64,000 nt of DNA, taken from positions 13,531 to 77,530 of the forward strand of contig DAOOJE010000013.1 of assembly GCA_035384965.1 (NCBI GenBank), given 5' to 3'. Both the position numbers and the translations under genes were made by a program. Source of the DNA: Thermoanaerobaculaceae bacterium. GTDB taxonomy: Bacteria > Acidobacteriota > Thermoanaerobaculia > Thermoanaerobaculales > Thermoanaerobaculaceae. The notes beneath the pieces are model-generated. The model ran no database searches, was not told where the DNA came from, and saw only the letters and a program-made list of their open reading frames with translations. Of the stretch, positions 1 through 64,000 are shown in pieces (the stretch's first letter is position 1; each line of letters opens with the position of its first letter).

Positions 1-1338
1 GGAATGCACGCGAGCCCCATCGGCGTACGGCGGCAAGAAGAGGTTGCTGATGGGCGACGGGATGCTCAGGCCGCCTGTGGAGGTCATGATCGACTGGAAC
101 ACGAACTGCGCCTTGGGGGCCGTGCCGGCAAAGCTGGTTGCCGGAAAGGTGTTGGTGGCAGGGTCAGAGCCCGAGCGGACACCGTTGCCGACAATCGACC
201 CGGAAGTATGAGTGCCATGGCCACCGCTCGGGTTGGGGTCGTCCCAGGTTGAGCGCGCCAGCGCGTAGCCTTTGATCACCCGCAACGGATTGGTGCTCGA
301 GCCCTGCTGCCCGAAGTCGTGGTGCAGCGTGGAAAGGTTGCCGGTATCGAGGCCGGTGTCCGCTGCTGCCGCGATCTGCCCCTCGCCGCGGATCCCTCGC
401 GCCCAGACGTCCTCCACGTCCATGACCGGTCCCGCCACCGCTCCCCTCCCAGTTGCGGTGTTCGCCGACGTGCGAGCGACGTTGTTGTGCAGCACGGCCT
501 CAACGAAGCGCTCGACCCACAGCGTCCCGGGCAACGCCGCCAGCCGGTAGGCCTCGCGCGCCGGCGCTTTCAGCCGGGCGATCCAGGTGTCCGGGGTGTT
601 GCCCGGGGTGATCTCCTCAGGCTCGACCGCCTTGCCCGCGATCCCCGCGCGTGCGGCAGCGAGCGACGAGTAGACGCCGCGATCCAGGATCACCGTCATG
701 TGCAGCGGTCGATCGGGGTCGTTGAGCGCGATGTACTCGAGTTTGGGGTCGAGCCGAAACGCCGGCTGGAACAACCCGGCCCAGAAAACCTCTGAACGGT
801 CGGTCAGGGCCTCGCGCTGTTGCCGGTCGAGCTGCACGAGAAAAGCGAGTTCGGGGATGTAGTCCCGCACCGCGACACGGATCGAAGCCAGATAGCTCTT
901 CAGCGCCTCCAGCTCTCGCGGCGAGGCTGCCTGCACCAAGAAGAGCTCTGGCAGGTCGTGGGCAAACTCGTCGCGAACCAGCAGCGGGTTGAAGCTCGAG
1001 AGGTCCGGCGGCAGGAAATGACGCCGACCCTGCGAGTCCATCGACACCAGGCGGGACGTCGAGAAGCGGATGGCCTTCAAGTCGATGACGGGGCCGCCCT
1101 GCGGCTCTGCGCCCTCCGCCCTGGCCGCAGCGGGCTCGAAGCGCGCCACGAAGGGGTGCTCCGCCTTCCAGGTCGAGGGAATGACGCATGGCTGCAGGGA
1201 GGGATCCTCTAGCCGGTCAGCGGAAAAGGCACCTCGAGGCGGAACCGTTGCCGATGCCTCCTCGACAACCCGGCCCGAGATCCCTGCGGAAAGGCCCACC
1301 GCAATCAGCGCGACCAGCAACTTTCTCGCCTTCCTCAT
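1..1338 (-). CDS. S8 family (subtilisin-like) serine peptidase; N-terminal 446 codons, 3' end runs off the window
   Basis: Hand translation of the minus strand from ATG 1338..1336 stays open to base 1. It reads MRKARKLLVALIAVGLSAG (signal-like), then AAAADTGLDTG (Asp motif), then DPNPSGGHGTHTSGSIVGNG (His motif, bases ~181-240). It is missing from the ORF track because it has no stop in the window. Its ATG overlaps the PqqD-like stop as ATGA. Confidence 0.85.
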   Translation of the reverse strand, partial: MRKARKLLVALIAVGLSAGISGRVVEEASATVPPRGAFSADRLEDPSLQPCVIPSTWKAEHPFVARFEPAAARAEGAEPQGGPVIDLKAIRFSTSRLVSMDSQGRRHFLPPDLSSFNPLLVRDEFAHDLPELFLVQAASPRELEALKSYLASIRVAVRDYIPELAFLVQLDRQQREALTDRSEVFWAGLFQPAFRLDPKLEYIALNDPDRPLHMTVILDRGVYSSLAAARAGIAGKAVEPEEITPGNTPDTWIARLKAPAREAYRLAALPGTLWVERFVEAVLHNNVARTSANTATGRGAVAGPVMDVEDVWARGIRGEGQIAAAADTGLDTGNLSTLHHDFGQQGSSTNPLRVIKGYALARSTWDDPNPSGGHGTHTSGSIVGNGVRSGSDPATNTFPATSFAGTAPKAQFVFQSIMTSTGGLSIPSPISNLFLPPYADGARVHS

Positions 1339-1619
1339 TTCAGCCTCCGCATCACGTCGAGCACTCCCCGGGAGGGGTGCCTCTGGGGAGTCGCTTCCGG
1401 CTCGTTCTCGAGCGCCTCCTGCGCCTCCCGTATCAGACCGCGCCCCACCAGCTCTTCGAGAAGGTGCTGCACATCGCTCAGAACCTGGTCTTTGCGGCCA
1501 CCGAACCGGGCTTGTACGGCTGAGGCGATTTCCTCCTCGGTGGCGCTACTAAGCATCTCCCAGACCAGGGAACCACTGGCATTGAGGCCCAGCGCCCTGC
1601 CTTCCACCAAATCGATCAC
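1335..1619 (-). CDS. PqqD family protein / RiPP recognition element (peptide chaperone), apparently 5'-truncated
   Basis: 94-aa ORF from GTG 1619: VIDLVEGRALGLNASGSLVWEMLSSATEEEIASAVQARFGG...DVQHLLEELVGRGLI, the classic PqqD pattern. PqqD-like sequence continues in frame upstream (NRDRVAWQVIGGEAVV, to ~1664) with no ATG/GTG/TTG. GTG 1619 is therefore the first usable start, not the ancestral one. Confidence 0.75.
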   Translation of the reverse strand: MIDLVEGRALGLNASGSLVWEMLSSATEEEIASAVQARFGGRKDQVLSDVQHLLEELVGRGLIREAQEALENEPEATPQRHPSRGVLDVMRRLK

Positions 1620-1636
1620 GACTGCCTCGCCCCCGA

Positions 1637-1981
1637 TGACTTGCCAGGCGACGCGGTCTCGATTGCTGCGGTGTTGGCCGGTCGACTCTCGCCATCGACC
1701 CCTCGGGCGAGGTGTTTGGGTGCCTGCAGTGGCGCACCGAGTCCCTCGGCAACGTGCGTGATGGTCCCCTTCATATCCTCTGGCAAATGTCGCCCGTACG
1801 TCGAAAGATCGCCGAGATGGCGGTGCTGGTCAACCAGAGACTGCTCGAGCTGGGCGAGCCCATGGCATCCGCCGCGTACTGCCCTGGCCTGGCGGCACAG
1901 CTCACCGGCGACCCGATGCAACCCGACGCCGGATCGATCGCACGAGCGACGTTGATGGCACAGATGCGGAGCGGCTCCTGA
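1637..1981 (+). pseudogene. C-terminal remnant of a PqqE-like radical SAM/SPASM-domain maturase (about 115 codons; no radical SAM core)
   Basis: Frame-2 reading after the stop at 1634-1636 gives DCCGVGRSTLAIDPSGEVFGCLQWRTESLGNVRDGPLHILWQ...YCPGLAAQLTGDPMQPDAGS. This parallels the PqqE C-terminus as I recall it (CMGGWG..L.V.PDG..LPC....NVRD.SLH.IW....C.C.AF.LTGD...DP.C), but several SPASM cysteines are lost. Hand-counted GC3 over 1787-1921 is ~84 % versus ~72 % for the antisense frame. The space where the N-terminal ~250 aa should lie holds minus-strand genes. Confidence 0.55.
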
Positions 1982-2811
1982 AGGTCCTCCTCGGCGGGTC
2001 GGTCCTGGAGGTCTGTCCGGACGCCAGCCTCAACGTCCAGGAGCGGGAAGCTCTGGCTCTCCTTGCCACCGGCGAGCACATCGCGGTCATGCCGGACTTC
2101 CGTCTCGAGATCGTCCCCGCTCCGCCCTGGCCGCGCGACGACCCGTTTCGGCCTCCGTGGGGAGAGCCAGCGCGCGTGGCCGTTGCGGCCGACGAGGTCG
2201 TGCTCAGCCACCACCTCTTCCGGGCGCATCTGGATCCCTGGCAGCGCCAGGGGCGTCTGATCCGCGTCGACGACAGCGGTGCCGCGCTCGCGATCACGCT
2301 GAGGGTCGCCCTCTGTAGCCTGCTCCCCCTTTCAGGTGGGCTCCCTTTGCACGCGGCCGGGGTCATCGCGCTCGGCCGCGGGCTCGTGTTTTTCGGGCCA
2401 TCGGGGGCTGGAAAGTCGACCCTGGCTGGCTGCAGCCCGTTCCCGGTTGTCTCCGACGAGCTGGTCGTGGTGCGTGGCGACCCACCCGTGCTCGAGCCCA
2501 GTGGGTTCTGGGGCGCCAGAGAGGACACCAACCCGGGCGCAGGAGCCCGGGTGCCTCTGCGAGCCCTCATCAAGCTCGACCAGGGACCGAGATTCGAGCT
2601 GGTCCCGCTACCTCCCGCCGAGGCGTGGCGCCAGTTGACCGAGGTCGTCCTCATCCCGGGACAACCACGGCTGTGGCGTCAGGCCGTGGACGTGATGGCG
2701 CGCCTGGTTGCCGGGGTACCGGTCTTCCGCATGCCCTGGAACCCATCCCTCCCCCCATGGGAGGACCTACTGGCAGCGCTCTCGGAAGCCAGCGCCTTCG
2801 AGCCGACGTGA
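1978..2811 (+). CDS. HprK-related serine kinase (HPr kinase C-terminal-like P-loop protein of the kind paired with PqqD proteins)
   Basis: The ORF track gives ATG 2089..2811 (240 aa) with P-loop GPSGAGKST. Frame-1 coding signal (hand-counted GC3 ~89 %) continues upstream to 1984 (VLLGGSVLEVCPDASLNVQEREALALLATGEHIAV) with no ATG/GTG/TTG. CTG 1978 has GGAG 6 nt upstream and overlaps the SPASM-remnant stop as CTGA. The start is therefore uncertain: 1978 or 2089. Confidence 0.65.
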   Translation: MKVLLGGSVLEVCPDASLNVQEREALALLATGEHIAVMPDFRLEIVPAPPWPRDDPFRPPWGEPARVAVAADEVVLSHHLFRAHLDPWQRQGRLIRVDDSGAALAITLRVALCSLLPLSGGLPLHAAGVIALGRGLVFFGPSGAGKSTLAGCSPFPVVSDELVVVRGDPPVLEPSGFWGAREDTNPGAGARVPLRALIKLDQGPRFELVPLPPAEAWRQLTEVVLIPGQPRLWRQAVDVMARLVAGVPVFRMPWNPSLPPWEDLLAALSEASAFEPT

Positions 2812-3013
2812 CCCCTCGCGAGGTCACCAGGACAGCAGCACTCAAGCGGCGGCGAGAATTGAAGCATCGGCGAGAAGGTGGGAAAGCCAGCCAGCACAAG
2901 CGGCCAGCATACCTCGGCGGTCTGCTGGTCGTCTCGCGCCACCGGACGCCTGAAGTGGGTCCTTCTGATCCGCCGGCAGGTGGTGTAGCCTGCGCTCCTG
3001 TCGGGAGGCCTCG

Positions 3014-4711
3014 ATGACGAGGAAAGCTTTCTGGAGTGTGGTGCTGCTGGCCGGCCTGCTCGGCCCGGCCGCGGTCGCGCAGGAAATCGTGAGCAGCGGG
3101 ACCACGCAGCCCCGCCTGACGGTATTCGAGGGGTTCTTCAACCCGGGGTGCGGGGTGTGCGCCGCTGCCGCCACGGCCGTGGAGCAGCTCGCCGCACAGT
3201 ATGCGAGCGAGCCGGTGGTGTTCCTCGAGGATGCGGTTTACGGTTCCAAAGGCGACCGGATCACGCGCTACCAGGCGGTCGGCAACGGCTGGTACTTCCC
3301 GTTCATCATGGTCAACAGCGGGCACCAACACACCGAAGGGCCCCACACCGACTTTCTCGCCAAGTACAAGAGCATGGTCGACGCCGAAAAGGTGCGCTCT
3401 GCCCTGGTCGAGGTCGCCGCCTGGCACCGGCGCATCGGCGACGTGGTCAAGATGTACGTCGACGTCGTCAACACGACCTCCGCCACGCTCGGCCCCTCCA
3501 CCTTCCCGACCTGGGTGCACGGCCTCGTCTGGGAGGAGGCCAAGGTGGGGGAGACCAACCGCTATGTGCGCGCCGCCATGGTCACCGAGGCACCGGCTCT
3601 AGCGCCGGGCGCCCGCGGGGGGTTCACGCTCGAGAGCCCGGAGCTCACGCCGGTGAGCTGGGACAAGGTGCACGCCCTCGCCATCGTCGACTACAAGCCC
3701 GGCGGCATCACCGGCACGACCTACGACATGCTGCAGGCCGCGCACGCCCAGCCGGCGGCGTTCACGCCAAGTACTACGCAGCTGGCGTTCACCTTCCCGG
3801 CCGGCTCGCCGACCGCGCAAGTGCGCTTCGCCGGCCCCCACGTCTTGCAGTGGACCGCCGCCTCCGACCGCCCGTGGTTGACGGTTTCACCGCCCAGCGG
3901 CCCGCTCGCCACGCCGGCGGTGGTGGCGGTCGACGAACTCGCCTTGCAGGTCGGCGAGAACACCGGCACGATCACGTTTTCCGCCACGTCCCCCGACGGC
4001 ATGAGCTTTGTCGCCACGGTGGCGGTGACGGCCACCCAGGCTGCGCCTGTGCGCGTCCAGGAGCTGCCGGGCATCGCCTCGGCGCCTGGCTCCAACCAGA
4101 CGGTGTGGCGATCTTCCGTGACGCTGTTCAACCCGCTGGCCACGCCGGCGCCGGTCAAGCTCGAAATCGTGCCGCGCGACGGCGCCACCGTGGTGGCGTC
4201 TCGGCAGATCACCATGGCCCCCGGCGAGCTCGTGACGATCCCGAACCTCTACCAGGAGCTGGCGGCACCCTCGGGGGCCGGCACGCTGCGGGTGACCGGC
4301 GAGGCGCTGGTCTGGGCCCGAACGTTCAACCAGGGTCAGGAGGGAACGTTCGGCCAGGACCTGGTGGGGAGCGGCGAGGCCGTGTTCGAGGCCGGCGAGC
4401 AGGCGCTCTTCCCGATCGCGACGGCCACCAACCTGCTCACGCAGTTCCGCTCCAACTTTCTGCTTCTCAACCTCGAGAGCACGCCGATCGACGTGACACT
4501 GCAGTCGGGCACGGCCAGCAAGGTGATCACCCTCCCGGCTCGCACCTACCGCCAGCTCGACCAGGTGGGCAAGCAGCAGCTCGGCCTGCCGGCCGGCACC
4601 GCGATGCTCACCGTGCACGCGACCGGCAGGTGGGTGGGATATGTCTCGACCGTGGACCCGGTCACCGGCGACCCGACGACGGTGCGCGGACAGAAGGTGC
4701 CGGCGCCGTGA
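3014..4711 (+). CDS. exported hypothetical protein with thioredoxin-like CxxC N-domain and beta-rich C-terminal region
   Basis: 565-aa ORF with GGGAGG 5 nt before the ATG. It has a signal peptide (MTRKAFWSVVLLAGLLGPAAVAQE) and a CxxC motif (FNPGCGVCAAA). The rest is Ig/BACON-like beta-rich sequence. I do not recognise a family. Confidence 0.8.
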   Translation: MTRKAFWSVVLLAGLLGPAAVAQEIVSSGTTQPRLTVFEGFFNPGCGVCAAAATAVEQLAAQYASEPVVFLEDAVYGSKGDRITRYQAVGNGWYFPFIMVNSGHQHTEGPHTDFLAKYKSMVDAEKVRSALVEVAAWHRRIGDVVKMYVDVVNTTSATLGPSTFPTWVHGLVWEEAKVGETNRYVRAAMVTEAPALAPGARGGFTLESPELTPVSWDKVHALAIVDYKPGGITGTTYDMLQAAHAQPAAFTPSTTQLAFTFPAGSPTAQVRFAGPHVLQWTAASDRPWLTVSPPSGPLATPAVVAVDELALQVGENTGTITFSATSPDGMSFVATVAVTATQAAPVRVQELPGIASAPGSNQTVWRSSVTLFNPLATPAPVKLEIVPRDGATVVASRQITMAPGELVTIPNLYQELAAPSGAGTLRVTGEALVWARTFNQGQEGTFGQDLVGSGEAVFEAGEQALFPIATATNLLTQFRSNFLLLNLESTPIDVTLQSGTASKVITLPARTYRQLDQVGKQQLGLPAGTAMLTVHATGRWVGYVSTVDPVTGDPTTVRGQKVPAP

Positions 4712-5829
4712 GGTTCCTTCCCGCAGCCGCGATCGTGCTGGGCGCGGGCGTTGCGGCAGCCCAGACGGCCCCGCCGACCCTTGCCGAGATGCGGTCCGAA
4801 ATGGGGATCGCGTCGACGCCCGAGGTGCGGGGTCAGCGCGATGCCGTGGGGTTCGCGTCCACGGCGGCCGAGATGGCGGCCGCGTGGGACGGCTCGGGCC
4901 CGCTCCTGCCCGAGGAACGGCTCGGCCCGGCTCCGCCGCCGGGGATCGCCGGCGCCGTCTGCCCCCACGACGACTACCTCTACGCCGGGCGCGTCTACAA
5001 GGCGGTGTTGCCGCTCGTCACGGCCCGCACCGTCGTGCTCGTGGGGGTGTTTCACCGCTGGAAGCGGTTCGGCGCCCGCGACGTGTTGGTGTTCGACACC
5101 TATCGGGCGTGGCGTACCCCGGACGGGGAGCTTACCGTTTCGCCGGTGCGCGAAGAGCTGCATGCGGCGCTGCCCCCCGGAGCGGCGGTGGTCTCCGACA
5201 CGATGCACGACAGCGAGCACTCGCTCGAGGCGCTCGCCTACTGGCTCCGCCACGGCCGGCCCGGGCGCGAGATCGTGCCGGTGCTGGTGGCCACCTCCTC
5301 GTTCGAGCGGCTGCAGACGCTCGCCAGCCAGCTCGCCGCCGCGCTGGCCCCGATGCTGCAGCGGCAGGGCTGGCAGCTCGGGCGCGACGTGGCGGTCGTC
5401 ATCTCCGCGGACGCCGTGCACTACGGTCCCGATTTCGGCCATGTCCCGTTCGGCGAGGGTGGCATCGAGGCGTACCGGCAAGCCACGGCGCGCGACCGGG
5501 CGCTTTTGGTCGGGCCGCTGGCCGGGCCGCTGACCGTGGAGAAGGTGCGGCAGGCGTACGAGACCTGGGTGGATCCCGCCGACCCCGGAACCTACCGCGT
5601 GTCGTGGTGCGGGCGGTTTTCGATTCCGCTCGGGCTGCTGCTCCTGCGTGACCTGGCCAGACGGCTCGGCCTCCCTGCGCCCGTGGGCGTGCCGGTGGCG
5701 TACGGCACCTCGGTGGGCGGCCCGGAGGTCACCACGCGCGAGAGCGGGCTCGGGGTCACCGCCCCCGCCAACCTCTACCACTTCGTCGGCTACCCCGGCC
5801 TGGCGGTGGTGCTGCCGCCGGCGGCCTGA
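4708..5829 (+). CDS. MEMO1 / AmmeMemoRadiSam system protein B family protein with N-terminal signal-like extension
   Basis: GTG 4708 overlaps the upstream stop as GTGA. The N-terminus VRFLPAAAIVLGAGVAAAQTAPP is signal-like. Family motifs are present: VCPHDDYLYAGRVY, HDSEHSLEA, ISADAVHYGPDFG. The track ORF 3148..5829 is an over-extension in the same frame. Confidence 0.8.
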   Translation: MRFLPAAAIVLGAGVAAAQTAPPTLAEMRSEMGIASTPEVRGQRDAVGFASTAAEMAAAWDGSGPLLPEERLGPAPPPGIAGAVCPHDDYLYAGRVYKAVLPLVTARTVVLVGVFHRWKRFGARDVLVFDTYRAWRTPDGELTVSPVREELHAALPPGAAVVSDTMHDSEHSLEALAYWLRHGRPGREIVPVLVATSSFERLQTLASQLAAALAPMLQRQGWQLGRDVAVVISADAVHYGPDFGHVPFGEGGIEAYRQATARDRALLVGPLAGPLTVEKVRQAYETWVDPADPGTYRVSWCGRFSIPLGLLLLRDLARRLGLPAPVGVPVAYGTSVGGPEVTTRESGLGVTAPANLYHFVGYPGLAVVLPPAA

Positions 5830-5837
5830 GGCCAGCG

Positions 5838-7499
5838 ATGGAACGCTGGCCGCCTGCGGTCGAGGCGTCCGGCGACCACTACTGCCGCGTCGTCTGCGGC
5901 CACCGCATCGATTTCGCCACGCACGAGCGCGTGCGGCGCGCCTTCGCGGCGCTTGCGGCGGCAGGGCTCGAGGACGTGGAGAACCTGCACCCCGCCTACG
6001 CGACGGTCGGCGTGAGCTTCGACCCGCGGCGGGTGAAGGTCGAGACCATGCGCGAGACGATCGAAGCCGCGCTCCGTGAGGCGGGGGCGATCGAGCTGCC
6101 TGCCGCCCGCCGGGTCGAGCTCCCGGTCGCCTACGGCGGCGAGGTGGGACCGGATCTCGAGGACGTGGCCCGCCACACCGGTCTCTCGCCGCAGGAGGTC
6201 GCGGCGCGCCACAGCGCCGCCACCTATCTCGTGCACTTCCTGGGCTTCTCGCCGGGCTTTCCCTACCTCGGGGGGCTGCCGCCCGAGCTCGAGACCCCGC
6301 GCCTGTCCACCCCTCGGCCGCGGGTTCCGGCAGGCTCGGTGGCAATCGGTGGCGCCCAGACCGGCGTCTATCCCCAGGCCACGCCCGGCGGGTGGCGCGT
6401 CATCGGCCGCACCCCGCTGCGGCTGTTCGACCCGAGCCGGCCCGCGCCGGCGCTGCTCGCTCTCGGCGATCGCGTGGTCTTCCGTCCGCTGCCGCCGGGC
6501 TCCTGGGTCGAAATCGAGCCGTGCCGACCCGCGCCTCCCGACCCCGCCGGCGTCCCGGTGGCCGAGGTGCTGCGGCCGGGGCTGCTCACCACCGTGCAAG
6601 ATCTCGGCCGGCCCGGTTTCGCCCACCTCGGCGTGGGGCAGGGCGGGGCGGCCGACCCGGTGAGCCTGCGCATCGCCAACCTGCTCGTCGGCAACCCCGA
6701 GGGCGCCCCCGCCCTCGAGATCACGTTCGGCGGGTGCGCGCTCCGTCTGCTGCGCGACGCCGTCGTCGCGGCGACCGGGGCCGACGCGGCGCTGCGCGCC
6801 GGCACCCTGGAGGCACCGGGCTGGCAGCCCGTGGCGGTCCGGGCGGGCGAGGTGCTCGAGATGGGCGCGGCGAGGGAGGGGGCTCGCACCTACCTTGCCG
6901 TGCGCGGGGGGCTGGCCGTGCCGCCGGTGATGGGGAGCGCCTCGACGCACCTCGCGGCGGGGTTCGGCGGCACGGAAGGCCGGGGTCTGCGCGCCGGCGA
7001 CGTGCTGCGGGTCACGCCTGTCCCGGCTCCGAGCTCTCGGCGCGCCAGGGCGGTGGACCCGGCCGTCCGCGCCTTCCTCACCCGAGCCGGCACGCTGCGA
7101 ATCCTGCCGGGGGCCCATGTCGGAGCCCTCGGCGAGGCTGCGCTCGCGGCGCTGACCGGCACACCGTTCACGGTCACCGCCCGCTCCGACCGCACCGGCG
7201 TGCGGCTTGCCGGCGAGCCGGTGGGCTCCACGGCCGGTGCTTGTCTGACCGAAGGCGTCCCGGCCGGCGCGGTGCAGGTCCCGCCGGACGGCCAGCCGAT
7301 CGTGATGCTGGCCGACCACCCCACGACCGGAGGGTACCCGCAGCTCGCCACGGTCATTGCCGCCGACCTCCACCGTGTCGGACAGCTCCGGCCCGGCGGT
7401 GCCGTGCGCTTCGAGCTTGTGGACGGGCCTGCAGCGGCCGCGGCCCTGGCCGAGCTGGAGCGGGTTGTGGCAGGCTTCGCGCCGGGAGGGCGTCGGTGA
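5838..7499 (+). CDS. pxpBC: fused 5-oxoprolinase subunits PxpB-PxpC (KipI/KipA-type, allophanate hydrolase subunit 1+2 domains)
   Basis: 553-aa ORF. The first half has LGFSPGFPYLGGLP...GSVAIGG.QTGVYP..TPGGW..IGRTP (PxpB/KipI). The second half has GLLTTVQDLGRPGF.HLGV..GGA.D......AN.LVGN and HPTTGGYPQLATVI (PxpC/KipA). Confidence 0.85.
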   Translation: MERWPPAVEASGDHYCRVVCGHRIDFATHERVRRAFAALAAAGLEDVENLHPAYATVGVSFDPRRVKVETMRETIEAALREAGAIELPAARRVELPVAYGGEVGPDLEDVARHTGLSPQEVAARHSAATYLVHFLGFSPGFPYLGGLPPELETPRLSTPRPRVPAGSVAIGGAQTGVYPQATPGGWRVIGRTPLRLFDPSRPAPALLALGDRVVFRPLPPGSWVEIEPCRPAPPDPAGVPVAEVLRPGLLTTVQDLGRPGFAHLGVGQGGAADPVSLRIANLLVGNPEGAPALEITFGGCALRLLRDAVVAATGADAALRAGTLEAPGWQPVAVRAGEVLEMGAAREGARTYLAVRGGLAVPPVMGSASTHLAAGFGGTEGRGLRAGDVLRVTPVPAPSSRRARAVDPAVRAFLTRAGTLRILPGAHVGALGEAALAALTGTPFTVTARSDRTGVRLAGEPVGSTAGACLTEGVPAGAVQVPPDGQPIVMLADHPTTGGYPQLATVIAADLHRVGQLRPGGAVRFELVDGPAAAAALAELERVVAGFAPGGRR

Positions 7500-8722
7500 G
7501 CGTGGAGCAGGCGTGGTGGCGACAGACGACGTCGGCGCAGTGGCGGGTCCTCGCCGCTGCCATGGCGGGGTGGATGCTCGACGCCATGGACGTCATGTTG
7601 TACGCGTTCGCACTGCCCGCCATCCGGGCCGAGTTCGGGCTGTCCGGAGCCGAGGCGGGGGCGCTCGCTTCGGTGACGCTGCTCGCCTCCGCGGCCGGAG
7701 GGATCGCCTTCGGCGCCCTTGCCGACCGCATCGGCCGGGCCCGCGCGCTCGTGCTCTCGATCCTCACCTACTCGCTGTTCACGGCGCTCACCGCCACCGC
7801 CTCGTCGCCGGTCGAGCTGGTGCTGTGGCGCACGCTGGTCGGGCTCGGGCTGGGCGGGGAGTGGGCCGCCGGCTCGGTCCTGGTGGCCGAGAGCTGGCCC
7901 GCCGCCCATCGCGGCAAGGCGATCGGCCTCATGCAGTCGGGGTGGGCGCTCGGGTACATCCTGGCGGCGCTGCTCACCTCGGCGGTGCTGCCGGCCCACG
8001 GGTGGCGGGTCCTCTTCGCCCTCGGCCTGCTGCCGGCGCTGCTCGTGGTGTGGATCCGCAGGCGGGTGCCGGAGCCGGCGGGGTTCGTGCCTTCGACCCG
8101 CACCGGCGGGATTGGGTGGGGTGAGCTCGCGCGGCCGCCGCTGCTCGGGCGCGTCGCGACCGCGACGCTCCTGACGACGCTGGTGCTGTTCGCCTACTGG
8201 GGGCTGTTCACCTGGGTTCCCGCCTACCTCGGGAGCCCCGTCGAGGCGGGCGGGGCCGGGCTGTCGGTCGTCCGGTCCTCTGGCTTCATCATCCCGATGC
8301 AGCTGGGTGCCTGGCTGGGCTACGTGCTGTTCGGCGTCCTGGCCGACCGCTGGGGGCGGCGCCCGACGTTCACCGTGTTCGTGCTCGCCGCCGCCGCCGT
8401 AGTGCCGGTGTACGGCCAGCTCGCCCGCCACCCGGCGCTCTTGCTGGCGCTGGGGCCAGTCGTGGGGTTTGCCGGCCACGGCTACTTTTCGCTCTTCGGT
8501 GCGATGCTGGCCGAGCTGTTCCCGGGGCGGATCCGCGGCACCGCCCAGGGGCTGTGCTACAACCTGGGGCGCGCCGTCTCGGCGCTGGCCCCGGCCACCA
8601 TCGGAGCGCTCGCCGACCGCCACGGGATCGGCTCCGCCCTGGCGCTCACCGCGATGTTCTTCGCGGCCTCGGCGGCGGTGGTGCGCCTGCTGCCCGAAAC
8701 GCGCGGGGAGGAGCTCGGTTGA
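7496..8722 (+). CDS. MFS transporter
   Basis: GTG 7496 overlaps the pxpBC stop as GTGA. The sequence has about 12 hydrophobic segments. The MFS signature GALADRIGRAR sits between TM2 and TM3, with a second GVLADRWGRRP in the C-terminal half. Confidence 0.85.
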   Translation: MSVEQAWWRQTTSAQWRVLAAAMAGWMLDAMDVMLYAFALPAIRAEFGLSGAEAGALASVTLLASAAGGIAFGALADRIGRARALVLSILTYSLFTALTATASSPVELVLWRTLVGLGLGGEWAAGSVLVAESWPAAHRGKAIGLMQSGWALGYILAALLTSAVLPAHGWRVLFALGLLPALLVVWIRRRVPEPAGFVPSTRTGGIGWGELARPPLLGRVATATLLTTLVLFAYWGLFTWVPAYLGSPVEAGGAGLSVVRSSGFIIPMQLGAWLGYVLFGVLADRWGRRPTFTVFVLAAAAVVPVYGQLARHPALLLALGPVVGFAGHGYFSLFGAMLAELFPGRIRGTAQGLCYNLGRAVSALAPATIGALADRHGIGSALALTAMFFAASAAVVRLLPETRGEELG

Positions 8723-9591
8723 GCCCCCGCCCACCCTGCTCTCGCCGTTCGACCCCGGGCGGATTCGAGCCTCCGGCTCCGCCGGGGCGGAAGGGGGAAC
8801 CACCAAGCAACAACCAACAACCCTCAACCGTCCTCATCGATCTGAACCTGGACGCGGGGGAGCGCCCGGAGGCGATCGCCGATCACTCCGAGCGGGAGCT
8901 TCTGGCGCTGGTCTCCTCGGTGAACATCGCCTGCGGCGGGCACGCCGGCGACGAGGCGACGATGGCCGCCACGCTGGAGCTGGCCCGCGCGCTCGGCGTG
9001 GCGTGCGGCGCCCATCCCGCCTACCCCGACCGTGCGAGGTTCGGGCGGGCGAGCCTCGGGCTTTCGCCGGAGGCAATCGCCGCCGCAGTCGAGGAGCAAC
9101 TCGCCGCGCTCGACCGAGTCGCGGCCTGGCTCGGCATCCCCCTCGCCCACGTCAAGCCGCACGGCGCGCTTTACACCGACGCGGCCCGCGATCCGGCGGT
9201 GGCCGCGGCGGTGGCTCGCGGTGCGGCCCGGTGGCGGGAGAGGGTCCGCCTCGTGGGGCTCGCCGGCTCGTCGTGTCTCGAGGTCTACCAACGGGCGGGC
9301 TTCGCCGTGCTCGCCGAGGCGTTCGCCGAGCGCCGCTACGAGGCGGACGGCACGCTGCGCGCCCGCGCCTTTGCCGACGCCGTCATCCACGACCCCGGGG
9401 AGGCGGCCGCCCAGGCCGTCCGGATCGCCCGCCGGCACGAGGTCGTGGCCGCCGGCGGGGCCGTCGTCGCGGTCAGGGCCGACACGCTCTGCATCCACTC
9501 CGACTCCCCCGCCGCCCTCGTCGTGGCGCGCGCCGTGCGGCAGGCCTTGGAACGAGCCGGCGTCACGGTGACGGCTTTCGACCGCCGATGA
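8719..9591 (+). CDS. pxpA: 5-oxoprolinase subunit PxpA (LamB/YcsF family); start codon uncertain
   Basis: The conserved core starts at VLIDLNLDAGE (about 8830). Further motifs: VNIACGGHAGD, HVKPHGALY and a C-terminal IHSDSP. There is no ATG/GTG between the MFS stop and the core. The only candidate is TTG 8719, with GGAGGAG 5 nt upstream, which adds a ~37-aa low-complexity leader. Confidence 0.75.
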   Translation: MSPRPPCSRRSTPGGFEPPAPPGRKGEPPSNNQQPSTVLIDLNLDAGERPEAIADHSERELLALVSSVNIACGGHAGDEATMAATLELARALGVACGAHPAYPDRARFGRASLGLSPEAIAAAVEEQLAALDRVAAWLGIPLAHVKPHGALYTDAARDPAVAAAVARGAARWRERVRLVGLAGSSCLEVYQRAGFAVLAEAFAERRYEADGTLRARAFADAVIHDPGEAAAQAVRIARRHEVVAAGGAVVAVRADTLCIHSDSPAALVVARAVRQALERAGVTVTAFDRR

Positions 9592-11639
9592 AGCCAGCCA
9601 CGCCCCCGCCCGGGTACCGCCCCACCGGCCACGCGCTGCGCAGCCGGTGCCGGCGGCTCGCCCACCGGCTCGGCGGCACGCTCGAGCGCTTCTTCGACAC
9701 GAGGATCCGGACCGCGCTCCTCGTGGGTGCGGCGGTTCTCGGACTGGCGCTGCGCTGGCGGGCCGCCGGGGCGATGCCGCTGCAGCCGCCTCACGTCGTG
9801 CCGGGCCTGCTCCTGGGGCTCGGAGAGGACCTGGCGGTGGCCGCTGCGCTGGCGCTTTTCGCGAGCCTGGGGCGGCTGGCGGCCGCCGCGGCAGGTGTGG
9901 CGTTCGCGGTGTCCTCGCTCGTCCACCTCGCCTGGTGCGAGGCGCTCATTTACTACGGCCACCCACCGCGCTGCGCCGACATCGAGGTGGCGACCCAGGG
10001 AGTCTTCGTCAGCCGCACCTTCGACCCCCAGGGACTCGCGCCGGCGGCGCTCATCCTCGCCGTCGCCGCCGCGGGAATCCTGGTCGGCTGCGGCGTGGCG
10101 GCGTTCCGCGCACCTCGCGCCACGGTGCTCGGCGTCGGGCTCGGGGCCGCGCTCGTCGCGTGTGGAGCGGAGGTTCTCGCGCCCGCCCCGCAGTTCTACC
10201 GCCACCCGCTGCTCGTGGTCGCCAGCCTGTGGCGGTGTGTCGCCGCCAATCCGGCCGCGGTGGCGCCGGCGGAGCCCTCGCCCCGGCTGCCGGCGACGAG
10301 CGTGCGCGAGCTGATGCCCACGGTCGAGGCCGCCGCGTTCCCGGACGACGCGCATCCGCTCGCCTACCACGCCCCGCCGCGCGGCCCGGCCGTGGCGGCG
10401 CCACCTGGAATGCGCCCCAACCTCGTCTTCGTGCTGCTGGAAGGCGTCCGGGCTCGCGAGGTCGGCGCCTGGGGCGGCCGCCTGCCTGGCCTCACGCCGA
10501 ACCTCGATGCGCTCGCTCGCAGCGGGATCCGCTTCGAGAGGGCGTACAGCCCAGGAACCCACACCGCGACCTCCGAGATGGGCCTGTGGTACGGGACGCT
10601 GGCGATACCCGACGAGATCCTCATGCGCTCCCGGCCCACCGTGCCGCTGTCGGGCCTCCCCGAGCGGCTGCGCGCCGCCGGCTGGCGCTCGCTCCTGTGG
10701 ATGCACAACGCCGACCAGGGGATCTACAAACGGGAGCAGTTCTACCTGCCACGGGGGTTTGGGCTCGTCGACGAGCGGGGGTTCCCCTCAAGCGACCCCC
10801 TGACCAACTGGGGACGTTCGGACCGGGCGCTCATGCGGCTCGCGCTCGAGGCCTTCGACCGCCTCGAGGAGCCTTTCGCCGCCATGCTCCTGACCGTGAC
10901 CAACCACCTGCCGTTCCAGGTGCCGGCCGACGCAAGGAGCCGCTACCCCATCCCCGAGACTCTGCGCGACGACATGCTGGCCCGTTTCGGCCGCTCCGCC
11001 GGGCGCTACAGCCTCGCCATGTTCGAGACCATCCACTACACCGACGAGGCCGTGGGAGCGTTGATCGAGGACGCCAGGCACCGGCGCTGGTTCGACCGTA
11101 CCCTGTTCGTCGTTGCCGGCGACCACGGCCTGCCGCTCCCTCCGGTCGAGGGGGTGGCCGGAGCCCACGACCTGGCCGAGCTGCGCCACCGCGTGCCGCT
11201 GCTGCTGTGGGCGCCGTGGCTGACTCCGGGCCTCACGGTCGAGGATCCCGTCTCGCTCGCCGACATGCCGGCGACGGTTTTCGGCCTGTTCGGCCTCGGA
11301 GGGCTCCGCGGCGGGCCCGGTGTCGACGTGCTCGCCGCTGGATCGGCCGGAGCGCCGCGGCCGGTCATCGGCTGGGACGACGAGGCCCGACAGCTCACCA
11401 TCGCCGTCCGCGGGTGGGTGTACCACGCCACGGTGGGAGAGCGGGCAGTCGGCGGCGAGCACCCGATCCTCGGCGAACAGCTCGTCGAGGCGCGCACCGG
11501 CGCCGACGCTCCGCAGGGTCCGGCGCGGGAGCAGGCGCTGGCGCAAAGCCGTCGCTGGGCGCGCGTCTACCTCGGCGTCTACCCCTGGCTCGTCACGAGC
11601 GGGCGCGCCGTCCTGCCAGCGGAGAAGGCCACACCGTGA
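9588..11639 (+). CDS. LTA synthase / sulfatase-family membrane transferase (phosphoglycerol or phosphoethanolamine transferase-like)
   Basis: ATG 9588 overlaps the pxpA stop as ATGA. The N-terminal part has several TM segments. The C-terminal alkaline-phosphatase-superfamily domain shows NLVFVLLEGVRA, SPGTHTATSEMG and FVVAGDHG. Confidence 0.8.
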   Translation: MKPATPPPGYRPTGHALRSRCRRLAHRLGGTLERFFDTRIRTALLVGAAVLGLALRWRAAGAMPLQPPHVVPGLLLGLGEDLAVAAALALFASLGRLAAAAAGVAFAVSSLVHLAWCEALIYYGHPPRCADIEVATQGVFVSRTFDPQGLAPAALILAVAAAGILVGCGVAAFRAPRATVLGVGLGAALVACGAEVLAPAPQFYRHPLLVVASLWRCVAANPAAVAPAEPSPRLPATSVRELMPTVEAAAFPDDAHPLAYHAPPRGPAVAAPPGMRPNLVFVLLEGVRAREVGAWGGRLPGLTPNLDALARSGIRFERAYSPGTHTATSEMGLWYGTLAIPDEILMRSRPTVPLSGLPERLRAAGWRSLLWMHNADQGIYKREQFYLPRGFGLVDERGFPSSDPLTNWGRSDRALMRLALEAFDRLEEPFAAMLLTVTNHLPFQVPADARSRYPIPETLRDDMLARFGRSAGRYSLAMFETIHYTDEAVGALIEDARHRRWFDRTLFVVAGDHGLPLPPVEGVAGAHDLAELRHRVPLLLWAPWLTPGLTVEDPVSLADMPATVFGLFGLGGLRGGPGVDVLAAGSAGAPRPVIGWDDEARQLTIAVRGWVYHATVGERAVGGEHPILGEQLVEARTGADAPQGPAREQALAQSRRWARVYLGVYPWLVTSGRAVLPAEKATP

Positions 11640-12544
11640 ACCCCACCGATGCATACCCGAGGCGTCCGCGCTGGCTCGTCCGGTGGTTCGGCTGGCTCGC
11701 CCTGATCGCCACCGTGGCGGCGGGAGGGCTCATGCTGCTCGAACGCTCGCTCATTTTCTTCCCGATGCGGTATCCGGTCGGCGACTGGGACCTCGAGGGA
11801 TGGGAGCGCCGGACGGGTTGCGCCTTCGAGGATCGATTCCTCGCCACGGCGGACGGCGTGCGGCTGCACGCCTGGTGGGTGAGCCCCCCGAACCCGCCTT
11901 TGCCAGGTGAGACGACTCGTCCGACCCTGCTCTACCTGCACGGCAACGCCGGCAACCTCTCCCACCGCGGCACCGTGGCGGCGACGCTCGCCCGCCGCCT
12001 CGGGATGGACGTCCTCGTCCTCGACTACCGCGGCTACGGCCGCAGCGAAGGCAGCCCGCACGAAAGCGGCCTGTACGAGGACGCCCGCGCGGCGTGGCGC
12101 CATCTCACCGTCGACCGCGCCGTGCCGGCCCGCCGGATCGTCGTCTACGGCAAATCGCTGGGCGGGGGTGTGGCGACGCAGCTCGCCAGCGAGGTGCAGC
12201 CGGCGGGGCTCGTGCTGCAGTCCACGTTCACCTCGATCCCGGACATGGCGGCGCACCACTACCCGTTCGTGCCACGTTTGTTGCTCCGCACCCGGATGGA
12301 CTCCCTCTCGAAGATCGAACGCGTCGGCTGTCCGCTGCTCGTCATCCACAGCCACGCCGACGAGATTGTGCCGTTTGCCCACGGGCAGCGCCTGTTCGCT
12401 GCGGCGCGGGAGCCGAAGCGGTTGTTCGCGGTCGAGCGCGCCGGCCACAACGACACCTTCGACGCCGGCGGAGAGGCGCTGCTCGCCGCCCTCGCGGAGT
12501 TCGCCCACGGCTGCCTGGGCGAGAGACCTAGTCCTGCCAGGTGA
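11636..12544 (+). CDS. alpha/beta hydrolase (membrane-anchored, BAAT/DLH-like)
   Basis: GTG 11636 overlaps the upstream stop as GTGA. It has an N-terminal TM segment (LVRWFGWLALIATVAAGGLMLL). Motifs: HGNAGN, nucleophile elbow GKSLGG, and catalytic-type HSHADEIVP / GHND. Confidence 0.8.
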   Translation: MNPTDAYPRRPRWLVRWFGWLALIATVAAGGLMLLERSLIFFPMRYPVGDWDLEGWERRTGCAFEDRFLATADGVRLHAWWVSPPNPPLPGETTRPTLLYLHGNAGNLSHRGTVAATLARRLGMDVLVLDYRGYGRSEGSPHESGLYEDARAAWRHLTVDRAVPARRIVVYGKSLGGGVATQLASEVQPAGLVLQSTFTSIPDMAAHHYPFVPRLLLRTRMDSLSKIERVGCPLLVIHSHADEIVPFAHGQRLFAAAREPKRLFAVERAGHNDTFDAGGEALLAALAEFAHGCLGERPSPAR

Positions 12545-12851
12545 ACGAGATGATGATGCCGTCGGGACCCACGTAGAAGGTCCGGACCGAGGTGTAGGCG
12601 ACGGCCGGCGCCGACGGGCTCGGCCGCCCCGTCACCGGGTCGATGGTCGGCGGGCTGGCCATCCGCCGCTCCACCTCCCACACGTACACCGTGTTCTCGC
12701 CTTGCGGCATCACGCGCTTGGCCGGCCCGAGCTTGGCAATCACCTCGTCGATGTGGTGGCCGGTCCAGTCGGTGGGCTTGGTGCTCGCGCACCCCACAAA
12801 GGGCGCCACCAGCGCGAAAACGAGCACGCCTGCGATCAAGCTCCGCTGCAT
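12528..12851 (-). CDS. small lipoprotein, unknown function
   Basis: 107-aa ORF with signal peptide plus lipobox MQRSLIAGVLVFALVAPFVGC|AS. It converges on the hydrolase gene with a 17-nt overlap of the 3' ends. Confidence 0.65.
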   Translation of the reverse strand: MQRSLIAGVLVFALVAPFVGCASTKPTDWTGHHIDEVIAKLGPAKRVMPQGENTVYVWEVERRMASPPTIDPVTGRPSPSAPAVAYTSVRTFYVGPDGIIISFTWQD

Positions 12852-12918
12852 TGCTTTCCGATCCTCCTCCGCGTCTGCAAATCATGCCACAACGCTGCGC
12901 GGTCGCACCACGGCACCG

Positions 12919-13563
12919 CTACTCGAACACGACCCGTCTGCCATCCAGGCGCCAGCGGCGCGTGAGGAGCAACCGCAGCGCCTCGGCGTAAGCGCGGTGC
13001 TCCTCGGTAAGGATGCGGGCGGCCAGCGTCTGGGCCGTGTCGTCGTCGAGAACCGGCACGGCGCGCTGGACGACGATCGGCCCGGTGTCGCAGCCGGCGT
13101 CCACGAGGTGCACGGTGCACCCGGAGACCCGCACCCCGTAGTCGAACGCCTGGCGCTGCGCTTCGAGCCCCGGGAACGCCGGCAGCAGCGCCGGGTGGAT
13201 GTTGAGGATGCGGCAGGGAAAGGCAGCGACGAACTCCGGCCCGAGGAGGCGCATGTACCCGGCCAGGCAGACCCATTCGGCGCCCGCCTCGCGGATAGCG
13301 GCGATCATCTGCCGCTCCTGCTCCGCGTGACCGAGCCCCTTGCGAGGGATGACGCGCGTCGGGATGCCGCGCTCCCGCGCCCGCTCGAGGCCGGGGGCAT
13401 CGGCTTTGTCGGAGAGCACCAGCACGATCGAGGCCGGCACCTCGTGGCGGGCGCAAGCATCAGCCAGCGCTGCAAAGTTGGAGCCGCGGCCGGAAAGCAG
13501 GACTGCAACCGGCGTGCGTCGCGCCTGCACGGCCGGATCACTGGGGCCGGGGTTCATTCTCAT
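12919..13563 (-). CDS. purN: phosphoribosylglycinamide formyltransferase
   Basis: Motifs VAVLLSGRGSNF, NIHPALLPAFPG and GCTVHLVD.G.DTGPI. The start overlaps the purM stop as ATGA. Confidence 0.9.
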   Translation of the reverse strand: MRMNPGPSDPAVQARRTPVAVLLSGRGSNFAALADACARHEVPASIVLVLSDKADAPGLERARERGIPTRVIPRKGLGHAEQERQMIAAIREAGAEWVCLAGYMRLLGPEFVAAFPCRILNIHPALLPAFPGLEAQRQAFDYGVRVSGCTVHLVDAGCDTGPIVVQRAVPVLDDDTAQTLAARILTEEHRAYAEALRLLLTRRWRLDGRRVVFE

Positions 13564-14606
13564 CGACGCCCGAACCTCACGCCGGGCTCGCCCGTCACCC
13601 GGCCGATCACCCAGCCGGGGCCATGGGCACCCAGCGCCTCCACGGCTTCGCCGACTCTCGCCTCAGCCACGACGAGGATCATGCCGACGCCGAGATTGAA
13701 CGTGCGCCGCATGTCGTCCTCTGGGACGTTGCCGGCCCGGCGGAGCAGGCCGAACAGCGGCGGTTCGTCCCACGAGCCGAGGTCGATTTCGGCCCCGAGC
13801 GCTTCCGGCAGGGCGCGCGGGAGGTTGTCGGGAATCCCGCCGCCAGTGATGTGCGCCGCGGTCTTCACGAGTCCCCGGTCGAGCAGCGGCGCCACGGCGG
13901 GCAGGTACGAGCGGTGCACCGCCAGCAGCGCCTCGGCCACGGTAGAGCCCAGCTCCGGCACCGGGCTGTCGACTCGCAGCCCCAGCACGTCGAACACGAT
14001 GCGCCTCGCCAGAGAGTAGCCGTTGGTGTGCAGGCCGGTCGAGGGCAGCGCCACGAGGACGTCCCCGGCCGCCACGGTGTCGCGGCGCAGCAGCCGGTCG
14101 CGGCGGCACCCCCCGACGATGAACCCTGCCACGTCGTACTCGCCAGGGGCGTAAAACCCGGGCATCTCGGCAGTCTCGCCGCCGAGCAGCGCGCAGCCGT
14201 TGGCGCGGCAGCCGCGCGCCAGCCCCTCGACCACGCTCACCATGACGCCGGGCTCAAGCCGGCCCGAGGCGAAGTAGTCGAGGAAGAACAGCGGCCGCGC
14301 CCCGCACACCAGGATGTCGTTGACGCAGTGGTTCACGAGGTCCTCGCCCACCGTGTCGTGGACGCCGGCCATCTGCGCCACCTTGAGTTTGGTGCCGACG
14401 CCGTCGGCGGAAGCGACCAGCACCTGCCCTCGCGGATTCTCGGGTTCGAGCGTGAAAAGCCCGCCGAACGCCCCGATCTCGGACAGCACCCCGGCCGTGA
14501 ACGTCGACCGCGCCAGGCGCTTGACCCCGGCCAGCGCCCGGTCCTGGGCGTCGATGTCCACACCGGCAGAGGCGTACGTCAAGACGGGAGCGCCCGGCTC
14601 GTGCAT
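13560..14606 (-). CDS. purM: phosphoribosylformylglycinamidine cyclo-ligase (AIR synthetase)
   Basis: 348 aa. Motifs YASAGVDIDA, IGAFGGLF, DGVGTKL, DLVNHCVNDI and GGETAEMPG. Confidence 0.92.
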   Translation of the reverse strand: MHEPGAPVLTYASAGVDIDAQDRALAGVKRLARSTFTAGVLSEIGAFGGLFTLEPENPRGQVLVASADGVGTKLKVAQMAGVHDTVGEDLVNHCVNDILVCGARPLFFLDYFASGRLEPGVMVSVVEGLARGCRANGCALLGGETAEMPGFYAPGEYDVAGFIVGGCRRDRLLRRDTVAAGDVLVALPSTGLHTNGYSLARRIVFDVLGLRVDSPVPELGSTVAEALLAVHRSYLPAVAPLLDRGLVKTAAHITGGGIPDNLPRALPEALGAEIDLGSWDEPPLFGLLRRAGNVPEDDMRRTFNLGVGMILVVAEARVGEAVEALGAHGPGWVIGRVTGEPGVRFGRR

Positions 14607-14645
14607 GCGCCCGACATGATAGCCGAGTCGGTTGGCGGGGTCGGA

Positions 14646-18276
<3,631 letters not shown>

Positions 18277-18280
<4 letters not shown>

Positions 18281-18981
18281 GCCGCCTCCACCAGGGCGCG
18301 CAGCAGCGCCCGTCCGTCCTCGCCTCCCAGCAAGCGGGACACCCGCCGCTCCGGGTGCGGCATCATGCCGAGCACGTTGCCTTCGCGGTTGATGAGCCCG
18401 GCGATGTTCTCGAGCGCGCCGTTGGGGTTGGCGTCGAGCCGCACCTGGCCGCTCGGGTCGCAGTAGCGCAGCGCCACCGCCCCGCGCTGCTCGACCTCGC
18501 GGACCACCGCGGGCTCGGCGAACCAGTTGCCTTCCTTGTGGGCGACCGGCAGGCGCAGCACCTGCCCGGGCTGGAGGGTGCGCACGAGCGGCAGGTCGGC
18601 CCGCTCCACGCGCACGTACACGTCGCGGCAGACGAACCGCAGCGAGCGGTTCATGAGCATGGCGCCCGGCAACAACCCCACCTCGAGCAGCACCTGGAAC
18701 CCGTTGCAAATGCCGAGCACCGCGCCGCCTTGCTCGGCGTGGCGGCGCACCGCCTTCATGACCGGCGAGTGAGCGGCCATCGCCCCGGCGCGCAAGTAGT
18801 CGCCGTACGAAAACCCGCCTGGCAAGATCACGGCGCCGCAGCGTTGCAAGTCCTTGGACTGGTGCCACACCGGCACCGCCTCCCCGCCCACCGCCTCCAC
18901 CGCCGCCAGCGCGTCGCGGTCGCAGTTGGAGCCGGGGAAGACGATCACGGCCACGCGTGGACGTCGCCCGCCGTCGGTCAT
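18277..18981 (-). CDS. purQ: phosphoribosylformylglycinamidine synthase subunit PurQ (glutaminase)
   Basis: 234 aa. Motifs [33 protein letters not shown] and MPHPER. Confidence 0.92.
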
Positions 18982-19217
18982 GGCAGCCTGACCTCGAAGT
19001 CCTCGATGACCGGGTTGGCCAGCAGCTCGCGAGCGGCCTCCTCGACTCTGGCGCGCACGAGCCCGGCGTCGTCGCCGGCGACCTCGAGCAGCATGAGCTT
19101 GCCGACCCGGACCTGCTCAACTTCCTCGAACCCGAGGTTTGTGAGCACTCGCCGGATCGCCTCGCCCTGGGGGTCGAGCACCGATTCCTTGAGCTTGACG
19201 CGGACTTCCACCTGCAT
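18978..19217 (-). CDS. purS: phosphoribosylformylglycinamidine synthase subunit PurS
   Basis: 79-aa protein [30 protein letters not shown]...[13 protein letters not shown] lies 5 nt upstream of ATG 19217. The stop overlaps the purQ start as ATGA. Confidence 0.88.
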
Positions 19218-19234
19218 GTCGCCTCCTGCCGCCG

Positions 19235-20092
19235 CTAGTCGGGGACGGGGGTGCGGGGGTACGCCCCCGCGGCCCGCCCACCGCTGATCGAAGGTCGAAC
19301 GTCGACAGCCGCCCACCCGCCCAGCTCCGGCAGGGCCGCCGGGAGCTCCACGGCAAGAGGCCGGTCCTGGCTGGACACCTGGCAGCGCGCGCGGCTGCCG
19401 GCCAGCACCCGCTCGAGCTCGGCGCGTGCCAGGTCGGGGGTGTTGTTTTCCTGTGAGAGGTGCATCGCCACCACGAGTTCGAGCCCCGGCCCGGCGAGGC
19501 GCTCCAGCGCGGCGCGCGCCTGGCAGTTGGAGAGGTGCCCGGTTCGCGAGCGGATGCGCTGCTTGAGCGGCCAGGGGTACGAGCCGAGGCGCAGCATGTC
19601 GAGGTCGTGGTTGGCCTCGATGAGCAGCGCGGCGCATCCCGCCAGTCGCTCGAGCAGGAGCTCGGTCACCACCCCCGTGTCGGTCACGAGGCCGAGCCGC
19701 CGCTGGCGGTGGGAAAACACGAACCCCAGCGGCTCGGCGGCGTCGTGGCTGGTGGCGACCGGCAGCACCTCGAGGCCGACGTGCTCGAACGGGCGCCCCG
19801 ACCGCAGCAACGGCTCGACGGCGGCCTGCCCGGCCAGCGCCCGCGTCGTGCCCTCGCTGCCGAGCACCGGCACGGCGTGCTTTTTCTGAAATACCGCGAG
19901 GCCCCGCACGTGGTCGACGTGCTCGTGCGTGAGGAGCACCATCTGGAGGTCGCCCGGGGCGAGGCCGGCAAGGGCCAGGCGCGACCGGAGCTGGCGGTAC
20001 GAAAGACCGCAGTCCACCAGCACGCGCGCGCCGTTGGCCTCGACCACCGTGGCGTTGCCGCTCGACCCCGAGGCAAGCACGATGGCGCGCAC
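19235..20092 (-). CDS. MBL-fold metallo-hydrolase
   Basis: 285 aa. Begins MRAIVLASGSSGNATVVEA, then LVDCG, and carries the zinc motif LLTHEHVDHVRG. Confidence 0.85.
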   Translation of the reverse strand: MRAIVLASGSSGNATVVEANGARVLVDCGLSYRQLRSRLALAGLAPGDLQMVLLTHEHVDHVRGLAVFQKKHAVPVLGSEGTTRALAGQAAVEPLLRSGRPFEHVGLEVLPVATSHDAAEPLGFVFSHRQRRLGLVTDTGVVTELLLERLAGCAALLIEANHDLDMLRLGSYPWPLKQRIRSRTGHLSNCQARAALERLAGPGLELVVAMHLSQENNTPDLARAELERVLAGSRARCQVSSQDRPLAVELPAALPELGGWAAVDVRPSISGGRAAGAYPRTPVPD

Positions 20093-20204
20093 CTAACTCG
20101 CCCCTTCCGGCTGCGAGCAGCCCCGGTCGAACTCCGAGCGCGCGTTGCGTCGACTCACCCTCACCGTCCTCGATCCGCCGCCTGCGGCGCGCCAAGTGTA
20201 GCAG

Positions 20205-20651
20205 TCACACCCCGGTGGAACCGAACCCCCCCGCCCCTCGCTCCGACGGTGGCAGGGCCTCAACCTCGACGAACTCCGCCCGCAGGACCGGCGCCACCAC
20301 GAGCTGGGCGATGCGATCGCCCCGCCGCACCACGAACGGCTCGCTCCCCGTGTTGGCGAGCAGCACCTTGACCTCGCCTCGAAAGTCCGAGTCGATGGTG
20401 CCGGGGGCGTTGGGCAGCGTGATCCCCCAGCGCAGCGCCAGGCCCGAACGGGGTCGCACCTGCACCTCGTAGCCTTCCGGAATCGCCAGCACGAGCCCCG
20501 TCGGCACCGCAGCCCGCTCGCCGGGGGCGAGCGTCAGGCTCGCCTCGACAGCCGCCACCACGTCGGCCCCGGCGGCCCAGGCCGACAGGTAGCGGGGCAG
20601 CGGTAGACCCGCCGCGTGCGGCAGCCGCTGCACCAGCACGCGGGGGCTCAC
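20205..20651 (-). CDS. dut: dUTP diphosphatase
   Basis: GTG 20651 overlaps the M16 peptidase stop as GTGA. Motifs: [25 protein letters not shown] and GDRIAQLV, ending GFGSTG. Confidence 0.9.
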
Positions 20652-21886
20652 GACTCGAGCCTCCGCACGGCGGCAGGCAGGACGATCCCGCCCCGCGGCC
20701 CGCACAAAGCCCCGGCCACCTTCTCCAGCCGGACCGTCCGGCGCGCCAGCGCGCGCACCCGCTCGGGGGTGATCGCCTCCAGTTCGCGGCGCACCACCGC
20801 TGCGTCGAACCGCCGGTGCCGGGCCAGCCACTCGCCGGCGTGCGCTTCCATGAGCGCGTCCGCGCCCTCGGCGCCGAGCACCACACCTGCCAGCAGCGCC
20901 TGCCGGGCGAGCTCGATCTCCCGTTCGCTCACGCCCCCCGCGCCCACTTCCGCCAGCACGCCCAGCAAGGCGCCCCAGCACGCGCCGAACTGCCGGGCCG
21001 GCGCCGAGAACACGATCTCGAGCACACCCGCAGGCGCGGCGGCGTAAACGGAGGTCGAGACCTCGTACACCAGTCCGAGGCGGTCCCGCAGCTCGCGGAA
21101 CAGCCGGCTCGAGGCGCCGCCCCCGAGGAGCTGGTGCAGAACCCCGAGCGCGTAGATGTCGGGGTGGTCGGCAGGCACCCCGGGCAGCACGAGGTTCGCG
21201 TAAACCTGCTCGATCCCGTCCCGCTCCTCGACGAGGACCCCGGACCGCCACGCCGGCGGCCGATGTGCGGCCCTCTCGGCCCCGAGCCGACACCGCCCCG
21301 CTCGCGCGAACGCTCGCGGCAGTGGCACGCCGGGCGGTGTCACCGCCACCAGCACCAGGTTGCCCGGCCCGAACCGGGCCCGGTGGTAGCGCGCCAGGTC
21401 GGAGACCGAAAGGCGTTCGACCACCTCTCGCCGGCCCAGCACCGGGCGGGCCAGCGGGTGGCTCCCCCAGCACGCCTGCAGTGCCAGCTCGGCCACCACC
21501 TCGGCCGGCGAGTCCTGGACGAGGTCGAACTCGGCGCCGACCACCGAGCGCTCCAGCTCCAGCTCGTCGGCCCTCACCACCGGCCGCAGCACCGCGTCGA
21601 GCACGAGGTCCGCGGCTTCCTCGCGGCGCTCCACCGGGACGTGGGCGGTCACGGCGCACACCTCCCGCGTCGTGAAGGCGTCCACCGAACCGCCGAGCGA
21701 ATCGGTCAGCTCGGCGATGGCCTCGGGGGTGCGCGCACCGCAGCGCCGCAGCAGCAAGTGTTCGAGCAGGTGGGTGACCCCCGCCAGCTCCCCCGGCTCA
21801 TCGGCCGAGCCGCACCTCACCCACGCCCCCACCGCGGCGGTGGCGCCGGGTGTGGTCTCGTGCAGGATCACGGGCGCGCCGCTCAT
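20648..21886 (-). CDS. M16 family (pitrilysin/insulinase-like) zinc peptidase
   Basis: 412 aa with an inverted zincin motif HLLEHLL (HxxEH) near the N-terminus. Typical M16 two-domain length. Confidence 0.85.
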
Positions 21887-21947
21887 GGAGCGCGAAGGAT
21901 ACCAGCCCCCTGCCTGGTCGAGGGGCGAGCTGATGACTGCGTGCCCG

Positions 21948-22595
21948 TCAGCGTTTCGGCGTCGGGACCACCGAGGGAACGGGGGGTTTGGGACCGGTCT
22001 GCTTGTTGGGATCGAAGACGAACTTCCAGTCGCAGTAGCGGTTGCGCCCGTCGAGGACGCGGATCGACTCCTCGCATGAGCGGGATGTCACGCCGACAAT
22101 AGGACCGCCTTGCGGCTGGCCAGGGGCGCCGGCGCCGGGCGTGGGCTGTGGAGTGGGCTGGGGGGTCGGCGTTGCCCGCCCGGCAGGCGGCCCCAGGGGT
22201 ATCGTCTGACCGTCCTGCCCGAAGAACAGCGGTTTCCAGTCCGCCTTGCCGGTCATGGGGTCGATCCACTTCTTGCGGATCACGCGCGGCTTCGCCGTGT
22301 ACAGCTCGTCGAGGCTGAGGGGAAAACGGCCGTTGCGGGCGCGGAAGAGGCGGATCGCCTCGACGAACTGCCCGCCCCGGAAGATCAACTCCTCTTCGTT
22401 CTCGCGCCGCTTCTGGAAGGTCACGCTCTGGATCGCCACGGTCAGCATGATGGCCATCACCGCCAGCACGACGATGAGCCCGGCCAGGGTGAATCCGCGC
22501 TGCCTCCCCCGGCCGGCCGGTCGCGGCTCGCACCCCGCGGGACGTGGTCGCGGCGACGTCCGCGCGAGGGCCGGGAGAACGGAACGCGTCCCCAT
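21948..22595 (-). CDS. pseudopilin-like protein with prepilin-type N-terminal domain, long leader, no Glu5
   Basis: ATG 22595 is the only in-frame start. A 33-aa leader (MGTRSVLPALARTSPRPRPAGCEPRPAGRGRQRG) precedes FTLAGLIVVLAVMAIMLTVAI. Position +5 is Gly, not Glu. The C-terminal part includes a TPTPQPTPQPTP linker. Confidence 0.75.
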   Translation of the reverse strand: MGTRSVLPALARTSPRPRPAGCEPRPAGRGRQRGFTLAGLIVVLAVMAIMLTVAIQSVTFQKRRENEEELIFRGGQFVEAIRLFRARNGRFPLSLDELYTAKPRVIRKKWIDPMTGKADWKPLFFGQDGQTIPLGPPAGRATPTPQPTPQPTPGAGAPGQPQGGPIVGVTSRSCEESIRVLDGRNRYCDWKFVFDPNKQTGPKPPVPSVVPTPKR

Positions 22596-22600
22596 CGGGG

Positions 22601-23128
22601 TCACCAGTCGGCGTAGCGGGAGCCGTCCAGCGCCGTGCCTTCGGACCCCGACCTCACGTCGATGATCCCCGCCGGCTGCTCTTGGTCGCGTTCGTCGGCT
22701 TCCTCGCTCGGCTGCTCGTAAATGGGGATCCAGGTGTCGGTGCTGCCGGTGAACGGATCGACCGGAAGCTTGCGGAGATAGCCCATGCTGACCAGCTCGT
22801 CGAGCGAGCTGGGGTAGCGCGTCCGGTCTCCGTGGAACTGGTCGATGCACGACCGCAGCGTGAAGAGGTCTTCCTTGAGTGCCGCCTCCTTGGCCCGGAT
22901 GGGCGCCGTCCGCATCGCCGGCACGGCGATGGTGGCGAGAATGCCGATGATGGTCACGACGATGATGAGCTCGATGAGCGTGAAGCCGCTTTCCGCCGCC
23001 CGGCGGCGCGGGCTCGAGCCGGCCCGGACCCGGGTCGGGGCGCCCTCCCCGAGCCAGCCCCCGTCGTCCCCGCCCGGACTCCGTCCGGATTCCGGGCCCC
23101 AACCAACAAGCAGGAGGTTTGATCTCAT
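22601..23128 (-). CDS. gspG: GspG-like major pseudopilin with unusually long leader
   Basis: ATG 23128 is the only in-frame start and overlaps the upstream stop as TGATG. A 46-aa leader precedes G|FTLIELIIVVTIIGILATIAVP. The GspG-like body continues with LKEDLFTLRSCIDQF....YP.SLDELV..GYLRKLPVDPFTG. Confidence 0.8.
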   Translation of the reverse strand: MRSNLLLVGWGPESGRSPGGDDGGWLGEGAPTRVRAGSSPRRRAAESGFTLIELIIVVTIIGILATIAVPAMRTAPIRAKEAALKEDLFTLRSCIDQFHGDRTRYPSSLDELVSMGYLRKLPVDPFTGSTDTWIPIYEQPSEEADERDQEQPAGIIDVRSGSEGTALDGSRYADW

Positions 23129-23580
23129 CACCAGTCCTTGTACTTGGTGCCGTCGAGGGCGGTTGCCGCCGAGAGCGAGTAGACGTCGTACACGTTCTGC
23201 CGGCCCCAGGTGCGGGAGTCCGGCTCGTCCTGGTAGGAGCGCAGGCCCCACTCGTCCTTGCCGGTCATCGGGTCGATCGGAATGCGCCGCAAGAACTTCC
23301 TCTTGACCGTCTGACCCACGACGTCGACGCCCTCGACAAGCACCTCGAGTTCCTTGGGATACCCCTCGGTCCCCAGCTCCACCTGGATCATCCCCTGGTC
23401 GGCCAGCCGCTTGTGCTCGTCGATGGCGTTGCGCATCTGGCGCAGCGCCAGCCGCAGCTCGGCTTCGCGCTGCCGCTTGATCGTGAACTTGGCCGTCGGC
23501 AGCGCCACCGCGGCCAGGATCGCGATGAGCGCCACGACCATCACGAGCTCGGCAAGCGTGAAGCCTCGCTGCCTGCTCAT
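23128..23580 (-). CDS. GspG-like pseudopilin (short canonical leader)
   Basis: ATG 23580 overlaps the secretin stop as ATGA. It starts MSRQRG|FTLAELVMVVALIAILAAVALP. It also has IPIDPMTGKDEWG. The track ORF 23128..24294 is over-extended. Confidence 0.8.
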   Translation of the reverse strand: MSRQRGFTLAELVMVVALIAILAAVALPTAKFTIKRQREAELRLALRQMRNAIDEHKRLADQGMIQVELGTEGYPKELEVLVEGVDVVGQTVKRKFLRRIPIDPMTGKDEWGLRSYQDEPDSRTWGRQNVYDVYSLSAATALDGTKYKDW

Positions 23581-25967
23581 GGCTCGCGCACCCCCGTGAC
23601 GACGGCGGCCGAGGCGACGCCCAGGATCGTCGCCCCGGAGCCGCTCACCGCCCCCACCGGCCCGGCGAAGATGAACGGAAGCTCGCCAGCCTGCCGCGGC
23701 CGCACGGTCACGCGCAGCAGCGTGCCGCTGCCGCGCGCCTGCCCGCTCCAGCCGGCTGTGATCCACCCGAGGGCGGGCGTGTGAATAGGCTGGACCTGCA
23801 GGTTCCGGCCGTCGCCCGGGAGGTCGCCGCCCTCCACCCGCACCACTTCCAGACGGGCCGGGTCGTAGGCGAAATGCAGCGGCGAGGCGACGCCTTCCGC
23901 GCCCGCATCGAGGACGACCGTGAGCACCCCTTCCGAGCCGACCACGACCGGCAAACGCGACGGGTAGAAGGCGAGGCGGGACAGGGCGATCTCCGCCGCC
24001 TGCAGCGTCAGGGTCGACGCTTCCGGCCGTTCCTGCCGCTCCTCGTCCTCGGATTTCCCTTCCTTCGGGACCGGGTGGATCCCCCCTCTTGCCGGCCCCT
24101 GTCGCTCGGGCGGCGGGAAGGCGAGCCGCGGCCGCCGCTCCCCCCGCTCGCCCTCGTCCACCTTTTCCTGCATGCCTGGATCGTCCATCGGCTCCGGCGC
24201 TGGCCCGGCTTCGCCGAACGGCCCGCCCTCGACCGCCGAGCGGATGCGTGGCGAGTTGCCGAAGACGGTGATGCGGTTCTCGGTGCCCACCCATACCGGG
24301 GCGAGGTCCTCCTCGGTGATGTTGGGGTTGCGGATGATGTGCGGCGTGATGGTCAGCACCAGCTCGGTCTGGGTGAGGTCGGCCGTGTTGCCCCGGAACA
24401 GCGGCCCCACGATCGGGAGATCAGCCAGAAACGGCAGGCCCGAGCGCGAGGTCCCCTTGCGATACTTGAGCAGCCCGGCCAGCATCGAGGTCTCGCCGTC
24501 CTTGAGGCGGATCACCGAGTCGATGCTTCGGGTGCCGATCTTGGGCTGCATGTTGCCGCCGCCGACGTCGACCTTGTCGCCGAGTTCGGAAACCTCCACC
24601 TTGAGCTTCATCGTGACCTCGTTGTTGTGGTGCACGCGCGGCTCGAGGTCGATCTTGATGCCCACGTCCTGGTACTGGAAGGCGGTGATGGGAACGATGT
24701 TGCCGCCCTGCGTCTGGGTCGTGTTGAACGTCGTGGTGGGGATCGGCACCCGGTCGCCGATCACCAGGTTGCCCTTCTCGCCTTCGGTGATGCGGAGCTG
24801 GGGCTGGGCCAGCGTCTCGGCCTCGCCCGAGGACTTGACGAGCTGGAGCGTCACCGACGGCATGGTGATCCCCCACATGCTGCGGGTGATGTCGCCGAGC
24901 TTGTCGAGCGGGATGCGGAAGTTGGTGGCGCTGCCCGACAGCTGCGTGGGGTCGAAGGAAATCGGGTAGCCGTCGGGAGTCGGTGCGGCGATCGCCACTC
25001 CGAGCTTGCGGGCGGCGTTGGAGTCGAGCTGGATCAGCTCCACGTCCACCAGCACTTCGGCCTTGGCCTTGTCGTTGGCGTTGATGAGGCGTTCGGCGAT
25101 CGCCACCTTGTCGGCGGTGTCCCGGATGACGATGGAGTTGAGCCGCTCGTTGACCGCGATGCGCCGGGCGTCGATGAGCGCCCGCAGCATATTGTTGACG
25201 TCCTTGACGTCGGCGTTGGAGAGAAAGAACGTCTTGACCACGAGGTCCTCGTAGTCGCGGCGGTTCTGCGGCGTGTCCTCGACGATGAGCACCGACCTGT
25301 CGTCGATCACCTTGTAAAAGTGCGTCGCGGCCTGCATCACGGTCTCGAGCGCCTGGCGCGCCGTGACGTCCTTGAGCTCGATGGTGATCTTGTTGTCCTT
25401 AAGCTTGCTGTCGAACAGGATGTTGATGCCGAACGCCTGGCCGATGGCCTTGTAGATGTCCCTGACGTTGGTCTGGTTGGGGAACGAGAGGCTGATCGGT
25501 TCGTCGGAGGCGGGGTTGAGGATCGGCGGCTTGACCTTCATCTCGGCTGCCGCTTTCTTCATCTGCTCGAGCTTCGAAGCGCCGCCCTCCTGGGCGAGGA
25601 TCGCGAGATCCTTCCTGGCCTTGCCGAGCTCCACCTCGGCGTACTGGTGGGTGGGGTCGAGCTGGACCGCGAGCTGCAGCTCCGTGACCGCTCGCTGCAG
25701 GTCGCCAGCATCTCGGAACGCGAGCCCCTTGCGGAAGTGCGCTTCGCCGGCCCTCTGGCGCGCCCGCTGGAGCGACATCTTCAGGCGCAGGTCCTCGGGC
25801 TTCTTGGCCAGAGCCTCCAGGTAGTGGTACACCGCCGCGTCCCAGTTCTCGACCCGCGCCGCTTCCTCGGCTCGGCGCGTCGTCGAGTAGGTTCCGCACG
25901 CCGCCACCGCCACCGCCGCGGCCAGCAGAACGGCCGTCTTGCTTCGATGCGTCTTGCTCACACTCAC
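23577..25967 (-). CDS. gspD: secretin (GspD/PilQ family) lipoprotein with TPR-like N-terminus and cohesin-like C-terminal extension
   Basis: GTG 25967 overlaps the upstream stop as GTGA. Lipobox AVAVAAC|GT. TPR-like region WDAAVYHYLEALAKKPED..AHFRKGLAFRDAGDLQRAVTELQLAVQLDP. Secretin N domains (VRDIYKAIGQAFGINILFD, FFLSNADVKDVNNMLRAL). Secretin core (IKIDLEPRV, GETSMLAGL, GLPFLADLPIVGPLF, ELVLTITPHII). About 170 aa follow it, including PLHFAYDPARLEVVRVEGGDL. Confidence 0.85.
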   Translation of the reverse strand: MSVSKTHRSKTAVLLAAAVAVAACGTYSTTRRAEEAARVENWDAAVYHYLEALAKKPEDLRLKMSLQRARQRAGEAHFRKGLAFRDAGDLQRAVTELQLAVQLDPTHQYAEVELGKARKDLAILAQEGGASKLEQMKKAAAEMKVKPPILNPASDEPISLSFPNQTNVRDIYKAIGQAFGINILFDSKLKDNKITIELKDVTARQALETVMQAATHFYKVIDDRSVLIVEDTPQNRRDYEDLVVKTFFLSNADVKDVNNMLRALIDARRIAVNERLNSIVIRDTADKVAIAERLINANDKAKAEVLVDVELIQLDSNAARKLGVAIAAPTPDGYPISFDPTQLSGSATNFRIPLDKLGDITRSMWGITMPSVTLQLVKSSGEAETLAQPQLRITEGEKGNLVIGDRVPIPTTTFNTTQTQGGNIVPITAFQYQDVGIKIDLEPRVHHNNEVTMKLKVEVSELGDKVDVGGGNMQPKIGTRSIDSVIRLKDGETSMLAGLLKYRKGTSRSGLPFLADLPIVGPLFRGNTADLTQTELVLTITPHIIRNPNITEEDLAPVWVGTENRITVFGNSPRIRSAVEGGPFGEAGPAPEPMDDPGMQEKVDEGERGERRPRLAFPPPERQGPARGGIHPVPKEGKSEDEERQERPEASTLTLQAAEIALSRLAFYPSRLPVVVGSEGVLTVVLDAGAEGVASPLHFAYDPARLEVVRVEGGDLPGDGRNLQVQPIHTPALGWITAGWSGQARGSGTLLRVTVRPRQAGELPFIFAGPVGAVSGSGATILGVASAAVVTGVREP

Positions 25968-26512
25968 CTCGCCAGTGGTACCTCGGTGTTGACCGTATCC
26001 GCGAACCCCACGTACCCGACCGTCACGCCGGTCGCCTTGACCTCGCGGATGATGAACTTGTTCTTCAGCGTGTCGCCCCGTGCCGCGGCCACGATCTCCT
26101 CGCCGTCGCGAAAGACGGCCACCGGCAGGCGGCTCGGGCCGAGCCAGCCGATGTACGTCAGCGTGAACGCCGGCGGCGGCGGCGGGCCCGGCGTGGGAGT
26201 GGGCCGCGGCACGACTGGCACCGGCGGGCGTGTCGGCAGGGGCGTGGGGGTCGGCCGACGGTCCGGAGTCGGCGTGGGAGGCGGACCGTACGTGAACAGG
26301 TTTCTCACGGTCCCGGGGGTCGGCAGCTCCCGACCGCCGAGCCGGCTCCACCCCAGGTCCGGGACGGTGTAGCTCTTCACCGGGGGCAACGCTCCCCCGG
26401 AACCCGCACCGCCGAGCAGCGTCGGGCGCCAGCGCGTGAGGCCGAAGACCGCCGCCGCTGCCAGCAGCACGAGCAGCAGAGCGAGCCGGCGCGGATCAGT
26501 CTTCGCTGCCAC
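25964..26512 (-). CDS. membrane-anchored Pro-rich protein in PilP/GspC position
   Basis: 182 aa. N-terminal TM (LALLLVLLAAAAVFG), then a Pro/Thr-rich linker (PPPTPTPDRRPTPTPLPTRPPVPVVPRPTPTPGPPPPP). The C-terminal beta domain reads FTLTYIGWLG...AVFRDGEEIVAAARGDTL..KFIIREV. Confidence 0.7.
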   Translation of the reverse strand: MAAKTDPRRLALLLVLLAAAAVFGLTRWRPTLLGGAGSGGALPPVKSYTVPDLGWSRLGGRELPTPGTVRNLFTYGPPPTPTPDRRPTPTPLPTRPPVPVVPRPTPTPGPPPPPAFTLTYIGWLGPSRLPVAVFRDGEEIVAAARGDTLKNKFIIREVKATGVTVGYVGFADTVNTEVPLAR

Positions 26513-27113
26513 CCTTCACCTCCCTCGCGCCCAGCTCCCGCACCAGCGCCTCGTCCACCTCCGAGAAATACGTCCCCATCGTCAACCTCACCGACACGTC
26601 CAGGCTCGCCGCCGACTGGTCGCCCTCGAGCCCGAGCCCCTCGAGGACGATGAACTGGGGCGAACTCTCGAGCAGGAAGACACAGCGCCGGATCTGCTCG
26701 TACGAGCCCTTCACGCTGTACGAGGCGGTGAAGTACACGAGGCCGGACTTTTCCTCCCGCTTGTAGGCGTAGCCGATGCTCTCCACGCCGAGCCCGGCTT
26801 CCTGGGCCAGGCGGAGGACCTCCTGCAGGAACGGGATGAGCCGTTCCTTCATGCCTGCGAGCTGATCCCGCCGCAGCACGCGCAGGTTCTCGCGCAGCTC
26901 GCCGAGCCTGGCGCGCGTGTCCTCGAGCCGGCGCGCGCTCTCCTCCAGGCGCGCGACCTCCGACTGCAACTGCTCGGCCTGCGCCGCCAACGCCGAGCCT
27001 CGCTCCAGCACCGCCGATCGGAACCCGAACACCCACGCCAGGTTGGCGGCCAGGAGCAGGGCCGGGATCGTCCACGCCCACCAGTGACGCCACCACGCCC
27101 CGGGCCTGCTCAT
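26496..27113 (-). CDS. PilO/GspM-like pilus/secretion assembly protein
   Basis: ATG 27113 overlaps the upstream stop as ATGA. One TM segment (WWAWTIPALLLAANLAWVFGF), then a coiled coil, then a ferredoxin-like C-terminus (VYFTASYSVKGSYEQIRRCVFLLESSPQFIVLEGL). Confidence 0.7.
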   Translation of the reverse strand: MSRPGAWWRHWWAWTIPALLLAANLAWVFGFRSAVLERGSALAAQAEQLQSEVARLEESARRLEDTRARLGELRENLRVLRRDQLAGMKERLIPFLQEVLRLAQEAGLGVESIGYAYKREEKSGLVYFTASYSVKGSYEQIRRCVFLLESSPQFIVLEGLGLEGDQSAASLDVSVRLTMGTYFSEVDEALVRELGAREVKGGSED

Positions 27114-27682
27114 GGCCGACCTCCGGGCCAGTACGTGACCGACAGGCTCACCTGGTATCCCTGGCCGCCCGAGGACGCCGGCGAGTCCTCGCTGGCGGGC
27201 ACGGGGTCCGAGAACGAGGGGTCGGCGAACAGCGCCGCCAGCAACCCCAGCCAGGCCTCGCGCGAAACCGCCACGCCGCGCAGCGTCAGGCGCAGCGACC
27301 CCTCCTTCTGGGCTGCCGGTGTGACGCTCACGAGCCGTACGTTCCACGGCACCACCCGCTCGAGGTCGGCCAGCATCTGGCTCCACGAGAGCTGCCGGCG
27401 CGCCACCACCTCCTGGAACGCCGCCGTCTCCGCCTGTAGCTTGCGCCACCCGACGGCCCCCAGCTCGCGGTCCGCCGCGGCGACTTCCCTCGCGAGGCGG
27501 TCGCGGCGCGCGCGGAGAGCCCGCACCTGCTCGATCTGGTCCTGCTCGACGCTGCGGGCACCCAGCAGCTCGCTCACCGAGACGACGCTGAGTGCCGCCG
27601 CCACGACCGCCAGGGCGGCGCCCAGCGTCCACACCGGCCGGCTGTTCTCGAAGCGGTCACGGGCCAGGTTGGGCCGCTGCAT
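27110..27682 (-). CDS. PilN-like fimbrial assembly protein
   Basis: ATG 27682 overlaps the PilM-like stop as TGATG (alternative ATG 27706). It begins MQRPNLARDRFENSRP. One TM follows (LGAALAVVAAALSVVSV), then a coiled coil and C-terminal VRLVSVT...LRLTLRGVA. Confidence 0.7.
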   Translation of the reverse strand: MQRPNLARDRFENSRPVWTLGAALAVVAAALSVVSVSELLGARSVEQDQIEQVRALRARRDRLAREVAAADRELGAVGWRKLQAETAAFQEVVARRQLSWSQMLADLERVVPWNVRLVSVTPAAQKEGSLRLTLRGVAVSREAWLGLLAALFADPSFSDPVPASEDSPASSGGQGYQVSLSVTYWPGGRP

Positions 27683-28596
27683 CACTCCTCCCTGCCGGAG
27701 CCGCACGCCAGCAGCGCCCCCAGCAGCGCCCCCGGCAGCGCGGTTTGGGCCGGCACGCGTTCAGCGCCCACGACCAGCCGGCGCACCGCGAGCTGCGGAC
27801 GGTCCGCCACCGCGGCCTCGACCTCGGCGGCCATCTCGCCGTCGAACGCCACGACCCACATTTCCACGCCGCGGCTCGAGCCTCCGTCTCCCTGCAGCAA
27901 GGTCAGCGAGTGCTCCACCTCGCGGGCCACGAAGCCGGCGGCGAGCGCCGCGTCGGCCGGCAGCGCCTTCTGGCGCAGCAGCGTGACCGCGCCGTTCTCC
28001 ACCCCGGCGAACCCCAGCGAGCGCGGCTCCGCGACCACCACGAGGTACGGCCCGCCAGCAGGGGGCGCCAGGTTGGCGACGGCCAGCGCCGTGCTCTCGA
28101 TGCGGCCCACCCGCACCCCGGCCGCGGCCAGCGTCTCCTCGATCACGGCCAGCGGCCGGTCGAGCGCCAGGACCACCAGCACGTGCCCTTCGGTGCGCAT
28201 CGGCAGGTAATCCAGCCGCACCTCCTCCGGCCGGCACGGCAGCAGCTTCTTGAGCCGCCAGCGGATCACGTCCTCGGCTTCCTGTCGCCGGCGCGGCAGC
28301 CCGCCCACGTCGATCTGCACGCTCCTCGTCCAGGCCGTGGGAAGCAGCACCGTGCCGCGCGGCGGGAGCTTGCCGGCGGCCTGTGCGAGGCGGCCGAGGG
28401 CGGCGGCCAGCAGGGCACGGTCGACCTGCAGCAGCCCCACCGGTCCTTGCCGGAAGCACTCGGGGTCGACTGGCACGGCTTCGGCGCGCACGAGAGCGTC
28501 CCGCCGGCGCGACAGCAGCGCCAGCGTGATCTGGTCGTCCGCCAGGGCCAGGACGGCGGGCGGGAGCGGGGTGGTGAGGAACCGTGGGAGTCTCAT
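27682..28596 (-). CDS. PilM/GspL-like cytoplasmic (actin-fold) assembly protein
   Basis: ATG 28596 overlaps the gspE stop as ATGA. About 304 aa, no TM segment, and located directly upstream of the PilN-like gene. The call rests on weak sequence signatures and gene order. Confidence 0.6.
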   Translation of the reverse strand: MRLPRFLTTPLPPAVLALADDQITLALLSRRRDALVRAEAVPVDPECFRQGPVGLLQVDRALLAAALGRLAQAAGKLPPRGTVLLPTAWTRSVQIDVGGLPRRRQEAEDVIRWRLKKLLPCRPEEVRLDYLPMRTEGHVLVVLALDRPLAVIEETLAAAGVRVGRIESTALAVANLAPPAGGPYLVVVAEPRSLGFAGVENGAVTLLRQKALPADAALAAGFVAREVEHSLTLLQGDGGSSRGVEMWVVAFDGEMAAEVEAAVADRPQLAVRRLVVGAERVPAQTALPGALLGALLACGSGREE

Positions 28597-30227
28597 TCGA
28601 CGAACGTCACCTTGTTGACTTCCTTGAGGGTGGTCACGCCGGCAAAGACCTTCTCCAGCGCCGACTCGCGGAGGAACTTCATGCCCTCGGCCTTGGCCTC
28701 GCGCTTGATTTCCGCGGCGGGGCGCTTGTCCAGGATGAGGACGCGGATGTTGTCGGACAGGTCCATGAGCTCGGAGATCGCGCACCGGCCCAGGAAGCCG
28801 GTGCCGTTGCACTCGATGCAGCCGGCGCCCTCGAAGAAGGTGACCCCCACGACTTGGTCGCGGGTGAGCCCCGACTCGTCGAGGAGCTGGTCGGAGACCT
28901 TCGCCTCGCGCCGGCAGTGGGGGCAGATGCGGCGCACCAGCCGCTGCGCGAGCACGCAGTTGAGGGCCGAGACGAAGTTGTAGAGGTCCACGTTCATGTT
29001 GAGGAACCGCCCGAGCACGTCGACCACGTTGTTGGCGTGCACGGTGGTGAACACGAGGTGGCCGGTGAGCGCCGACTGCACCGCGATTTGCGCCGTCTCC
29101 TCGTCGCGGATCTCGCCGACCATGATCTTGTCGGGGTCGTGCCGCAAGATCGACCGCAGGCCGCGCGCGAACGTGAGGCCCTTCTTTTCGTTGACCGGGA
29201 TCTGGGTGATGCCCGGGAGCTGGTACTCCACGGGGTCCTCGATCGTGACGATCTTGTCCTCGACGCTCACGATCTCTGACAGGCAGGCGTACAGGGTGGT
29301 GGTCTTCCCGGACCCGGTCGGCCCGGTCACGAGCACCATACCGTACGGCTCGCGGATGAACTTGCGCAGCTTGCGCTTGGTGTCCTCGTCGAACCCCAGC
29401 ACGTCCAGGTTGAGAGTGCGGAACTCCTTGTTGGCCGATTCCTTGTCCAGAATGCGGATGACCACGTCCTCGCCGTGGGTGGTGGGCATCACTGAGACCC
29501 GGAAGTCGATGGTCCGCCCCTTCATGCGCAGCTTGAAGCGGCCGTCCTGAGGGATGCGCTTTTCGGCGATGTCGAGTTCCGACATGACCTTGACGCGCGA
29601 GATGATGGTCGCGTGGTAGCGCTTGTCGATCGGCTCCATGGCCTGGTACAGCACGCCGTCGATGCGGTACTTGACGATCACCTCGGTGTCGCGCGTCTCG
29701 ATGTGGATGTCGGAGGCGCGCCGCTGGATGGCGTTGAAGACGATGGTGTCGACCAGCTTGATGACCGGCGAGGTGTCGGCGGTGATCGACTCGATGGACA
29801 GCGCCTCCTCGCCGTTCTCGCGTTCCTGCACGAGCTGGATGCGGAAGTCCTCCGTCGCCTCGTCGAGCACCCTCTGCGTCGAGTCCGACTTCTCGAGAAT
29901 CTCCGAGATGCGGGCCGGCGGCCCGACCCGCACCTCGATCGGGGCGCCGATGGCGAGTTCCAGCTCGTCGAGGGCGGCGAGGTCCGAGGGGTCGGCCATC
30001 ACCACCACGACCACGTCCCCGCGGCGCTCGAGCGGAACGAACTGGTAACGTAGCATCAGCTCCACCGGGATCTGGCGGAAGAGCTCGGGCTCGCCCCGAA
30101 AATCGGAGAGGTCGTGGAACGGCAGGCGCAGCCGCTCGGCCAGCGCCAGCGCCCCCTGTCGCTCCTCCTCGCCGCGGCCTCCACCTCTGAGGTAACGCTG
30201 GGCAAAGGTGTTGAGGTCTTCCGCCAT
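28593..30227 (-). CDS. gspE: type II secretion / type IV pilus assembly ATPase (GspE/PilB family)
   Basis: 544 aa with a T2SSE_N-type N-domain. Motifs: ASDIHIE, Walker A LVTGPTGSGKTTTLYA, Asp box IVTIEDPVEY, Walker B IMVGEIRDEETA and His box GHLVFTTVHAN. The tetracysteine motif is CPHC...CIEC. Confidence 0.9.
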   Translation of the reverse strand: MAEDLNTFAQRYLRGGGRGEEERQGALALAERLRLPFHDLSDFRGEPELFRQIPVELMLRYQFVPLERRGDVVVVVMADPSDLAALDELELAIGAPIEVRVGPPARISEILEKSDSTQRVLDEATEDFRIQLVQERENGEEALSIESITADTSPVIKLVDTIVFNAIQRRASDIHIETRDTEVIVKYRIDGVLYQAMEPIDKRYHATIISRVKVMSELDIAEKRIPQDGRFKLRMKGRTIDFRVSVMPTTHGEDVVIRILDKESANKEFRTLNLDVLGFDEDTKRKLRKFIREPYGMVLVTGPTGSGKTTTLYACLSEIVSVEDKIVTIEDPVEYQLPGITQIPVNEKKGLTFARGLRSILRHDPDKIMVGEIRDEETAQIAVQSALTGHLVFTTVHANNVVDVLGRFLNMNVDLYNFVSALNCVLAQRLVRRICPHCRREAKVSDQLLDESGLTRDQVVGVTFFEGAGCIECNGTGFLGRCAISELMDLSDNIRVLILDKRPAAEIKREAKAEGMKFLRESALEKVFAGVTTLKEVNKVTFVE

Positions 30228-30234
30228 GATCTCC

Positions 30235-31443
30235 TCACTGCGAGCGCTGCAGCATCGTGAACATCGGGTAGTACACCGAGAGCAGGAGCGCCGACACCAC
30301 GCCGCCCATGACCACGAGCACCGCCGGCTCGATCAGGCTCACGACGCGGGCGAGCTTGACCTCGATCGTCTCGTCGTAGAACTGTGAGACGTTGGCCAGC
30401 ATCTCCTCCAGCGCGCCGGTGGCCTCACCGACCTGGACCATGGCCACGGTCAGTTCGGGGAACAGACCCGTGGCATCGAGCGAGGACCACAGCGCCTGCC
30501 CTTCCCTCACCCGCCCAGCGACGCGCCCAAGCGGGCCGGCCACAGACCGGTTGGTGACCGTCGAGCTGGCGACCTCGAGTGCCCGCACGAGAGGCGTGCC
30601 GCCCGAAAGCAGGGTGCCGAGCGAGCGCGTGAACTGGGACAGTGCGAACAGGTGCAGGATCGACCCCACGAACGGCAGCCGCAGCTTCAGCCGGTCGAGG
30701 GCGAGCGCCCCGCTGTCGCTGCGCAACCAGCGGCGCACGAACGGGTAGGCGAGGACCGCGGCGCCCGCCATGTAGGGCAGGTTCTCCTCGAAGAACTTCG
30801 CGGTGCTGAGGACGATCAGCGTCGGCAGCGGCAGCTCCGAGGCGAACCCGAGGTAGAAGGTGGCGAATCGCGGGATCACGTAGGTCAAAAGCAAGGCGAT
30901 GAGCCCCAGCGCCAGCAGCACCAGGACCAGCGGATAGGTGAGGGCGGAGGAGACCTTGCGGCGCACCGCCTCGAGCATTTGCGAGTGCTGGGTGTAGCGG
31001 GTCAGCACCGGCACCAGCTCGCCCGACTGCTCGCCGGCCAGCAGGGTCGCGCAGTACAGGCGGGGGAAGAGCCCTCCCTGCGAGGCGAACGACTCGGAGA
31101 GCGCCACCCCCGAGCGCACGTCCTCGAGGACCCGCGTCAGCACTTGGCGGAACACCGGGTTCGTCTGGGCTCGCTGCAGCAGCTCGAGCGACTGCAGGAC
31201 CGGGATGCCGGCCCGCAGTAGCGTGGAGAACTGCTGGTTGAAGACCAGGAATTCGAGCGAGGTGATGCGCTCCCGGCGCCAGATGCGGGCGATCCCGAAC
31301 CGCGAGCGAACCGGTTGCAGCGCAAAGACGTGCAGGCCCTTGCTTTCGAGCTCGCGGCGCAGCGCCTCCGGGTTGGAGGCCCGATGCCGCTGCTGGAGCA
31401 CCAGCCCGTCCGCGGTCCCGACACGGGCGATGTACTCGCTCAC
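30235..31443 (-). CDS. gspF: type II secretion / type IV pilus platform protein (GspF/PilC family)
   Basis: 402 aa from GTG 31443, which overlaps the upstream stop as GTGA. Two T2SSF repeats are present (FNQQFSTLLRAGIPVLQSL and FTRSLGTLLSGGTPLVRAL) with three TM segments. Confidence 0.9.
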   Translation of the reverse strand: MSEYIARVGTADGLVLQQRHRASNPEALRRELESKGLHVFALQPVRSRFGIARIWRRERITSLEFLVFNQQFSTLLRAGIPVLQSLELLQRAQTNPVFRQVLTRVLEDVRSGVALSESFASQGGLFPRLYCATLLAGEQSGELVPVLTRYTQHSQMLEAVRRKVSSALTYPLVLVLLALGLIALLLTYVIPRFATFYLGFASELPLPTLIVLSTAKFFEENLPYMAGAAVLAYPFVRRWLRSDSGALALDRLKLRLPFVGSILHLFALSQFTRSLGTLLSGGTPLVRALEVASSTVTNRSVAGPLGRVAGRVREGQALWSSLDATGLFPELTVAMVQVGEATGALEEMLANVSQFYDETIEVKLARVVSLIEPAVLVVMGGVVSALLLSVYYPMFTMLQRSQ

Positions 31444-32120
31444 CTGGCGGTCTCCCGATCCGCCCCCAAGATCACCACGAGCGCCTTCTTGGCCTCTTCC
31501 GAACGCGCAGTCACCAGGATGAACATCTGCCCGAGCTGCAGGTTCAGGTTCGAGCGGTGCAGCCGGCGCTGCACGCCGATGCCGTGCTCCTGCCCCTCGA
31601 GGCGCGTGATCTCGCAGGGGGCGAGCTGCACGCGCTGCGGCTCACCCAGGACCGTGCGGAGCGTGAAGCGCAGCGTGTATCCCTGGGCCGCCTTCGACTC
31701 CACCGACACGCCTTCCCGGGCCTGGACCTCGAAGGCGTCGATCTCCTCGAAACCACTCCACCGGAAAAGGCCGGTCAGCTCGGCGCCGAAGCCCTCCAGC
31801 CTGGCCGCCCGCTGCCCCGGCTGGAGCGGGGCTGTCGACGCCATCAGCAACCGCACCCGCACCCGGTACGCCTGTTGAAAGGTGTCCCACGCGGCGAGCG
31901 CGTCGGCGATCCGCTGCACGACCTCCGGGTGGTCGCGGACCGCGATGGTGTTGCTGCCGGGCTGGAGGAGCACGCTCCCGCTGGGCGAGAGCATCGGTTC
32001 CACCATGGCCGCCGCCTCGCGGGCCGGACGGTGGCGAAGGTGGAACACCCGCTCGTCGAATTCCGCAGCCGCCGCCGACACGACAACCGCCAGCACCAGG
32101 ACGGGAAGCACGCGCCGCAC
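31440..32120 (-). CDS. exported protein with secretin-N (NolW-like) type domain
   Basis: 226 aa from GTG 32120, which abuts the anti-sigma TAA with 0 nt spacing. Signal peptide MRRVLPVLVLAVVVSAAAA. The segment FHLRHRPAREAAAMVEPMLSPSGSVLLQPGSNTIAVRDHPEVVQRIADALAAWD resembles a secretin N-domain module. Confidence 0.6.
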   Translation of the reverse strand: MRRVLPVLVLAVVVSAAAAEFDERVFHLRHRPAREAAAMVEPMLSPSGSVLLQPGSNTIAVRDHPEVVQRIADALAAWDTFQQAYRVRVRLLMASTAPLQPGQRAARLEGFGAELTGLFRWSGFEEIDAFEVQAREGVSVESKAAQGYTLRFTLRTVLGEPQRVQLAPCEITRLEGQEHGIGVQRRLHRSNLNLQLGQMFILVTARSEEAKKALVVILGADRETAR

Positions 32121-32621
32121 TTACAGCTCCAGGCCGGGATCGACCACGAACGCCACCTGCACATCGCCTCCCCCGGGGCTGCTGGCAGTGAGCTGGTACA
32201 GCCGCACGCCTTCGCCCTCGACCTCGACCAGCGCCGGCTCCGTTGGCTCGAGGCTTTCCGCCACGACCGCCGGAGAGGTGGCGCCTCCGTGCAGGCGCAG
32301 GAAAGTGGCCGTGGAGCCCGCAACCGCCACCGCTGCCGCGGCCGCCACGCCGAGCCACCAGCGCCGCCGCCCTCTCGTCTGCCGCTCGAGCCGGCGCTGC
32401 CGGATGCCGGAGAGCACCTCGCCGACGAACCGCTCGTCCTCGTCCGGCGGCACCGCGGCGAGCGCCAGGCTCACCGCCAGGGCGGGCTCGGTCGCGACCA
32501 GCGCGGCACGGCAGGTCGAGCACGCGGCGAGATGGTCGCGCACCTTGCTTTCAAGGTCCGGCTCGAGTTCGAGCGCCACGAACCGCTCGCCGAGCGCCAG
32601 CACCTCGCTGCACGCCTTCAT
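32121..32621 (-). CDS. anti-sigma factor (zf-HC2 type, single-pass membrane)
   Basis: 166 aa with the HxxxCxxC motif (DHLAACSTC). A central TM segment (WWLGVAAAAAVAVAG) and a short periplasmic tail follow. The start overlaps the ECF sigma stop as ATGA. Confidence 0.8.
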   Translation of the reverse strand: MKACSEVLALGERFVALELEPDLESKVRDHLAACSTCRAALVATEPALAVSLALAAVPPDEDERFVGEVLSGIRQRRLERQTRGRRRWWLGVAAAAAVAVAGSTATFLRLHGGATSPAVVAESLEPTEPALVEVEGEGVRLYQLTASSPGGGDVQVAFVVDPGLEL

Positions 32622-33232
32622 CGCCCGCCTCCCCTCGGCAGGTACTCGGGATACCGCCTTGCCAGCTCCCGCCGCAGCACCGCCCGGGCCTGGAATACGT
32701 GGTTGCGCACCGTCGCCTCGCTACAGCCCACTGCTTCGGCGACCTCGGCCGTGGAGAGCCCTTGCACTTCCCGCAGCACGAACGCGGCGCGCTGCGCCGG
32801 CGTCAGGCGCTCCGCCAGCTCGGCGAAGATCCGCTGCACCTCCGCCTCGGCGAGGCGCTCCGGGGCGCGCGGCGTCTCCGAGTCCTCGACCAGGCGAAAA
32901 TGGGTCTGGTGCGTGCGGTCGCGGCTGTCGCGCGAGCGCAGCACGTCGATCGCCAGGTTGGAAGCGATGCGGTAGAGCCAAGTGGAAAACGACCAGGCAG
33001 GGTCGTACTTCTCGAGGTTCTCCCAGGCGCGGACGAACGCTGCCTGAGCGACGTCGCGGCCCTCCTCGTCATCGCCCAGGATGCGGGCGGCACAGCGGCG
33101 AACCCCCCCCTGGTGCCGCCGGACGAGTTCGGCGAACGCCGCCTCGTCGCCCGCCCGAGCCGCCGCCGCCAGCTCCCGGTCCTCGCGCGGGGGAGCTAGC
33201 ATCGGCCTCGGCAGCAGTCGCAGCAGTCCCAT
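32618..33232 (-). CDS. ECF-type RNA polymerase sigma-70 family factor
   Basis: ATG 33232 (alternative ATG 33202). Region 2 reads DVAQAAFVRAWENLEKYDP..SFSTWLYRIASNLAIDVLR. Region 4 reads LTPAQRAAFVLREVQGLSTAEVAEAVGCSEATVRNHVFQAR. The track ORF 32618..34444 is over-extended. Confidence 0.88.
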   Translation of the reverse strand: MGLLRLLPRPMLAPPREDRELAAAARAGDEAAFAELVRRHQGGVRRCAARILGDDEEGRDVAQAAFVRAWENLEKYDPAWSFSTWLYRIASNLAIDVLRSRDSRDRTHQTHFRLVEDSETPRAPERLAEAEVQRIFAELAERLTPAQRAAFVLREVQGLSTAEVAEAVGCSEATVRNHVFQARAVLRRELARRYPEYLPRGGGR

Positions 33233-33289
33233 CCCAACTCCGACCTCCAGTGCGTATACGGCGGCAGCCACGGCGCCGTTGGGGCGCCG

Positions 33290-33295
33290 ATTATA
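33290..33295 (-). promoter_or_regulatory. candidate -10 element (TATAAT) upstream of the ECF sigma / secretion operon
   Basis: The minus strand reads GGCTATAAT about 57 nt upstream of ATG 33232, in the divergent sigma/waaA intergenic region. A perfect AT hexamer stands out in this GC-rich DNA. The -35 region is weak (GGCAAC). Confidence 0.3.
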
Positions 33296-33391
33296 GCCTT
33301 CGTGTTTCGCCTGTTGCCTCGTGTCTCCCGGCCGGCCGGGCGGGGGAGGGCTTTCCACCGGACGGCCGGGAGGGCTGCTACACTCCCCGCC

Positions 33392-34657
33392 ATGGCGCGC
33401 GCCGCTCTCTGGCTGTATCGAGCTGCAACAGCGGCGTTGCTGCCTCTCGCCGCCCCATGGCTGCTCGCCGCCGACCGCCGGCGCGGCAAGAAGCGGCCTC
33501 CGCTCGCCCAGCGTCTCGGGCGCCAGCTCCCCTCGCTGCCCACCGGCGGCGCCTGGGTGCAGGCCGTGTCGGTAGGGGAGGTGGCGGTGGCGCGGCTGCT
33601 GCTCGCCGAGCTGCGGCGCCGCCACCCCGAGACTCCGATCATCCTCTCGGCCACCACGGCCACCGGCCTGTCGCTCGCGACCGGCCAGCAGCAAGCCGAC
33701 GCCGTGGTGCCGTTCCCACTCGACCTCCGCAGCCCGGTCCGGCGCGTCCTGGACGCCGCGCAGCCACGCCTCGTGGTTCTCGTCGAGACCGAGCTCTGGC
33801 CGGAGATGCTCGCCGGCTGTGCCGAGCGCGGCATCCCGGTGGCGATCGTCAACGCTCGCGTGTCCGACCGCTCGTTCCGGGGCTACCGGCTCCTGCGCCC
33901 GCTCCTGCGCCCGCTGCTCGAGCCCGTGACGCTGGCGCTGGCTCAGGAGCAGCAGGATGCCGACCGCCTGGCGGTGCTCGGGCTGCCGGCCGACCGCATC
34001 CAGGTGCTGGGCAACCTCAAGTTCGACGTGGGCGCCCCCAAGACCGCCCCCGGCATCGTGGCCGAAATGCGGCGGGTGGCCGGCACCCGCCGCGTCGTGG
34101 TGGCCGGATCCACGATGGAGGGCGAGGAGCTGCCGGTGCTGCGGGCCGTCCGGCGCCTGGCCGGCCGCGAGGGAGTCTTCCTGCTCCTCGCCCCGCGCCA
34201 TCCCGAGCGGGCCGGAGACGTGCTCGAGACCGCGGCGCGGCTGGGCTTTTCCGCCGAGCGCCGGACGCTGCTGTCGAGCGCGCCCGCCGGCTGCGAGGTC
34301 GTGGTGCTCGACACCGTCGGCGAGCTGGCCGCTCTCTACGAGCTGGCCCACGTCGCGTTCGTGGGCGGCTCGCTGGCGGCCACGGGAGGGCACAACCCGA
34401 TCGAGCCAGCGCGCTTCGCCGTGCCGGTCCTCACCGGCCCTCACGTGAGGAACTTCGCGGCGGTGTTCCGACGCTTCTTCGAGGTCGGCGCGGCGCGCGT
34501 CGTGCGCAACGAGAACGAGCTGGCGGCAGCGCTCCAGCAGCTCCTCGACGACCCGGCCGCGGCCCGTCGCGCCGGCGAGGCAGGGCGCGGGCTGCTCGAG
34601 GCCAACGCGGGCGCGACGGCCCGCACCGTCACCGCCCTTGAGAGGTTCCTGGCGTGA
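33392..34657 (+). CDS. waaA: 3-deoxy-D-manno-octulosonic acid (Kdo) transferase
   Basis: ATG 33392 gives MARAALWLYRAATAALLPL. Motifs: WVQAVSVGEV, LVVLVETELWPEM, VNARVSDRS and GGSL...GGHNPIEPA. Confidence 0.88.
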   Translation: MARAALWLYRAATAALLPLAAPWLLAADRRRGKKRPPLAQRLGRQLPSLPTGGAWVQAVSVGEVAVARLLLAELRRRHPETPIILSATTATGLSLATGQQQADAVVPFPLDLRSPVRRVLDAAQPRLVVLVETELWPEMLAGCAERGIPVAIVNARVSDRSFRGYRLLRPLLRPLLEPVTLALAQEQQDADRLAVLGLPADRIQVLGNLKFDVGAPKTAPGIVAEMRRVAGTRRVVVAGSTMEGEELPVLRAVRRLAGREGVFLLLAPRHPERAGDVLETAARLGFSAERRTLLSSAPAGCEVVVLDTVGELAALYELAHVAFVGGSLAATGGHNPIEPARFAVPVLTGPHVRNFAAVFRRFFEVGAARVVRNENELAAALQQLLDDPAAARRAGEAGRGLLEANAGATARTVTALERFLA

Positions 34658-35649
34658 ACCTGGGTCGCCGGCTCGCAGTCGAGGCCAGCGGCGCGCTGGA
34701 AGCGATCAACGCCGGCGCCCGGCTGCTGTACCGGTGGGGCGTGCGGCGCGTGCACCGCGCCGAGGTGCCCGTCATCTCGGTCGGCAACATCGCTTGCGGC
34801 GGCACCGGCAAGACACCGCTGGTCGCGGCTCTGGCCCGTGTCCTGACGAGCCGCGGCCGGCGCCCCGCGATCCTGACCCGCGGCTACCGACGCGAGAGCA
34901 AGGTCCCGCTGCTCATCACTGGGCAGCGCCAGGTCTCGTGGCGGGAGGCCGGCGACGAGCCCGCTCTCCTGGCCAGGGCGCTTCCCGAGGTACCCATCGT
35001 CGTCGACCGCGACCGGGTGCGGGGGGCGGCGACGGCCGTCCGGGAGGTCGGCGCCACTCATCTGCTGCTTGACGACGGCTTCCAGCACTGGCGCCTCGGG
35101 CGGGAGGCCGACATCGTGGTCGTGGACGCCGCCGACCCGCTGGCCCTCGAGGCGCCGCGCCGCGAGCGCCCCGCCGCCCTGCGGCACGCCACTGGCGTCG
35201 TCATCAACCGCGTCGACGACCGCAGCCACGCCGCCGTGGTCATGGCGATGCTGGGGCCGTGGGCGCCGGACGCAGCCATGATCGCCACGCGCGTCGCGGC
35301 GTGCGCCGTACACCGGGGCGGCGAGCGGGCACCCGCGGAGGCCTTGCGCGGGCAAAAAGCCGTGCTCATGGCCGGGCTCGGCAACCCCCGGGCGTTCGCC
35401 GGCTCGGCGGCCGACCTCGGCGTGGTGATTGCCGACATGGAACTTTTCCCGGACCATCACCGCTACCGCCGCGCCGATGTCGAGAGCATCCTCGCCCGGG
35501 CGTACGCCGCCGGAGCGATGGTGCTGACCACCGGCAAGGACTTCGTCAAGCTCCCGCCCGACCTCGCCGCCCAAGTGGCCTGGCTCGAGGTCGAGCTGCA
35601 GCCGGTGCTCGGCTCGTTCGCCGACCTCATCCCCCCCGCTATCCTGTAG
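34654..35649 (+). CDS. lpxK: tetraacyldisaccharide 4'-kinase
   Basis: GTG 34654 overlaps the waaA stop as GTGA. P-loop VISVGNIACGGTGKTP. Also ILTRGYRR and LLDDGFQH. Confidence 0.88.
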   Translation: MNLGRRLAVEASGALEAINAGARLLYRWGVRRVHRAEVPVISVGNIACGGTGKTPLVAALARVLTSRGRRPAILTRGYRRESKVPLLITGQRQVSWREAGDEPALLARALPEVPIVVDRDRVRGAATAVREVGATHLLLDDGFQHWRLGREADIVVVDAADPLALEAPRRERPAALRHATGVVINRVDDRSHAAVVMAMLGPWAPDAAMIATRVAACAVHRGGERAPAEALRGQKAVLMAGLGNPRAFAGSAADLGVVIADMELFPDHHRYRRADVESILARAYAAGAMVLTTGKDFVKLPPDLAAQVAWLEVELQPVLGSFADLIPPAIL

Positions 35650-35658
35650 AATCCATCC

Positions 35659-36669
35659 GTGCCGAGCCGGGATCGCCTCCACGCCATCGTCGACGGCTTC
35701 TCCGGCCGCCGGGTCGTGCTGTACGGCGACCTCGTGCTGGACCGCTTCGTCCTCGGCGCTCCCAAGCGGATCTCGCGCGAGGCACCGGTCATCATCCTGC
35801 GCTTCGAAGGCCAGCGGGACATCCCCGGAGGCGGCGCCAACGCCCTCGCAAATATCGCCTCGCTGGGCGGCGTCGCGGTGCCGGTCGGGGTGGTCGGCGA
35901 CGACGAGGCCGGCCACGCGCTCCTCGCCGCCCTTCGCGGGCGCGGCATCGACGTCGGCTCGATCCTCATCGCGCCGGGGTTCAGGACCGTGACCAAGGTG
36001 CGCATCGTGGCCGGCGGCCCCTCGTCGCTCAAGCACCAGGTGGCGCGCTACGACATCGAGGACCGCCTGGCCGGCAACGACCGGCGGCTGCGCCGCGTCA
36101 TCGCGGCGCTCGCCGAGGCCGGCGGCGGGGCGGCGGCAGCGGCGGTATCGGACTACGGCTACGGCGTCGTCGGCCGGGCCGGCATCGCCGCCCTCCGGGC
36201 CGCCATGCCGGCGGGGGCGCCACTCGTCCTCGACTCCCGGTTCGCGCTCGCCAACCTTGTCGGCGTCGACGGCGCCACCCCCAACCTCGAGGAGCTCGCC
36301 GCCGCGGCTGGGCGCGAGCTCGTCACCGATCAGGACGTGGTGGCGGCAGCCGAGGCGCTGCGTCGACGCATGGGCTGCCGCTTCCTGGTCGCCACGCGGG
36401 GAAGCCAGGGCTCCACCCTCGTCGAGGAGGGCCGGCCCCCCGTCCACTTGCCGGTCTACGGCTCCGACCAAGTCGCCGACGTGACCGGCGCCGGCGACAC
36501 GGTGCTGGCGACCCTCACCCTGGCGATGGCCGTCGGCGCCTCTCCGCTCGAGGCGGCGACCCTCGCCAACCTGGCCGGCGGCATCGTCGTCACCAAGCTC
36601 GGCACCGCCACCGTGAGCGCGGCCGAGCTGCGCCGCGCCATCGACCTGGCACCGATCCTCGATGACTGA
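35659..36669 (+). CDS. hldA: D-glycero-beta-D-manno-heptose-7-phosphate kinase (stand-alone RfaE domain I, PfkB family)
   Basis: 336 aa. Motifs V.LYGD.VLDRF, GGGANALANIASLGG and PfkB motif DVTGAGDTVLAT. Confidence 0.85.
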   Translation: MPSRDRLHAIVDGFSGRRVVLYGDLVLDRFVLGAPKRISREAPVIILRFEGQRDIPGGGANALANIASLGGVAVPVGVVGDDEAGHALLAALRGRGIDVGSILIAPGFRTVTKVRIVAGGPSSLKHQVARYDIEDRLAGNDRRLRRVIAALAEAGGGAAAAAVSDYGYGVVGRAGIAALRAAMPAGAPLVLDSRFALANLVGVDGATPNLEELAAAAGRELVTDQDVVAAAEALRRRMGCRFLVATRGSQGSTLVEEGRPPVHLPVYGSDQVADVTGAGDTVLATLTLAMAVGASPLEAATLANLAGGIVVTKLGTATVSAAELRRAIDLAPILDD

Positions 36670-37186
36670 TCCTGGCAGCAAGCCGATCTCCCGCCAGCAC
36701 GCCGCCGAACTCAGCGCGCGGGCGCGGGCGGCCGGGCAGGTCGTGGTGCTCGCCAACGGCGCCTTCGACATGCTCCACGTGGGGCACGTGCGCTACCTTG
36801 CCGACGCCCGCCGTCTCGGCGACGTGCTCTTCGTGGCCGTCAACAGCGACGCCTCCGTGCGTCTGCTCAAGGGGCCGACCCGCCCGGTCGTCCCGGTCGG
36901 CGAGCGGGTGGAGATCCTGGCCCACCTCGCGTGTGTCGACTGGATCGTCGTCTTCGACGAGCCGACTGTGGCCGACGTGCTGCGCGAGCTGCGCCCTCAC
37001 ATCCACGCCAAGGGCACCGACTACACACCTCAGACCGTCCCCGAGCGGGCGGTCGTGAGCGAGTGGAGCGGCCGCACGGTCATCTGCGGGGATCCCAAGG
37101 AGCACGCCACGACCGATCTCATCGGCGAGGTGCTGCGGCGCTTCGGCCCCCCGCCCGAGGGCGGAGCCGGGACGGGCGGATGGTAA
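36662..37186 (+). CDS. hldC: D-glycero-beta-D-manno-heptose 1-phosphate adenylyltransferase (stand-alone RfaE domain II, cytidylyltransferase fold)
   Basis: 174 aa. Nucleotidyltransferase motif NGAFDMLHVGHVRYL. Also FVAVNSD.SV and the typical RfaE-II length. It overlaps hldA by 8 nt. Confidence 0.85.
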   Translation: MTDPGSKPISRQHAAELSARARAAGQVVVLANGAFDMLHVGHVRYLADARRLGDVLFVAVNSDASVRLLKGPTRPVVPVGERVEILAHLACVDWIVVFDEPTVADVLRELRPHIHAKGTDYTPQTVPERAVVSEWSGRTVICGDPKEHATTDLIGEVLRRFGPPPEGGAGTGGW

Positions 37187-37247
37187 ACCGGCAGCGCGCC
37201 GCCTCGCCCCGCTGTCGCCCCGCGGCGGTCCCGGCTACCATACCGGG

Positions 37248-38237
37248 GTGCGCGTCCTCCTCACCCGCCTCTCGGCCCTCGGCGACATCGTGCACACCTG
37301 GCCGCTGGCGGCGGCGCTGCGCGGCGCCCGGCCGGACCTCGAGCTGTACTGGCTCGTGGAGCGCCACTTCGCGCCACTCGTCGAGGCCCACCCGGCCGTC
37401 GCGGGGGTGATCCCCGTCGCCACCCGTCGCTGGCGCACGAGATGGTGGTCGGCCGCGACGCGGCGCGAGGTTCGCGACGCCCTCGCACGACTGCGCGAGC
37501 TCGACCTCGACGTGGCGCTCGACCCGCAGGGCCTCGTCAAGTCGGCCGCCTGGGCACGCCTGGCGAGAGTTCCCCGGCGCGTGGGGCTGGCAGCGCGCCA
37601 GCGCCGCGAGCGAGCCGCCGGCCTGCTCTACACGACAACAGTGACACCCCCGCCAGGGGCGAGCCACGTCGTGGACGTCAACCTCTCGCTCGCTTCCGCG
37701 CTCGGCGTCGTACCCGAGCCCGGCGCGGCACCGGACGGCCGGTTCCTGCTCGCCGGCGGTACCGGGCCGCGGCCACCGGCCGGGGCGGTCGTGATCCTGC
37801 CCGCCACCGGCGGGCCCGGCAAGGCCTGGCCGCCGTCATGTTGGGCGGTGACGGCGGCCGCGGTGGCTCGCCTCGGGCACCCGGTGTGGGTGGCCTGGGG
37901 ACCGGGCGAGCGCGCGCTGGCAGAGCAGATCGCCGTCGAGGCCGGGGTCGAGATTGCACCGCCCACCTCCATCGTCGAGCTGGCCCACCTGCTGGCGGGA
38001 GCGGCTGTGGTGCTGGGGGCCGATACCGGCACTGTGCACCTCGCCGCGTCAATCGGGGTGCCGACAGTGGCGGTCTTCCTGGCCACCGATCCCGGCCGCA
38101 ACGGCCCGCGCGGCGCCCGCGTGGCGGTCGTCTCGGCGGCGCGAGGGGGAGCCCGCCGTGGTCGTGCCCGCACCGGCGCCGCGCGCGAGGTCGATCCCGG
38201 CGAGGTGCTGGCGGCGCTCCGCGAGCTGGCAGGGTGA
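37248..38237 (+). CDS. waaC: lipopolysaccharide heptosyltransferase (GT9), WaaC-like
   Basis: GTG 37248. The N-terminus MRVLLTRLSALGDIVHTWPLAAAL matches the WaaC-type start (MRVL..K.S.MGD..HT.P). The C-terminal half has GADTGTVHLAASIGVPTVAVF. Confidence 0.75.
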   Translation: MRVLLTRLSALGDIVHTWPLAAALRGARPDLELYWLVERHFAPLVEAHPAVAGVIPVATRRWRTRWWSAATRREVRDALARLRELDLDVALDPQGLVKSAAWARLARVPRRVGLAARQRRERAAGLLYTTTVTPPPGASHVVDVNLSLASALGVVPEPGAAPDGRFLLAGGTGPRPPAGAVVILPATGGPGKAWPPSCWAVTAAAVARLGHPVWVAWGPGERALAEQIAVEAGVEIAPPTSIVELAHLLAGAAVVLGADTGTVHLAASIGVPTVAVFLATDPGRNGPRGARVAVVSAARGGARRGRARTGAAREVDPGEVLAALRELAG

Positions 38238-38291
38238 GCGACAGGCGGACGCCCCCGCTCGCTCCGACTCGCCGGGAGGCGGCGGCGAAGG

Positions 38292-38300
38292 TGATACAAT
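38292..38300 (+). promoter_or_regulatory. candidate extended -10 promoter element (TGaTACAAT) upstream of pilB
   Basis: GGTGATACAATCGG lies about 36 nt upstream of ATG 38337 and is followed by a purine-rich SD (GGGAAGGGAAGGG). It is the only AT-rich hexamer in the waaC-pilB spacer. Confidence 0.3.
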
Positions 38301-38336
38301 CGGCTCGCGGACCGATGCGCAAGGGAAGGGAAGGGT

Positions 38337-40052
38337 ATGGCCCTCAAGCTTGGTGAACTCCTCCTCAAGGCCCAGTTGGTCAACCAGCAGCAGCTGCAGA
38401 AGGCGCTGGACGAGCAGAAGAGCACCGGCGGCAAGCTCGGGGAGATCCTGCAGCGCCTCGGGTACGTGACCGAGGACGACATCATCGAGTGCCTGTCCCA
38501 CCAGTTCGGCGTCCCCTCGATCAACCTGCGTCACTTCGAGATCGACTCCAACGTCGCGCGCCTCATTCCGGTCGACCTGGCCCGCAAGTACAACGTCATC
38601 CCGGTCAACAAGACCGGCGCCACCCTCACCCTCGCCATGACGGACCCGACCAACATCTTCGCCATGGACGAGATCACCTTCATGACCGGCTACCGGGTGG
38701 AACCGGTGGTCGCCTCCGAGGAGGCGATCCGCGAAACCATCGACCGCCACTTCGGATCGACCCGCGAGGTCGAACTCAAGAAGGTCATGGAGGACCTCAC
38801 GAGCGTCGACGAGGCGGCGCTCGAGCTCATGGAGGAAGAGGAGGAGATGGACGTGGCCACCCTCGCCGAGGGGGCCGAGGAAGCGCCGGTCGTGCGGCTC
38901 GTCAACATCATGCTCACTGACGCCATCAAGCGCGGCGCGTCGGACATCCACGTCGAGCCGTACGAGAGGAACTTCCGCGTGCGCTACCGCATCGACGGGT
39001 TGCTGCGCGAGGTCATGACCCCGCCGCTCAAGCTCAAGGACGCCATCACCTCGCGCATCAAGGTGCTCTCGAAGCTCGACATTGCCGAGAAGCGCCTGCC
39101 CCAGGACGGCCGCATCCGCCTCAAGGCCAAGGTCGAGGGGCGGACCCGCGAGCTCGACTACCGCGTGTCCGTGATCCCCACCGTGCACGGCGAAAAGGTC
39201 GTGATGCGGCTCCTCGACAAGGAGAACCTCCGCCTCGACCTCACCAAGCTCGGGTTCGAGAAGCCTTCTCTCAAGGCGTTCGAGGACGCCGTGCTCAAGC
39301 CCTACGGCATGGTGCTGGTCACCGGCCCGACCGGCTCGGGCAAGACCAACACCCTCTACTCCGCCCTGCAGCGCGTCAACACCCCCGACACCAACATCAT
39401 GACCGCCGAGGACCCGGTCGAGTTCCAGATGCCCGGCGTCAACCAGGTGCAGATGAAGGACTCGATCGGCCTCAACTTCGCGGCCGCCTTGCGCTCCTTC
39501 CTGCGGCAGGACCCGAACATCATCCTGGTCGGTGAGATCCGCGACTTCGAAACGGCCGAGATCGCGATCAAGGCGGCGCTCACGGGGCACCTTGTGCTCT
39601 CCACCCTCCACACCAACGACGCCCCCTCGACCATTTCCCGCCTCATGAACATGGGCATCGAGCCGTTTCTCGTCGCCACCTCGGTCAACTGCATCGCGGC
39701 GCAGCGTCTCGTCCGCCGGGTCTGCACCAACTGCAAGGAGGAGATCGACACGCCGATCCAGGCGCTGCTGGGCGTCGGGTTCTCCGAGGCGGAGGCGCAC
39801 GACATCAAGCTTTACAAGGGCCGTGGCTGCGACAAGTGCAACAACACAGGGTACAAGGGCCGCACGGCCCTGATCGAGGTCATGACCATGACCGACGACC
39901 TCCGCGAGCTGGTGCTCTCGGGGGCAACCGCCATCGAGCTGCGGCGCAAGGCGCGCGAGGAGGGGATGATCACCCTCCGCGAGTCGGGCCTGCACAAGAT
40001 CCGGGAAGGCCTCACGACCATCGAGGAGGTCGTCCGGGAAACCGTTTTGTAA
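38337..40052 (+). CDS. pilB: type IV pilus assembly ATPase PilB with MshEN-type N-terminal domain
   Basis: 571 aa. The N-terminus is KLGELLLKAQLVNQQQLQKALDEQ...KLGEILQRLGYVTEDDI. Motifs: ASDIHVEP, Walker A LVTGPTGSGKTNTLYS, IMTAEDPVEF, ILVGEIRDFETA and GHLVLSTLHTN. The tetracysteine motif is CTNC...CDKC. Confidence 0.92.
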   Translation: MALKLGELLLKAQLVNQQQLQKALDEQKSTGGKLGEILQRLGYVTEDDIIECLSHQFGVPSINLRHFEIDSNVARLIPVDLARKYNVIPVNKTGATLTLAMTDPTNIFAMDEITFMTGYRVEPVVASEEAIRETIDRHFGSTREVELKKVMEDLTSVDEAALELMEEEEEMDVATLAEGAEEAPVVRLVNIMLTDAIKRGASDIHVEPYERNFRVRYRIDGLLREVMTPPLKLKDAITSRIKVLSKLDIAEKRLPQDGRIRLKAKVEGRTRELDYRVSVIPTVHGEKVVMRLLDKENLRLDLTKLGFEKPSLKAFEDAVLKPYGMVLVTGPTGSGKTNTLYSALQRVNTPDTNIMTAEDPVEFQMPGVNQVQMKDSIGLNFAAALRSFLRQDPNIILVGEIRDFETAEIAIKAALTGHLVLSTLHTNDAPSTISRLMNMGIEPFLVATSVNCIAAQRLVRRVCTNCKEEIDTPIQALLGVGFSEAEAHDIKLYKGRGCDKCNNTGYKGRTALIEVMTMTDDLRELVLSGATAIELRRKAREEGMITLRESGLHKIREGLTTIEEVVRETVL

Positions 40053-40062
40053 GGGGGCGCGC

Positions 40063-41178
40063 ATGGCCGTCACGCTGCACGAGCTCCTCAAGACCATGGT
40101 GGACTCCGGTGCCACCGACCTTCACGTCACGACGAACTCCCCCCCCATCATCCGGGTGCACGGGCTGCTCGAGCGGCTGCCGGGCCCGCCCCTGACCGCA
40201 CCCGAGACCAAGCGACTCGTCTACTCGGTGCTCACCGACGCGCAGAAGCACCGGCTGGAGGAGACGCTCGAGCTCGACCTCTCGTTCGGCATCAAGGGGC
40301 TGGCTCGCTTCCGCGCCAACATCTTCTTCCAGCGCGGCGCGCTGGCCGGGGCGTTCCGCCGCATCCCGTACGAGATCCTGGGCTTCAAGGAGCTGGGGTT
40401 GCCCCAGATCGTGGAGTCGCTGTGCGAGAAGCCGCGGGGGCTCGTGCTCGTCACCGGGCCGACCGGCTCGGGCAAGTCCACCTCGCTCGCCGCCATGATC
40501 GACAAGGTCAACCGCGAGAAGCCACTCCACATCATCACGATCGAGGACCCGATCGAGTACCTGCACACGCACCAGAAGGCGATGGTGAACCAGCGCGAGC
40601 TGCACTCCGACACGCAGTCCTACGCCAACGCGCTGCGCTCGGTGCTGCGCGAGGACCCCGACGTGGTGCTCATCGGCGAGATGCGCGACCTCGAGACGGT
40701 GGAGTCGGCGCTGCGCATCGCCGAGACCGGTCACCTGACGTTCGCGACGCTCCACACCAACTCGGCGCCCCAGACCATCAATCGCATCATCGACGTCTTC
40801 CCCGAGCACCAGCAGTCCCAGATCCGCACCCAGCTCTCGTTCGTCCTCGAGGGCATCATCTGCCAGTCGCTGCTGCCCAAGGCGGGGGGCCGGGGGCGGG
40901 TGCTCGCCTGCGAGATCTTGATTCCCAACGCCGCGGTGCGTAACCTCATCCGAGAGGACAAGGTTCACCAGATCTACTCGATGATGCAGACGGGCCAGCT
41001 CAAGCACGGGATGCAGACCTTTAACCAGTCGCTGGCCACGCTCTATCAGCGCAAGCTGATCACCTTGCAGACCGCCCTGTCCTACAGCTCCAACCAAGAA
41101 GAGCTGCAGGACATGATCAACCGGGGCACGGGCGTCGTGCAGCAACCCTTGCCGCCCCGTGTGCCAGGGAGGAGCTAG
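40063..41178 (+). CDS. pilT: type IV pilus retraction ATPase PilT
   Basis: 371 aa. Motifs GATDLHVTTNSPPIIRVHG, Walker A LVTGPTGSGKSTSLAAM, IITIEDPIEY, VLIGEMRDLETV, GHLTFATLHTN and a PilT-type tail. Confidence 0.92.
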   Translation: MAVTLHELLKTMVDSGATDLHVTTNSPPIIRVHGLLERLPGPPLTAPETKRLVYSVLTDAQKHRLEETLELDLSFGIKGLARFRANIFFQRGALAGAFRRIPYEILGFKELGLPQIVESLCEKPRGLVLVTGPTGSGKSTSLAAMIDKVNREKPLHIITIEDPIEYLHTHQKAMVNQRELHSDTQSYANALRSVLREDPDVVLIGEMRDLETVESALRIAETGHLTFATLHTNSAPQTINRIIDVFPEHQQSQIRTQLSFVLEGIICQSLLPKAGGRGRVLACEILIPNAAVRNLIREDKVHQIYSMMQTGQLKHGMQTFNQSLATLYQRKLITLQTALSYSSNQEELQDMINRGTGVVQQPLPPRVPGRS

Positions 41179-41181
41179 CGT

Positions 41182-42384
41182 ATGCCCAGCTTTGAATGGA
41201 AGGGACGAGATCGCGCCGGTCGGCCGCAGAGCGGCGTGCTGGTGGCTGACACCAAGGATGCCGCCCTGGCCGTCCTGCGGCGCCAGCAGGTGGTGCCGAT
41301 CACGGTCAAGGAGAAGGGCAAGGAGATCGCCGTCCCCAAGGTGCGCGGCGGCGTGTCCGACAAGGCCCTCGCCGTCTTCACCCGGCAGTTTTCCGTCATG
41401 ATCGACGCCGGCCTGCCGCTCGTGCAGTGCCTGCAGATCCTCGGCGAGCAGCAGGAAAACAAGGCGTTCCAGCGCATCATCCTGCAGGTCCGGGAAGACG
41501 TGGAGACGGGGTCCTCGCTCGCCAACGCCCTCAAGAAGCACCCACAGGCGTTTTCCGACCTCTACGTGAACATGGTGGCGGCCGGCGAGGCGGGCGGTAT
41601 CCTCGACACCATCCTCCAGCGCCTCGCGACCTACATCGAGAAGGCGGCCCGCCTCAAGGCCCAGGTCAAGGCGGCGATGATTTACCCGGTGACGGTCATC
41701 GCGATCGCCATCCTCGTCGTGTACGTGATCCTCTGGAAAGTCATCCCGGTCTTCGCGTCGCTGTTCGAGAGCCTGGGCGCCAGCCTGCCGCTGCCGACCC
41801 GCATCGTCGTCGCGCTCTCGAAGTTCGTGGGGCGCTTCTGGTGGCTCATTGCTCTCGTGCTGGTTGCCGGCATCATTGCCGTGCGCCAGTACTACAAGAC
41901 TCCCCAGGGCAAGTTGGTCATCGACAAGATCTTGCTCAAGACGCCAGTGCTCGGCATGGTGCTGCGCAAGATCGCGGTGGCGCGCTTCTGCCGCACCCTC
42001 GGCACTTTGCTGTCGGCGGGCGTGCCGGTGCTCGAGTCCCTCGAGATCACCGCCAGGACCTCCGGCAACGCGGTCATCGAGCGCGCCATCCTGGAGGTCC
42101 GCAAGCAGGTCGAGGAAGGCAAGACCCTGGCCGAACCCCTCAAGGCCACGAACCAGTTCCCGCCGATGGTGGTGCAGATGATCAGCGTCGGCGAGGCGAC
42201 CGGCGCCATGGACACCATGCTCGCGAAGATCGCCGAGTTCTACGAAGAAGAAGTCGACACGGCGGTGGCGGGCATGATGAAGCTCATCGAGCCGGTCATG
42301 ATCTTCTTCCTCGGCGTGGTGATCGGCGGCATCGTCATCGCGATGTACCTGCCGATGTTCGACCTCATCTCCAAGATCGGATGA
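41182..42384 (+). CDS. pilC: type IV pilus platform protein PilC
   Basis: 400 aa. Two T2SSF repeats are present (FTRQFSVMIDAGLPLVQCL and FCRTLGTLLSAGVPVLESL), with TM segments and C-terminal LPMFDLISKIG. Confidence 0.92.
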   Translation: MPSFEWKGRDRAGRPQSGVLVADTKDAALAVLRRQQVVPITVKEKGKEIAVPKVRGGVSDKALAVFTRQFSVMIDAGLPLVQCLQILGEQQENKAFQRIILQVREDVETGSSLANALKKHPQAFSDLYVNMVAAGEAGGILDTILQRLATYIEKAARLKAQVKAAMIYPVTVIAIAILVVYVILWKVIPVFASLFESLGASLPLPTRIVVALSKFVGRFWWLIALVLVAGIIAVRQYYKTPQGKLVIDKILLKTPVLGMVLRKIAVARFCRTLGTLLSAGVPVLESLEITARTSGNAVIERAILEVRKQVEEGKTLAEPLKATNQFPPMVVQMISVGEATGAMDTMLAKIAEFYEEEVDTAVAGMMKLIEPVMIFFLGVVIGGIVIAMYLPMFDLISKIG

Positions 42385-44047
42385 GTTCGCCTGCTGGCTT
42401 CCGGGCCGATTCGACGGTCGGCCCGGAGCCGCCCGTCCCGGGCCTCGCGCGTGCGGTCAGGTGGTTGATCGGCATGCGCCTGCTTGCCGTTTCCGGGTTG
42501 CTCGTGGGCGCCCTCCTCGTGCAGGTCTCGAGCGAGGAGATCCTGCCCATCGGTCCCCTGATCCGGGTGGCGGGGCTCGCCTACCTGCTCTCGCTGGTCT
42601 GGATCGTGTTGCTCCTGGTGCGCGTTCCGCCCGGGCTGCACGGGGGGCTCCAGCTCGCCGGGGACCTGGCGGTGGTCACCGCGCTCATCTTCGTGACCGG
42701 TGGACCCAGCTCGCCGTTTTCGTTCCTGTTCATGATCCCGGTCGCCCTCGGCGCGCACCTGTTCGGGCTGCGAGGGGCGCTCACCACGGCCGGTGCGGCG
42801 TTCGTCTCCTACGCCGGGCTCGTCGAGCTGGTCGCCTTTCGCCTCGTCTCGGTCCCGGCTTACGCCCCGCCGGTGCCGGTGGGAGGCAGCACCGGCCTCG
42901 GGCTCCAGCTCGTGGTCACCGGCATCGGCTTCGCGATCGTCGCGATCCTCACCTCGTTTCTCGCCCACTCGGTGCGCCGGGCCGAGCAGCAGCTGCTGGG
43001 CGAGCGCACGGCCAGCGCCCGCTTTCTCGCGCTTTCCGACGACGTCTTGCGCTCGGTCGACTCGGGTGTGCTGGCGGTGGACCTCGACGGCCGGGTCGTG
43101 CTCGGCAACCCCGCGGCCATGCGCATTCTCGGCCGCGACGAGGCGGTCGAGGGGAAGCTCGTCGACCAGCTTCTCGGACTCGAGAACGTTTCGTGGTCGG
43201 AGGTGCTGAAAAAGGTCTCGGCTTCCGGCCCGGTCAAGCTCGAAGGCACGGAAATCGGGCGCCGCGTTCCGGTGGGGTGCACGGTCACGCCCTTGCGCAG
43301 CGGCGAGGGCCGCCTCGTGGGGTTCGTGATCCACTTCCGCGACCTCACCGAGGTGAGGGAGACGACGCGCCGCGAGAGCCTCCGCGAGCGCATGGCGGCG
43401 GTCGGCCAGATGGCGGCCGGCATCGCGCACGAGATTCGCAACCCCCTCGCCTCGATTTCCGGCTCGGCCCAGGTGCTCGGCAAGGTCCCGGGGCTCGGCG
43501 AGAGCGAGCGGCGCCTCTCCCGCATCATCGTCGAGGAGTCGCGCCGCCTGTCCGCGACCATCGAGTCGTTCCTCGCCTACGCCCGCCCGCCGGAGCCGCA
43601 GCCCGGCCCGTGCCAAATCGGGTCGATCCTCGCCGACACCCTCACCCTGTTCGCCAACTCCCCGGAGGTGACGCCGGCGCACCGCATCGAACTCGACATC
43701 CGGCCGCACCCCGAGCCCGTCCTCGCGGACGAGCGGCAGCTACGGCAAGCGTTCTTCAACCTCGCCCGCAACGCCGTCCAGGCCATGCCGCACGGTGGTA
43801 CGATGCGCGTCATCGCCGCTCCCGAGAACGGCGAGTATGTGATCCGCTGGAGCGACGAGGGGATAGGCATGACGGCCTCGCAGATCGACGAGATCTTCCA
43901 GCCTTTCAAGGCCTTCCGCCAGGGAGGAACGGGGCTCGGACTGGCCGTCGTGTACTCGATCGTCAGCGAGCACCGCGGCGACATCAAGGTCGAGAGCGTC
44001 CCCGGCCAGGGCTCGACCTTCACCTTGCGGCTCCCGCTGGGATCGCC

Positions 44048-44051
<4 letters not shown>
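42381..44051 (+). CDS. pilS: PilS-type sensor histidine kinase
   Basis: ATG 42381 overlaps the pilC stop as ATGA. The N-terminus has multiple TM segments, followed by a PAS-like region. H-box AAGIAHEIRNPLASI. HATPase motifs NLARNAVQAM, DEGIGM and GGTGLGLAVV. Confidence 0.85.
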
Positions 44052-45394
<1,343 letters not shown>

Positions 45395-45397
45395 CGC

Positions 45398-45850
45398 GTG
45401 ACGACCGCGCTCGTGGCCCTGCTCCTGTGGCTCGCCCCACCCCCGCACCCCGCCTGCGTGCTCCCCGATGGCGCGACGGTCAAGCTCGAGCTTGCCGTCA
45501 CCGACCAGGACCGCGCCCTCGGGCTCATGTTCCGGGATGTCGTGCCGCCCGACACAGGGATGCTTTTCATCTTTTCGGAAGACGGCATCTGGCCGTTCTG
45601 GATGAAGGACACCTTCGTGAGCCTGGACCTCATTTGGCTCGACGCGAGCGGCACGGTCGTGGAGGTCAGGACCGACGTGCCGCCGTGCAGGCTCGACCCC
45701 TGTCCCTCGTACGCGCCGGCGGCCCAGAGTCGCGCCGTGCTCGAGATGGTGGCCGGCTCCGCCGTCCGGCACGGTATCAGGCCCGGCACGACGCTGCGCT
45801 TTTCGGCGGTGCCGGGCTATCCGCTGCCGCCTCCCACCAGGACGAAGTAG
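45398..45850 (+). CDS. DUF192 domain protein
   Basis: GTG 45398 lies 3 nt after the pilR stop. Signal-like N-terminus. Family-like motifs: LELAVTDQDRALGLMFR....DTGMLFIF......FWMKDT...LDLIWLD..G.VV. Confidence 0.75.
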   Translation: MTTALVALLLWLAPPPHPACVLPDGATVKLELAVTDQDRALGLMFRDVVPPDTGMLFIFSEDGIWPFWMKDTFVSLDLIWLDASGTVVEVRTDVPPCRLDPCPSYAPAAQSRAVLEMVAGSAVRHGIRPGTTLRFSAVPGYPLPPPTRTK

Positions 45851-45980
45851 CCCTCGGCCAGTCGCCCGCGAATGACGGATCCAGAGCCCCCAGTGCGGCA
45901 AGGGGTGGAGGTGACTGGCCGTTGGCTGCGGGAGGGGAGGTCAGAGGCCTGAATGGCTGGCGACCCGGCGGCCTGTCGGG

Positions 45981-46265
45981 TCAGGACGACGGCTTCGACG
46001 GAGCGGGCGGCGCCGGCTTGCTCTCGGACGCAGGCTTGGCGGGCTCGCCGGGCGCCGTGGAAGGGGCTTCTCTGTCCTTCCTGCCGGCCCGGGCGTAGTC
46101 GGTGACGTACCAGCCGCTGCCCTTGAACCGGAGCGCCGGGGCCGAGATCACTTTCAGCATCTGGCCGCCGCAGCGTGCGCACTCGGCGGGGGGGGGGTCC
46201 CCGGAACGCTGCAGGACCTCGATCGTTTCACCACAGCTCGAACACCTGTACTCGTACAAAGGCAT
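45981..46265 (-). CDS. FmdB-family zinc-ribbon protein (CxxC...CxxC)
   Basis: ATG 46265 gives MPLYEYRCSSCGETIEVLQRSGDPPPAECARCGG, the canonical FmdB start. A Pro/Ala/Ser-rich tail follows. The track start 46286 adds 7 unlikely residues. Confidence 0.8.
   Translation of the reverse strand: MPLYEYRCSSCGETIEVLQRSGDPPPAECARCGGQMLKVISAPALRFKGSGWYVTDYARAGRKDREAPSTAPGEPAKPASESKPAPPAPSKPSS
46188..46197. repeat. G10/C10 homopolymer inside the FmdB-like coding sequence
   Basis: The plus strand reads cggc-GGGGGGGGGG-tcc. On the coding strand this is GAC CCC CCC CCC GCC (D-P-P-P-A), between the two CxxC pairs. Confidence 0.9.
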
Positions 46266-46313
46266 GAACACCCTCCGTGGAGGCACGCGCGCCCGCTCTC
46301 GACCGTGCCGGGG

Positions 46314-47081
46314 CTAGCCGCCCGACGGCACCTGCACCTTGATGCCGGCCGCGGAGTCCTTTTCCTTGCGGATCAGCCCCAGGCAGTGGAGAGCGTAGAT
46401 GATGCGGGCGTTGAGGCCGGCGCTCAGAGGCCCGCTCTCGCACAGCTCGAACAGCGTCCGGCGGCCGTCCATGAGGCTGAGCAGCTCCTCCTCGCTCCCC
46501 TCGAGCTGGATGCCCTCCAGGTGCTCCGGCACGGGAAGCCTCGAAAAGACCGTGTTCTTGCCGCCGAGCCGGCTGATCAGCCGCTTCGCGTCCGGCACGG
46601 TCTTGCAGCCGTGGAGGATGGCGCGCGGCGTCGGGATGCGGAGCTTGTAGACCTCGTCCACGCGATCGGCGCCGAGCGTGAACGTCACCAGCCCCTCGGA
46701 GAGCCCGAACAGGCTCCAGACGATGCGCTGAACCTGCTCGAGAACGGCGGTGCGCATCTCGGCCTCGGTGAGCACGCCCATCTGGACCAGGATCTGTCCG
46801 TGCCGCTTGTGGGGGTTGTCGAGGAGCATGAGCGCCGACGCCCGGTACTGCTCCATCGTGATCCGCCCCGCCGCCAGGAGCATGTCGCCAAGCGACTCGC
46901 CGCGGTTGGTCGACGAGGCGAAGATGATGTCACCGTTGAGGATGAAGACCCGCTTGGTGCAGTCGCCGAGCTGCGCCTCGACGACTCCCGGCACCCGATA
47001 GCGGTGGATCGTCGCCAGCATCTCGGGCAGCGGGGTCTCGGCCAGGTCGCCGACGTAGATGTGCCGCGCCTCACCAACCAC
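46314..47081 (-). CDS. DUF4388 (PATAN-type) domain protein
   Basis: 255 aa from GTG 47081. The N-terminus reads GDLAETPLPEMLATIHRYRVPGVVEAQLGDCTKRVFILNGDIIFASS, which is the DUF4388 pattern. The C-terminal half is helical. Confidence 0.75.
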   Translation of the reverse strand: MVGEARHIYVGDLAETPLPEMLATIHRYRVPGVVEAQLGDCTKRVFILNGDIIFASSTNRGESLGDMLLAAGRITMEQYRASALMLLDNPHKRHGQILVQMGVLTEAEMRTAVLEQVQRIVWSLFGLSEGLVTFTLGADRVDEVYKLRIPTPRAILHGCKTVPDAKRLISRLGGKNTVFSRLPVPEHLEGIQLEGSEEELLSLMDGRRTLFELCESGPLSAGLNARIIYALHCLGLIRKEKDSAAGIKVQVPSGG

Positions 47082-47137
47082 GAGAAGAATGGTAGCACGG
47101 CCTCTCCACTCCCGCTCGCGGATGATAGACTGGAGGC

Positions 47138-47236
47138 GGAAGCGCCTGGGGCCTGGTGGCTCTCGCGGTCTTCAAAACCGTTGCGCCGTGCGGCTGCCGT
47201 ACGGTGGGTGGGTTCGATTCCCATGCGCTTCCGCCA
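47138..47236 (+). tRNA. selC: tRNA-Sec (selenocysteine tRNA, anticodon UCA)
   Basis: 99 nt. 8-bp acceptor stem GGAAGCGC/GCGCTTCC, discriminator G and encoded CCA. 6-bp D stem (GGGGCC/GGCTCT) with a 4-nt loop. Anticodon loop CUUCAAA, with TCA at 47172-47174. Long variable arm of about 20 nt. 5-bp T stem with GTTCGATTC. This 8/5 geometry is diagnostic of bacterial tRNA-Sec. Confidence 0.9.
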
Positions 47237-47497
47237 CTTACAAGCCATCCCCGCCGGCATCCAGAAACACGCGTCTTCCGGTTCCATGCCGGTTCTCTGC
47301 TCACTCGCAGTCCTGGCACCTCCCCTGGCTCCCTCGTTTCCTACTGACGCCCACCCGCGCCCAGGGAGCCCGATTCCCCCGGCGCCGGGCCGCGCCGCCA
47401 GCCCTTACGTCAAAGGCGGTGTGGCCATCGACACCCTGGTCCTCATGGGGCAGGATCCCGGGTTCCTGCGGGTCTGCCCCTTCGCGGTGCCGCGGGG

Positions 47498-49030
47498 CTA
47501 CCAGGACGAGCCGAGCTCGCCGACCTCGGCCTCGACCGCATCGAGCACGTCGCAGCGCTCGACGGCCGCCATCATGGCGTTGTGGTCCGGGAAGAGCGGG
47601 CGATCCTCGTCGAGATGCGCCACGACCTTGCGGACCGCGGCCTTGGCGGCGCGCGTCCCAAGGCCAGGTGTGAACTCCCTGAAATCGAGCGCCTGGGCCG
47701 CGGCGATCAGCTCGATCCCCAGCACGCCGTAGGCGTTGGCGAGGATCTGCTTGGTCTTCAGCGCGGCGTTCATGCCCATCGACACGAAGTCCTCCTGGTC
47801 AGCCGCCGCCGGGATCGACTGGCAGCACGACGGCGTCGAGAGGATGCGCTGCTCGACAATGAGCGTGTCGGCGGTGTACTGCGAGAGCATGAGCCCGGAA
47901 AACATGCCGGCGCCCCTGGTGAGGAACTCCGGCAGCCCGACCGAGAGCGCCGGGTTGAGCAGCCGGTTGAGCCGGCGTTCGGAGAGCACCGAGACGGTCG
48001 TGAGCCCGGCGCCGATCATGTCGAGCGGGAGCGACACCGGCGTGCCCTGGAAGTTGGCGCCGGTGAGCACGAGGTTGTCCTCGGCCACGAACACCGGGTT
48101 GTCGGCCACGGCGTTGAGCTCGATCTCGACCTGGGCGCGGGCGTACGCCATGGCGTCGCGCACGGCGCCGATGACTTGCGGCGTGGAGCGCATCGAGTAG
48201 GCGTCCTGCACCTTGGTCTTGAGCTTGCCGGTGACGAGGTCGGAACCGGCGATGACCTTCCGGAGGTTGGCGGCGCAGGTGATGGCGCCCTTGAAGCCGC
48301 GCAACACGTGGAGCTTGTCTTGGTACGGCTTCATGTTGGCGAGCAGCGCCTCGAGCGACATGGCGGCGGCGATCTCCGCCTGCTTCAGCCAGCGCTCGGC
48401 GTCGTAAAGGATCAGGCAGGCGATGCCCGTGATGAGGTTGGAGCCGTTGATGGCAGCGAGGCCGTCACGCGCCTTCAGCCCCGGCACCGGGATCCCGGCC
48501 AGTTCCATCGCTCGCGCCGTCGGCATGCGCTCACCCCGGTAAAACGCCTCGCCTTCGCCCATGAGCGAGAGCGCGAGCTGGCTCATCGGCGAGAGGTCGC
48601 CGCAGGCGCCCACCGAGCCCTTCTCGCACACCACGGGAGTCACGCCCTTGTTGAGGAGGTCGACATAGGTGAGGGTGATCTCGGGGCGACACCCGGAGTA
48701 GCCGCGGGCATGCACGTTGATGCGGGACAGGATCGCCGCCCGCACATGCTCGATCGGACACGGCTGGCCGATCCCGGCCGCGTGGTTGTAAATCAAATAG
48801 CGCTGAAACTGCTTGACTTGCTCGTCAGAGAGCACCACCTCGGAGAACTCGCCGATGCCGGTGTTGACGCCGTACATGATCTCGTGGGCGTCGACCTTGC
48901 GCTCGAGCATGGCGCGGCAGGTCTTGATGCGCTCCAGGGCCTCGGGTGCCAGCTCGACCTTCTCGCCGAAGCGGGCGACGCGCACGACATCTTCGATCCG
49001 GAGATGGTGTCCATCACAAGTCACGGCCAT
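47498..49030 (-). CDS. histidine/aromatic amino acid ammonia-lyase family (MIO-type) enzyme with Ala-Cys-Gly triad
   Basis: 510 aa. Motifs YGVNTGIGEFS, NHAAGIG, GSVGACGDLSPMS (family consensus GSVGASGDLAPL), NGSNL and QEDFVSMG. Codon 143 is TGC (bases 48604..48602), verified on the DNA. Confidence 0.88.
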   Translation of the reverse strand: MAVTCDGHHLRIEDVVRVARFGEKVELAPEALERIKTCRAMLERKVDAHEIMYGVNTGIGEFSEVVLSDEQVKQFQRYLIYNHAAGIGQPCPIEHVRAAILSRINVHARGYSGCRPEITLTYVDLLNKGVTPVVCEKGSVGACGDLSPMSQLALSLMGEGEAFYRGERMPTARAMELAGIPVPGLKARDGLAAINGSNLITGIACLILYDAERWLKQAEIAAAMSLEALLANMKPYQDKLHVLRGFKGAITCAANLRKVIAGSDLVTGKLKTKVQDAYSMRSTPQVIGAVRDAMAYARAQVEIELNAVADNPVFVAEDNLVLTGANFQGTPVSLPLDMIGAGLTTVSVLSERRLNRLLNPALSVGLPEFLTRGAGMFSGLMLSQYTADTLIVEQRILSTPSCCQSIPAAADQEDFVSMGMNAALKTKQILANAYGVLGIELIAAAQALDFREFTPGLGTRAAKAAVRKVVAHLDEDRPLFPDHNAMMAAVERCDVLDAVEAEVGELGSSW

Positions 49031-49114
49031 GGGGGTCTCCTCGGGCGCGGGGCCTTGCTCGGCCCCTGACGCGATGTCCGGGCATCATACCCCGCTCCTG
49101 CCGCCGCGGGACAC

Positions 49115-49889
49115 CTACCCGGCGGGCTCGAGGAGACCGAAATCCGACTCGTAGCGTTCCGAGAGCGCGAAGAGACCGCTTCCGGCCCGGGGCAGCACCT
49201 CGAAGATCCCCCAGAACCCCGCCTCGCGGGGGTGGTCGAGCGTCACCTCGCGGCCCGTCGGCCCCCCGTCGATCGCGACCTCGACCAGGCGCGGGCGGGA
49301 GCGTCGGCGTGGCCTGCGCTTGGGCGCACTGTACCGTTTCTCGCTCGCGTGCCTGCGCCAAGCCGCTCGCCACCTCTCTCTCGCCGGCTCCGGCACCCGG
49401 CCGACGCCGTGCTCGACCGGAGCGTCCAACAGGCCGGTCACCTGCCCCGCCCCGATCGCGAATGACGCCGGCACGCCGGCGAAGAACTGCCCCAGCGGGT
49501 CGTCCAGATCCCCAGCCTGCGAGTGGATCCGCGATCGCACCGCGACCTTGACGTTCGAGGCCATCCGCAACGCTTCGAAAGTCTGCCGCGCAAGGATGAG
49601 CCGAACGGCGTTCTCGTGCCTTTTCGTGTCCCCCGCCGGCACGGTGTCCGTGCAGGTCAGCGGCGCCGGGTTCGCCTGCCGCACCAGCAGGTGAAACGAT
49701 GCGTTCGCCATCGTTGCATTGGGGTTGTGCACCCGCACGGTGGCGTCCCACACCGCCGGCGCCACCCCACGCTTCGCTCACCGACGGCGAGAACGCATCC
49801 GTCCTTGCAGACCCACCCGGCACCGGGATCGTCGCCAGCATCGCGATTCCCATCCCTCGCACCCCGTCGACGATCTGACCGTGCTTCAT
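49115..49889 (-). pseudogene. hypothetical protein gene interrupted by a +1 frameshift near 49750-49778
   Basis: ATG 49889 has AAGGAG 7 nt upstream. High-GC3 coding runs in one frame for ~40 codons (MKHGQIVDGVRGMGIAMLATIPVPGGSARTDAFSPSVSEAW). The coding signal then moves to the +1 frame (VAPAVWDATVRVHNPNATMANASFHLLVRQ...) through to TAG 49115. A GGGG run at the junction is a plausible indel site. Confidence 0.6.
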
Positions 49890-49956
49890 TCCCGACTCCT
49901 TTCGGTGTTTTCGGGAACGGCCTCGCCCTGCCTCACCTGATCTGCATGACCTGGCC

Positions 49957-49976
49957 GTGACCCCGCGGTGACCCCG
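49957..49976. repeat. direct repeat GTGACCCCG x2 with 11-nt period in the divergent intergenic region
   Basis: Exact 9-mers lie at 49957-49965 and 49968-49976, between the frameshifted gene and cyanophycinase. This could be a regulator binding site. Confidence 0.3.
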
Positions 49977-50107
49977 TTCGGGGATCCGTCAACGCGCCCC
50001 GACGGTCGAACGAAAGTCGTCCTCGACCACGACGACGTCCAAGTTCTTTTGGGTGGTGGGGCGGAGGAGGGTGGGAGGCAGCCATACCACGTGGGGGCGG
50101 GAGAGAA

Positions 50108-50147
50108 GACGCTCGACTGCCAACCGGGAGGGGAACGACGCTCGACT
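50108..50147. repeat. direct repeat GACGCTCGACT x2 (29-nt spacing) upstream of cyanophycinase
   Basis: Exact 11-mers lie at 50108-50118 and 50137-50147, 67-106 nt upstream of ATG 50214. This is a candidate operator or activator site. Confidence 0.3.
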
Positions 50148-50213
50148 CTCGACCGGCCGGGCGGGGAGCGGTGGTTGACGACCCCGGGGGGTCGCAGCCC
50201 ACAATGGGGGCGT

Positions 50214-51080
50214 ATGAGTCCCTCGCGTTCCGGCTCCCGGACCTCCCGCGGTTTCATCGTTCCCATCGGCGGCGCCGAGGACAAGCTGGCGGACCGCACG
50301 ATCCTGCGCCGCTTCGTCGAGCTGGCCGGTGGGCGCGACGCCCGCATCGCCATCGTCCCCACCGCCTCGGAACAACCCGATACCGGTGCCAACTACGAGA
50401 GGATCTTCCGCGACCTCGGCACCTGGTCCGCCCGGTCGCTGCCGATCGAGCAGCGCCTCGACTGCAGCCGCCCCTCGGTGCTCGAGGAGCTGGCCAGCGC
50501 CACCGGGATCTTCCTCACCGGCGGCAATCAGCTTCGCCTCACGACGACGCTCGGCGGCACCGAGGTCGCGCGACTGATCCGCCGCCGCAACGCCGCCGGG
50601 GTGGCGGTGGCCGGCACCTCGGCCGGCGCCTCGTTCATCTCCGAGCACATGATCGCGGGCGGCGACGAGGGAGGCACCCCGCGCGCCGGCATGGTGCGCC
50701 TGGCCGCGGGCCTGGGGCTGACCAACAAGGTCATCATCGACCAGCACTTCCGCCAGCGTGACCGGTTCGGGCGCTTGCTCGCGGCGCTCGCTTACAACCC
50801 GTTTCCGGTCGGACTCGGCCTCGACGAGGACACAGCCGCGTTCATCGGCCCCGACAACGTGCTCGAGGTCGTGGGGGAGGAGGCGGTGACCGTGGTCGAC
50901 GCGAGCCGACTCACCTTCAGCGCCATGGGGCGGGTGGCCGATGGTGAGCCGGTCTCGATGCTCAACGTCCGCGTCCACGTCCTGGTCGCGGGCGGTCGTT
51001 TCAACCTCGAGACCCGCGAGGCCTTCGCGGAGGACGGGCCGCTGGCGTTCGGAGCCGAGGCGGCCGAGGAGGAACGCTGA
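50214..51080 (+). CDS. cphB: cyanophycinase (S51 peptidase), intracellular type (no signal peptide)
   Basis: ATG 50214 gives [24 protein letters not shown]. Motifs: IFLTGGNQ, AGTSAGAS (nucleophile Ser) and IIDQHF.QR.RFGRL. The track ORF 49968..51080 is over-extended. Confidence 0.88.
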   Translation: MSPSRSGSRTSRGFIVPIGGAEDKLADRTILRRFVELAGGRDARIAIVPTASEQPDTGANYERIFRDLGTWSARSLPIEQRLDCSRPSVLEELASATGIFLTGGNQLRLTTTLGGTEVARLIRRRNAAGVAVAGTSAGASFISEHMIAGGDEGGTPRAGMVRLAAGLGLTNKVIIDQHFRQRDRFGRLLAALAYNPFPVGLGLDEDTAAFIGPDNVLEVVGEEAVTVVDASRLTFSAMGRVADGEPVSMLNVRVHVLVAGGRFNLETREAFAEDGPLAFGAEAAEEER

Positions 51081-53917
51081 TGCGCGTGCTCGAACGCCGT
51101 GTCTACCGCGGTCCGAACCTGTACGCTCACTTCCCCGTGATCCGGCTCACCGTCGACCTGGGGGTGCTTGAGGACTACCCCTCGAACAAGATCCCGGGGT
51201 TTGCCGACAAGCTGCTGAAGCGGCTGCCGCGCCTGGACGAGCACGGCTGCTCGTACGAGGAGGAAGGCGGCTTCGTGCGGCGGCTGCGCGAGGGCACGTG
51301 GATCGGCCACGTCTGGGAGCACGTGGCGATCGAGCTGCAGAACATGGCGGGCGCCCACGTGTCGTTCGGCAAGACGCGCTCCACCGGGCGGCCGGGCGAG
51401 TACCACATCGTCTACGAGTACGAGGAAGCACACGTCGGCGAGCGCGCCGGCAGGCTGGCGCAGCTCCTCATCGAGAGCCTGCTGCCCAAGAAGCTGCGCG
51501 TGCAGGTCCGCCCGCCTCGCGGCGCGGAGCAGGAGGAAGAAGAGGAACTCGACTTCGACACCGAGCTCGAGGATCTGATTCGCTACGCCCAGAGGCGGCA
51601 GCTCGGCCCGTCCACGTTCTCGCTCGTGAAGGCGGCCGAGGCCCGCGGCATCCCGTGGTTCCGCCTCAACGACTACTCGCTCGTCCAGCTCGGGCACGGG
51701 CGCTACCAGAAGCGCATCCAGGCCACCGTGACGTCGGAGACGCGCCAGATCGCGGTCGAGATCGCCTCGGACAAGTCGCAGACCAACCGCATCCTGGCCG
51801 ACATCGGCCTGCCGGTGCCGCGGCAGGCGATCGTCTACTCGCTGCGCGAGGCGCTCGAGGCGGCCGAGGACATTGGCTACCCGGTCGTGATCAAGCCACT
51901 CGACGGCAACCACGGGCGCGGCGTGGCCGCCAACCTCACCGGCCCGGAGGAGGTCAAGACCGCCTATCCGACGGCGCGCGAGATCTCGCGCATCGTCGTG
52001 GTGGAGAAGTTCATCGAGGGGCTCGACCACCGCATGCTGGTGGTGGGCGGCCAGCTCATTGCCGTGGCGCGCCGCGAGCCCGGCAAGGTGGTGGGGGACG
52101 GGGTGCACACCGTGGCGCAGCTCGTCGACATCACCAACCAGGACCCTCGGCGCGGGATCGGCCATGAAAAGGTCCTGACGCGGCTGGCGCTCGACGAGCA
52201 GGCGCTGCGCATGCTCGCCGGCAAGGGCTACACCCCGGAAACCGTGCCGCCGGCCGGCGAGAGCGTGTACCTCCGCCTCACCGGCAACCTCTCCACCGGC
52301 GGCACCGCGACCGACGTAACCGACGTGGTGCACTACGACAACCGCGAGATGGCGATCCGCGCTGCCCAGGCGATCGGTCTCGACGTGGCCGGGATCGACT
52401 TCCTCTCCCCCGACATCACGAGGTCGTGGCGGGAGGTGGGCGGCGCGATCTGCGAGGTCAACGCCGCGCCCGGGTTCCGCATGCACGTGGCGCCCACCGA
52501 GGGACAGCCGCGCGACCCCGCGGGGCCGGTCATGGACATGCTCTTCCCGCCCGGTTCGCCGGCCGCAGTGCCGATCGCCGCCCTTACCGGCACCAACGGC
52601 AAGACCACCACCGCCCGCATGCTCGCTCATATCCACAAAATGGCCGGGCGGGTCGTGGGCCTCGCCACCACCGACGGGGTGTACATCGACGGCCAGCGCT
52701 CGGTGGAGGGCGACCTCACCGGCCCGACCGGCACGCAAATGGTGCTGCGCGACCCCACGGTGGACCTGGCGGTGCTCGAGGTGGCGCGCGGCGGGCTGCT
52801 GCGCTCGGGGATGGGCACCCGCTACTGCGACGTCGGCGCCGTGCTCAACGTCGCCGCCGACCACCTCGGCCTGGACGGCGTCAATACCGTCGAGGAGCTG
52901 GCGCGCGTCAAGCGGCTCGTGGTCGAGGTGGCGCGCGAGTGTGCGGTGCTCAACGCCGACGACCCCCTGGTGCTGGCCATGGCCGACTATACCCAGGCCA
53001 GGCAGATCATGTACGTGACCATGAACCCGAGCCACGAGCTGGTGCGCGAGCACATCCGCGCCGGCAAGTCGGCGGTGGTGCTCGAACGCGGCATCGCCGG
53101 CGACATGATCACGCTGTACGACAAGGGGCAGCACCTGCCGCTGGTGTGGACGCACCTCATCCCGGCCACGATGGAGGGGCGGGCGCTGTTCAACGTCCAG
53201 AACGCCATGTTCGCGGCCGGCATGGCATGGGCAATGGGCGTCAAGATCGAGGGGATCCGGCACGGGCTGCGCACCTTCGACACCACCTTCTTCCAGGCCC
53301 CCGGCCGGCTCAACGTGTACGAGGAGCACCCGTTCAAGGTCATCGTCGACTACGGGCACAACCCGCACGCGATCAGGGCGATGTGCGACCTCGTTCAGCG
53401 CCTCGAGGTGCCGGGACGGCGCCTCGTCGTGCTCACGATCCCCGGCGACCGCCGCGACGAGGATGCCCTCGAAGTCGCGCGCATCGCCGCGCCGCATTTC
53501 GACCACTTCGTCTTGCGGCGCGACGACAACTTGCGGCGGCGGGGTCCCGACGAGATCCCCCTGCTCCTCAAGCGGGGTCTGATCGAGGCCGGCGTGCCCG
53601 AGGAGCGGATGAGCGTGGTGCCCGACGAGCAGGAGGCCAACCTGGCGGCGCTGCGCATGGCGCGTCGGGGCGACCTGCTCGTCATCTTCGCCGAGAAGCT
53701 GACCCGCACCTGGAAGCAGGTCATCTACTTCCGCCCGGAAGGCGAAGCCGCGGTCAGGCCCGAGGCCGGCCGCGAGGCGCCGACCGCCCCGAGCCCGGTG
53801 CCGCCGCCGGGCGTCGTTGCCGAGCCGGTCGTTCCCTCCCTCACCCTGCCGGAGGGCGCCCGCCTCATCCGCGACGAGCGCGGGGTGCGGCTCGCGCGCG
53901 AGGACAGCGAGGACTGA
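51080..53917 (+). CDS. cphA: cyanophycin synthetase (N + ATP-grasp G + Mur-ligase M domains)
   Basis: 945 aa. ATG 51080 overlaps the cyanophycinase stop as TGATG. The start MRVLERRVYRGPNLYAHFPVIRL is typical of CphA. The ATP-grasp core shows YPVVIKPLDGNHGRGV and EVNAAPGF. The M domain shows GTNGKTTT, NVAADHLG, DYGHNPHA and PGDRRDED. Confidence 0.93.
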   Translation: MRVLERRVYRGPNLYAHFPVIRLTVDLGVLEDYPSNKIPGFADKLLKRLPRLDEHGCSYEEEGGFVRRLREGTWIGHVWEHVAIELQNMAGAHVSFGKTRSTGRPGEYHIVYEYEEAHVGERAGRLAQLLIESLLPKKLRVQVRPPRGAEQEEEEELDFDTELEDLIRYAQRRQLGPSTFSLVKAAEARGIPWFRLNDYSLVQLGHGRYQKRIQATVTSETRQIAVEIASDKSQTNRILADIGLPVPRQAIVYSLREALEAAEDIGYPVVIKPLDGNHGRGVAANLTGPEEVKTAYPTAREISRIVVVEKFIEGLDHRMLVVGGQLIAVARREPGKVVGDGVHTVAQLVDITNQDPRRGIGHEKVLTRLALDEQALRMLAGKGYTPETVPPAGESVYLRLTGNLSTGGTATDVTDVVHYDNREMAIRAAQAIGLDVAGIDFLSPDITRSWREVGGAICEVNAAPGFRMHVAPTEGQPRDPAGPVMDMLFPPGSPAAVPIAALTGTNGKTTTARMLAHIHKMAGRVVGLATTDGVYIDGQRSVEGDLTGPTGTQMVLRDPTVDLAVLEVARGGLLRSGMGTRYCDVGAVLNVAADHLGLDGVNTVEELARVKRLVVEVARECAVLNADDPLVLAMADYTQARQIMYVTMNPSHELVREHIRAGKSAVVLERGIAGDMITLYDKGQHLPLVWTHLIPATMEGRALFNVQNAMFAAGMAWAMGVKIEGIRHGLRTFDTTFFQAPGRLNVYEEHPFKVIVDYGHNPHAIRAMCDLVQRLEVPGRRLVVLTIPGDRRDEDALEVARIAAPHFDHFVLRRDDNLRRRGPDEIPLLLKRGLIEAGVPEERMSVVPDEQEANLAALRMARRGDLLVIFAEKLTRTWKQVIYFRPEGEAAVRPEAGREAPTAPSPVPPPGVVAEPVVPSLTLPEGARLIRDERGVRLAREDSED

Positions 53918-55548
53918 TGGAACTTCGCCTCTCGCGGCGCCTCACCGGCCCGTCCCTGTGGCTGGACGGGCCGGGCGCCGTCCTCGAGGTGTTCCTGGAG
54001 GACGGCGACGCGGACCCCGTGCCGGCGTGGCGCGAGGCGCTCAAGCGCGCCCACGCCACTCTCGGCTGGCCGCGGCGGGCGCACAGTCGTCGCTCCGGCG
54101 AGCGCCACCTCGCGCTCGCAATCGAGGCACCGTTCGACTGCTTGCTGTGTGCAACGTACGTGAACGAATGGGCTGCCGCCGGCGGTCCCGAGGACGAGCT
54201 GCCCGCCCTCGCGGCCCGTGCCGCCGAGGAGGTGGACCCCGCCGTCCGGGAAGCGGTGGCCGAGGCCGAGCGGCGCGGGGTGCCGTGGTTTCTCGACGCG
54301 GAAGGGTTGACGGTCGGGCTGGGCCGCGGCGCGGTCACGGTACCCCGCAGGACCGGAGCAGCCGGGGGAAGCGGCGGCCCGGCCGAAGGGTCCGGGGTGC
54401 GGGTCGTCGAACGTCACGACCTCATCCCGTGGGACGAGGTGAGTGCCGTGCCGTTGGTGCTCGTCACCGGCACCAACGGCAAGACCACGACGGTGCGGCT
54501 GCTCGCGCGGATGGCGCGCTGCGCTGGCCACACCGTGGGTGCCACCACCTCGGACGGGATCGCCATCGACGGCGCGCTCGTCGAGGCGGGGGACTGGACC
54601 GGGCCGGGGGGCGCCCGGCGGGTCCTGCGGGATCCCCGCGTGACATGGGCCGTGCTCGAGACGGCGCGCGGCGGCATGCTGCGGCGCGGGCTCGTGCTGC
54701 CGCGTGTCGACGCGGCTGCCGTCACCAACGTTACCGCCGACCATCTCGGCGCCCACGGCATCGACACCCTGGCCCAGCTCGCCGAGGTGAAGCTCATCGT
54801 CGGCAAGGCGGCGCGCCACCTCGTGCTCAACGCCGACGACCCGGAGCTGGCCGGACACGAGGCAGGTTCTTGGTTCTCGCTCGAGCACGAGGTCGAGGGC
54901 GCCTGGCTGGCCGGCGACGAACTCGTGTGCGGCACGCTGCACGTGCCGGCAGCGGAGGTGCCGGTCACGCTCGGGGGCGCCGCCCGCTACCACGTGGCCA
55001 ACGCTCTCGCCGCCATGGCGCTCGCGCGGGCCACAGGGCTCCCAGACGAGGCCATCGCCGCCGGGCTCCGCAGCCTCCGACCCACGCCCGAGGACAACCC
55101 GGCCCGCGCCAACCTGCTCGACCACCGGGGGGTTTTCATCTTCCTCGACTACGCCCACAACCCCGACGGGTTGCAGCAGACCATGGCGCTGTTGCGCCGC
55201 CTCGCCCCGGGACGGATCGTCGTCTCGCTGGGTCTGCCGGGCGACCGCGACGACGAGCAGATCCGCGCCTCGGCGCGAGTCCTGCTCGACGCAGCGCCCG
55301 CGCTCGTGATCGCGCGCGAGCTCGGGAGCCGCTATTTGCGCGGCCGCCGCCCCGGCGAGGTGCCCGGGCTCATCCGCCAGGCGCTGCTCGACGCTGGTCT
55401 GCCTCCGGAGCGGGTCGCCGAGGCGGCGAGCGAGCCCGAGGCGATGGAGCTGGCGATGCGGCAGGCCGCGCCCGGCGATCTCGTGGCGGTGCTGCCTCAC
55501 GTCGAGCGGGATGCCGTCCGCGCCTGGCTCGAGGGAGGGACGACCTGA
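53917..55548 (+). CDS. CphA paralogue lacking the ATP-grasp domain (CphA N-domain + Mur-ligase M domain only)
   Basis: ATG 53917 overlaps the cphA stop as TGATG; 543 aa. The N-terminus MELRLSRRLTGPSLWLDGPGAVLEV parallels the CphA start. AEAERRGVPWFLDAEGLTVGLGRG parallels the CphA G-domain entry. A Gly-rich linker follows, then a complete Mur-ligase module: GTNGKTTT, TTSDG, NVTADHLG, LNADDP, DYAHNP, GDRDDE. Confidence 0.85.
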   Translation: MELRLSRRLTGPSLWLDGPGAVLEVFLEDGDADPVPAWREALKRAHATLGWPRRAHSRRSGERHLALAIEAPFDCLLCATYVNEWAAAGGPEDELPALAARAAEEVDPAVREAVAEAERRGVPWFLDAEGLTVGLGRGAVTVPRRTGAAGGSGGPAEGSGVRVVERHDLIPWDEVSAVPLVLVTGTNGKTTTVRLLARMARCAGHTVGATTSDGIAIDGALVEAGDWTGPGGARRVLRDPRVTWAVLETARGGMLRRGLVLPRVDAAAVTNVTADHLGAHGIDTLAQLAEVKLIVGKAARHLVLNADDPELAGHEAGSWFSLEHEVEGAWLAGDELVCGTLHVPAAEVPVTLGGAARYHVANALAAMALARATGLPDEAIAAGLRSLRPTPEDNPARANLLDHRGVFIFLDYAHNPDGLQQTMALLRRLAPGRIVVSLGLPGDRDDEQIRASARVLLDAAPALVIARELGSRYLRGRRPGEVPGLIRQALLDAGLPPERVAEAASEPEAMELAMRQAAPGDLVAVLPHVERDAVRAWLEGGTT

Positions 55549-56435
55549 TGAACCCCGTTCCCGCGATCGAGTTCGCTCCCGTGCCGGCCCGTAGCGGCTG
55601 GACCAGAGTGCTTGGCGGGGCGCTCACGGTCGTGGTGCTGGCGGTGTCCGCCTTCGGCGTCCTCCTCGTCGTCTCGCGCCCTTCGATCGCCTACCGCATC
55701 TCGGGCGGCGTACTCGAAATTCAGGGCGGCGAGTCGTTTCTGGCCAGCCGTCGAGCCTATCCGCTCTCGAGCATCACCGGCTGGCGCGAGGTGCGGCTCG
55801 GGCGCGGCCGCCGCACCGCCGGGACCGGCATGCCGGGGCTGTGCGCCGGGTACTTCGCCTACGACAACGTGGGCAAGGTCTGGCAGGTCACCAACTGCAG
55901 CCGCGACGTGCTGCTGCTCGAGGTGGCCGGCGAGGACCGCCCCGTCCTCCTCACGCCGCCCGACCGCGCCGCCTTCCTCGCCGCGGTGCAGGACCGCCGA
56001 GACGGCGATTTCTCGCCGCCGCCCTACCGCCAGCCCGCGTGGTGGGTGCTGCTCAAGGTTTTTCTCGTGGCCGCCACCCTGCCGGTCGCGGTGTACGTGG
56101 GGGCGGCGTTCTTCCTGGCCTCGCGGCGGTTGCGCTACCGCGTCGGAGGCGGCGAGCTGGAGGTCGGGCTTTTGCTCCTGAGCAAGCGCTTCCCGCTCGC
56201 CGGTGTGCACGCTCGCCGCTATACCCCGAGCCGTGCCCTCAAGTGGGGCGGTACGGCCATGCCCGGCTATTACGCCGGCCGCTTTTCCGTCGACGGTGTG
56301 TCGACCCGGGTCTACGCCTCCGCCCTCCGGCAGGAGGGCGTCCTGCTCGAGGGCGAGCCGCGCCTGTTCCTCACCCCCGCCGACATCGACGGCTTTCTCA
56401 CCGCCCTGCGCGACAACGGCGCCCGCTTCGACTGA
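55548..56435 (+). CDS. membrane protein with two tandem TM + bacterial PH-like (bPH) modules
   Basis: ATG 55548 overlaps the upstream stop as TGATG; 295 aa. There is a clear internal duplication: RPSIAYRISGGVLEI...GTGMPGLCAGYFAY...VLLTPPDRAAFLAAVQD versus RRLRYRVGGGELEV...GTAMPGYYAGRFSV...LFLTPADIDGFLTALRD. Each copy follows a hydrophobic segment. Confidence 0.75.
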   Translation: MNPVPAIEFAPVPARSGWTRVLGGALTVVVLAVSAFGVLLVVSRPSIAYRISGGVLEIQGGESFLASRRAYPLSSITGWREVRLGRGRRTAGTGMPGLCAGYFAYDNVGKVWQVTNCSRDVLLLEVAGEDRPVLLTPPDRAAFLAAVQDRRDGDFSPPPYRQPAWWVLLKVFLVAATLPVAVYVGAAFFLASRRLRYRVGGGELEVGLLLLSKRFPLAGVHARRYTPSRALKWGGTAMPGYYAGRFSVDGVSTRVYASALRQEGVLLEGEPRLFLTPADIDGFLTALRDNGARFD

Positions 56436-59192
56436 TCAGTCCAGCAGCTCTTGCACCCGTCGCAGGAGTGCGTGGCGGGAGAAGGGCTTCTGCAGCGCGT
56501 TGAATCCGCCGGCCAGCGCGCCGCCATTGTGCAGGACGTCGAAGCTGTAGCCCGTGCAGAACAGCACCTTTGCTCCGGGACGGCGGGCCACGATCGTGTC
56601 GTGGACGGCCTTCCCGGAAAGCTTCGGCATGACGGCATCCAGGACGTAAAGATCCACCGCCTCAGCCTCGGCTGCAGCCAGCTCGACGGCCTCCGCCCCG
56701 TCGCGGGCCACGATCACCCGGTAGCCCGCCTCCTGCAGCACGCGTGCCGCGAACTCGCGGACCTGTGCATCATCCTCTGCCAGCAGGATCGTCTCACCGC
56801 GGCCGAGCGCCATGGGGACGGTCGCGTCCTCGGGCGACGGCGGGGCCACGCCGGGGGCCGCCGCGGGCAGGAAGACCCGGAACACGGTCCCTTTGCCGGG
56901 CTCGCTCTGCACCTCCACGAAACCTCCGTGCTGCTTGACGATGCCGTAGACCATCGCCAGCCCGAGCCCGGTGCCCTTGCCCACCTCCTTCGTGGTGAAG
57001 AACGGCTCGAAGACCCGGTCGAGGTTTTCCTGGGGAATGCCGCAACCAGTATCGGCAACCGCAAGGACGACGTACGTGCCTGGCCGGGCCCCGGGCACCC
57101 GGACAGCGCTCTCGGCGTCGATTTCCACATGCCAGGTCTCGATTCGCAGCACGCCGCCGTCGGGCATGGCGTCTCGGGCGTTGACACACAGGTTCACGAG
57201 CACCTGCTCGAGATGCCCGGGGTCGGCGAAGACCATCGGGAGGCGGCCATGGCTCACCGTGTGGAGCTCGATCCTCTCCTCGATGAGGCGCCGGAGCATC
57301 TTTGCCAGGCCGGTGATCAGAGCATCCAGGTCGACGGCCTCGCGCTGCATCGTCTGGCGGCGACTGAACGCCAGGAGCCGGCGGACGAGCGTCGCTGCGC
57401 GGTCGGTGGCCCGGCCGACCTCCTCCAGTTCGTGAGTCGGGCTCTCCCCGGTCGCGAGCCTGAGCTGGGCCAGCTCCAAATAGCCGGTGATGACCTGGAG
57501 CAGGTTGTTGAAATCGTGGGCCACACCACCGGCGAGCGAACCGATCGCTTCCATTTTCTGCGCCTGCCGGTACTGCTCCTCGAGGCGGCGCACCTCGGTG
57601 ATGTCGGCTGCCACACCCAGGACCCCGAAGACGTCTCCGTCCGGCGCCGTGAGTGGCACCTTGTTGGTGTTGAACCAGGTGACGCGCCCGTCCGTCTGGT
57701 GCTGTGTCTCGACGATACCGAGCTTGGGTCTGCCGCTATCCATCACTTCCCTGTCGTCGGCGCGATACTTCTCCGCTTCCGTGCTGGCCCACGGGAGGTC
57801 GAAATCGGTCTTGCCGACGATGTCCTCCACGGCCGAAAGCCCGGCGCCGCGCGCGAACGCGAGGTTGCAGCCGAGGTACACCGAGCGCCGGTCCTTCCAG
57901 AACACCACGCCAGGAAAGTGATCGAGCACACTCCGCAGCATCTGCCGGCTGGTCTGCAGCTCCTCTTCGGCGCGCTTGCGCTCGGTGATGTCCCGGGCTG
58001 CCGCAAAGATGAGCGAGCCGACCGGAGTGGAGCGCCACTCGATGAATCGGTAGCTGCCATCTCGGCAACGGTAGCGGTTGACGAAGTTGAGCACCTGCTG
58101 CTGCTCGCGCAAACGGCCCAGAGCCTCGAGCGTCGGTTGCAGGTCATCCGGATGCACGAAGTCGAAAAACCGCCGGCCTTCGAGGTCCTCGATGGGGTAC
58201 CCGAGCGTGCGCTCCCACTCCCGGTTGAGCCGGTGGAACACACCGTCGGTGTCGGCGATGCAGAGCAAGTCGAGGGCGATCGAGAAGAAGTTGTCGAGCT
58301 CCTCGGTCTTGCGCCGCAGCTCCTCCTCGGTCCGCCTCAGCTCGGTGATGTCGACCGAGACCCCGAGCAGACCAGCCGCTCGCTGCGGGCCGAAACGGAA
58401 GGGGACCTTGGTCGTCTGCAGCAGGCGAGTCTCGCCGGCCGCGGTCGTGATCCTCTCTTCAGGGATGAGTCTCGGGCGGCCGCTGCGGATCACCTCGAGG
58501 TCGTTGGCCGCAAACGCCATCGCCTCGGCTTCGGAGGCCGAGAAGTCGCGGTCGGTCTTGCCGAGGACGTGAATCGGCGTTGAGCCGTAGGCCTCGGCGA
58601 CCGCGCGGTTGACGAGCAGGAAGCGTCCCTCCTTGTCCTTGGCGAAGACGAAGTGCGGGATGAGGTCGATGACCTGCCGGAGGAAGACCGCCGAGTCTCT
58701 CGCCGCGCGCATCGATTCGACCTGTAGCGTCACGTCGTTGACCGTCACCAGGAAAGCACCGCGGGTGCCTTCCGGTGTCCCCAGACGCCGGACGCTGACC
58801 TCGACCTCGCGAGTCTCGCCATCGGGTCGGTCGATCCTTCCCTCGAGAACGAAGGGACCGGGCTCGCCCGCACGGATCCGCCTGGCCACCTGGATCGCTC
58901 CGGGAAAGGAGTGCTTGGACAAGAGACGCCGCAGGCGCAGCGCTGACACATCCTCTGCCCGCGCCCCGAGGACATCGAGCAGGGCCTGGTTCGCGGCCAG
59001 CATTTCGAGGGTGGGTGCGACCAACGCCATGCCCACCGGCGAGATTTCGAAGGCGTCCGCCAGCGCCTCGACAGGCCGGGCAGGCCCCCGAGGAGACCGT
59101 GCCGGCGGGGCCGTCTCGGCCATTGGGGGCATGGCCCCCGGCTCATCGGATGCGACCGCACGGCCTCTCTTGTGCAGCGGATCCTCGCTCAT
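56436..59192 (-). CDS. hybrid sensor histidine kinase (multiple PAS domains + HisKA + HATPase + receiver)
   Basis: ATG 59192 has GGAG about 6 nt upstream (the track start GTG 59204 is also possible). At least four PAS/PAC-like repeats are present. H-box [14 protein letters not shown]. HATPase motifs [16 protein letters not shown] and [10 protein letters not shown]-terminal receiver (ILLAEDD....[13 protein letters not shown]....K). Confidence 0.88.
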
Positions 59193-59330
59193 CGAGCGCT
59201 CCACCTACTCCGGCAGCCTGCCCAATGCGTCGTCAGTCGACTGCTGCTTCCATCCTAGCACTGCTCGATCCGGCTCACCCGGGCTCCGCGCCCCGGACAC
59301 GCGCCGGGCGGCTGCGGCCAGCGCCGCCGG

Positions 59331-59903
59331 TCAGCACAGGCGGTCGAGGCTGTGGGCGAGCTGCCGCAGGAGTGCACCTCGCACCTCGTCGGCGAGCGGG
59401 CGGGCCCCCACGAAGCCGATGACGAAGCTGCCACCCTCTTCTTTCGCCACCCGCACCGCGAGCAGCCGGCGGGTCGCGAACTGCAGCTCGATGGTCAGCA
59501 AGGAGCCGGAGTCCGTGTCGATCCGATCGAGTTGCTCCATGGCATAGGCGATCTCGGCCCCCAGCCCCTCGAACTGGTTGGCCGGCACGTTGCCGCGGGT
59601 GGCGACCACGAAGCCCTGGGGGTCCACCACGAACCCCGCCCGAGCCCGGCACAGCTCGAGACTCCAGGCGAGAAACACTTCCCAGCTCTCGAGCTCGAGA
59701 GGAGGCGCGTGGAGGTCCACCGGCATCGGCGCCGGCTCCGGCTGCGGCGGCGGAGACGGCGGCATGGCTGGAATCGGCGCCGGCTGCAATGCGGGAACCA
59801 GAGCTGGAGCGGGCGCCCACGTCCCCGGGGTCCGCCGCGCCAACGACGCGCTGAGTTCCCGGACCTGCGCGAGATCAGACGAGTTGACGCTGCACCTTCT
59901 CAT
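59331..59903 (-). CDS. Roadblock/LC7-like domain protein with Pro-rich N-terminal region
   Basis: 190 aa. ATG 59903 overlaps the ParA-like 3' end by 29 nt. A Pro-rich linker comes first (APAPALVPALQPAPIPAMPPSPPPQPEPAP). Then GFVVDPQGFVVATRGNVPANQFEGLGAEIAYAMEQL....SLLTIELQFATRRLLAVRV, which fits the Roadblock/LC7 (MglB-like) pattern. Confidence 0.6.
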   Translation of the reverse strand: MRRCSVNSSDLAQVRELSASLARRTPGTWAPAPALVPALQPAPIPAMPPSPPPQPEPAPMPVDLHAPPLELESWEVFLAWSLELCRARAGFVVDPQGFVVATRGNVPANQFEGLGAEIAYAMEQLDRIDTDSGSLLTIELQFATRRLLAVRVAKEEGGSFVIGFVGARPLADEVRGALLRQLAHSLDRLC

Positions 59904-60690
59904 GATCCTCTCCAGCGGCGCCGGTCAGCTCGGCAATCAGGCGCTCGATCTCGTCGGCCAGGATCTCGAACCGCCGCGCCTCCGGTGGTGTGCGCCCGCC
60001 CATGAAGCTCACGGGGAGCCCCACCTCGCTGGCGCGCGCGAACGCCTCCCCGCGCGGAATCGCGGTGTCGAGCACCCCCGCGAGTTCAGCCCAGACCGTC
60101 CCCATCACGTTGAGCGACGTGTCCTTGCGCAGCTCGACCATGGTGGGCAGGATCCCCAGCAGCTGCAAGGCCGGGTTCTCCTGCTTCCGGACGTGGTCGA
60201 TGACTCGCAGCACCTGTCCGACGGCGCGCAACGCCAGAGGCTCGGCCTGCAGAGGGACCAGCGCAAAGCCAGAAGCGGCGAGTGCTGCTCTGGTGACCAC
60301 GCCGAGGCCGGAGGGGCAATCGATGATCACGTACTGGCGGCCGTCCCCGAGCTGCGCGACGAGCTCGGCGACCCGCGCCGGCGAGTTGAGCAGAATCTCG
60401 TATTCCCTCACGTCGACCGCGTCCAGGCGGCCGCGCGGCAGGATCGCGAGCGCCGGGATCTTGGTCTGCACGAGCACTTGGTCGAGCGGCAGCCCGGCGA
60501 GAAGATGCTCGGCAAGGCCGGACCACTCTCCCTCACCCCTGGCCAGCGAATGGGCGATCGAGCCTTGCGGGTCGAAGTCGACCAGTACCGTGCGGCGGCC
60601 CCTTTCAGCCAGCGCAACGGCGAGGTTGAGTGCGGTGGTGGTCTTTCCCGTCCCACCCTTCGAAGAAACAAGCGAGATCACGTGTGCCAT
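59875..60690 (-). CDS. ParA/MinD-family P-loop ATPase (orphan)
   Basis: 271 aa. Deviant Walker A VSSKGGTGKTTTALNLA, then VLVDFDPQGS, then Walker B YVIIDCPS. Confidence 0.88.
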   Translation of the reverse strand: MAHVISLVSSKGGTGKTTTALNLAVALAERGRRTVLVDFDPQGSIAHSLARGEGEWSGLAEHLLAGLPLDQVLVQTKIPALAILPRGRLDAVDVREYEILLNSPARVAELVAQLGDGRQYVIIDCPSGLGVVTRAALAASGFALVPLQAEPLALRAVGQVLRVIDHVRKQENPALQLLGILPTMVELRKDTSLNVMGTVWAELAGVLDTAIPRGEAFARASEVGLPVSFMGGRTPPEARRFEILADEIERLIAELTGAAGEDHEKVQRQLV

Positions 60691-60750
60691 GGTCGCTCCC
60701 CTGCCCGGCCACTGCCGGGCCAGACCGCGCGGTCGCGGCTGGAACCCTCT

Positions 60751-61035
60751 TCACTCCTCGATCAGGCATCGCAGCCTTTCCAGAACCTCGGCCGTGCGTT
60801 CGCCGAACAGCTGGATGCGAAGCCTCTCGCTCCCCACGATTCCCTGCACCACCCAGTCCGTCGCGTGGTCGACCCGGAAGTAGGGGCGCGGAAAATGCGG
60901 AAAATACTGCAGGATACCGGCTTGCCCGAGACGGCGGACGAGCGCCTCGCTCACCGGCTGGTCGAGCGAGACCTCGACCGCTTCCGAGCGGTCGAGACAG
61001 CTCTCGAGGTCCCGCAGGTTGGTGATCCGGGCCAT
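60751..61035 (-). CDS. small hypothetical protein (94 aa), family not recognised
   Basis: ATG 61035 abuts the TAA of the upstream PLP-enzyme gene with 0 nt spacing. The sequence is protein-like (MARITNLRDLESCLDRSEAVEVSLDQPVSEALVRRLGQAGILQYFPHFPRPYFRVDH...), and it lies in the operon frame. Confidence 0.6.
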   Translation of the reverse strand: MARITNLRDLESCLDRSEAVEVSLDQPVSEALVRRLGQAGILQYFPHFPRPYFRVDHATDWVVQGIVGSERLRIQLFGERTAEVLERLRCLIEE

Positions 61036-62172
61036 TTACCTCGCCTCCAGGCGACCCAGGGCACCGACCAGCGAATCCACGTCGTCCTCGGTCGTGCTCC
61101 AGCCGACGCTCGCCCGCACGCACCCTTCCGGGCCGCCTCCCAGCGCCCGGTGCGCGAGCGGGGCGCAGTGCAGGCCGCTGCGTACCTCGATCCCGAACGA
61201 CTCCCGGAGCACGAAGGCGACGGCATCCGGGCTCCAGCCTCGGAGGGAAAACGAGACAATGCCGATTCGTTCGTCGTCGCCGGCGAGCGGCAGTGCCCGG
61301 ACAGCGGACAGCGCGGCCAGGCCCTGACGAAGGCGTCGAACCAGAGTCGCACGGTGCGCACCGACGGAATGAACGCCCACCTCCCGGATGAGTCGGACGC
61401 CAGCCAGAAGCCCCGCCAGACCAGGGAGGTTCGGCGTGCCTGCCTCGTGGCGCAGCGGTAGCTCGGGGGGGTGGAGCGGGCTCTCGGAGCGCACGCCCGT
61501 GCCCCCGACCACCGTCTGGGGGAGTTCGCCGTCGGGCACCACGAGGCCGCCGACCCCAGGCGGACCCCATAGCCCCTTGTGCCCCGAGAACGCGATGAAA
61601 ACACGGCCCGGCAGGTGCCGGTGGTGGATCTCGACAGCCCCCGCCGCCTGCGACGCATCGAGCAGCAGAGGCACGCCGGCCGCGGCCGCGATCCGAGCGA
61701 AGTCCTCGACCGGCTGGATTGCGCCGGAGACGTTCGAGGCCCACGTGAGGGCCACCAGCGCCGTCTCGGGGCGGAGCGAGGCGGCGAGCTCGTCGACTCG
61801 AACGATGCCGTCAGGACTCGTCCCGAGGTACGAGACCGCCACGTCCAGGTCGCGCTCGCGGTGCGCGATCGGGCGGAGCACGGAGTTGTGCTCCAGCACC
61901 GACGTCACGACGTGCGAGCCGCGGGTCACGAGAGCCCCGATCACCAGGTTGATGGCGTACGTCGAGGAGGGCAGGAGCACCACCCGCACCGGATCCGCCG
62001 CACCGAGCAGGAGTGCGAGTTCCCTCCGGCAGGGTTCGATCGGGTCACAGGCGCTGTCGCCGCCGCGTGCCGCGTCGACCGGCGGGCGATCGAACCACGC
62101 CGTGACGGCTTCCACGACTTCCCTCGGCTTCGGGAAGGAGGTCGCTGCGTGATTCAGGTAGATCGCCTCCAT
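61036..62172 (-). CDS. class V aminotransferase-fold PLP enzyme (cysteine desulfurase / selenocysteine lyase-like)
   Basis: 378 aa, with GAGGGGGA 4-5 nt before ATG 62172. The start reads YLNHAATSFPKP. Also ASNVSG, DASQAAG, the PLP lysine motif SGHKGLWGPPGVG and the C-terminal RSGLHCAP. Confidence 0.85.
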   Translation of the reverse strand: MEAIYLNHAATSFPKPREVVEAVTAWFDRPPVDAARGGDSACDPIEPCRRELALLLGAADPVRVVLLPSSTYAINLVIGALVTRGSHVVTSVLEHNSVLRPIAHRERDLDVAVSYLGTSPDGIVRVDELAASLRPETALVALTWASNVSGAIQPVEDFARIAAAAGVPLLLDASQAAGAVEIHHRHLPGRVFIAFSGHKGLWGPPGVGGLVVPDGELPQTVVGGTGVRSESPLHPPELPLRHEAGTPNLPGLAGLLAGVRLIREVGVHSVGAHRATLVRRLRQGLAALSAVRALPLAGDDERIGIVSFSLRGWSPDAVAFVLRESFGIEVRSGLHCAPLAHRALGGGPEGCVRASVGWSTTEDDVDSLVGALGRLEAR

Positions 62173-62192
62173 GGTTCCCCCTCGACACGAAC

Positions 62193-62223
62193 GGCCGGAC
62201 CGGGGGTCCCCCCCGGCCCGGCC
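62193..62223. other. GC-rich 14-bp stem-loop in the V4R / PLP-enzyme spacer
   Basis: GGCCGGACCGGGGG-tcc-CCCCCGGCCCGGCC with one A.C mismatch. It sits between stop 62231 and start 62172, and no clear U-tract follows it on the minus-strand transcript. Confidence 0.5.
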
Positions 62224-62230
62224 ACCCGCC

Positions 62231-62812
62231 TCACTTCTTCGTCACGACGAACTCGCCGAACTGGTCGCCGGCCTCGATGCCGCGCGTCTGGTCGCACTCG
62301 AAAGTGCGCATCCCGTTCGGATAGGGCGCCGCGTAGGCCAGCTCCATGAACGCCTTGGAGACGCCGCGGATCATGAACGCTCGCTTTCCGTCGCCGCCCG
62401 ACTCGGCCTCGTAGTAGTCCACGGCGCGAATCGTCATCGAATCGCCTTCCTTGATCTGCACGATCCCGGACTTGGCCCAGCCCCAGGCCGTGAACACCGC
62501 GAAGGCGCCGCGCAGCACATCCTTGGCACCTTCGGTCACCATCGGCGTCACCACCGACTCGAATTCGGGGCTGGTCACGATTCCGTAGCCCGTATGGTAG
62601 CCGCACTCGTACGCGCAGTTGACGAGGGCCGCATCCATCTCCGCCTTGCGCTCCGGCGGGGTGATGGCCATCATCCGCTCGGCCACGGTGTTCCAGAACG
62701 TCCATGGAAGCTGATTGACGAGCACGTTGAAGGCGGGGATGAGCCCATTCTCGTTCGGCTTGGCCTCGACCTGCACGAGCTGCTTCACGACCTGGTCACG
62801 CATTACCGTCAT
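62231..62812 (-). CDS. V4R (4-vinyl reductase / hydrocarbon-binding-protein-like) domain protein
   Basis: ATG 62812 has GGAG 8 nt upstream (GTG 62833, overlapping as GTGA, is the alternative). The C-terminal part FMIRGVSKAFMELAYAA....MRTFECDQTRGIEAGDQFGEFVV fits the V4R end motif (E..C...G...C.F) with partial loss of Cys. Confidence 0.65.
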   Translation of the reverse strand: MTVMRDQVVKQLVQVEAKPNENGLIPAFNVLVNQLPWTFWNTVAERMMAITPPERKAEMDAALVNCAYECGYHTGYGIVTSPEFESVVTPMVTEGAKDVLRGAFAVFTAWGWAKSGIVQIKEGDSMTIRAVDYYEAESGGDGKRAFMIRGVSKAFMELAYAAPYPNGMRTFECDQTRGIEAGDQFGEFVVTKK

Positions 62813-62829
62813 GGCATGCTCTCCTTCCC

Positions 62830-63345
62830 TCACACGGCTTTCACGGAGAGCACGCTCTCCGGGGCGCCCGTGACGATGGCGGCGGTCTCGATGACCTCGA
62901 AACTGCGCGCCGGCTTGTCGAACGCCACCGCGAACATGGCGGCCACGAAGCCGCGCGTGAAGTGGTTGATGGGTTTGTCGTGCTTACCCCACTTGGCGAT
63001 CCACCCCTCGTCGACGTGGGAGTGCGCCAGCTTCGCCTCGCCGCCGGCGGGCGTTCCGCTGACGGCCATCTTGCCCATGCCCATGAACGAGTAGTACTCG
63101 GCACCCACCTGCAGGCGCTCGGCCGGCGACGTGATCCCCTTCTCCTTGACGTAGCTCTCGAGTACCGGCCGGATCGTGTCCTCGGCCGTCTCGGCCAGCA
63201 CGCGAACCGCGCCGAGGTCGGCAAAGTCTTCGGCTAGCTTGGTGGTCAGCGACATGTAGTGATGGCAGTGGAGCACGAAACCGTGCCCGTTGATGAAATG
63301 CCGGAAGGTGTTTTCGTCGAAAGTGTGCTTGATTTCCAGTGCCAT
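62830..63345 (-). CDS. V4R domain protein (Cys-less variant)
   Basis: 171 aa, with GGAGGGGG before ATG 63345. It has the length and pattern of COG1719-type V4R proteins (GMGKMAV......A.SHV...W.......P.NHFTRGFVAAMFAVAF.....FEVIETAAIVTGAPESVLSV). The usual Cys residues are replaced. Confidence 0.6.
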   Translation of the reverse strand: MALEIKHTFDENTFRHFINGHGFVLHCHHYMSLTTKLAEDFADLGAVRVLAETAEDTIRPVLESYVKEKGITSPAERLQVGAEYYSFMGMGKMAVSGTPAGGEAKLAHSHVDEGWIAKWGKHDKPINHFTRGFVAAMFAVAFDKPARSFEVIETAAIVTGAPESVLSVKAV

Positions 63346-63360
63346 GGCTCATCCCCCTCC

Positions 63361-64000
63361 CTAGAAGAAGCTGGCCAGCTCGTCGATGAGCGGCTTGGCC
63401 TTGTGGCGGATGATGCCGAGCTTGGAGGCATCCGGAGCCGTGATTGCGATGACCGCGTCGCCCACTGGCCGGCACATGATGACGGCACGGCCGTACTCGA
63501 CGAAGAGATCCTGGAACTTGGCGATCTTCAGCTCCGAACCCATCTCCTCGATGCCGTTGATGGCGTTCGCGAGGGCGGCGCCGAGGTCGTCGAGGGAGAT
63601 CGCCGTGCTGCCGCCCGACGACTCGATGACGAATCCGTCGCGGCCCACGACCACGGCCGCGGTGACGCCTGGGACCTTGAGCAACTCTTCCAGGACGTCG
63701 GTTGAGGTTCTCGGTGTCTGGGGCATGTCTTCGCTCCTTTCGTCGCCGGCCAGGTAACCGGCATGTTGTTTCTTCGCGCGCTCGTCCTGGATCCTCACTG
63801 CCTCCAGGAGCGCCTGCTGGGTCGGCATGAGCATGGTGTTCTTGGGCGAGAGCACCGATTCGAAGAAGTGGAACGTCCCGCTGGTCCAACCCATGACCTC
63901 GATCAGCGCCTCCATCCCGGCGAGCGCCCCCGACACGACGTGCACGAGATTGCCCTTCACGAGGTAGGCCCTGGCTTCCAGGCCCTTGCCGGACGGCTGC
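63361..64000 (-). CDS. DUF4388(PATAN)-Roadblock/LC7 fusion protein; 5' end beyond the window
   Basis: The frame stays open upstream of the track start (QPSGKGLEARAYLVKGNLVHVVSGALAGMEALIEVMGWTSGTFHFFE, the tail of a DUF4388 domain). After a linker comes a classical Roadblock domain: VPGVTAAVVVGRDGFVIESSGG...LGAALANAINGIEEMG......LFVEYGRAVIMCRPVGDAVIAITA. Confidence 0.75.
   Translation of the reverse strand, partial: QPSGKGLEARAYLVKGNLVHVVSGALAGMEALIEVMGWTSGTFHFFESVLSPKNTMLMPTQQALLEAVRIQDERAKKQHAGYLAGDERSEDMPQTPRTSTDVLEELLKVPGVTAAVVVGRDGFVIESSGGSTAISLDDLGAALANAINGIEEMGSELKIAKFQDLFVEYGRAVIMCRPVGDAVIAITAPDASKLGIIRHKAKPLIDELASFF

Follow-up and report, generated by a model that had tools for sequence, protein, structure and literature searches.

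Cyanophycin synthesis is thought to need one enzyme, CphA1, and in cyanobacteria dipeptides are recycled by CphA2, which works with the G domain alone. Mur ligases use ATP-dependent acyl-phosphate chemistry to place an amino acid onto a carboxylate, and the contacts made with the polymer and with arginine at the M site of CphA1 were reportedly defined by Sharon et al. in 2021 in Nat Chem Biol. The CphA1 tetramer is built from its G and M cores, and polymer bound at the M site sits in between N domain and M core (PMC9427784), so that N and M together would amount to a complete substrate-binding module. In PDB 7LGQ the M site is occupied by (beta-Asp-Arg)8-Asn. A complete Cys...HxxEH site in the N domain confers primer independence on CphA1 (PMC9262961); this primer-generating Cx19HxxEH site is present in 83% of CphA1s and is thus not strictly defining. 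CphA2, described as a specialised cyanobacterial enzyme, polymerises beta-Asp-Arg dipeptides (PMC9262961). In this article I will discuss a widespread relative of CphA1 that is reduced in the opposite direction, keeping the N and M domains and dispensing with the ATP-grasp G domain.

Gene order and domain layout of X

The protein, here called X, is encoded in a window (the whole stretch of DNA that was analysed) of 64,000 nucleotides from a Thermoanaerobaculaceae bacterium, among the following features:

50214..51080, plus strand: cphB, cyanophycinase (TIGR02069 248 bits, cutoff 127; Peptidase_S51)
51080..53917, plus strand: cphA1, full-length cyanophycin synthetase 1, 945 aa, with N, ATP-grasp G and M domains (TIGR02068 1140 bits, NF010623 1151 bits)
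53917..55548, plus strand: X, N+M-only CphA relative, 543 aa (ORF call, Pfam, BLASTP, alignment, AlphaFold model, Foldseek)
53917..54345, plus strand: X residues 1-143, predicted CphA-type N domain (about 1-100, without HxxEH) and what is left of the beginning of the G core (about 105-143, 'AEAERRGVPWFLDAEGLTVGLGRG') (AF2, Foldseek, BLASTP)
54346..54411, plus strand: X residues 144-165, Gly-rich insert, disordered and lineage-specific, where the ATP-grasp core is deleted (pLDDT, alignment)
54412..55032, plus strand: X residues about 166-372, M core (Mur_ligase_M) with P-loop K189/T190, S212, E248, N271, D275-H276 and K292 (Pfam, profile search, alignment; residue roles from PMC9427784)
55033..55545, plus strand: X residues about 373-543, M lid (Mur_ligase_C) with R397, D411, H414, N415, G442-D443-R444, R475-G-R477 and E481 (Pfam, profile search, alignment)
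55548..56435, plus strand: bPH_5 membrane protein, 295 aa, two bacterial PH repeats (Pfam PF10882, E 1e-13)

The open reading frame and protein of X agree exactly with those given in the first-pass annotation. One base is common to the cphB stop and the cphA start, and the X ATG likewise overlaps the cphA stop by one base (a TGATG junction), while the cphB start is uncertain, giving 288 or 329 aa depending on the gene caller. Pfam finds Cyanophycin_syn, eight ATP-grasp families, Mur_ligase_M and Mur_ligase_C in the window CphA1, whose N domain carries a Cys...HVWEH motif. A promoter and terminator scan of the X operon was uninformative. The bPH_5 gene lies 3' of X in the same orientation and with a one-base overlap; it was sought at 80 other X loci and seen at none, its linkage to X being confined to the window lineage, and its product probably falls outside the conserved X system.

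Within X, Mur_ligase_M (PF08245) covers residues 183-370 (E 1e-16, 61.6 bits, Pfam gathering cutoff 24) and Mur_ligase_C (PF02875) residues 397-527 (E 4e-14, 53.8 bits, cutoff 28.4), and no ATP-grasp family is found at E<=0.1, against the eight in the neighbouring CphA, which is the domain pattern that had been anticipated. BLASTP aligns X 169-526 with residues 488-870 of that CphA (39% identity over 386 aa, E 2e-63), and the ligase motifs are all in place, as claimed from inspection of the letters: GTNGKTTT (185-192), TTSDG, GDWTGPGG, NVTADHLG, LNADDP, DYAHNP and GDRDDE. The match at the entry to the G domain is recovered as well, in a second, short HSP (E 0.004) between X 105-138 and CphA 174-207 at the 'AEARGIPWF' site. 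In NCBIfam X comes closest to TIGR02068, with 317 bits where the cutoff is 850 (NF010623, 276 against 877) and coverage of model positions from about 469 onward only, and no dedicated NCBIfam or Pfam model for X was found.

The first-pass annotation had further described a clean loss of the ATP-grasp domain, with some 300 residues exchanged for a Gly-rich linker. The loss is not clean, for the first 35-45 or so residues of the G core remain; the size of the exchange stands, with 30 residues of X (139-168) in the place of about 280 in CphA (208-487), but the Gly-rich character is lineage-specific and not general. Among the alignment rows shown, the insert occurs only in the window protein and in P0005 and P0007; it is absent from the family consensus, and the usual connector in most family members is a short 'WPxxxLPxPxxVDW'. 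The stretch PRRTGAAGGSGGPAEGSG corresponds to X residues 143-160, and pLDDT falls below 50 at 147-153 in the AF2 model. A cryptic ATP-grasp in the linker was considered and is ruled out, this stretch being 22 disordered residues that are missing from most relatives.

The N domain, the M domain and the full-length model

The two halves of X differ in how they are recognised. The N-terminal match to CphA that had been drawn by eye is not significant by sequence: BLASTP of the X N-terminus against the adjacent CphA returns no HSP, PF18921 (Cyanophycin_syn) misses X at E<=0.1 and matches none of 25 N-terminal segments (from the window protein and 24 relatives) at E<=10, and a family N-terminal profile has zero matches to PDB sequences at E<=10. 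With hhalign, X residues 1-64 against the CphA N domain give P 9e-4 and a 23% probability, and a low-confidence alternative alignment falls in the same register as the match drawn by eye. The predicted fold speaks for the match: in a Foldseek search with an AlphaFold model of the N-terminal 140 residues (pLDDT about 91), PDB matches with E below 1e-3 are limited to 7wae_A (CphA1, E 3.8e-5) and four CphA2 chains (8fxi, 8fxh; E 1.5e-4 to 7e-4), with no Mur ligase among the top 50 matches. The assignment of residues 1 to about 100 as a CphA-type N domain is therefore supported by this predicted fold rather than by sequence. The family-invariant residues of the N-terminal part are R7, R8, T10, G11, W38, A71, P72, L76, A79, A86, G134 and G136, to which the 'DALYAATEVNEW' helix can be added. 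HxxEH is found in the first 170 residues of 0/73 X proteins versus 66/66 neighbouring CphA1s, and by this comparison the Cys/HxxEH hydrolytic site, kept in every one of these neighbours, is lost from the N domain of X. Where Su E607 contacts the polymer X has K/R, and the X N domain is strongly diverged, so polymer binding may differ between X and CphA1.

The M domain is much more easily placed. The X family profile matches SuCphA1 487-858 at E 8e-109, against E 4e-24 for the best MurE, and 59 of 151 conserved CphA M-domain columns are identical in X; only 7 columns are conserved in both but different, nearly all of them conservatively (M/L, T/S, R/K). Residues N497, K499, T500, T522, E558, R731 and H748 of Te/SuCphA1 correspond to N187, K189, T190, S/T212, E248, R397 and H414 of X, and F692 becomes Y or H in the X family. 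On alignment, all reported ATP/Mg-contacting residues of the CphA1 M site are retained in X, and the loss of such residues that the first-pass annotation had thought worth looking for is not seen. The motifs are conserved in the family at large (P-loop in 71/73 X proteins, LExARGG and GDR each in 73/73), K189, E248, N271, D275, H276 and K292 are invariant in the 41 X sequences aligned, and the features of the Mur ligase superfamily (P-loop, Mg-binding Glu, N..DH motif and the conserved Lys after DHLG) are all present. Near the active-site loops there are also invariants specific to X, namely R257 (mostly A/S in CphA), R234, N394, W319, R433 and G480, which could mean a different acceptor or amino acid.

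The full X model (AlphaFold, pLDDT 92.4, pTM 0.92) has as its best PDB match CphA1 7wae_A, with E 5e-38 and a query-normalised TM of 0.82 over 882 alignment columns, in an overlay that spans the missing G domain. In this model the predicted N domain packs against a complete M domain as in CphA1. MurE reaches a TM of only about 0.55 against the same model (Foldseek). X as a peptidoglycan MurE paralogue is out, CphA1 being far closer and the context that of cyanophycin. Pfam, BLASTP, profiles and structure prediction with Foldseek agree on the central claim of a CphA-derived N+M protein that has no ATP-grasp and a predicted intact Mur-ligase site.

Family, phylogeny and linkage to cphA

An N-terminal profile search gives 865 clusters of X at 50% identity; the best 150 of these 865 are all <=757 aa, and full-length members are typically 550-620 aa long. 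Species-representative genomes hold at least 566 X loci (the query being an 8-sequence subset of the N-terminal alignment), spread over Acidobacteriota, Gemmatimonadota, Planctomycetota, Proteobacteria and Myxococcota. The linkage to cphA that had been suggested as a subject for a genome survey is strong: an intact cphA abuts X at 66 of 72 evaluable species-representative loci (45 co-directional, 16 convergent and 5 divergent), a fragmented cphA lies beside it at 3 further loci, and cphB is present at 62 of the 72, such that about 96% of evaluable X loci abut cphA/cphB. In the cultured Nannocystis pusilla the gene order is amidohydrolase-cphB-cphA-X. At three loci (L007, L021 and L073) cphA is absent within the 7-10 kb flank on each side, and L007 offers no alternative partner gene, only unrelated ones (glyoxalase, TPR, BNR and histidine kinase).

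Although X was originally read as a local paralogue of the adjacent CphA, this part of the annotation has to be given up, since X and CphA are 36% identical both within a locus and between loci and a neighbour-joining tree splits the X and CphA M domains cleanly; from these sequence comparisons, X is an old, separate, monophyletic family. A decayed or pseudogenised duplicate is likewise out, with catalytic sites invariant across phyla, a confident model, a clean clade and equal CphA identity. The searchable literature yielded no description of X itself or of any N+M-only enzyme, in keeping with the earlier statement that none had been characterised.

Proposed role and comparison with known systems

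What might X do? The explanation I consider best, and to which I would give an even chance, is that X is a stand-alone side-chain-ligating half of cyanophycin synthetase, predicted to be catalytically active and to act in trans on cyanophycin. A cyanophycin-type chain would be bound in the groove between the N domain and the M core of X, because the M-site substrate lies there in CphA1; X would then use ATP to phosphorylate a free aspartyl beta-carboxylate, and a basic amino acid, most likely arginine, would be ligated to the activated Asp. X lacks the ATP-grasp G domain and so should be unable to elongate the poly-Asp backbone, which means that it would have to work on chains made by the neighbouring CphA1, either adding side-chain-ligating capacity or decorating Asp left bare by the M site of CphA1 itself. 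Counting against this explanation are the three loci without cphA nearby, the X-specific invariants near the active-site loops, an N domain beyond sequence recognition and the CphA1s that adjoin X, whose M domains are already intact (P-loop in 65/66) and thus leave a second M activity unexplained. Compensation for a dead M domain in the adjacent CphA is out for this same reason.

That second, separately evolving M enzyme beside an intact CphA1 M would be explained if X installed another side chain than CphA1 does (e.g., Lys, Orn, citrulline or Glu) or extended the free alpha-carboxylate of the side-chain Arg, giving a distinct mixed cyanophycin. The X-specific invariants in or near the active-site loops (R257, R234, N394, W319, R433 and G480) and the separation of the X clade from all CphA M domains are in favour of this, but the columns conserved in both families are overwhelmingly identical, with the 7 differing ones mostly conservative, and X and CphA have in common the C-terminal 'RGR..E' region, which I take to sit at the position of the amino-acid-selecting DNPR motif of MurE; on balance such a change of side chain is rather unlikely. 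X might instead make primers or dipeptides de novo, joining Arg to free Asp or very short peptides and seeding CphA1 with beta-Asp-Arg or (beta-Asp-Arg)-Asp, the latter being the minimal CphA1 primer (PMC9262961) and the isopeptide needing M-type ligase activity only. This is improbable given that 66/66 adjoining CphA1s carry the Cys...HxxEH site, making help with priming seem unnecessary, and that X has kept an N domain, the part of CphA1 known to hold the polymer.

It is equally worth asking whether X is an enzyme at all, since the TGATG junction in the window is suggestive of translational coupling, and the N domain with its G-core remnant could dock onto CphA1, so that X would serve as a non-catalytic scaffold, regulator or granule-associated factor. 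I regard this as quite improbable: across phyla there is no variation in the P-loop Lys, the Mg-binding Glu, the DH motif, K292 or the Arg and His of the lid, which would be unexpected in a non-enzyme, and at 21 of 66 loci X and cphA occupy opposite strands, so that coupling is not general. Finally, the substrate could be some other carboxylate-bearing peptide or metabolite, with adjacency to cphA reflecting shared regulation or history; the highly diverged N domain and the loci without a nearby cphA, including the one with unrelated neighbours, point in this direction, but linkage at about 96% of evaluable loci, in three orientations and at least five phyla, and CphA1 as the closest relative in both structure and sequence by a wide margin make it very improbable.

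If X is a side-chain ligase, a conserved M-only counterpart linked to cphA/cphB in hundreds of species of poorly studied phyla would represent an unstudied build or repair step or a different polymer chemistry. Still more far-reaching, and to my mind possible but doubtful, is the proposal that cyanophycin biosynthesis has a third enzyme, widespread but so far overlooked, and that X is this enzyme, changing polymer chemistry through a second type of side chain or through the decoration of positions out of reach for CphA1; if true, the 'cyanophycin' of Acidobacteriota, Gemmatimonadota, Planctomycetota and Myxococcota would not be the canonical 1:1 Asp-Arg polymer, and poly-Asp materials could be tailored with X as a portable tool independent of the G domain. 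Poly-aspartate or engineered cyanophycins, which are of industrial and biomedical interest, could be decorated with a side-chain ligase that stands alone, and with Nannocystis pusilla there is a carrier in culture in which the question can be tested directly. The model also suggests that N and M of CphA1 form a unit able to fold and to bind substrate by itself, which bears on the evolution of the three-domain enzyme and on the shuttling of chains between its sites.

How then does X compare with the systems already described? The Mur ligases (MurC/D/E/F, FolC/FPGS, MurT and the pseudomurein pMur) share the Mur_ligase_M and Mur_ligase_C core and, like X, are stand-alone enzymes in three parts (an N-terminal substrate-binding domain, a central ATPase and a C-terminal lid), but they are far more distant from X than CphA1 is (E about 1e-24 versus 1e-109, TM about 0.55), have a UDP-MurNAc-binding domain where that of X is predicted to be CphA-type, and belong to the dcw (cell-wall and division) cluster rather than to cyanophycin metabolism. 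CphA1 (TIGR02068; PDB 7LG5, 7LGJ, 7LGQ, 7WAC-7WAF) resembles X in predicted N-domain fold and N/M packing (TM 0.82 to 7wae_A), has an M domain 39% identical with ATP/Mg residues in common, and sits in the same gene cluster with cphB; unlike CphA1, X has neither the approximately 280 ATP-grasp residues (G lid, G omega and most of the G core) nor the endo-cyanophycinase site (Cys/HxxEH) of the N domain, scores below the 850-bit cutoff and forms a separate clade. CphA2 (PDB 8FXH, 8FXI) is, like X, a reduced CphA paralogue in which only one domain is catalytic and the N domain is silent (PMC10273328). It is cyanobacterial, whereas X was found here in the five phyla named above, and the description of X as its mirror image holds well: in CphA2 the G domain is active and the M domain truncated and inactive (PMC10273328), and X is the opposite, with a full M core and lid and no G.

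The gene, its neighbors and its domain architecture

The open reading frame referred to here as X, a CphA relative with N and M (Mur-ligase-like) domains and without the ATP-grasp G domain, is the third in a row of four co-oriented genes, each neighboring pair of which has one base in common (TGATG), in a window of ~70% G+C:

about 50214-51080, forward strand: cphB, cyanophycinase (TIGR02069, 248 bits)
51080-53917, forward strand: cphA, full-length cyanophycin synthetase 1, 945 aa (TIGR02068, 1140 bits; Cyanophycin_syn, ATP-grasp, Mur_ligase_M/C)
53917-55548, forward strand: X, ORF of 543 codons
55548-56435, forward strand: membrane protein, 295 aa, with two bacterial PH (bPH_5) repeats, beginning on the X stop codon (TGATG)

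The cphB start is ambiguous (288 or 329 residues by gene caller, window 50091/50214-51080, with the mechanical ORF reaching 49968). The bPH gene accompanies X on the window's own contigs only, tblastn finding it at none of 80 other loci, and its product is probably a lineage-specific passenger; its stop directly abuts that of a convergent multi-PAS hybrid histidine kinase/response regulator (56436-59204, reverse strand; 922-aa ORF, 895-918 aa by gene callers), leaving no intergenic room for a terminator (56435/56436). Upstream of cphB lie a hypothetical gene of 212-216 aa and, beyond it on the opposite strand, an aromatic amino-acid ammonia-lyase (PF00221, 510 aa, 47498-49030, reverse). The reverse strand at ~59300-64000 encodes a ParA/MinD-like ATPase, a class V aminotransferase, a PatA_N plus Roadblock/LC7 protein, response regulators and a sigma-54 activator, which may form a polarity or motility-regulation module.

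The first-pass annotation had read X as a CphA paralogue that lost ATP-grasp and kept an intact M domain; the sequence it quoted is that of the ORF, every ligase motif it named was found, and Pfam agrees, matching Mur_ligase_M (183-370) and Mur_ligase_C (397-527) and none of the ATP-grasp families, eight of which match the neighboring CphA. BLASTP aligned X 169-526 with CphA 488-870 (39% identity over 386 residues, E 2e-63), and a short HSP (E 0.004; X 105-138, CphA 174-207) recovered the proposed match at the G-domain entry, the 'AEARGIPWF' site, so that residues 139-168 of X (30 residues) occupy the place of ~280 residues of CphA (208-487). The Gly-rich stretch described as a replacement linker proved to be an insert confined to the window's closest relatives and missing from the family consensus, where a short 'WPxxxLPxPxxVDW' connector stands instead. 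The claimed match between the N-termini, for its part, is supported by predicted fold and not by sequence methods: BLASTP gave no HSP there, PF18921 did not match X at E<=0.1 nor, at E<=10, the N-terminal segments of X and of 24 relatives, the family N-terminal profile had zero matches among PDB sequences, and hhalign of 66 X against 66 CphA N-termini returned P 9e-4 and 23% probability over residues 1-64, in the register originally proposed.

An AlphaFold2 model of X, built on a 41-sequence family alignment, reached pLDDT 92.4 and pTM 0.92, falling below 50 at residues 147-153 only. Its top PDB match by Foldseek is CphA1 (7wae_A; E 5e-38, TM 0.82 normalised to X), in an alignment of 882 columns covering the whole 877-residue target, and MurE structures score TM ~0.55, only their ligase core being able to match. 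A separate model of residues 1-175 (pLDDT 91) has exactly five PDB matches below E 1e-3, namely CphA1 7wae_A (E 3.8e-5, 200 columns) and four CphA2 chains, with no Mur-ligase N-terminal domain among its top 50 Foldseek matches. Together, the full-length and 1-175 matches give a predicted architecture of N, a G-core remnant, M core and M lid in which N packs against M the way it does in CphA1, in agreement with the N+M reading; I infer the N-to-N correspondence from alignment span and TM-scores, since Foldseek prints no aligned target residues.

Spread, linkage to cphA and age of the family

The nearest named relatives of X belong to Thermoanaerobaculaceae (Acidobacteriota) MAGs, and a word-indexed search yielded >100 full-length homologues (545-600 aa) that share both Pfam domains of X, existing names being only 'Mur ligase family protein' or, by JGI auto-annotation, 'cyanophycin synthetase'. 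Conservation within the family is strong over the N-terminal 170 residues, and the family invariants include R7, R8, T10, G11, W38, A71, P72, L76, A79, A86, G134, G136, W172 and P179, and a profile of this region matched 865 clusters at 50% identity, 628 of them at E<=1e-10, in a set of 1.84 billion representatives; the top 150 are all <=757 aa, with many fragments, full-length members typically of 550-620 aa and none of CphA size. Furthermore, a one-genome-per-species scan with two N-terminal peptide patterns confirmed at least 566 X loci, the matches listed including Thermoanaerobaculia, Holophagales, Gemmatimonadota, Planctomycetota, Gamma- and Alphaproteobacteria and Ca. Multivoradales. 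Nannocystis (Myxococcota) also carries X, in a form of 627-634 aa (P0097, P0120) owing to an insert of ~60 residues that follows NADDP in the M core.

To survey linkage, the N, G and M segments of the window's CphA, together with cphB and the bPH protein, served as tblastn queries against the 80 best X loci, 8 of which are too short to judge. An intact cphA adjoins X at 66 of the 72 evaluable loci, 62 of them with cphB as well; at 45 it lies immediately upstream and points the same way, the arrangement seen in the window, at 16 it is convergent and at 5 divergent. Because linkage is kept through three orientations in at least five phyla, X more likely depends functionally on cyanophycin metabolism than owes its position to an inherited operon. 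No cphA was found by tblastn within 7-10 kb of X at three loci (L007, L021, L073), the neighbors in L007 being unrelated genes. Three others (L017, L025, L063) have an intact X beside a cphA that tblastn recovers as several lower-scoring pieces, which could reflect frameshifting, pseudogenization or misassembly and, if real, would mean that X can outlive its neighboring cphA. Four loci from Thermoanaerobaculia/Acidobacteriota (L018, L022, L027, L033) have one X flanked on each side, within 10 kb, by a separate cphB-cphA pair. In the cultured Nannocystis pusilla (complete genome CP185339.1; L085, 4989-11905) the order is amidohydrolase-cphB-cphA-X, the amidohydrolase possibly being an isoaspartyl dipeptidase.

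Across 71 X and 65 CphA sequences, aligned over the M domain together with SuCphA1, a CphA1, median identity was 52% among X, 62% among CphA and 36% between them, and X resembles the CphA encoded at its own locus (35.8%) no more closely than CphAs from other loci (35.4%). These equal distances and the clean split of X from CphA in the neighbor-joining tree indicate a single old origin, maintained since, and rule out a recent local deletion derivative of CphA.

Active site and possible functions

The ATP/Mg contacts of TeCphA1, N497, K499, T500, T522, E558, R731 and H748 (Miyakawa et al., PMC9427784), correspond in X to N187, K189, T190, S212 (T in 97% of the family), E248, R397 and H414, and the DHLG motif, the next Lys (K292 = Su K602), D411/N415, G442-D443-R444 and R475/R477/E481 are also kept, while the adenine-stacking F692 of CphA1 is Y in the window's X and H in most relatives. 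Since the M-site cyanophycin analogue in CphA1 is bound between the N domain and M core (PMC9427784), the parts kept by X are exactly the M-site substrate-binding module. None of 73 X N domains has HxxEH or a Cys; the Cys...HxxEH motif of the CphA1 N domain is the primer-generating endo-cyanophycinase (Sharon et al., PMC9262961), and it is complete in 66 of 66 CphA1s encoded next to X, compared with a literature figure of 83% for CphA1s generally.

On the best-supported reading, X would be an active, stand-alone M-type ligase working in trans on cyanophycin-type chains, whose backbone it could not extend without a G domain. The invariant catalytic residues make a non-catalytic role unlikely, the linkage to cphA/cphB does the same for a substrate unrelated to cyanophycin, and a need for X in priming is improbable beside CphA1s of the primer-independent type. 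Substitution for a defective neighboring M domain is ruled out, those domains being intact. What such a trans-acting ligase adds can be read in two ways. X may supply extra side-chain-ligating capacity or repair by the same chemistry, and the near-identity of the conserved columns common to X and CphA favors closely related substrates: 59 of the 151 CphA M-domain columns conserved at >=90% are identically conserved in X, and 7 are conserved but different, almost all conservatively. Or it may add a different residue or work at a different position, an option kept alive by X-specific invariant arginines near active-site loops; the invariants peculiar to X are R257 (mostly A/S in CphA), R234, N394, W319, R433 and G480, and Su E607, a polymer contact in CphA1, is K/R.

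Comparison with known systems

The central observation and interpretation of the first-pass annotation thus stand with two corrections, the N-domain likeness being one of fold only and the linker lineage-specific. No NCBIfam or Pfam model covers X as such, and no published description was found in the full-text literature searched, which takes in few subscription journals, so that an earlier mention elsewhere may exist. For the cyanophycin field, a small one, a conserved third gene of this architecture is unexpected, and its predicted function can be put to a direct test in a cultured organism. X belongs squarely to the Mur ligase superfamily but lies outside CphA1, lacking the G domain and scoring 317 bits against the 850-bit cutoff of TIGR02068, and outside CphA2, of which it is conceptually the proposed mirror image, keeping M where CphA2 is reduced the opposite way; I class its domain architecture as new and widespread in the cyanophycin synthetase lineage.
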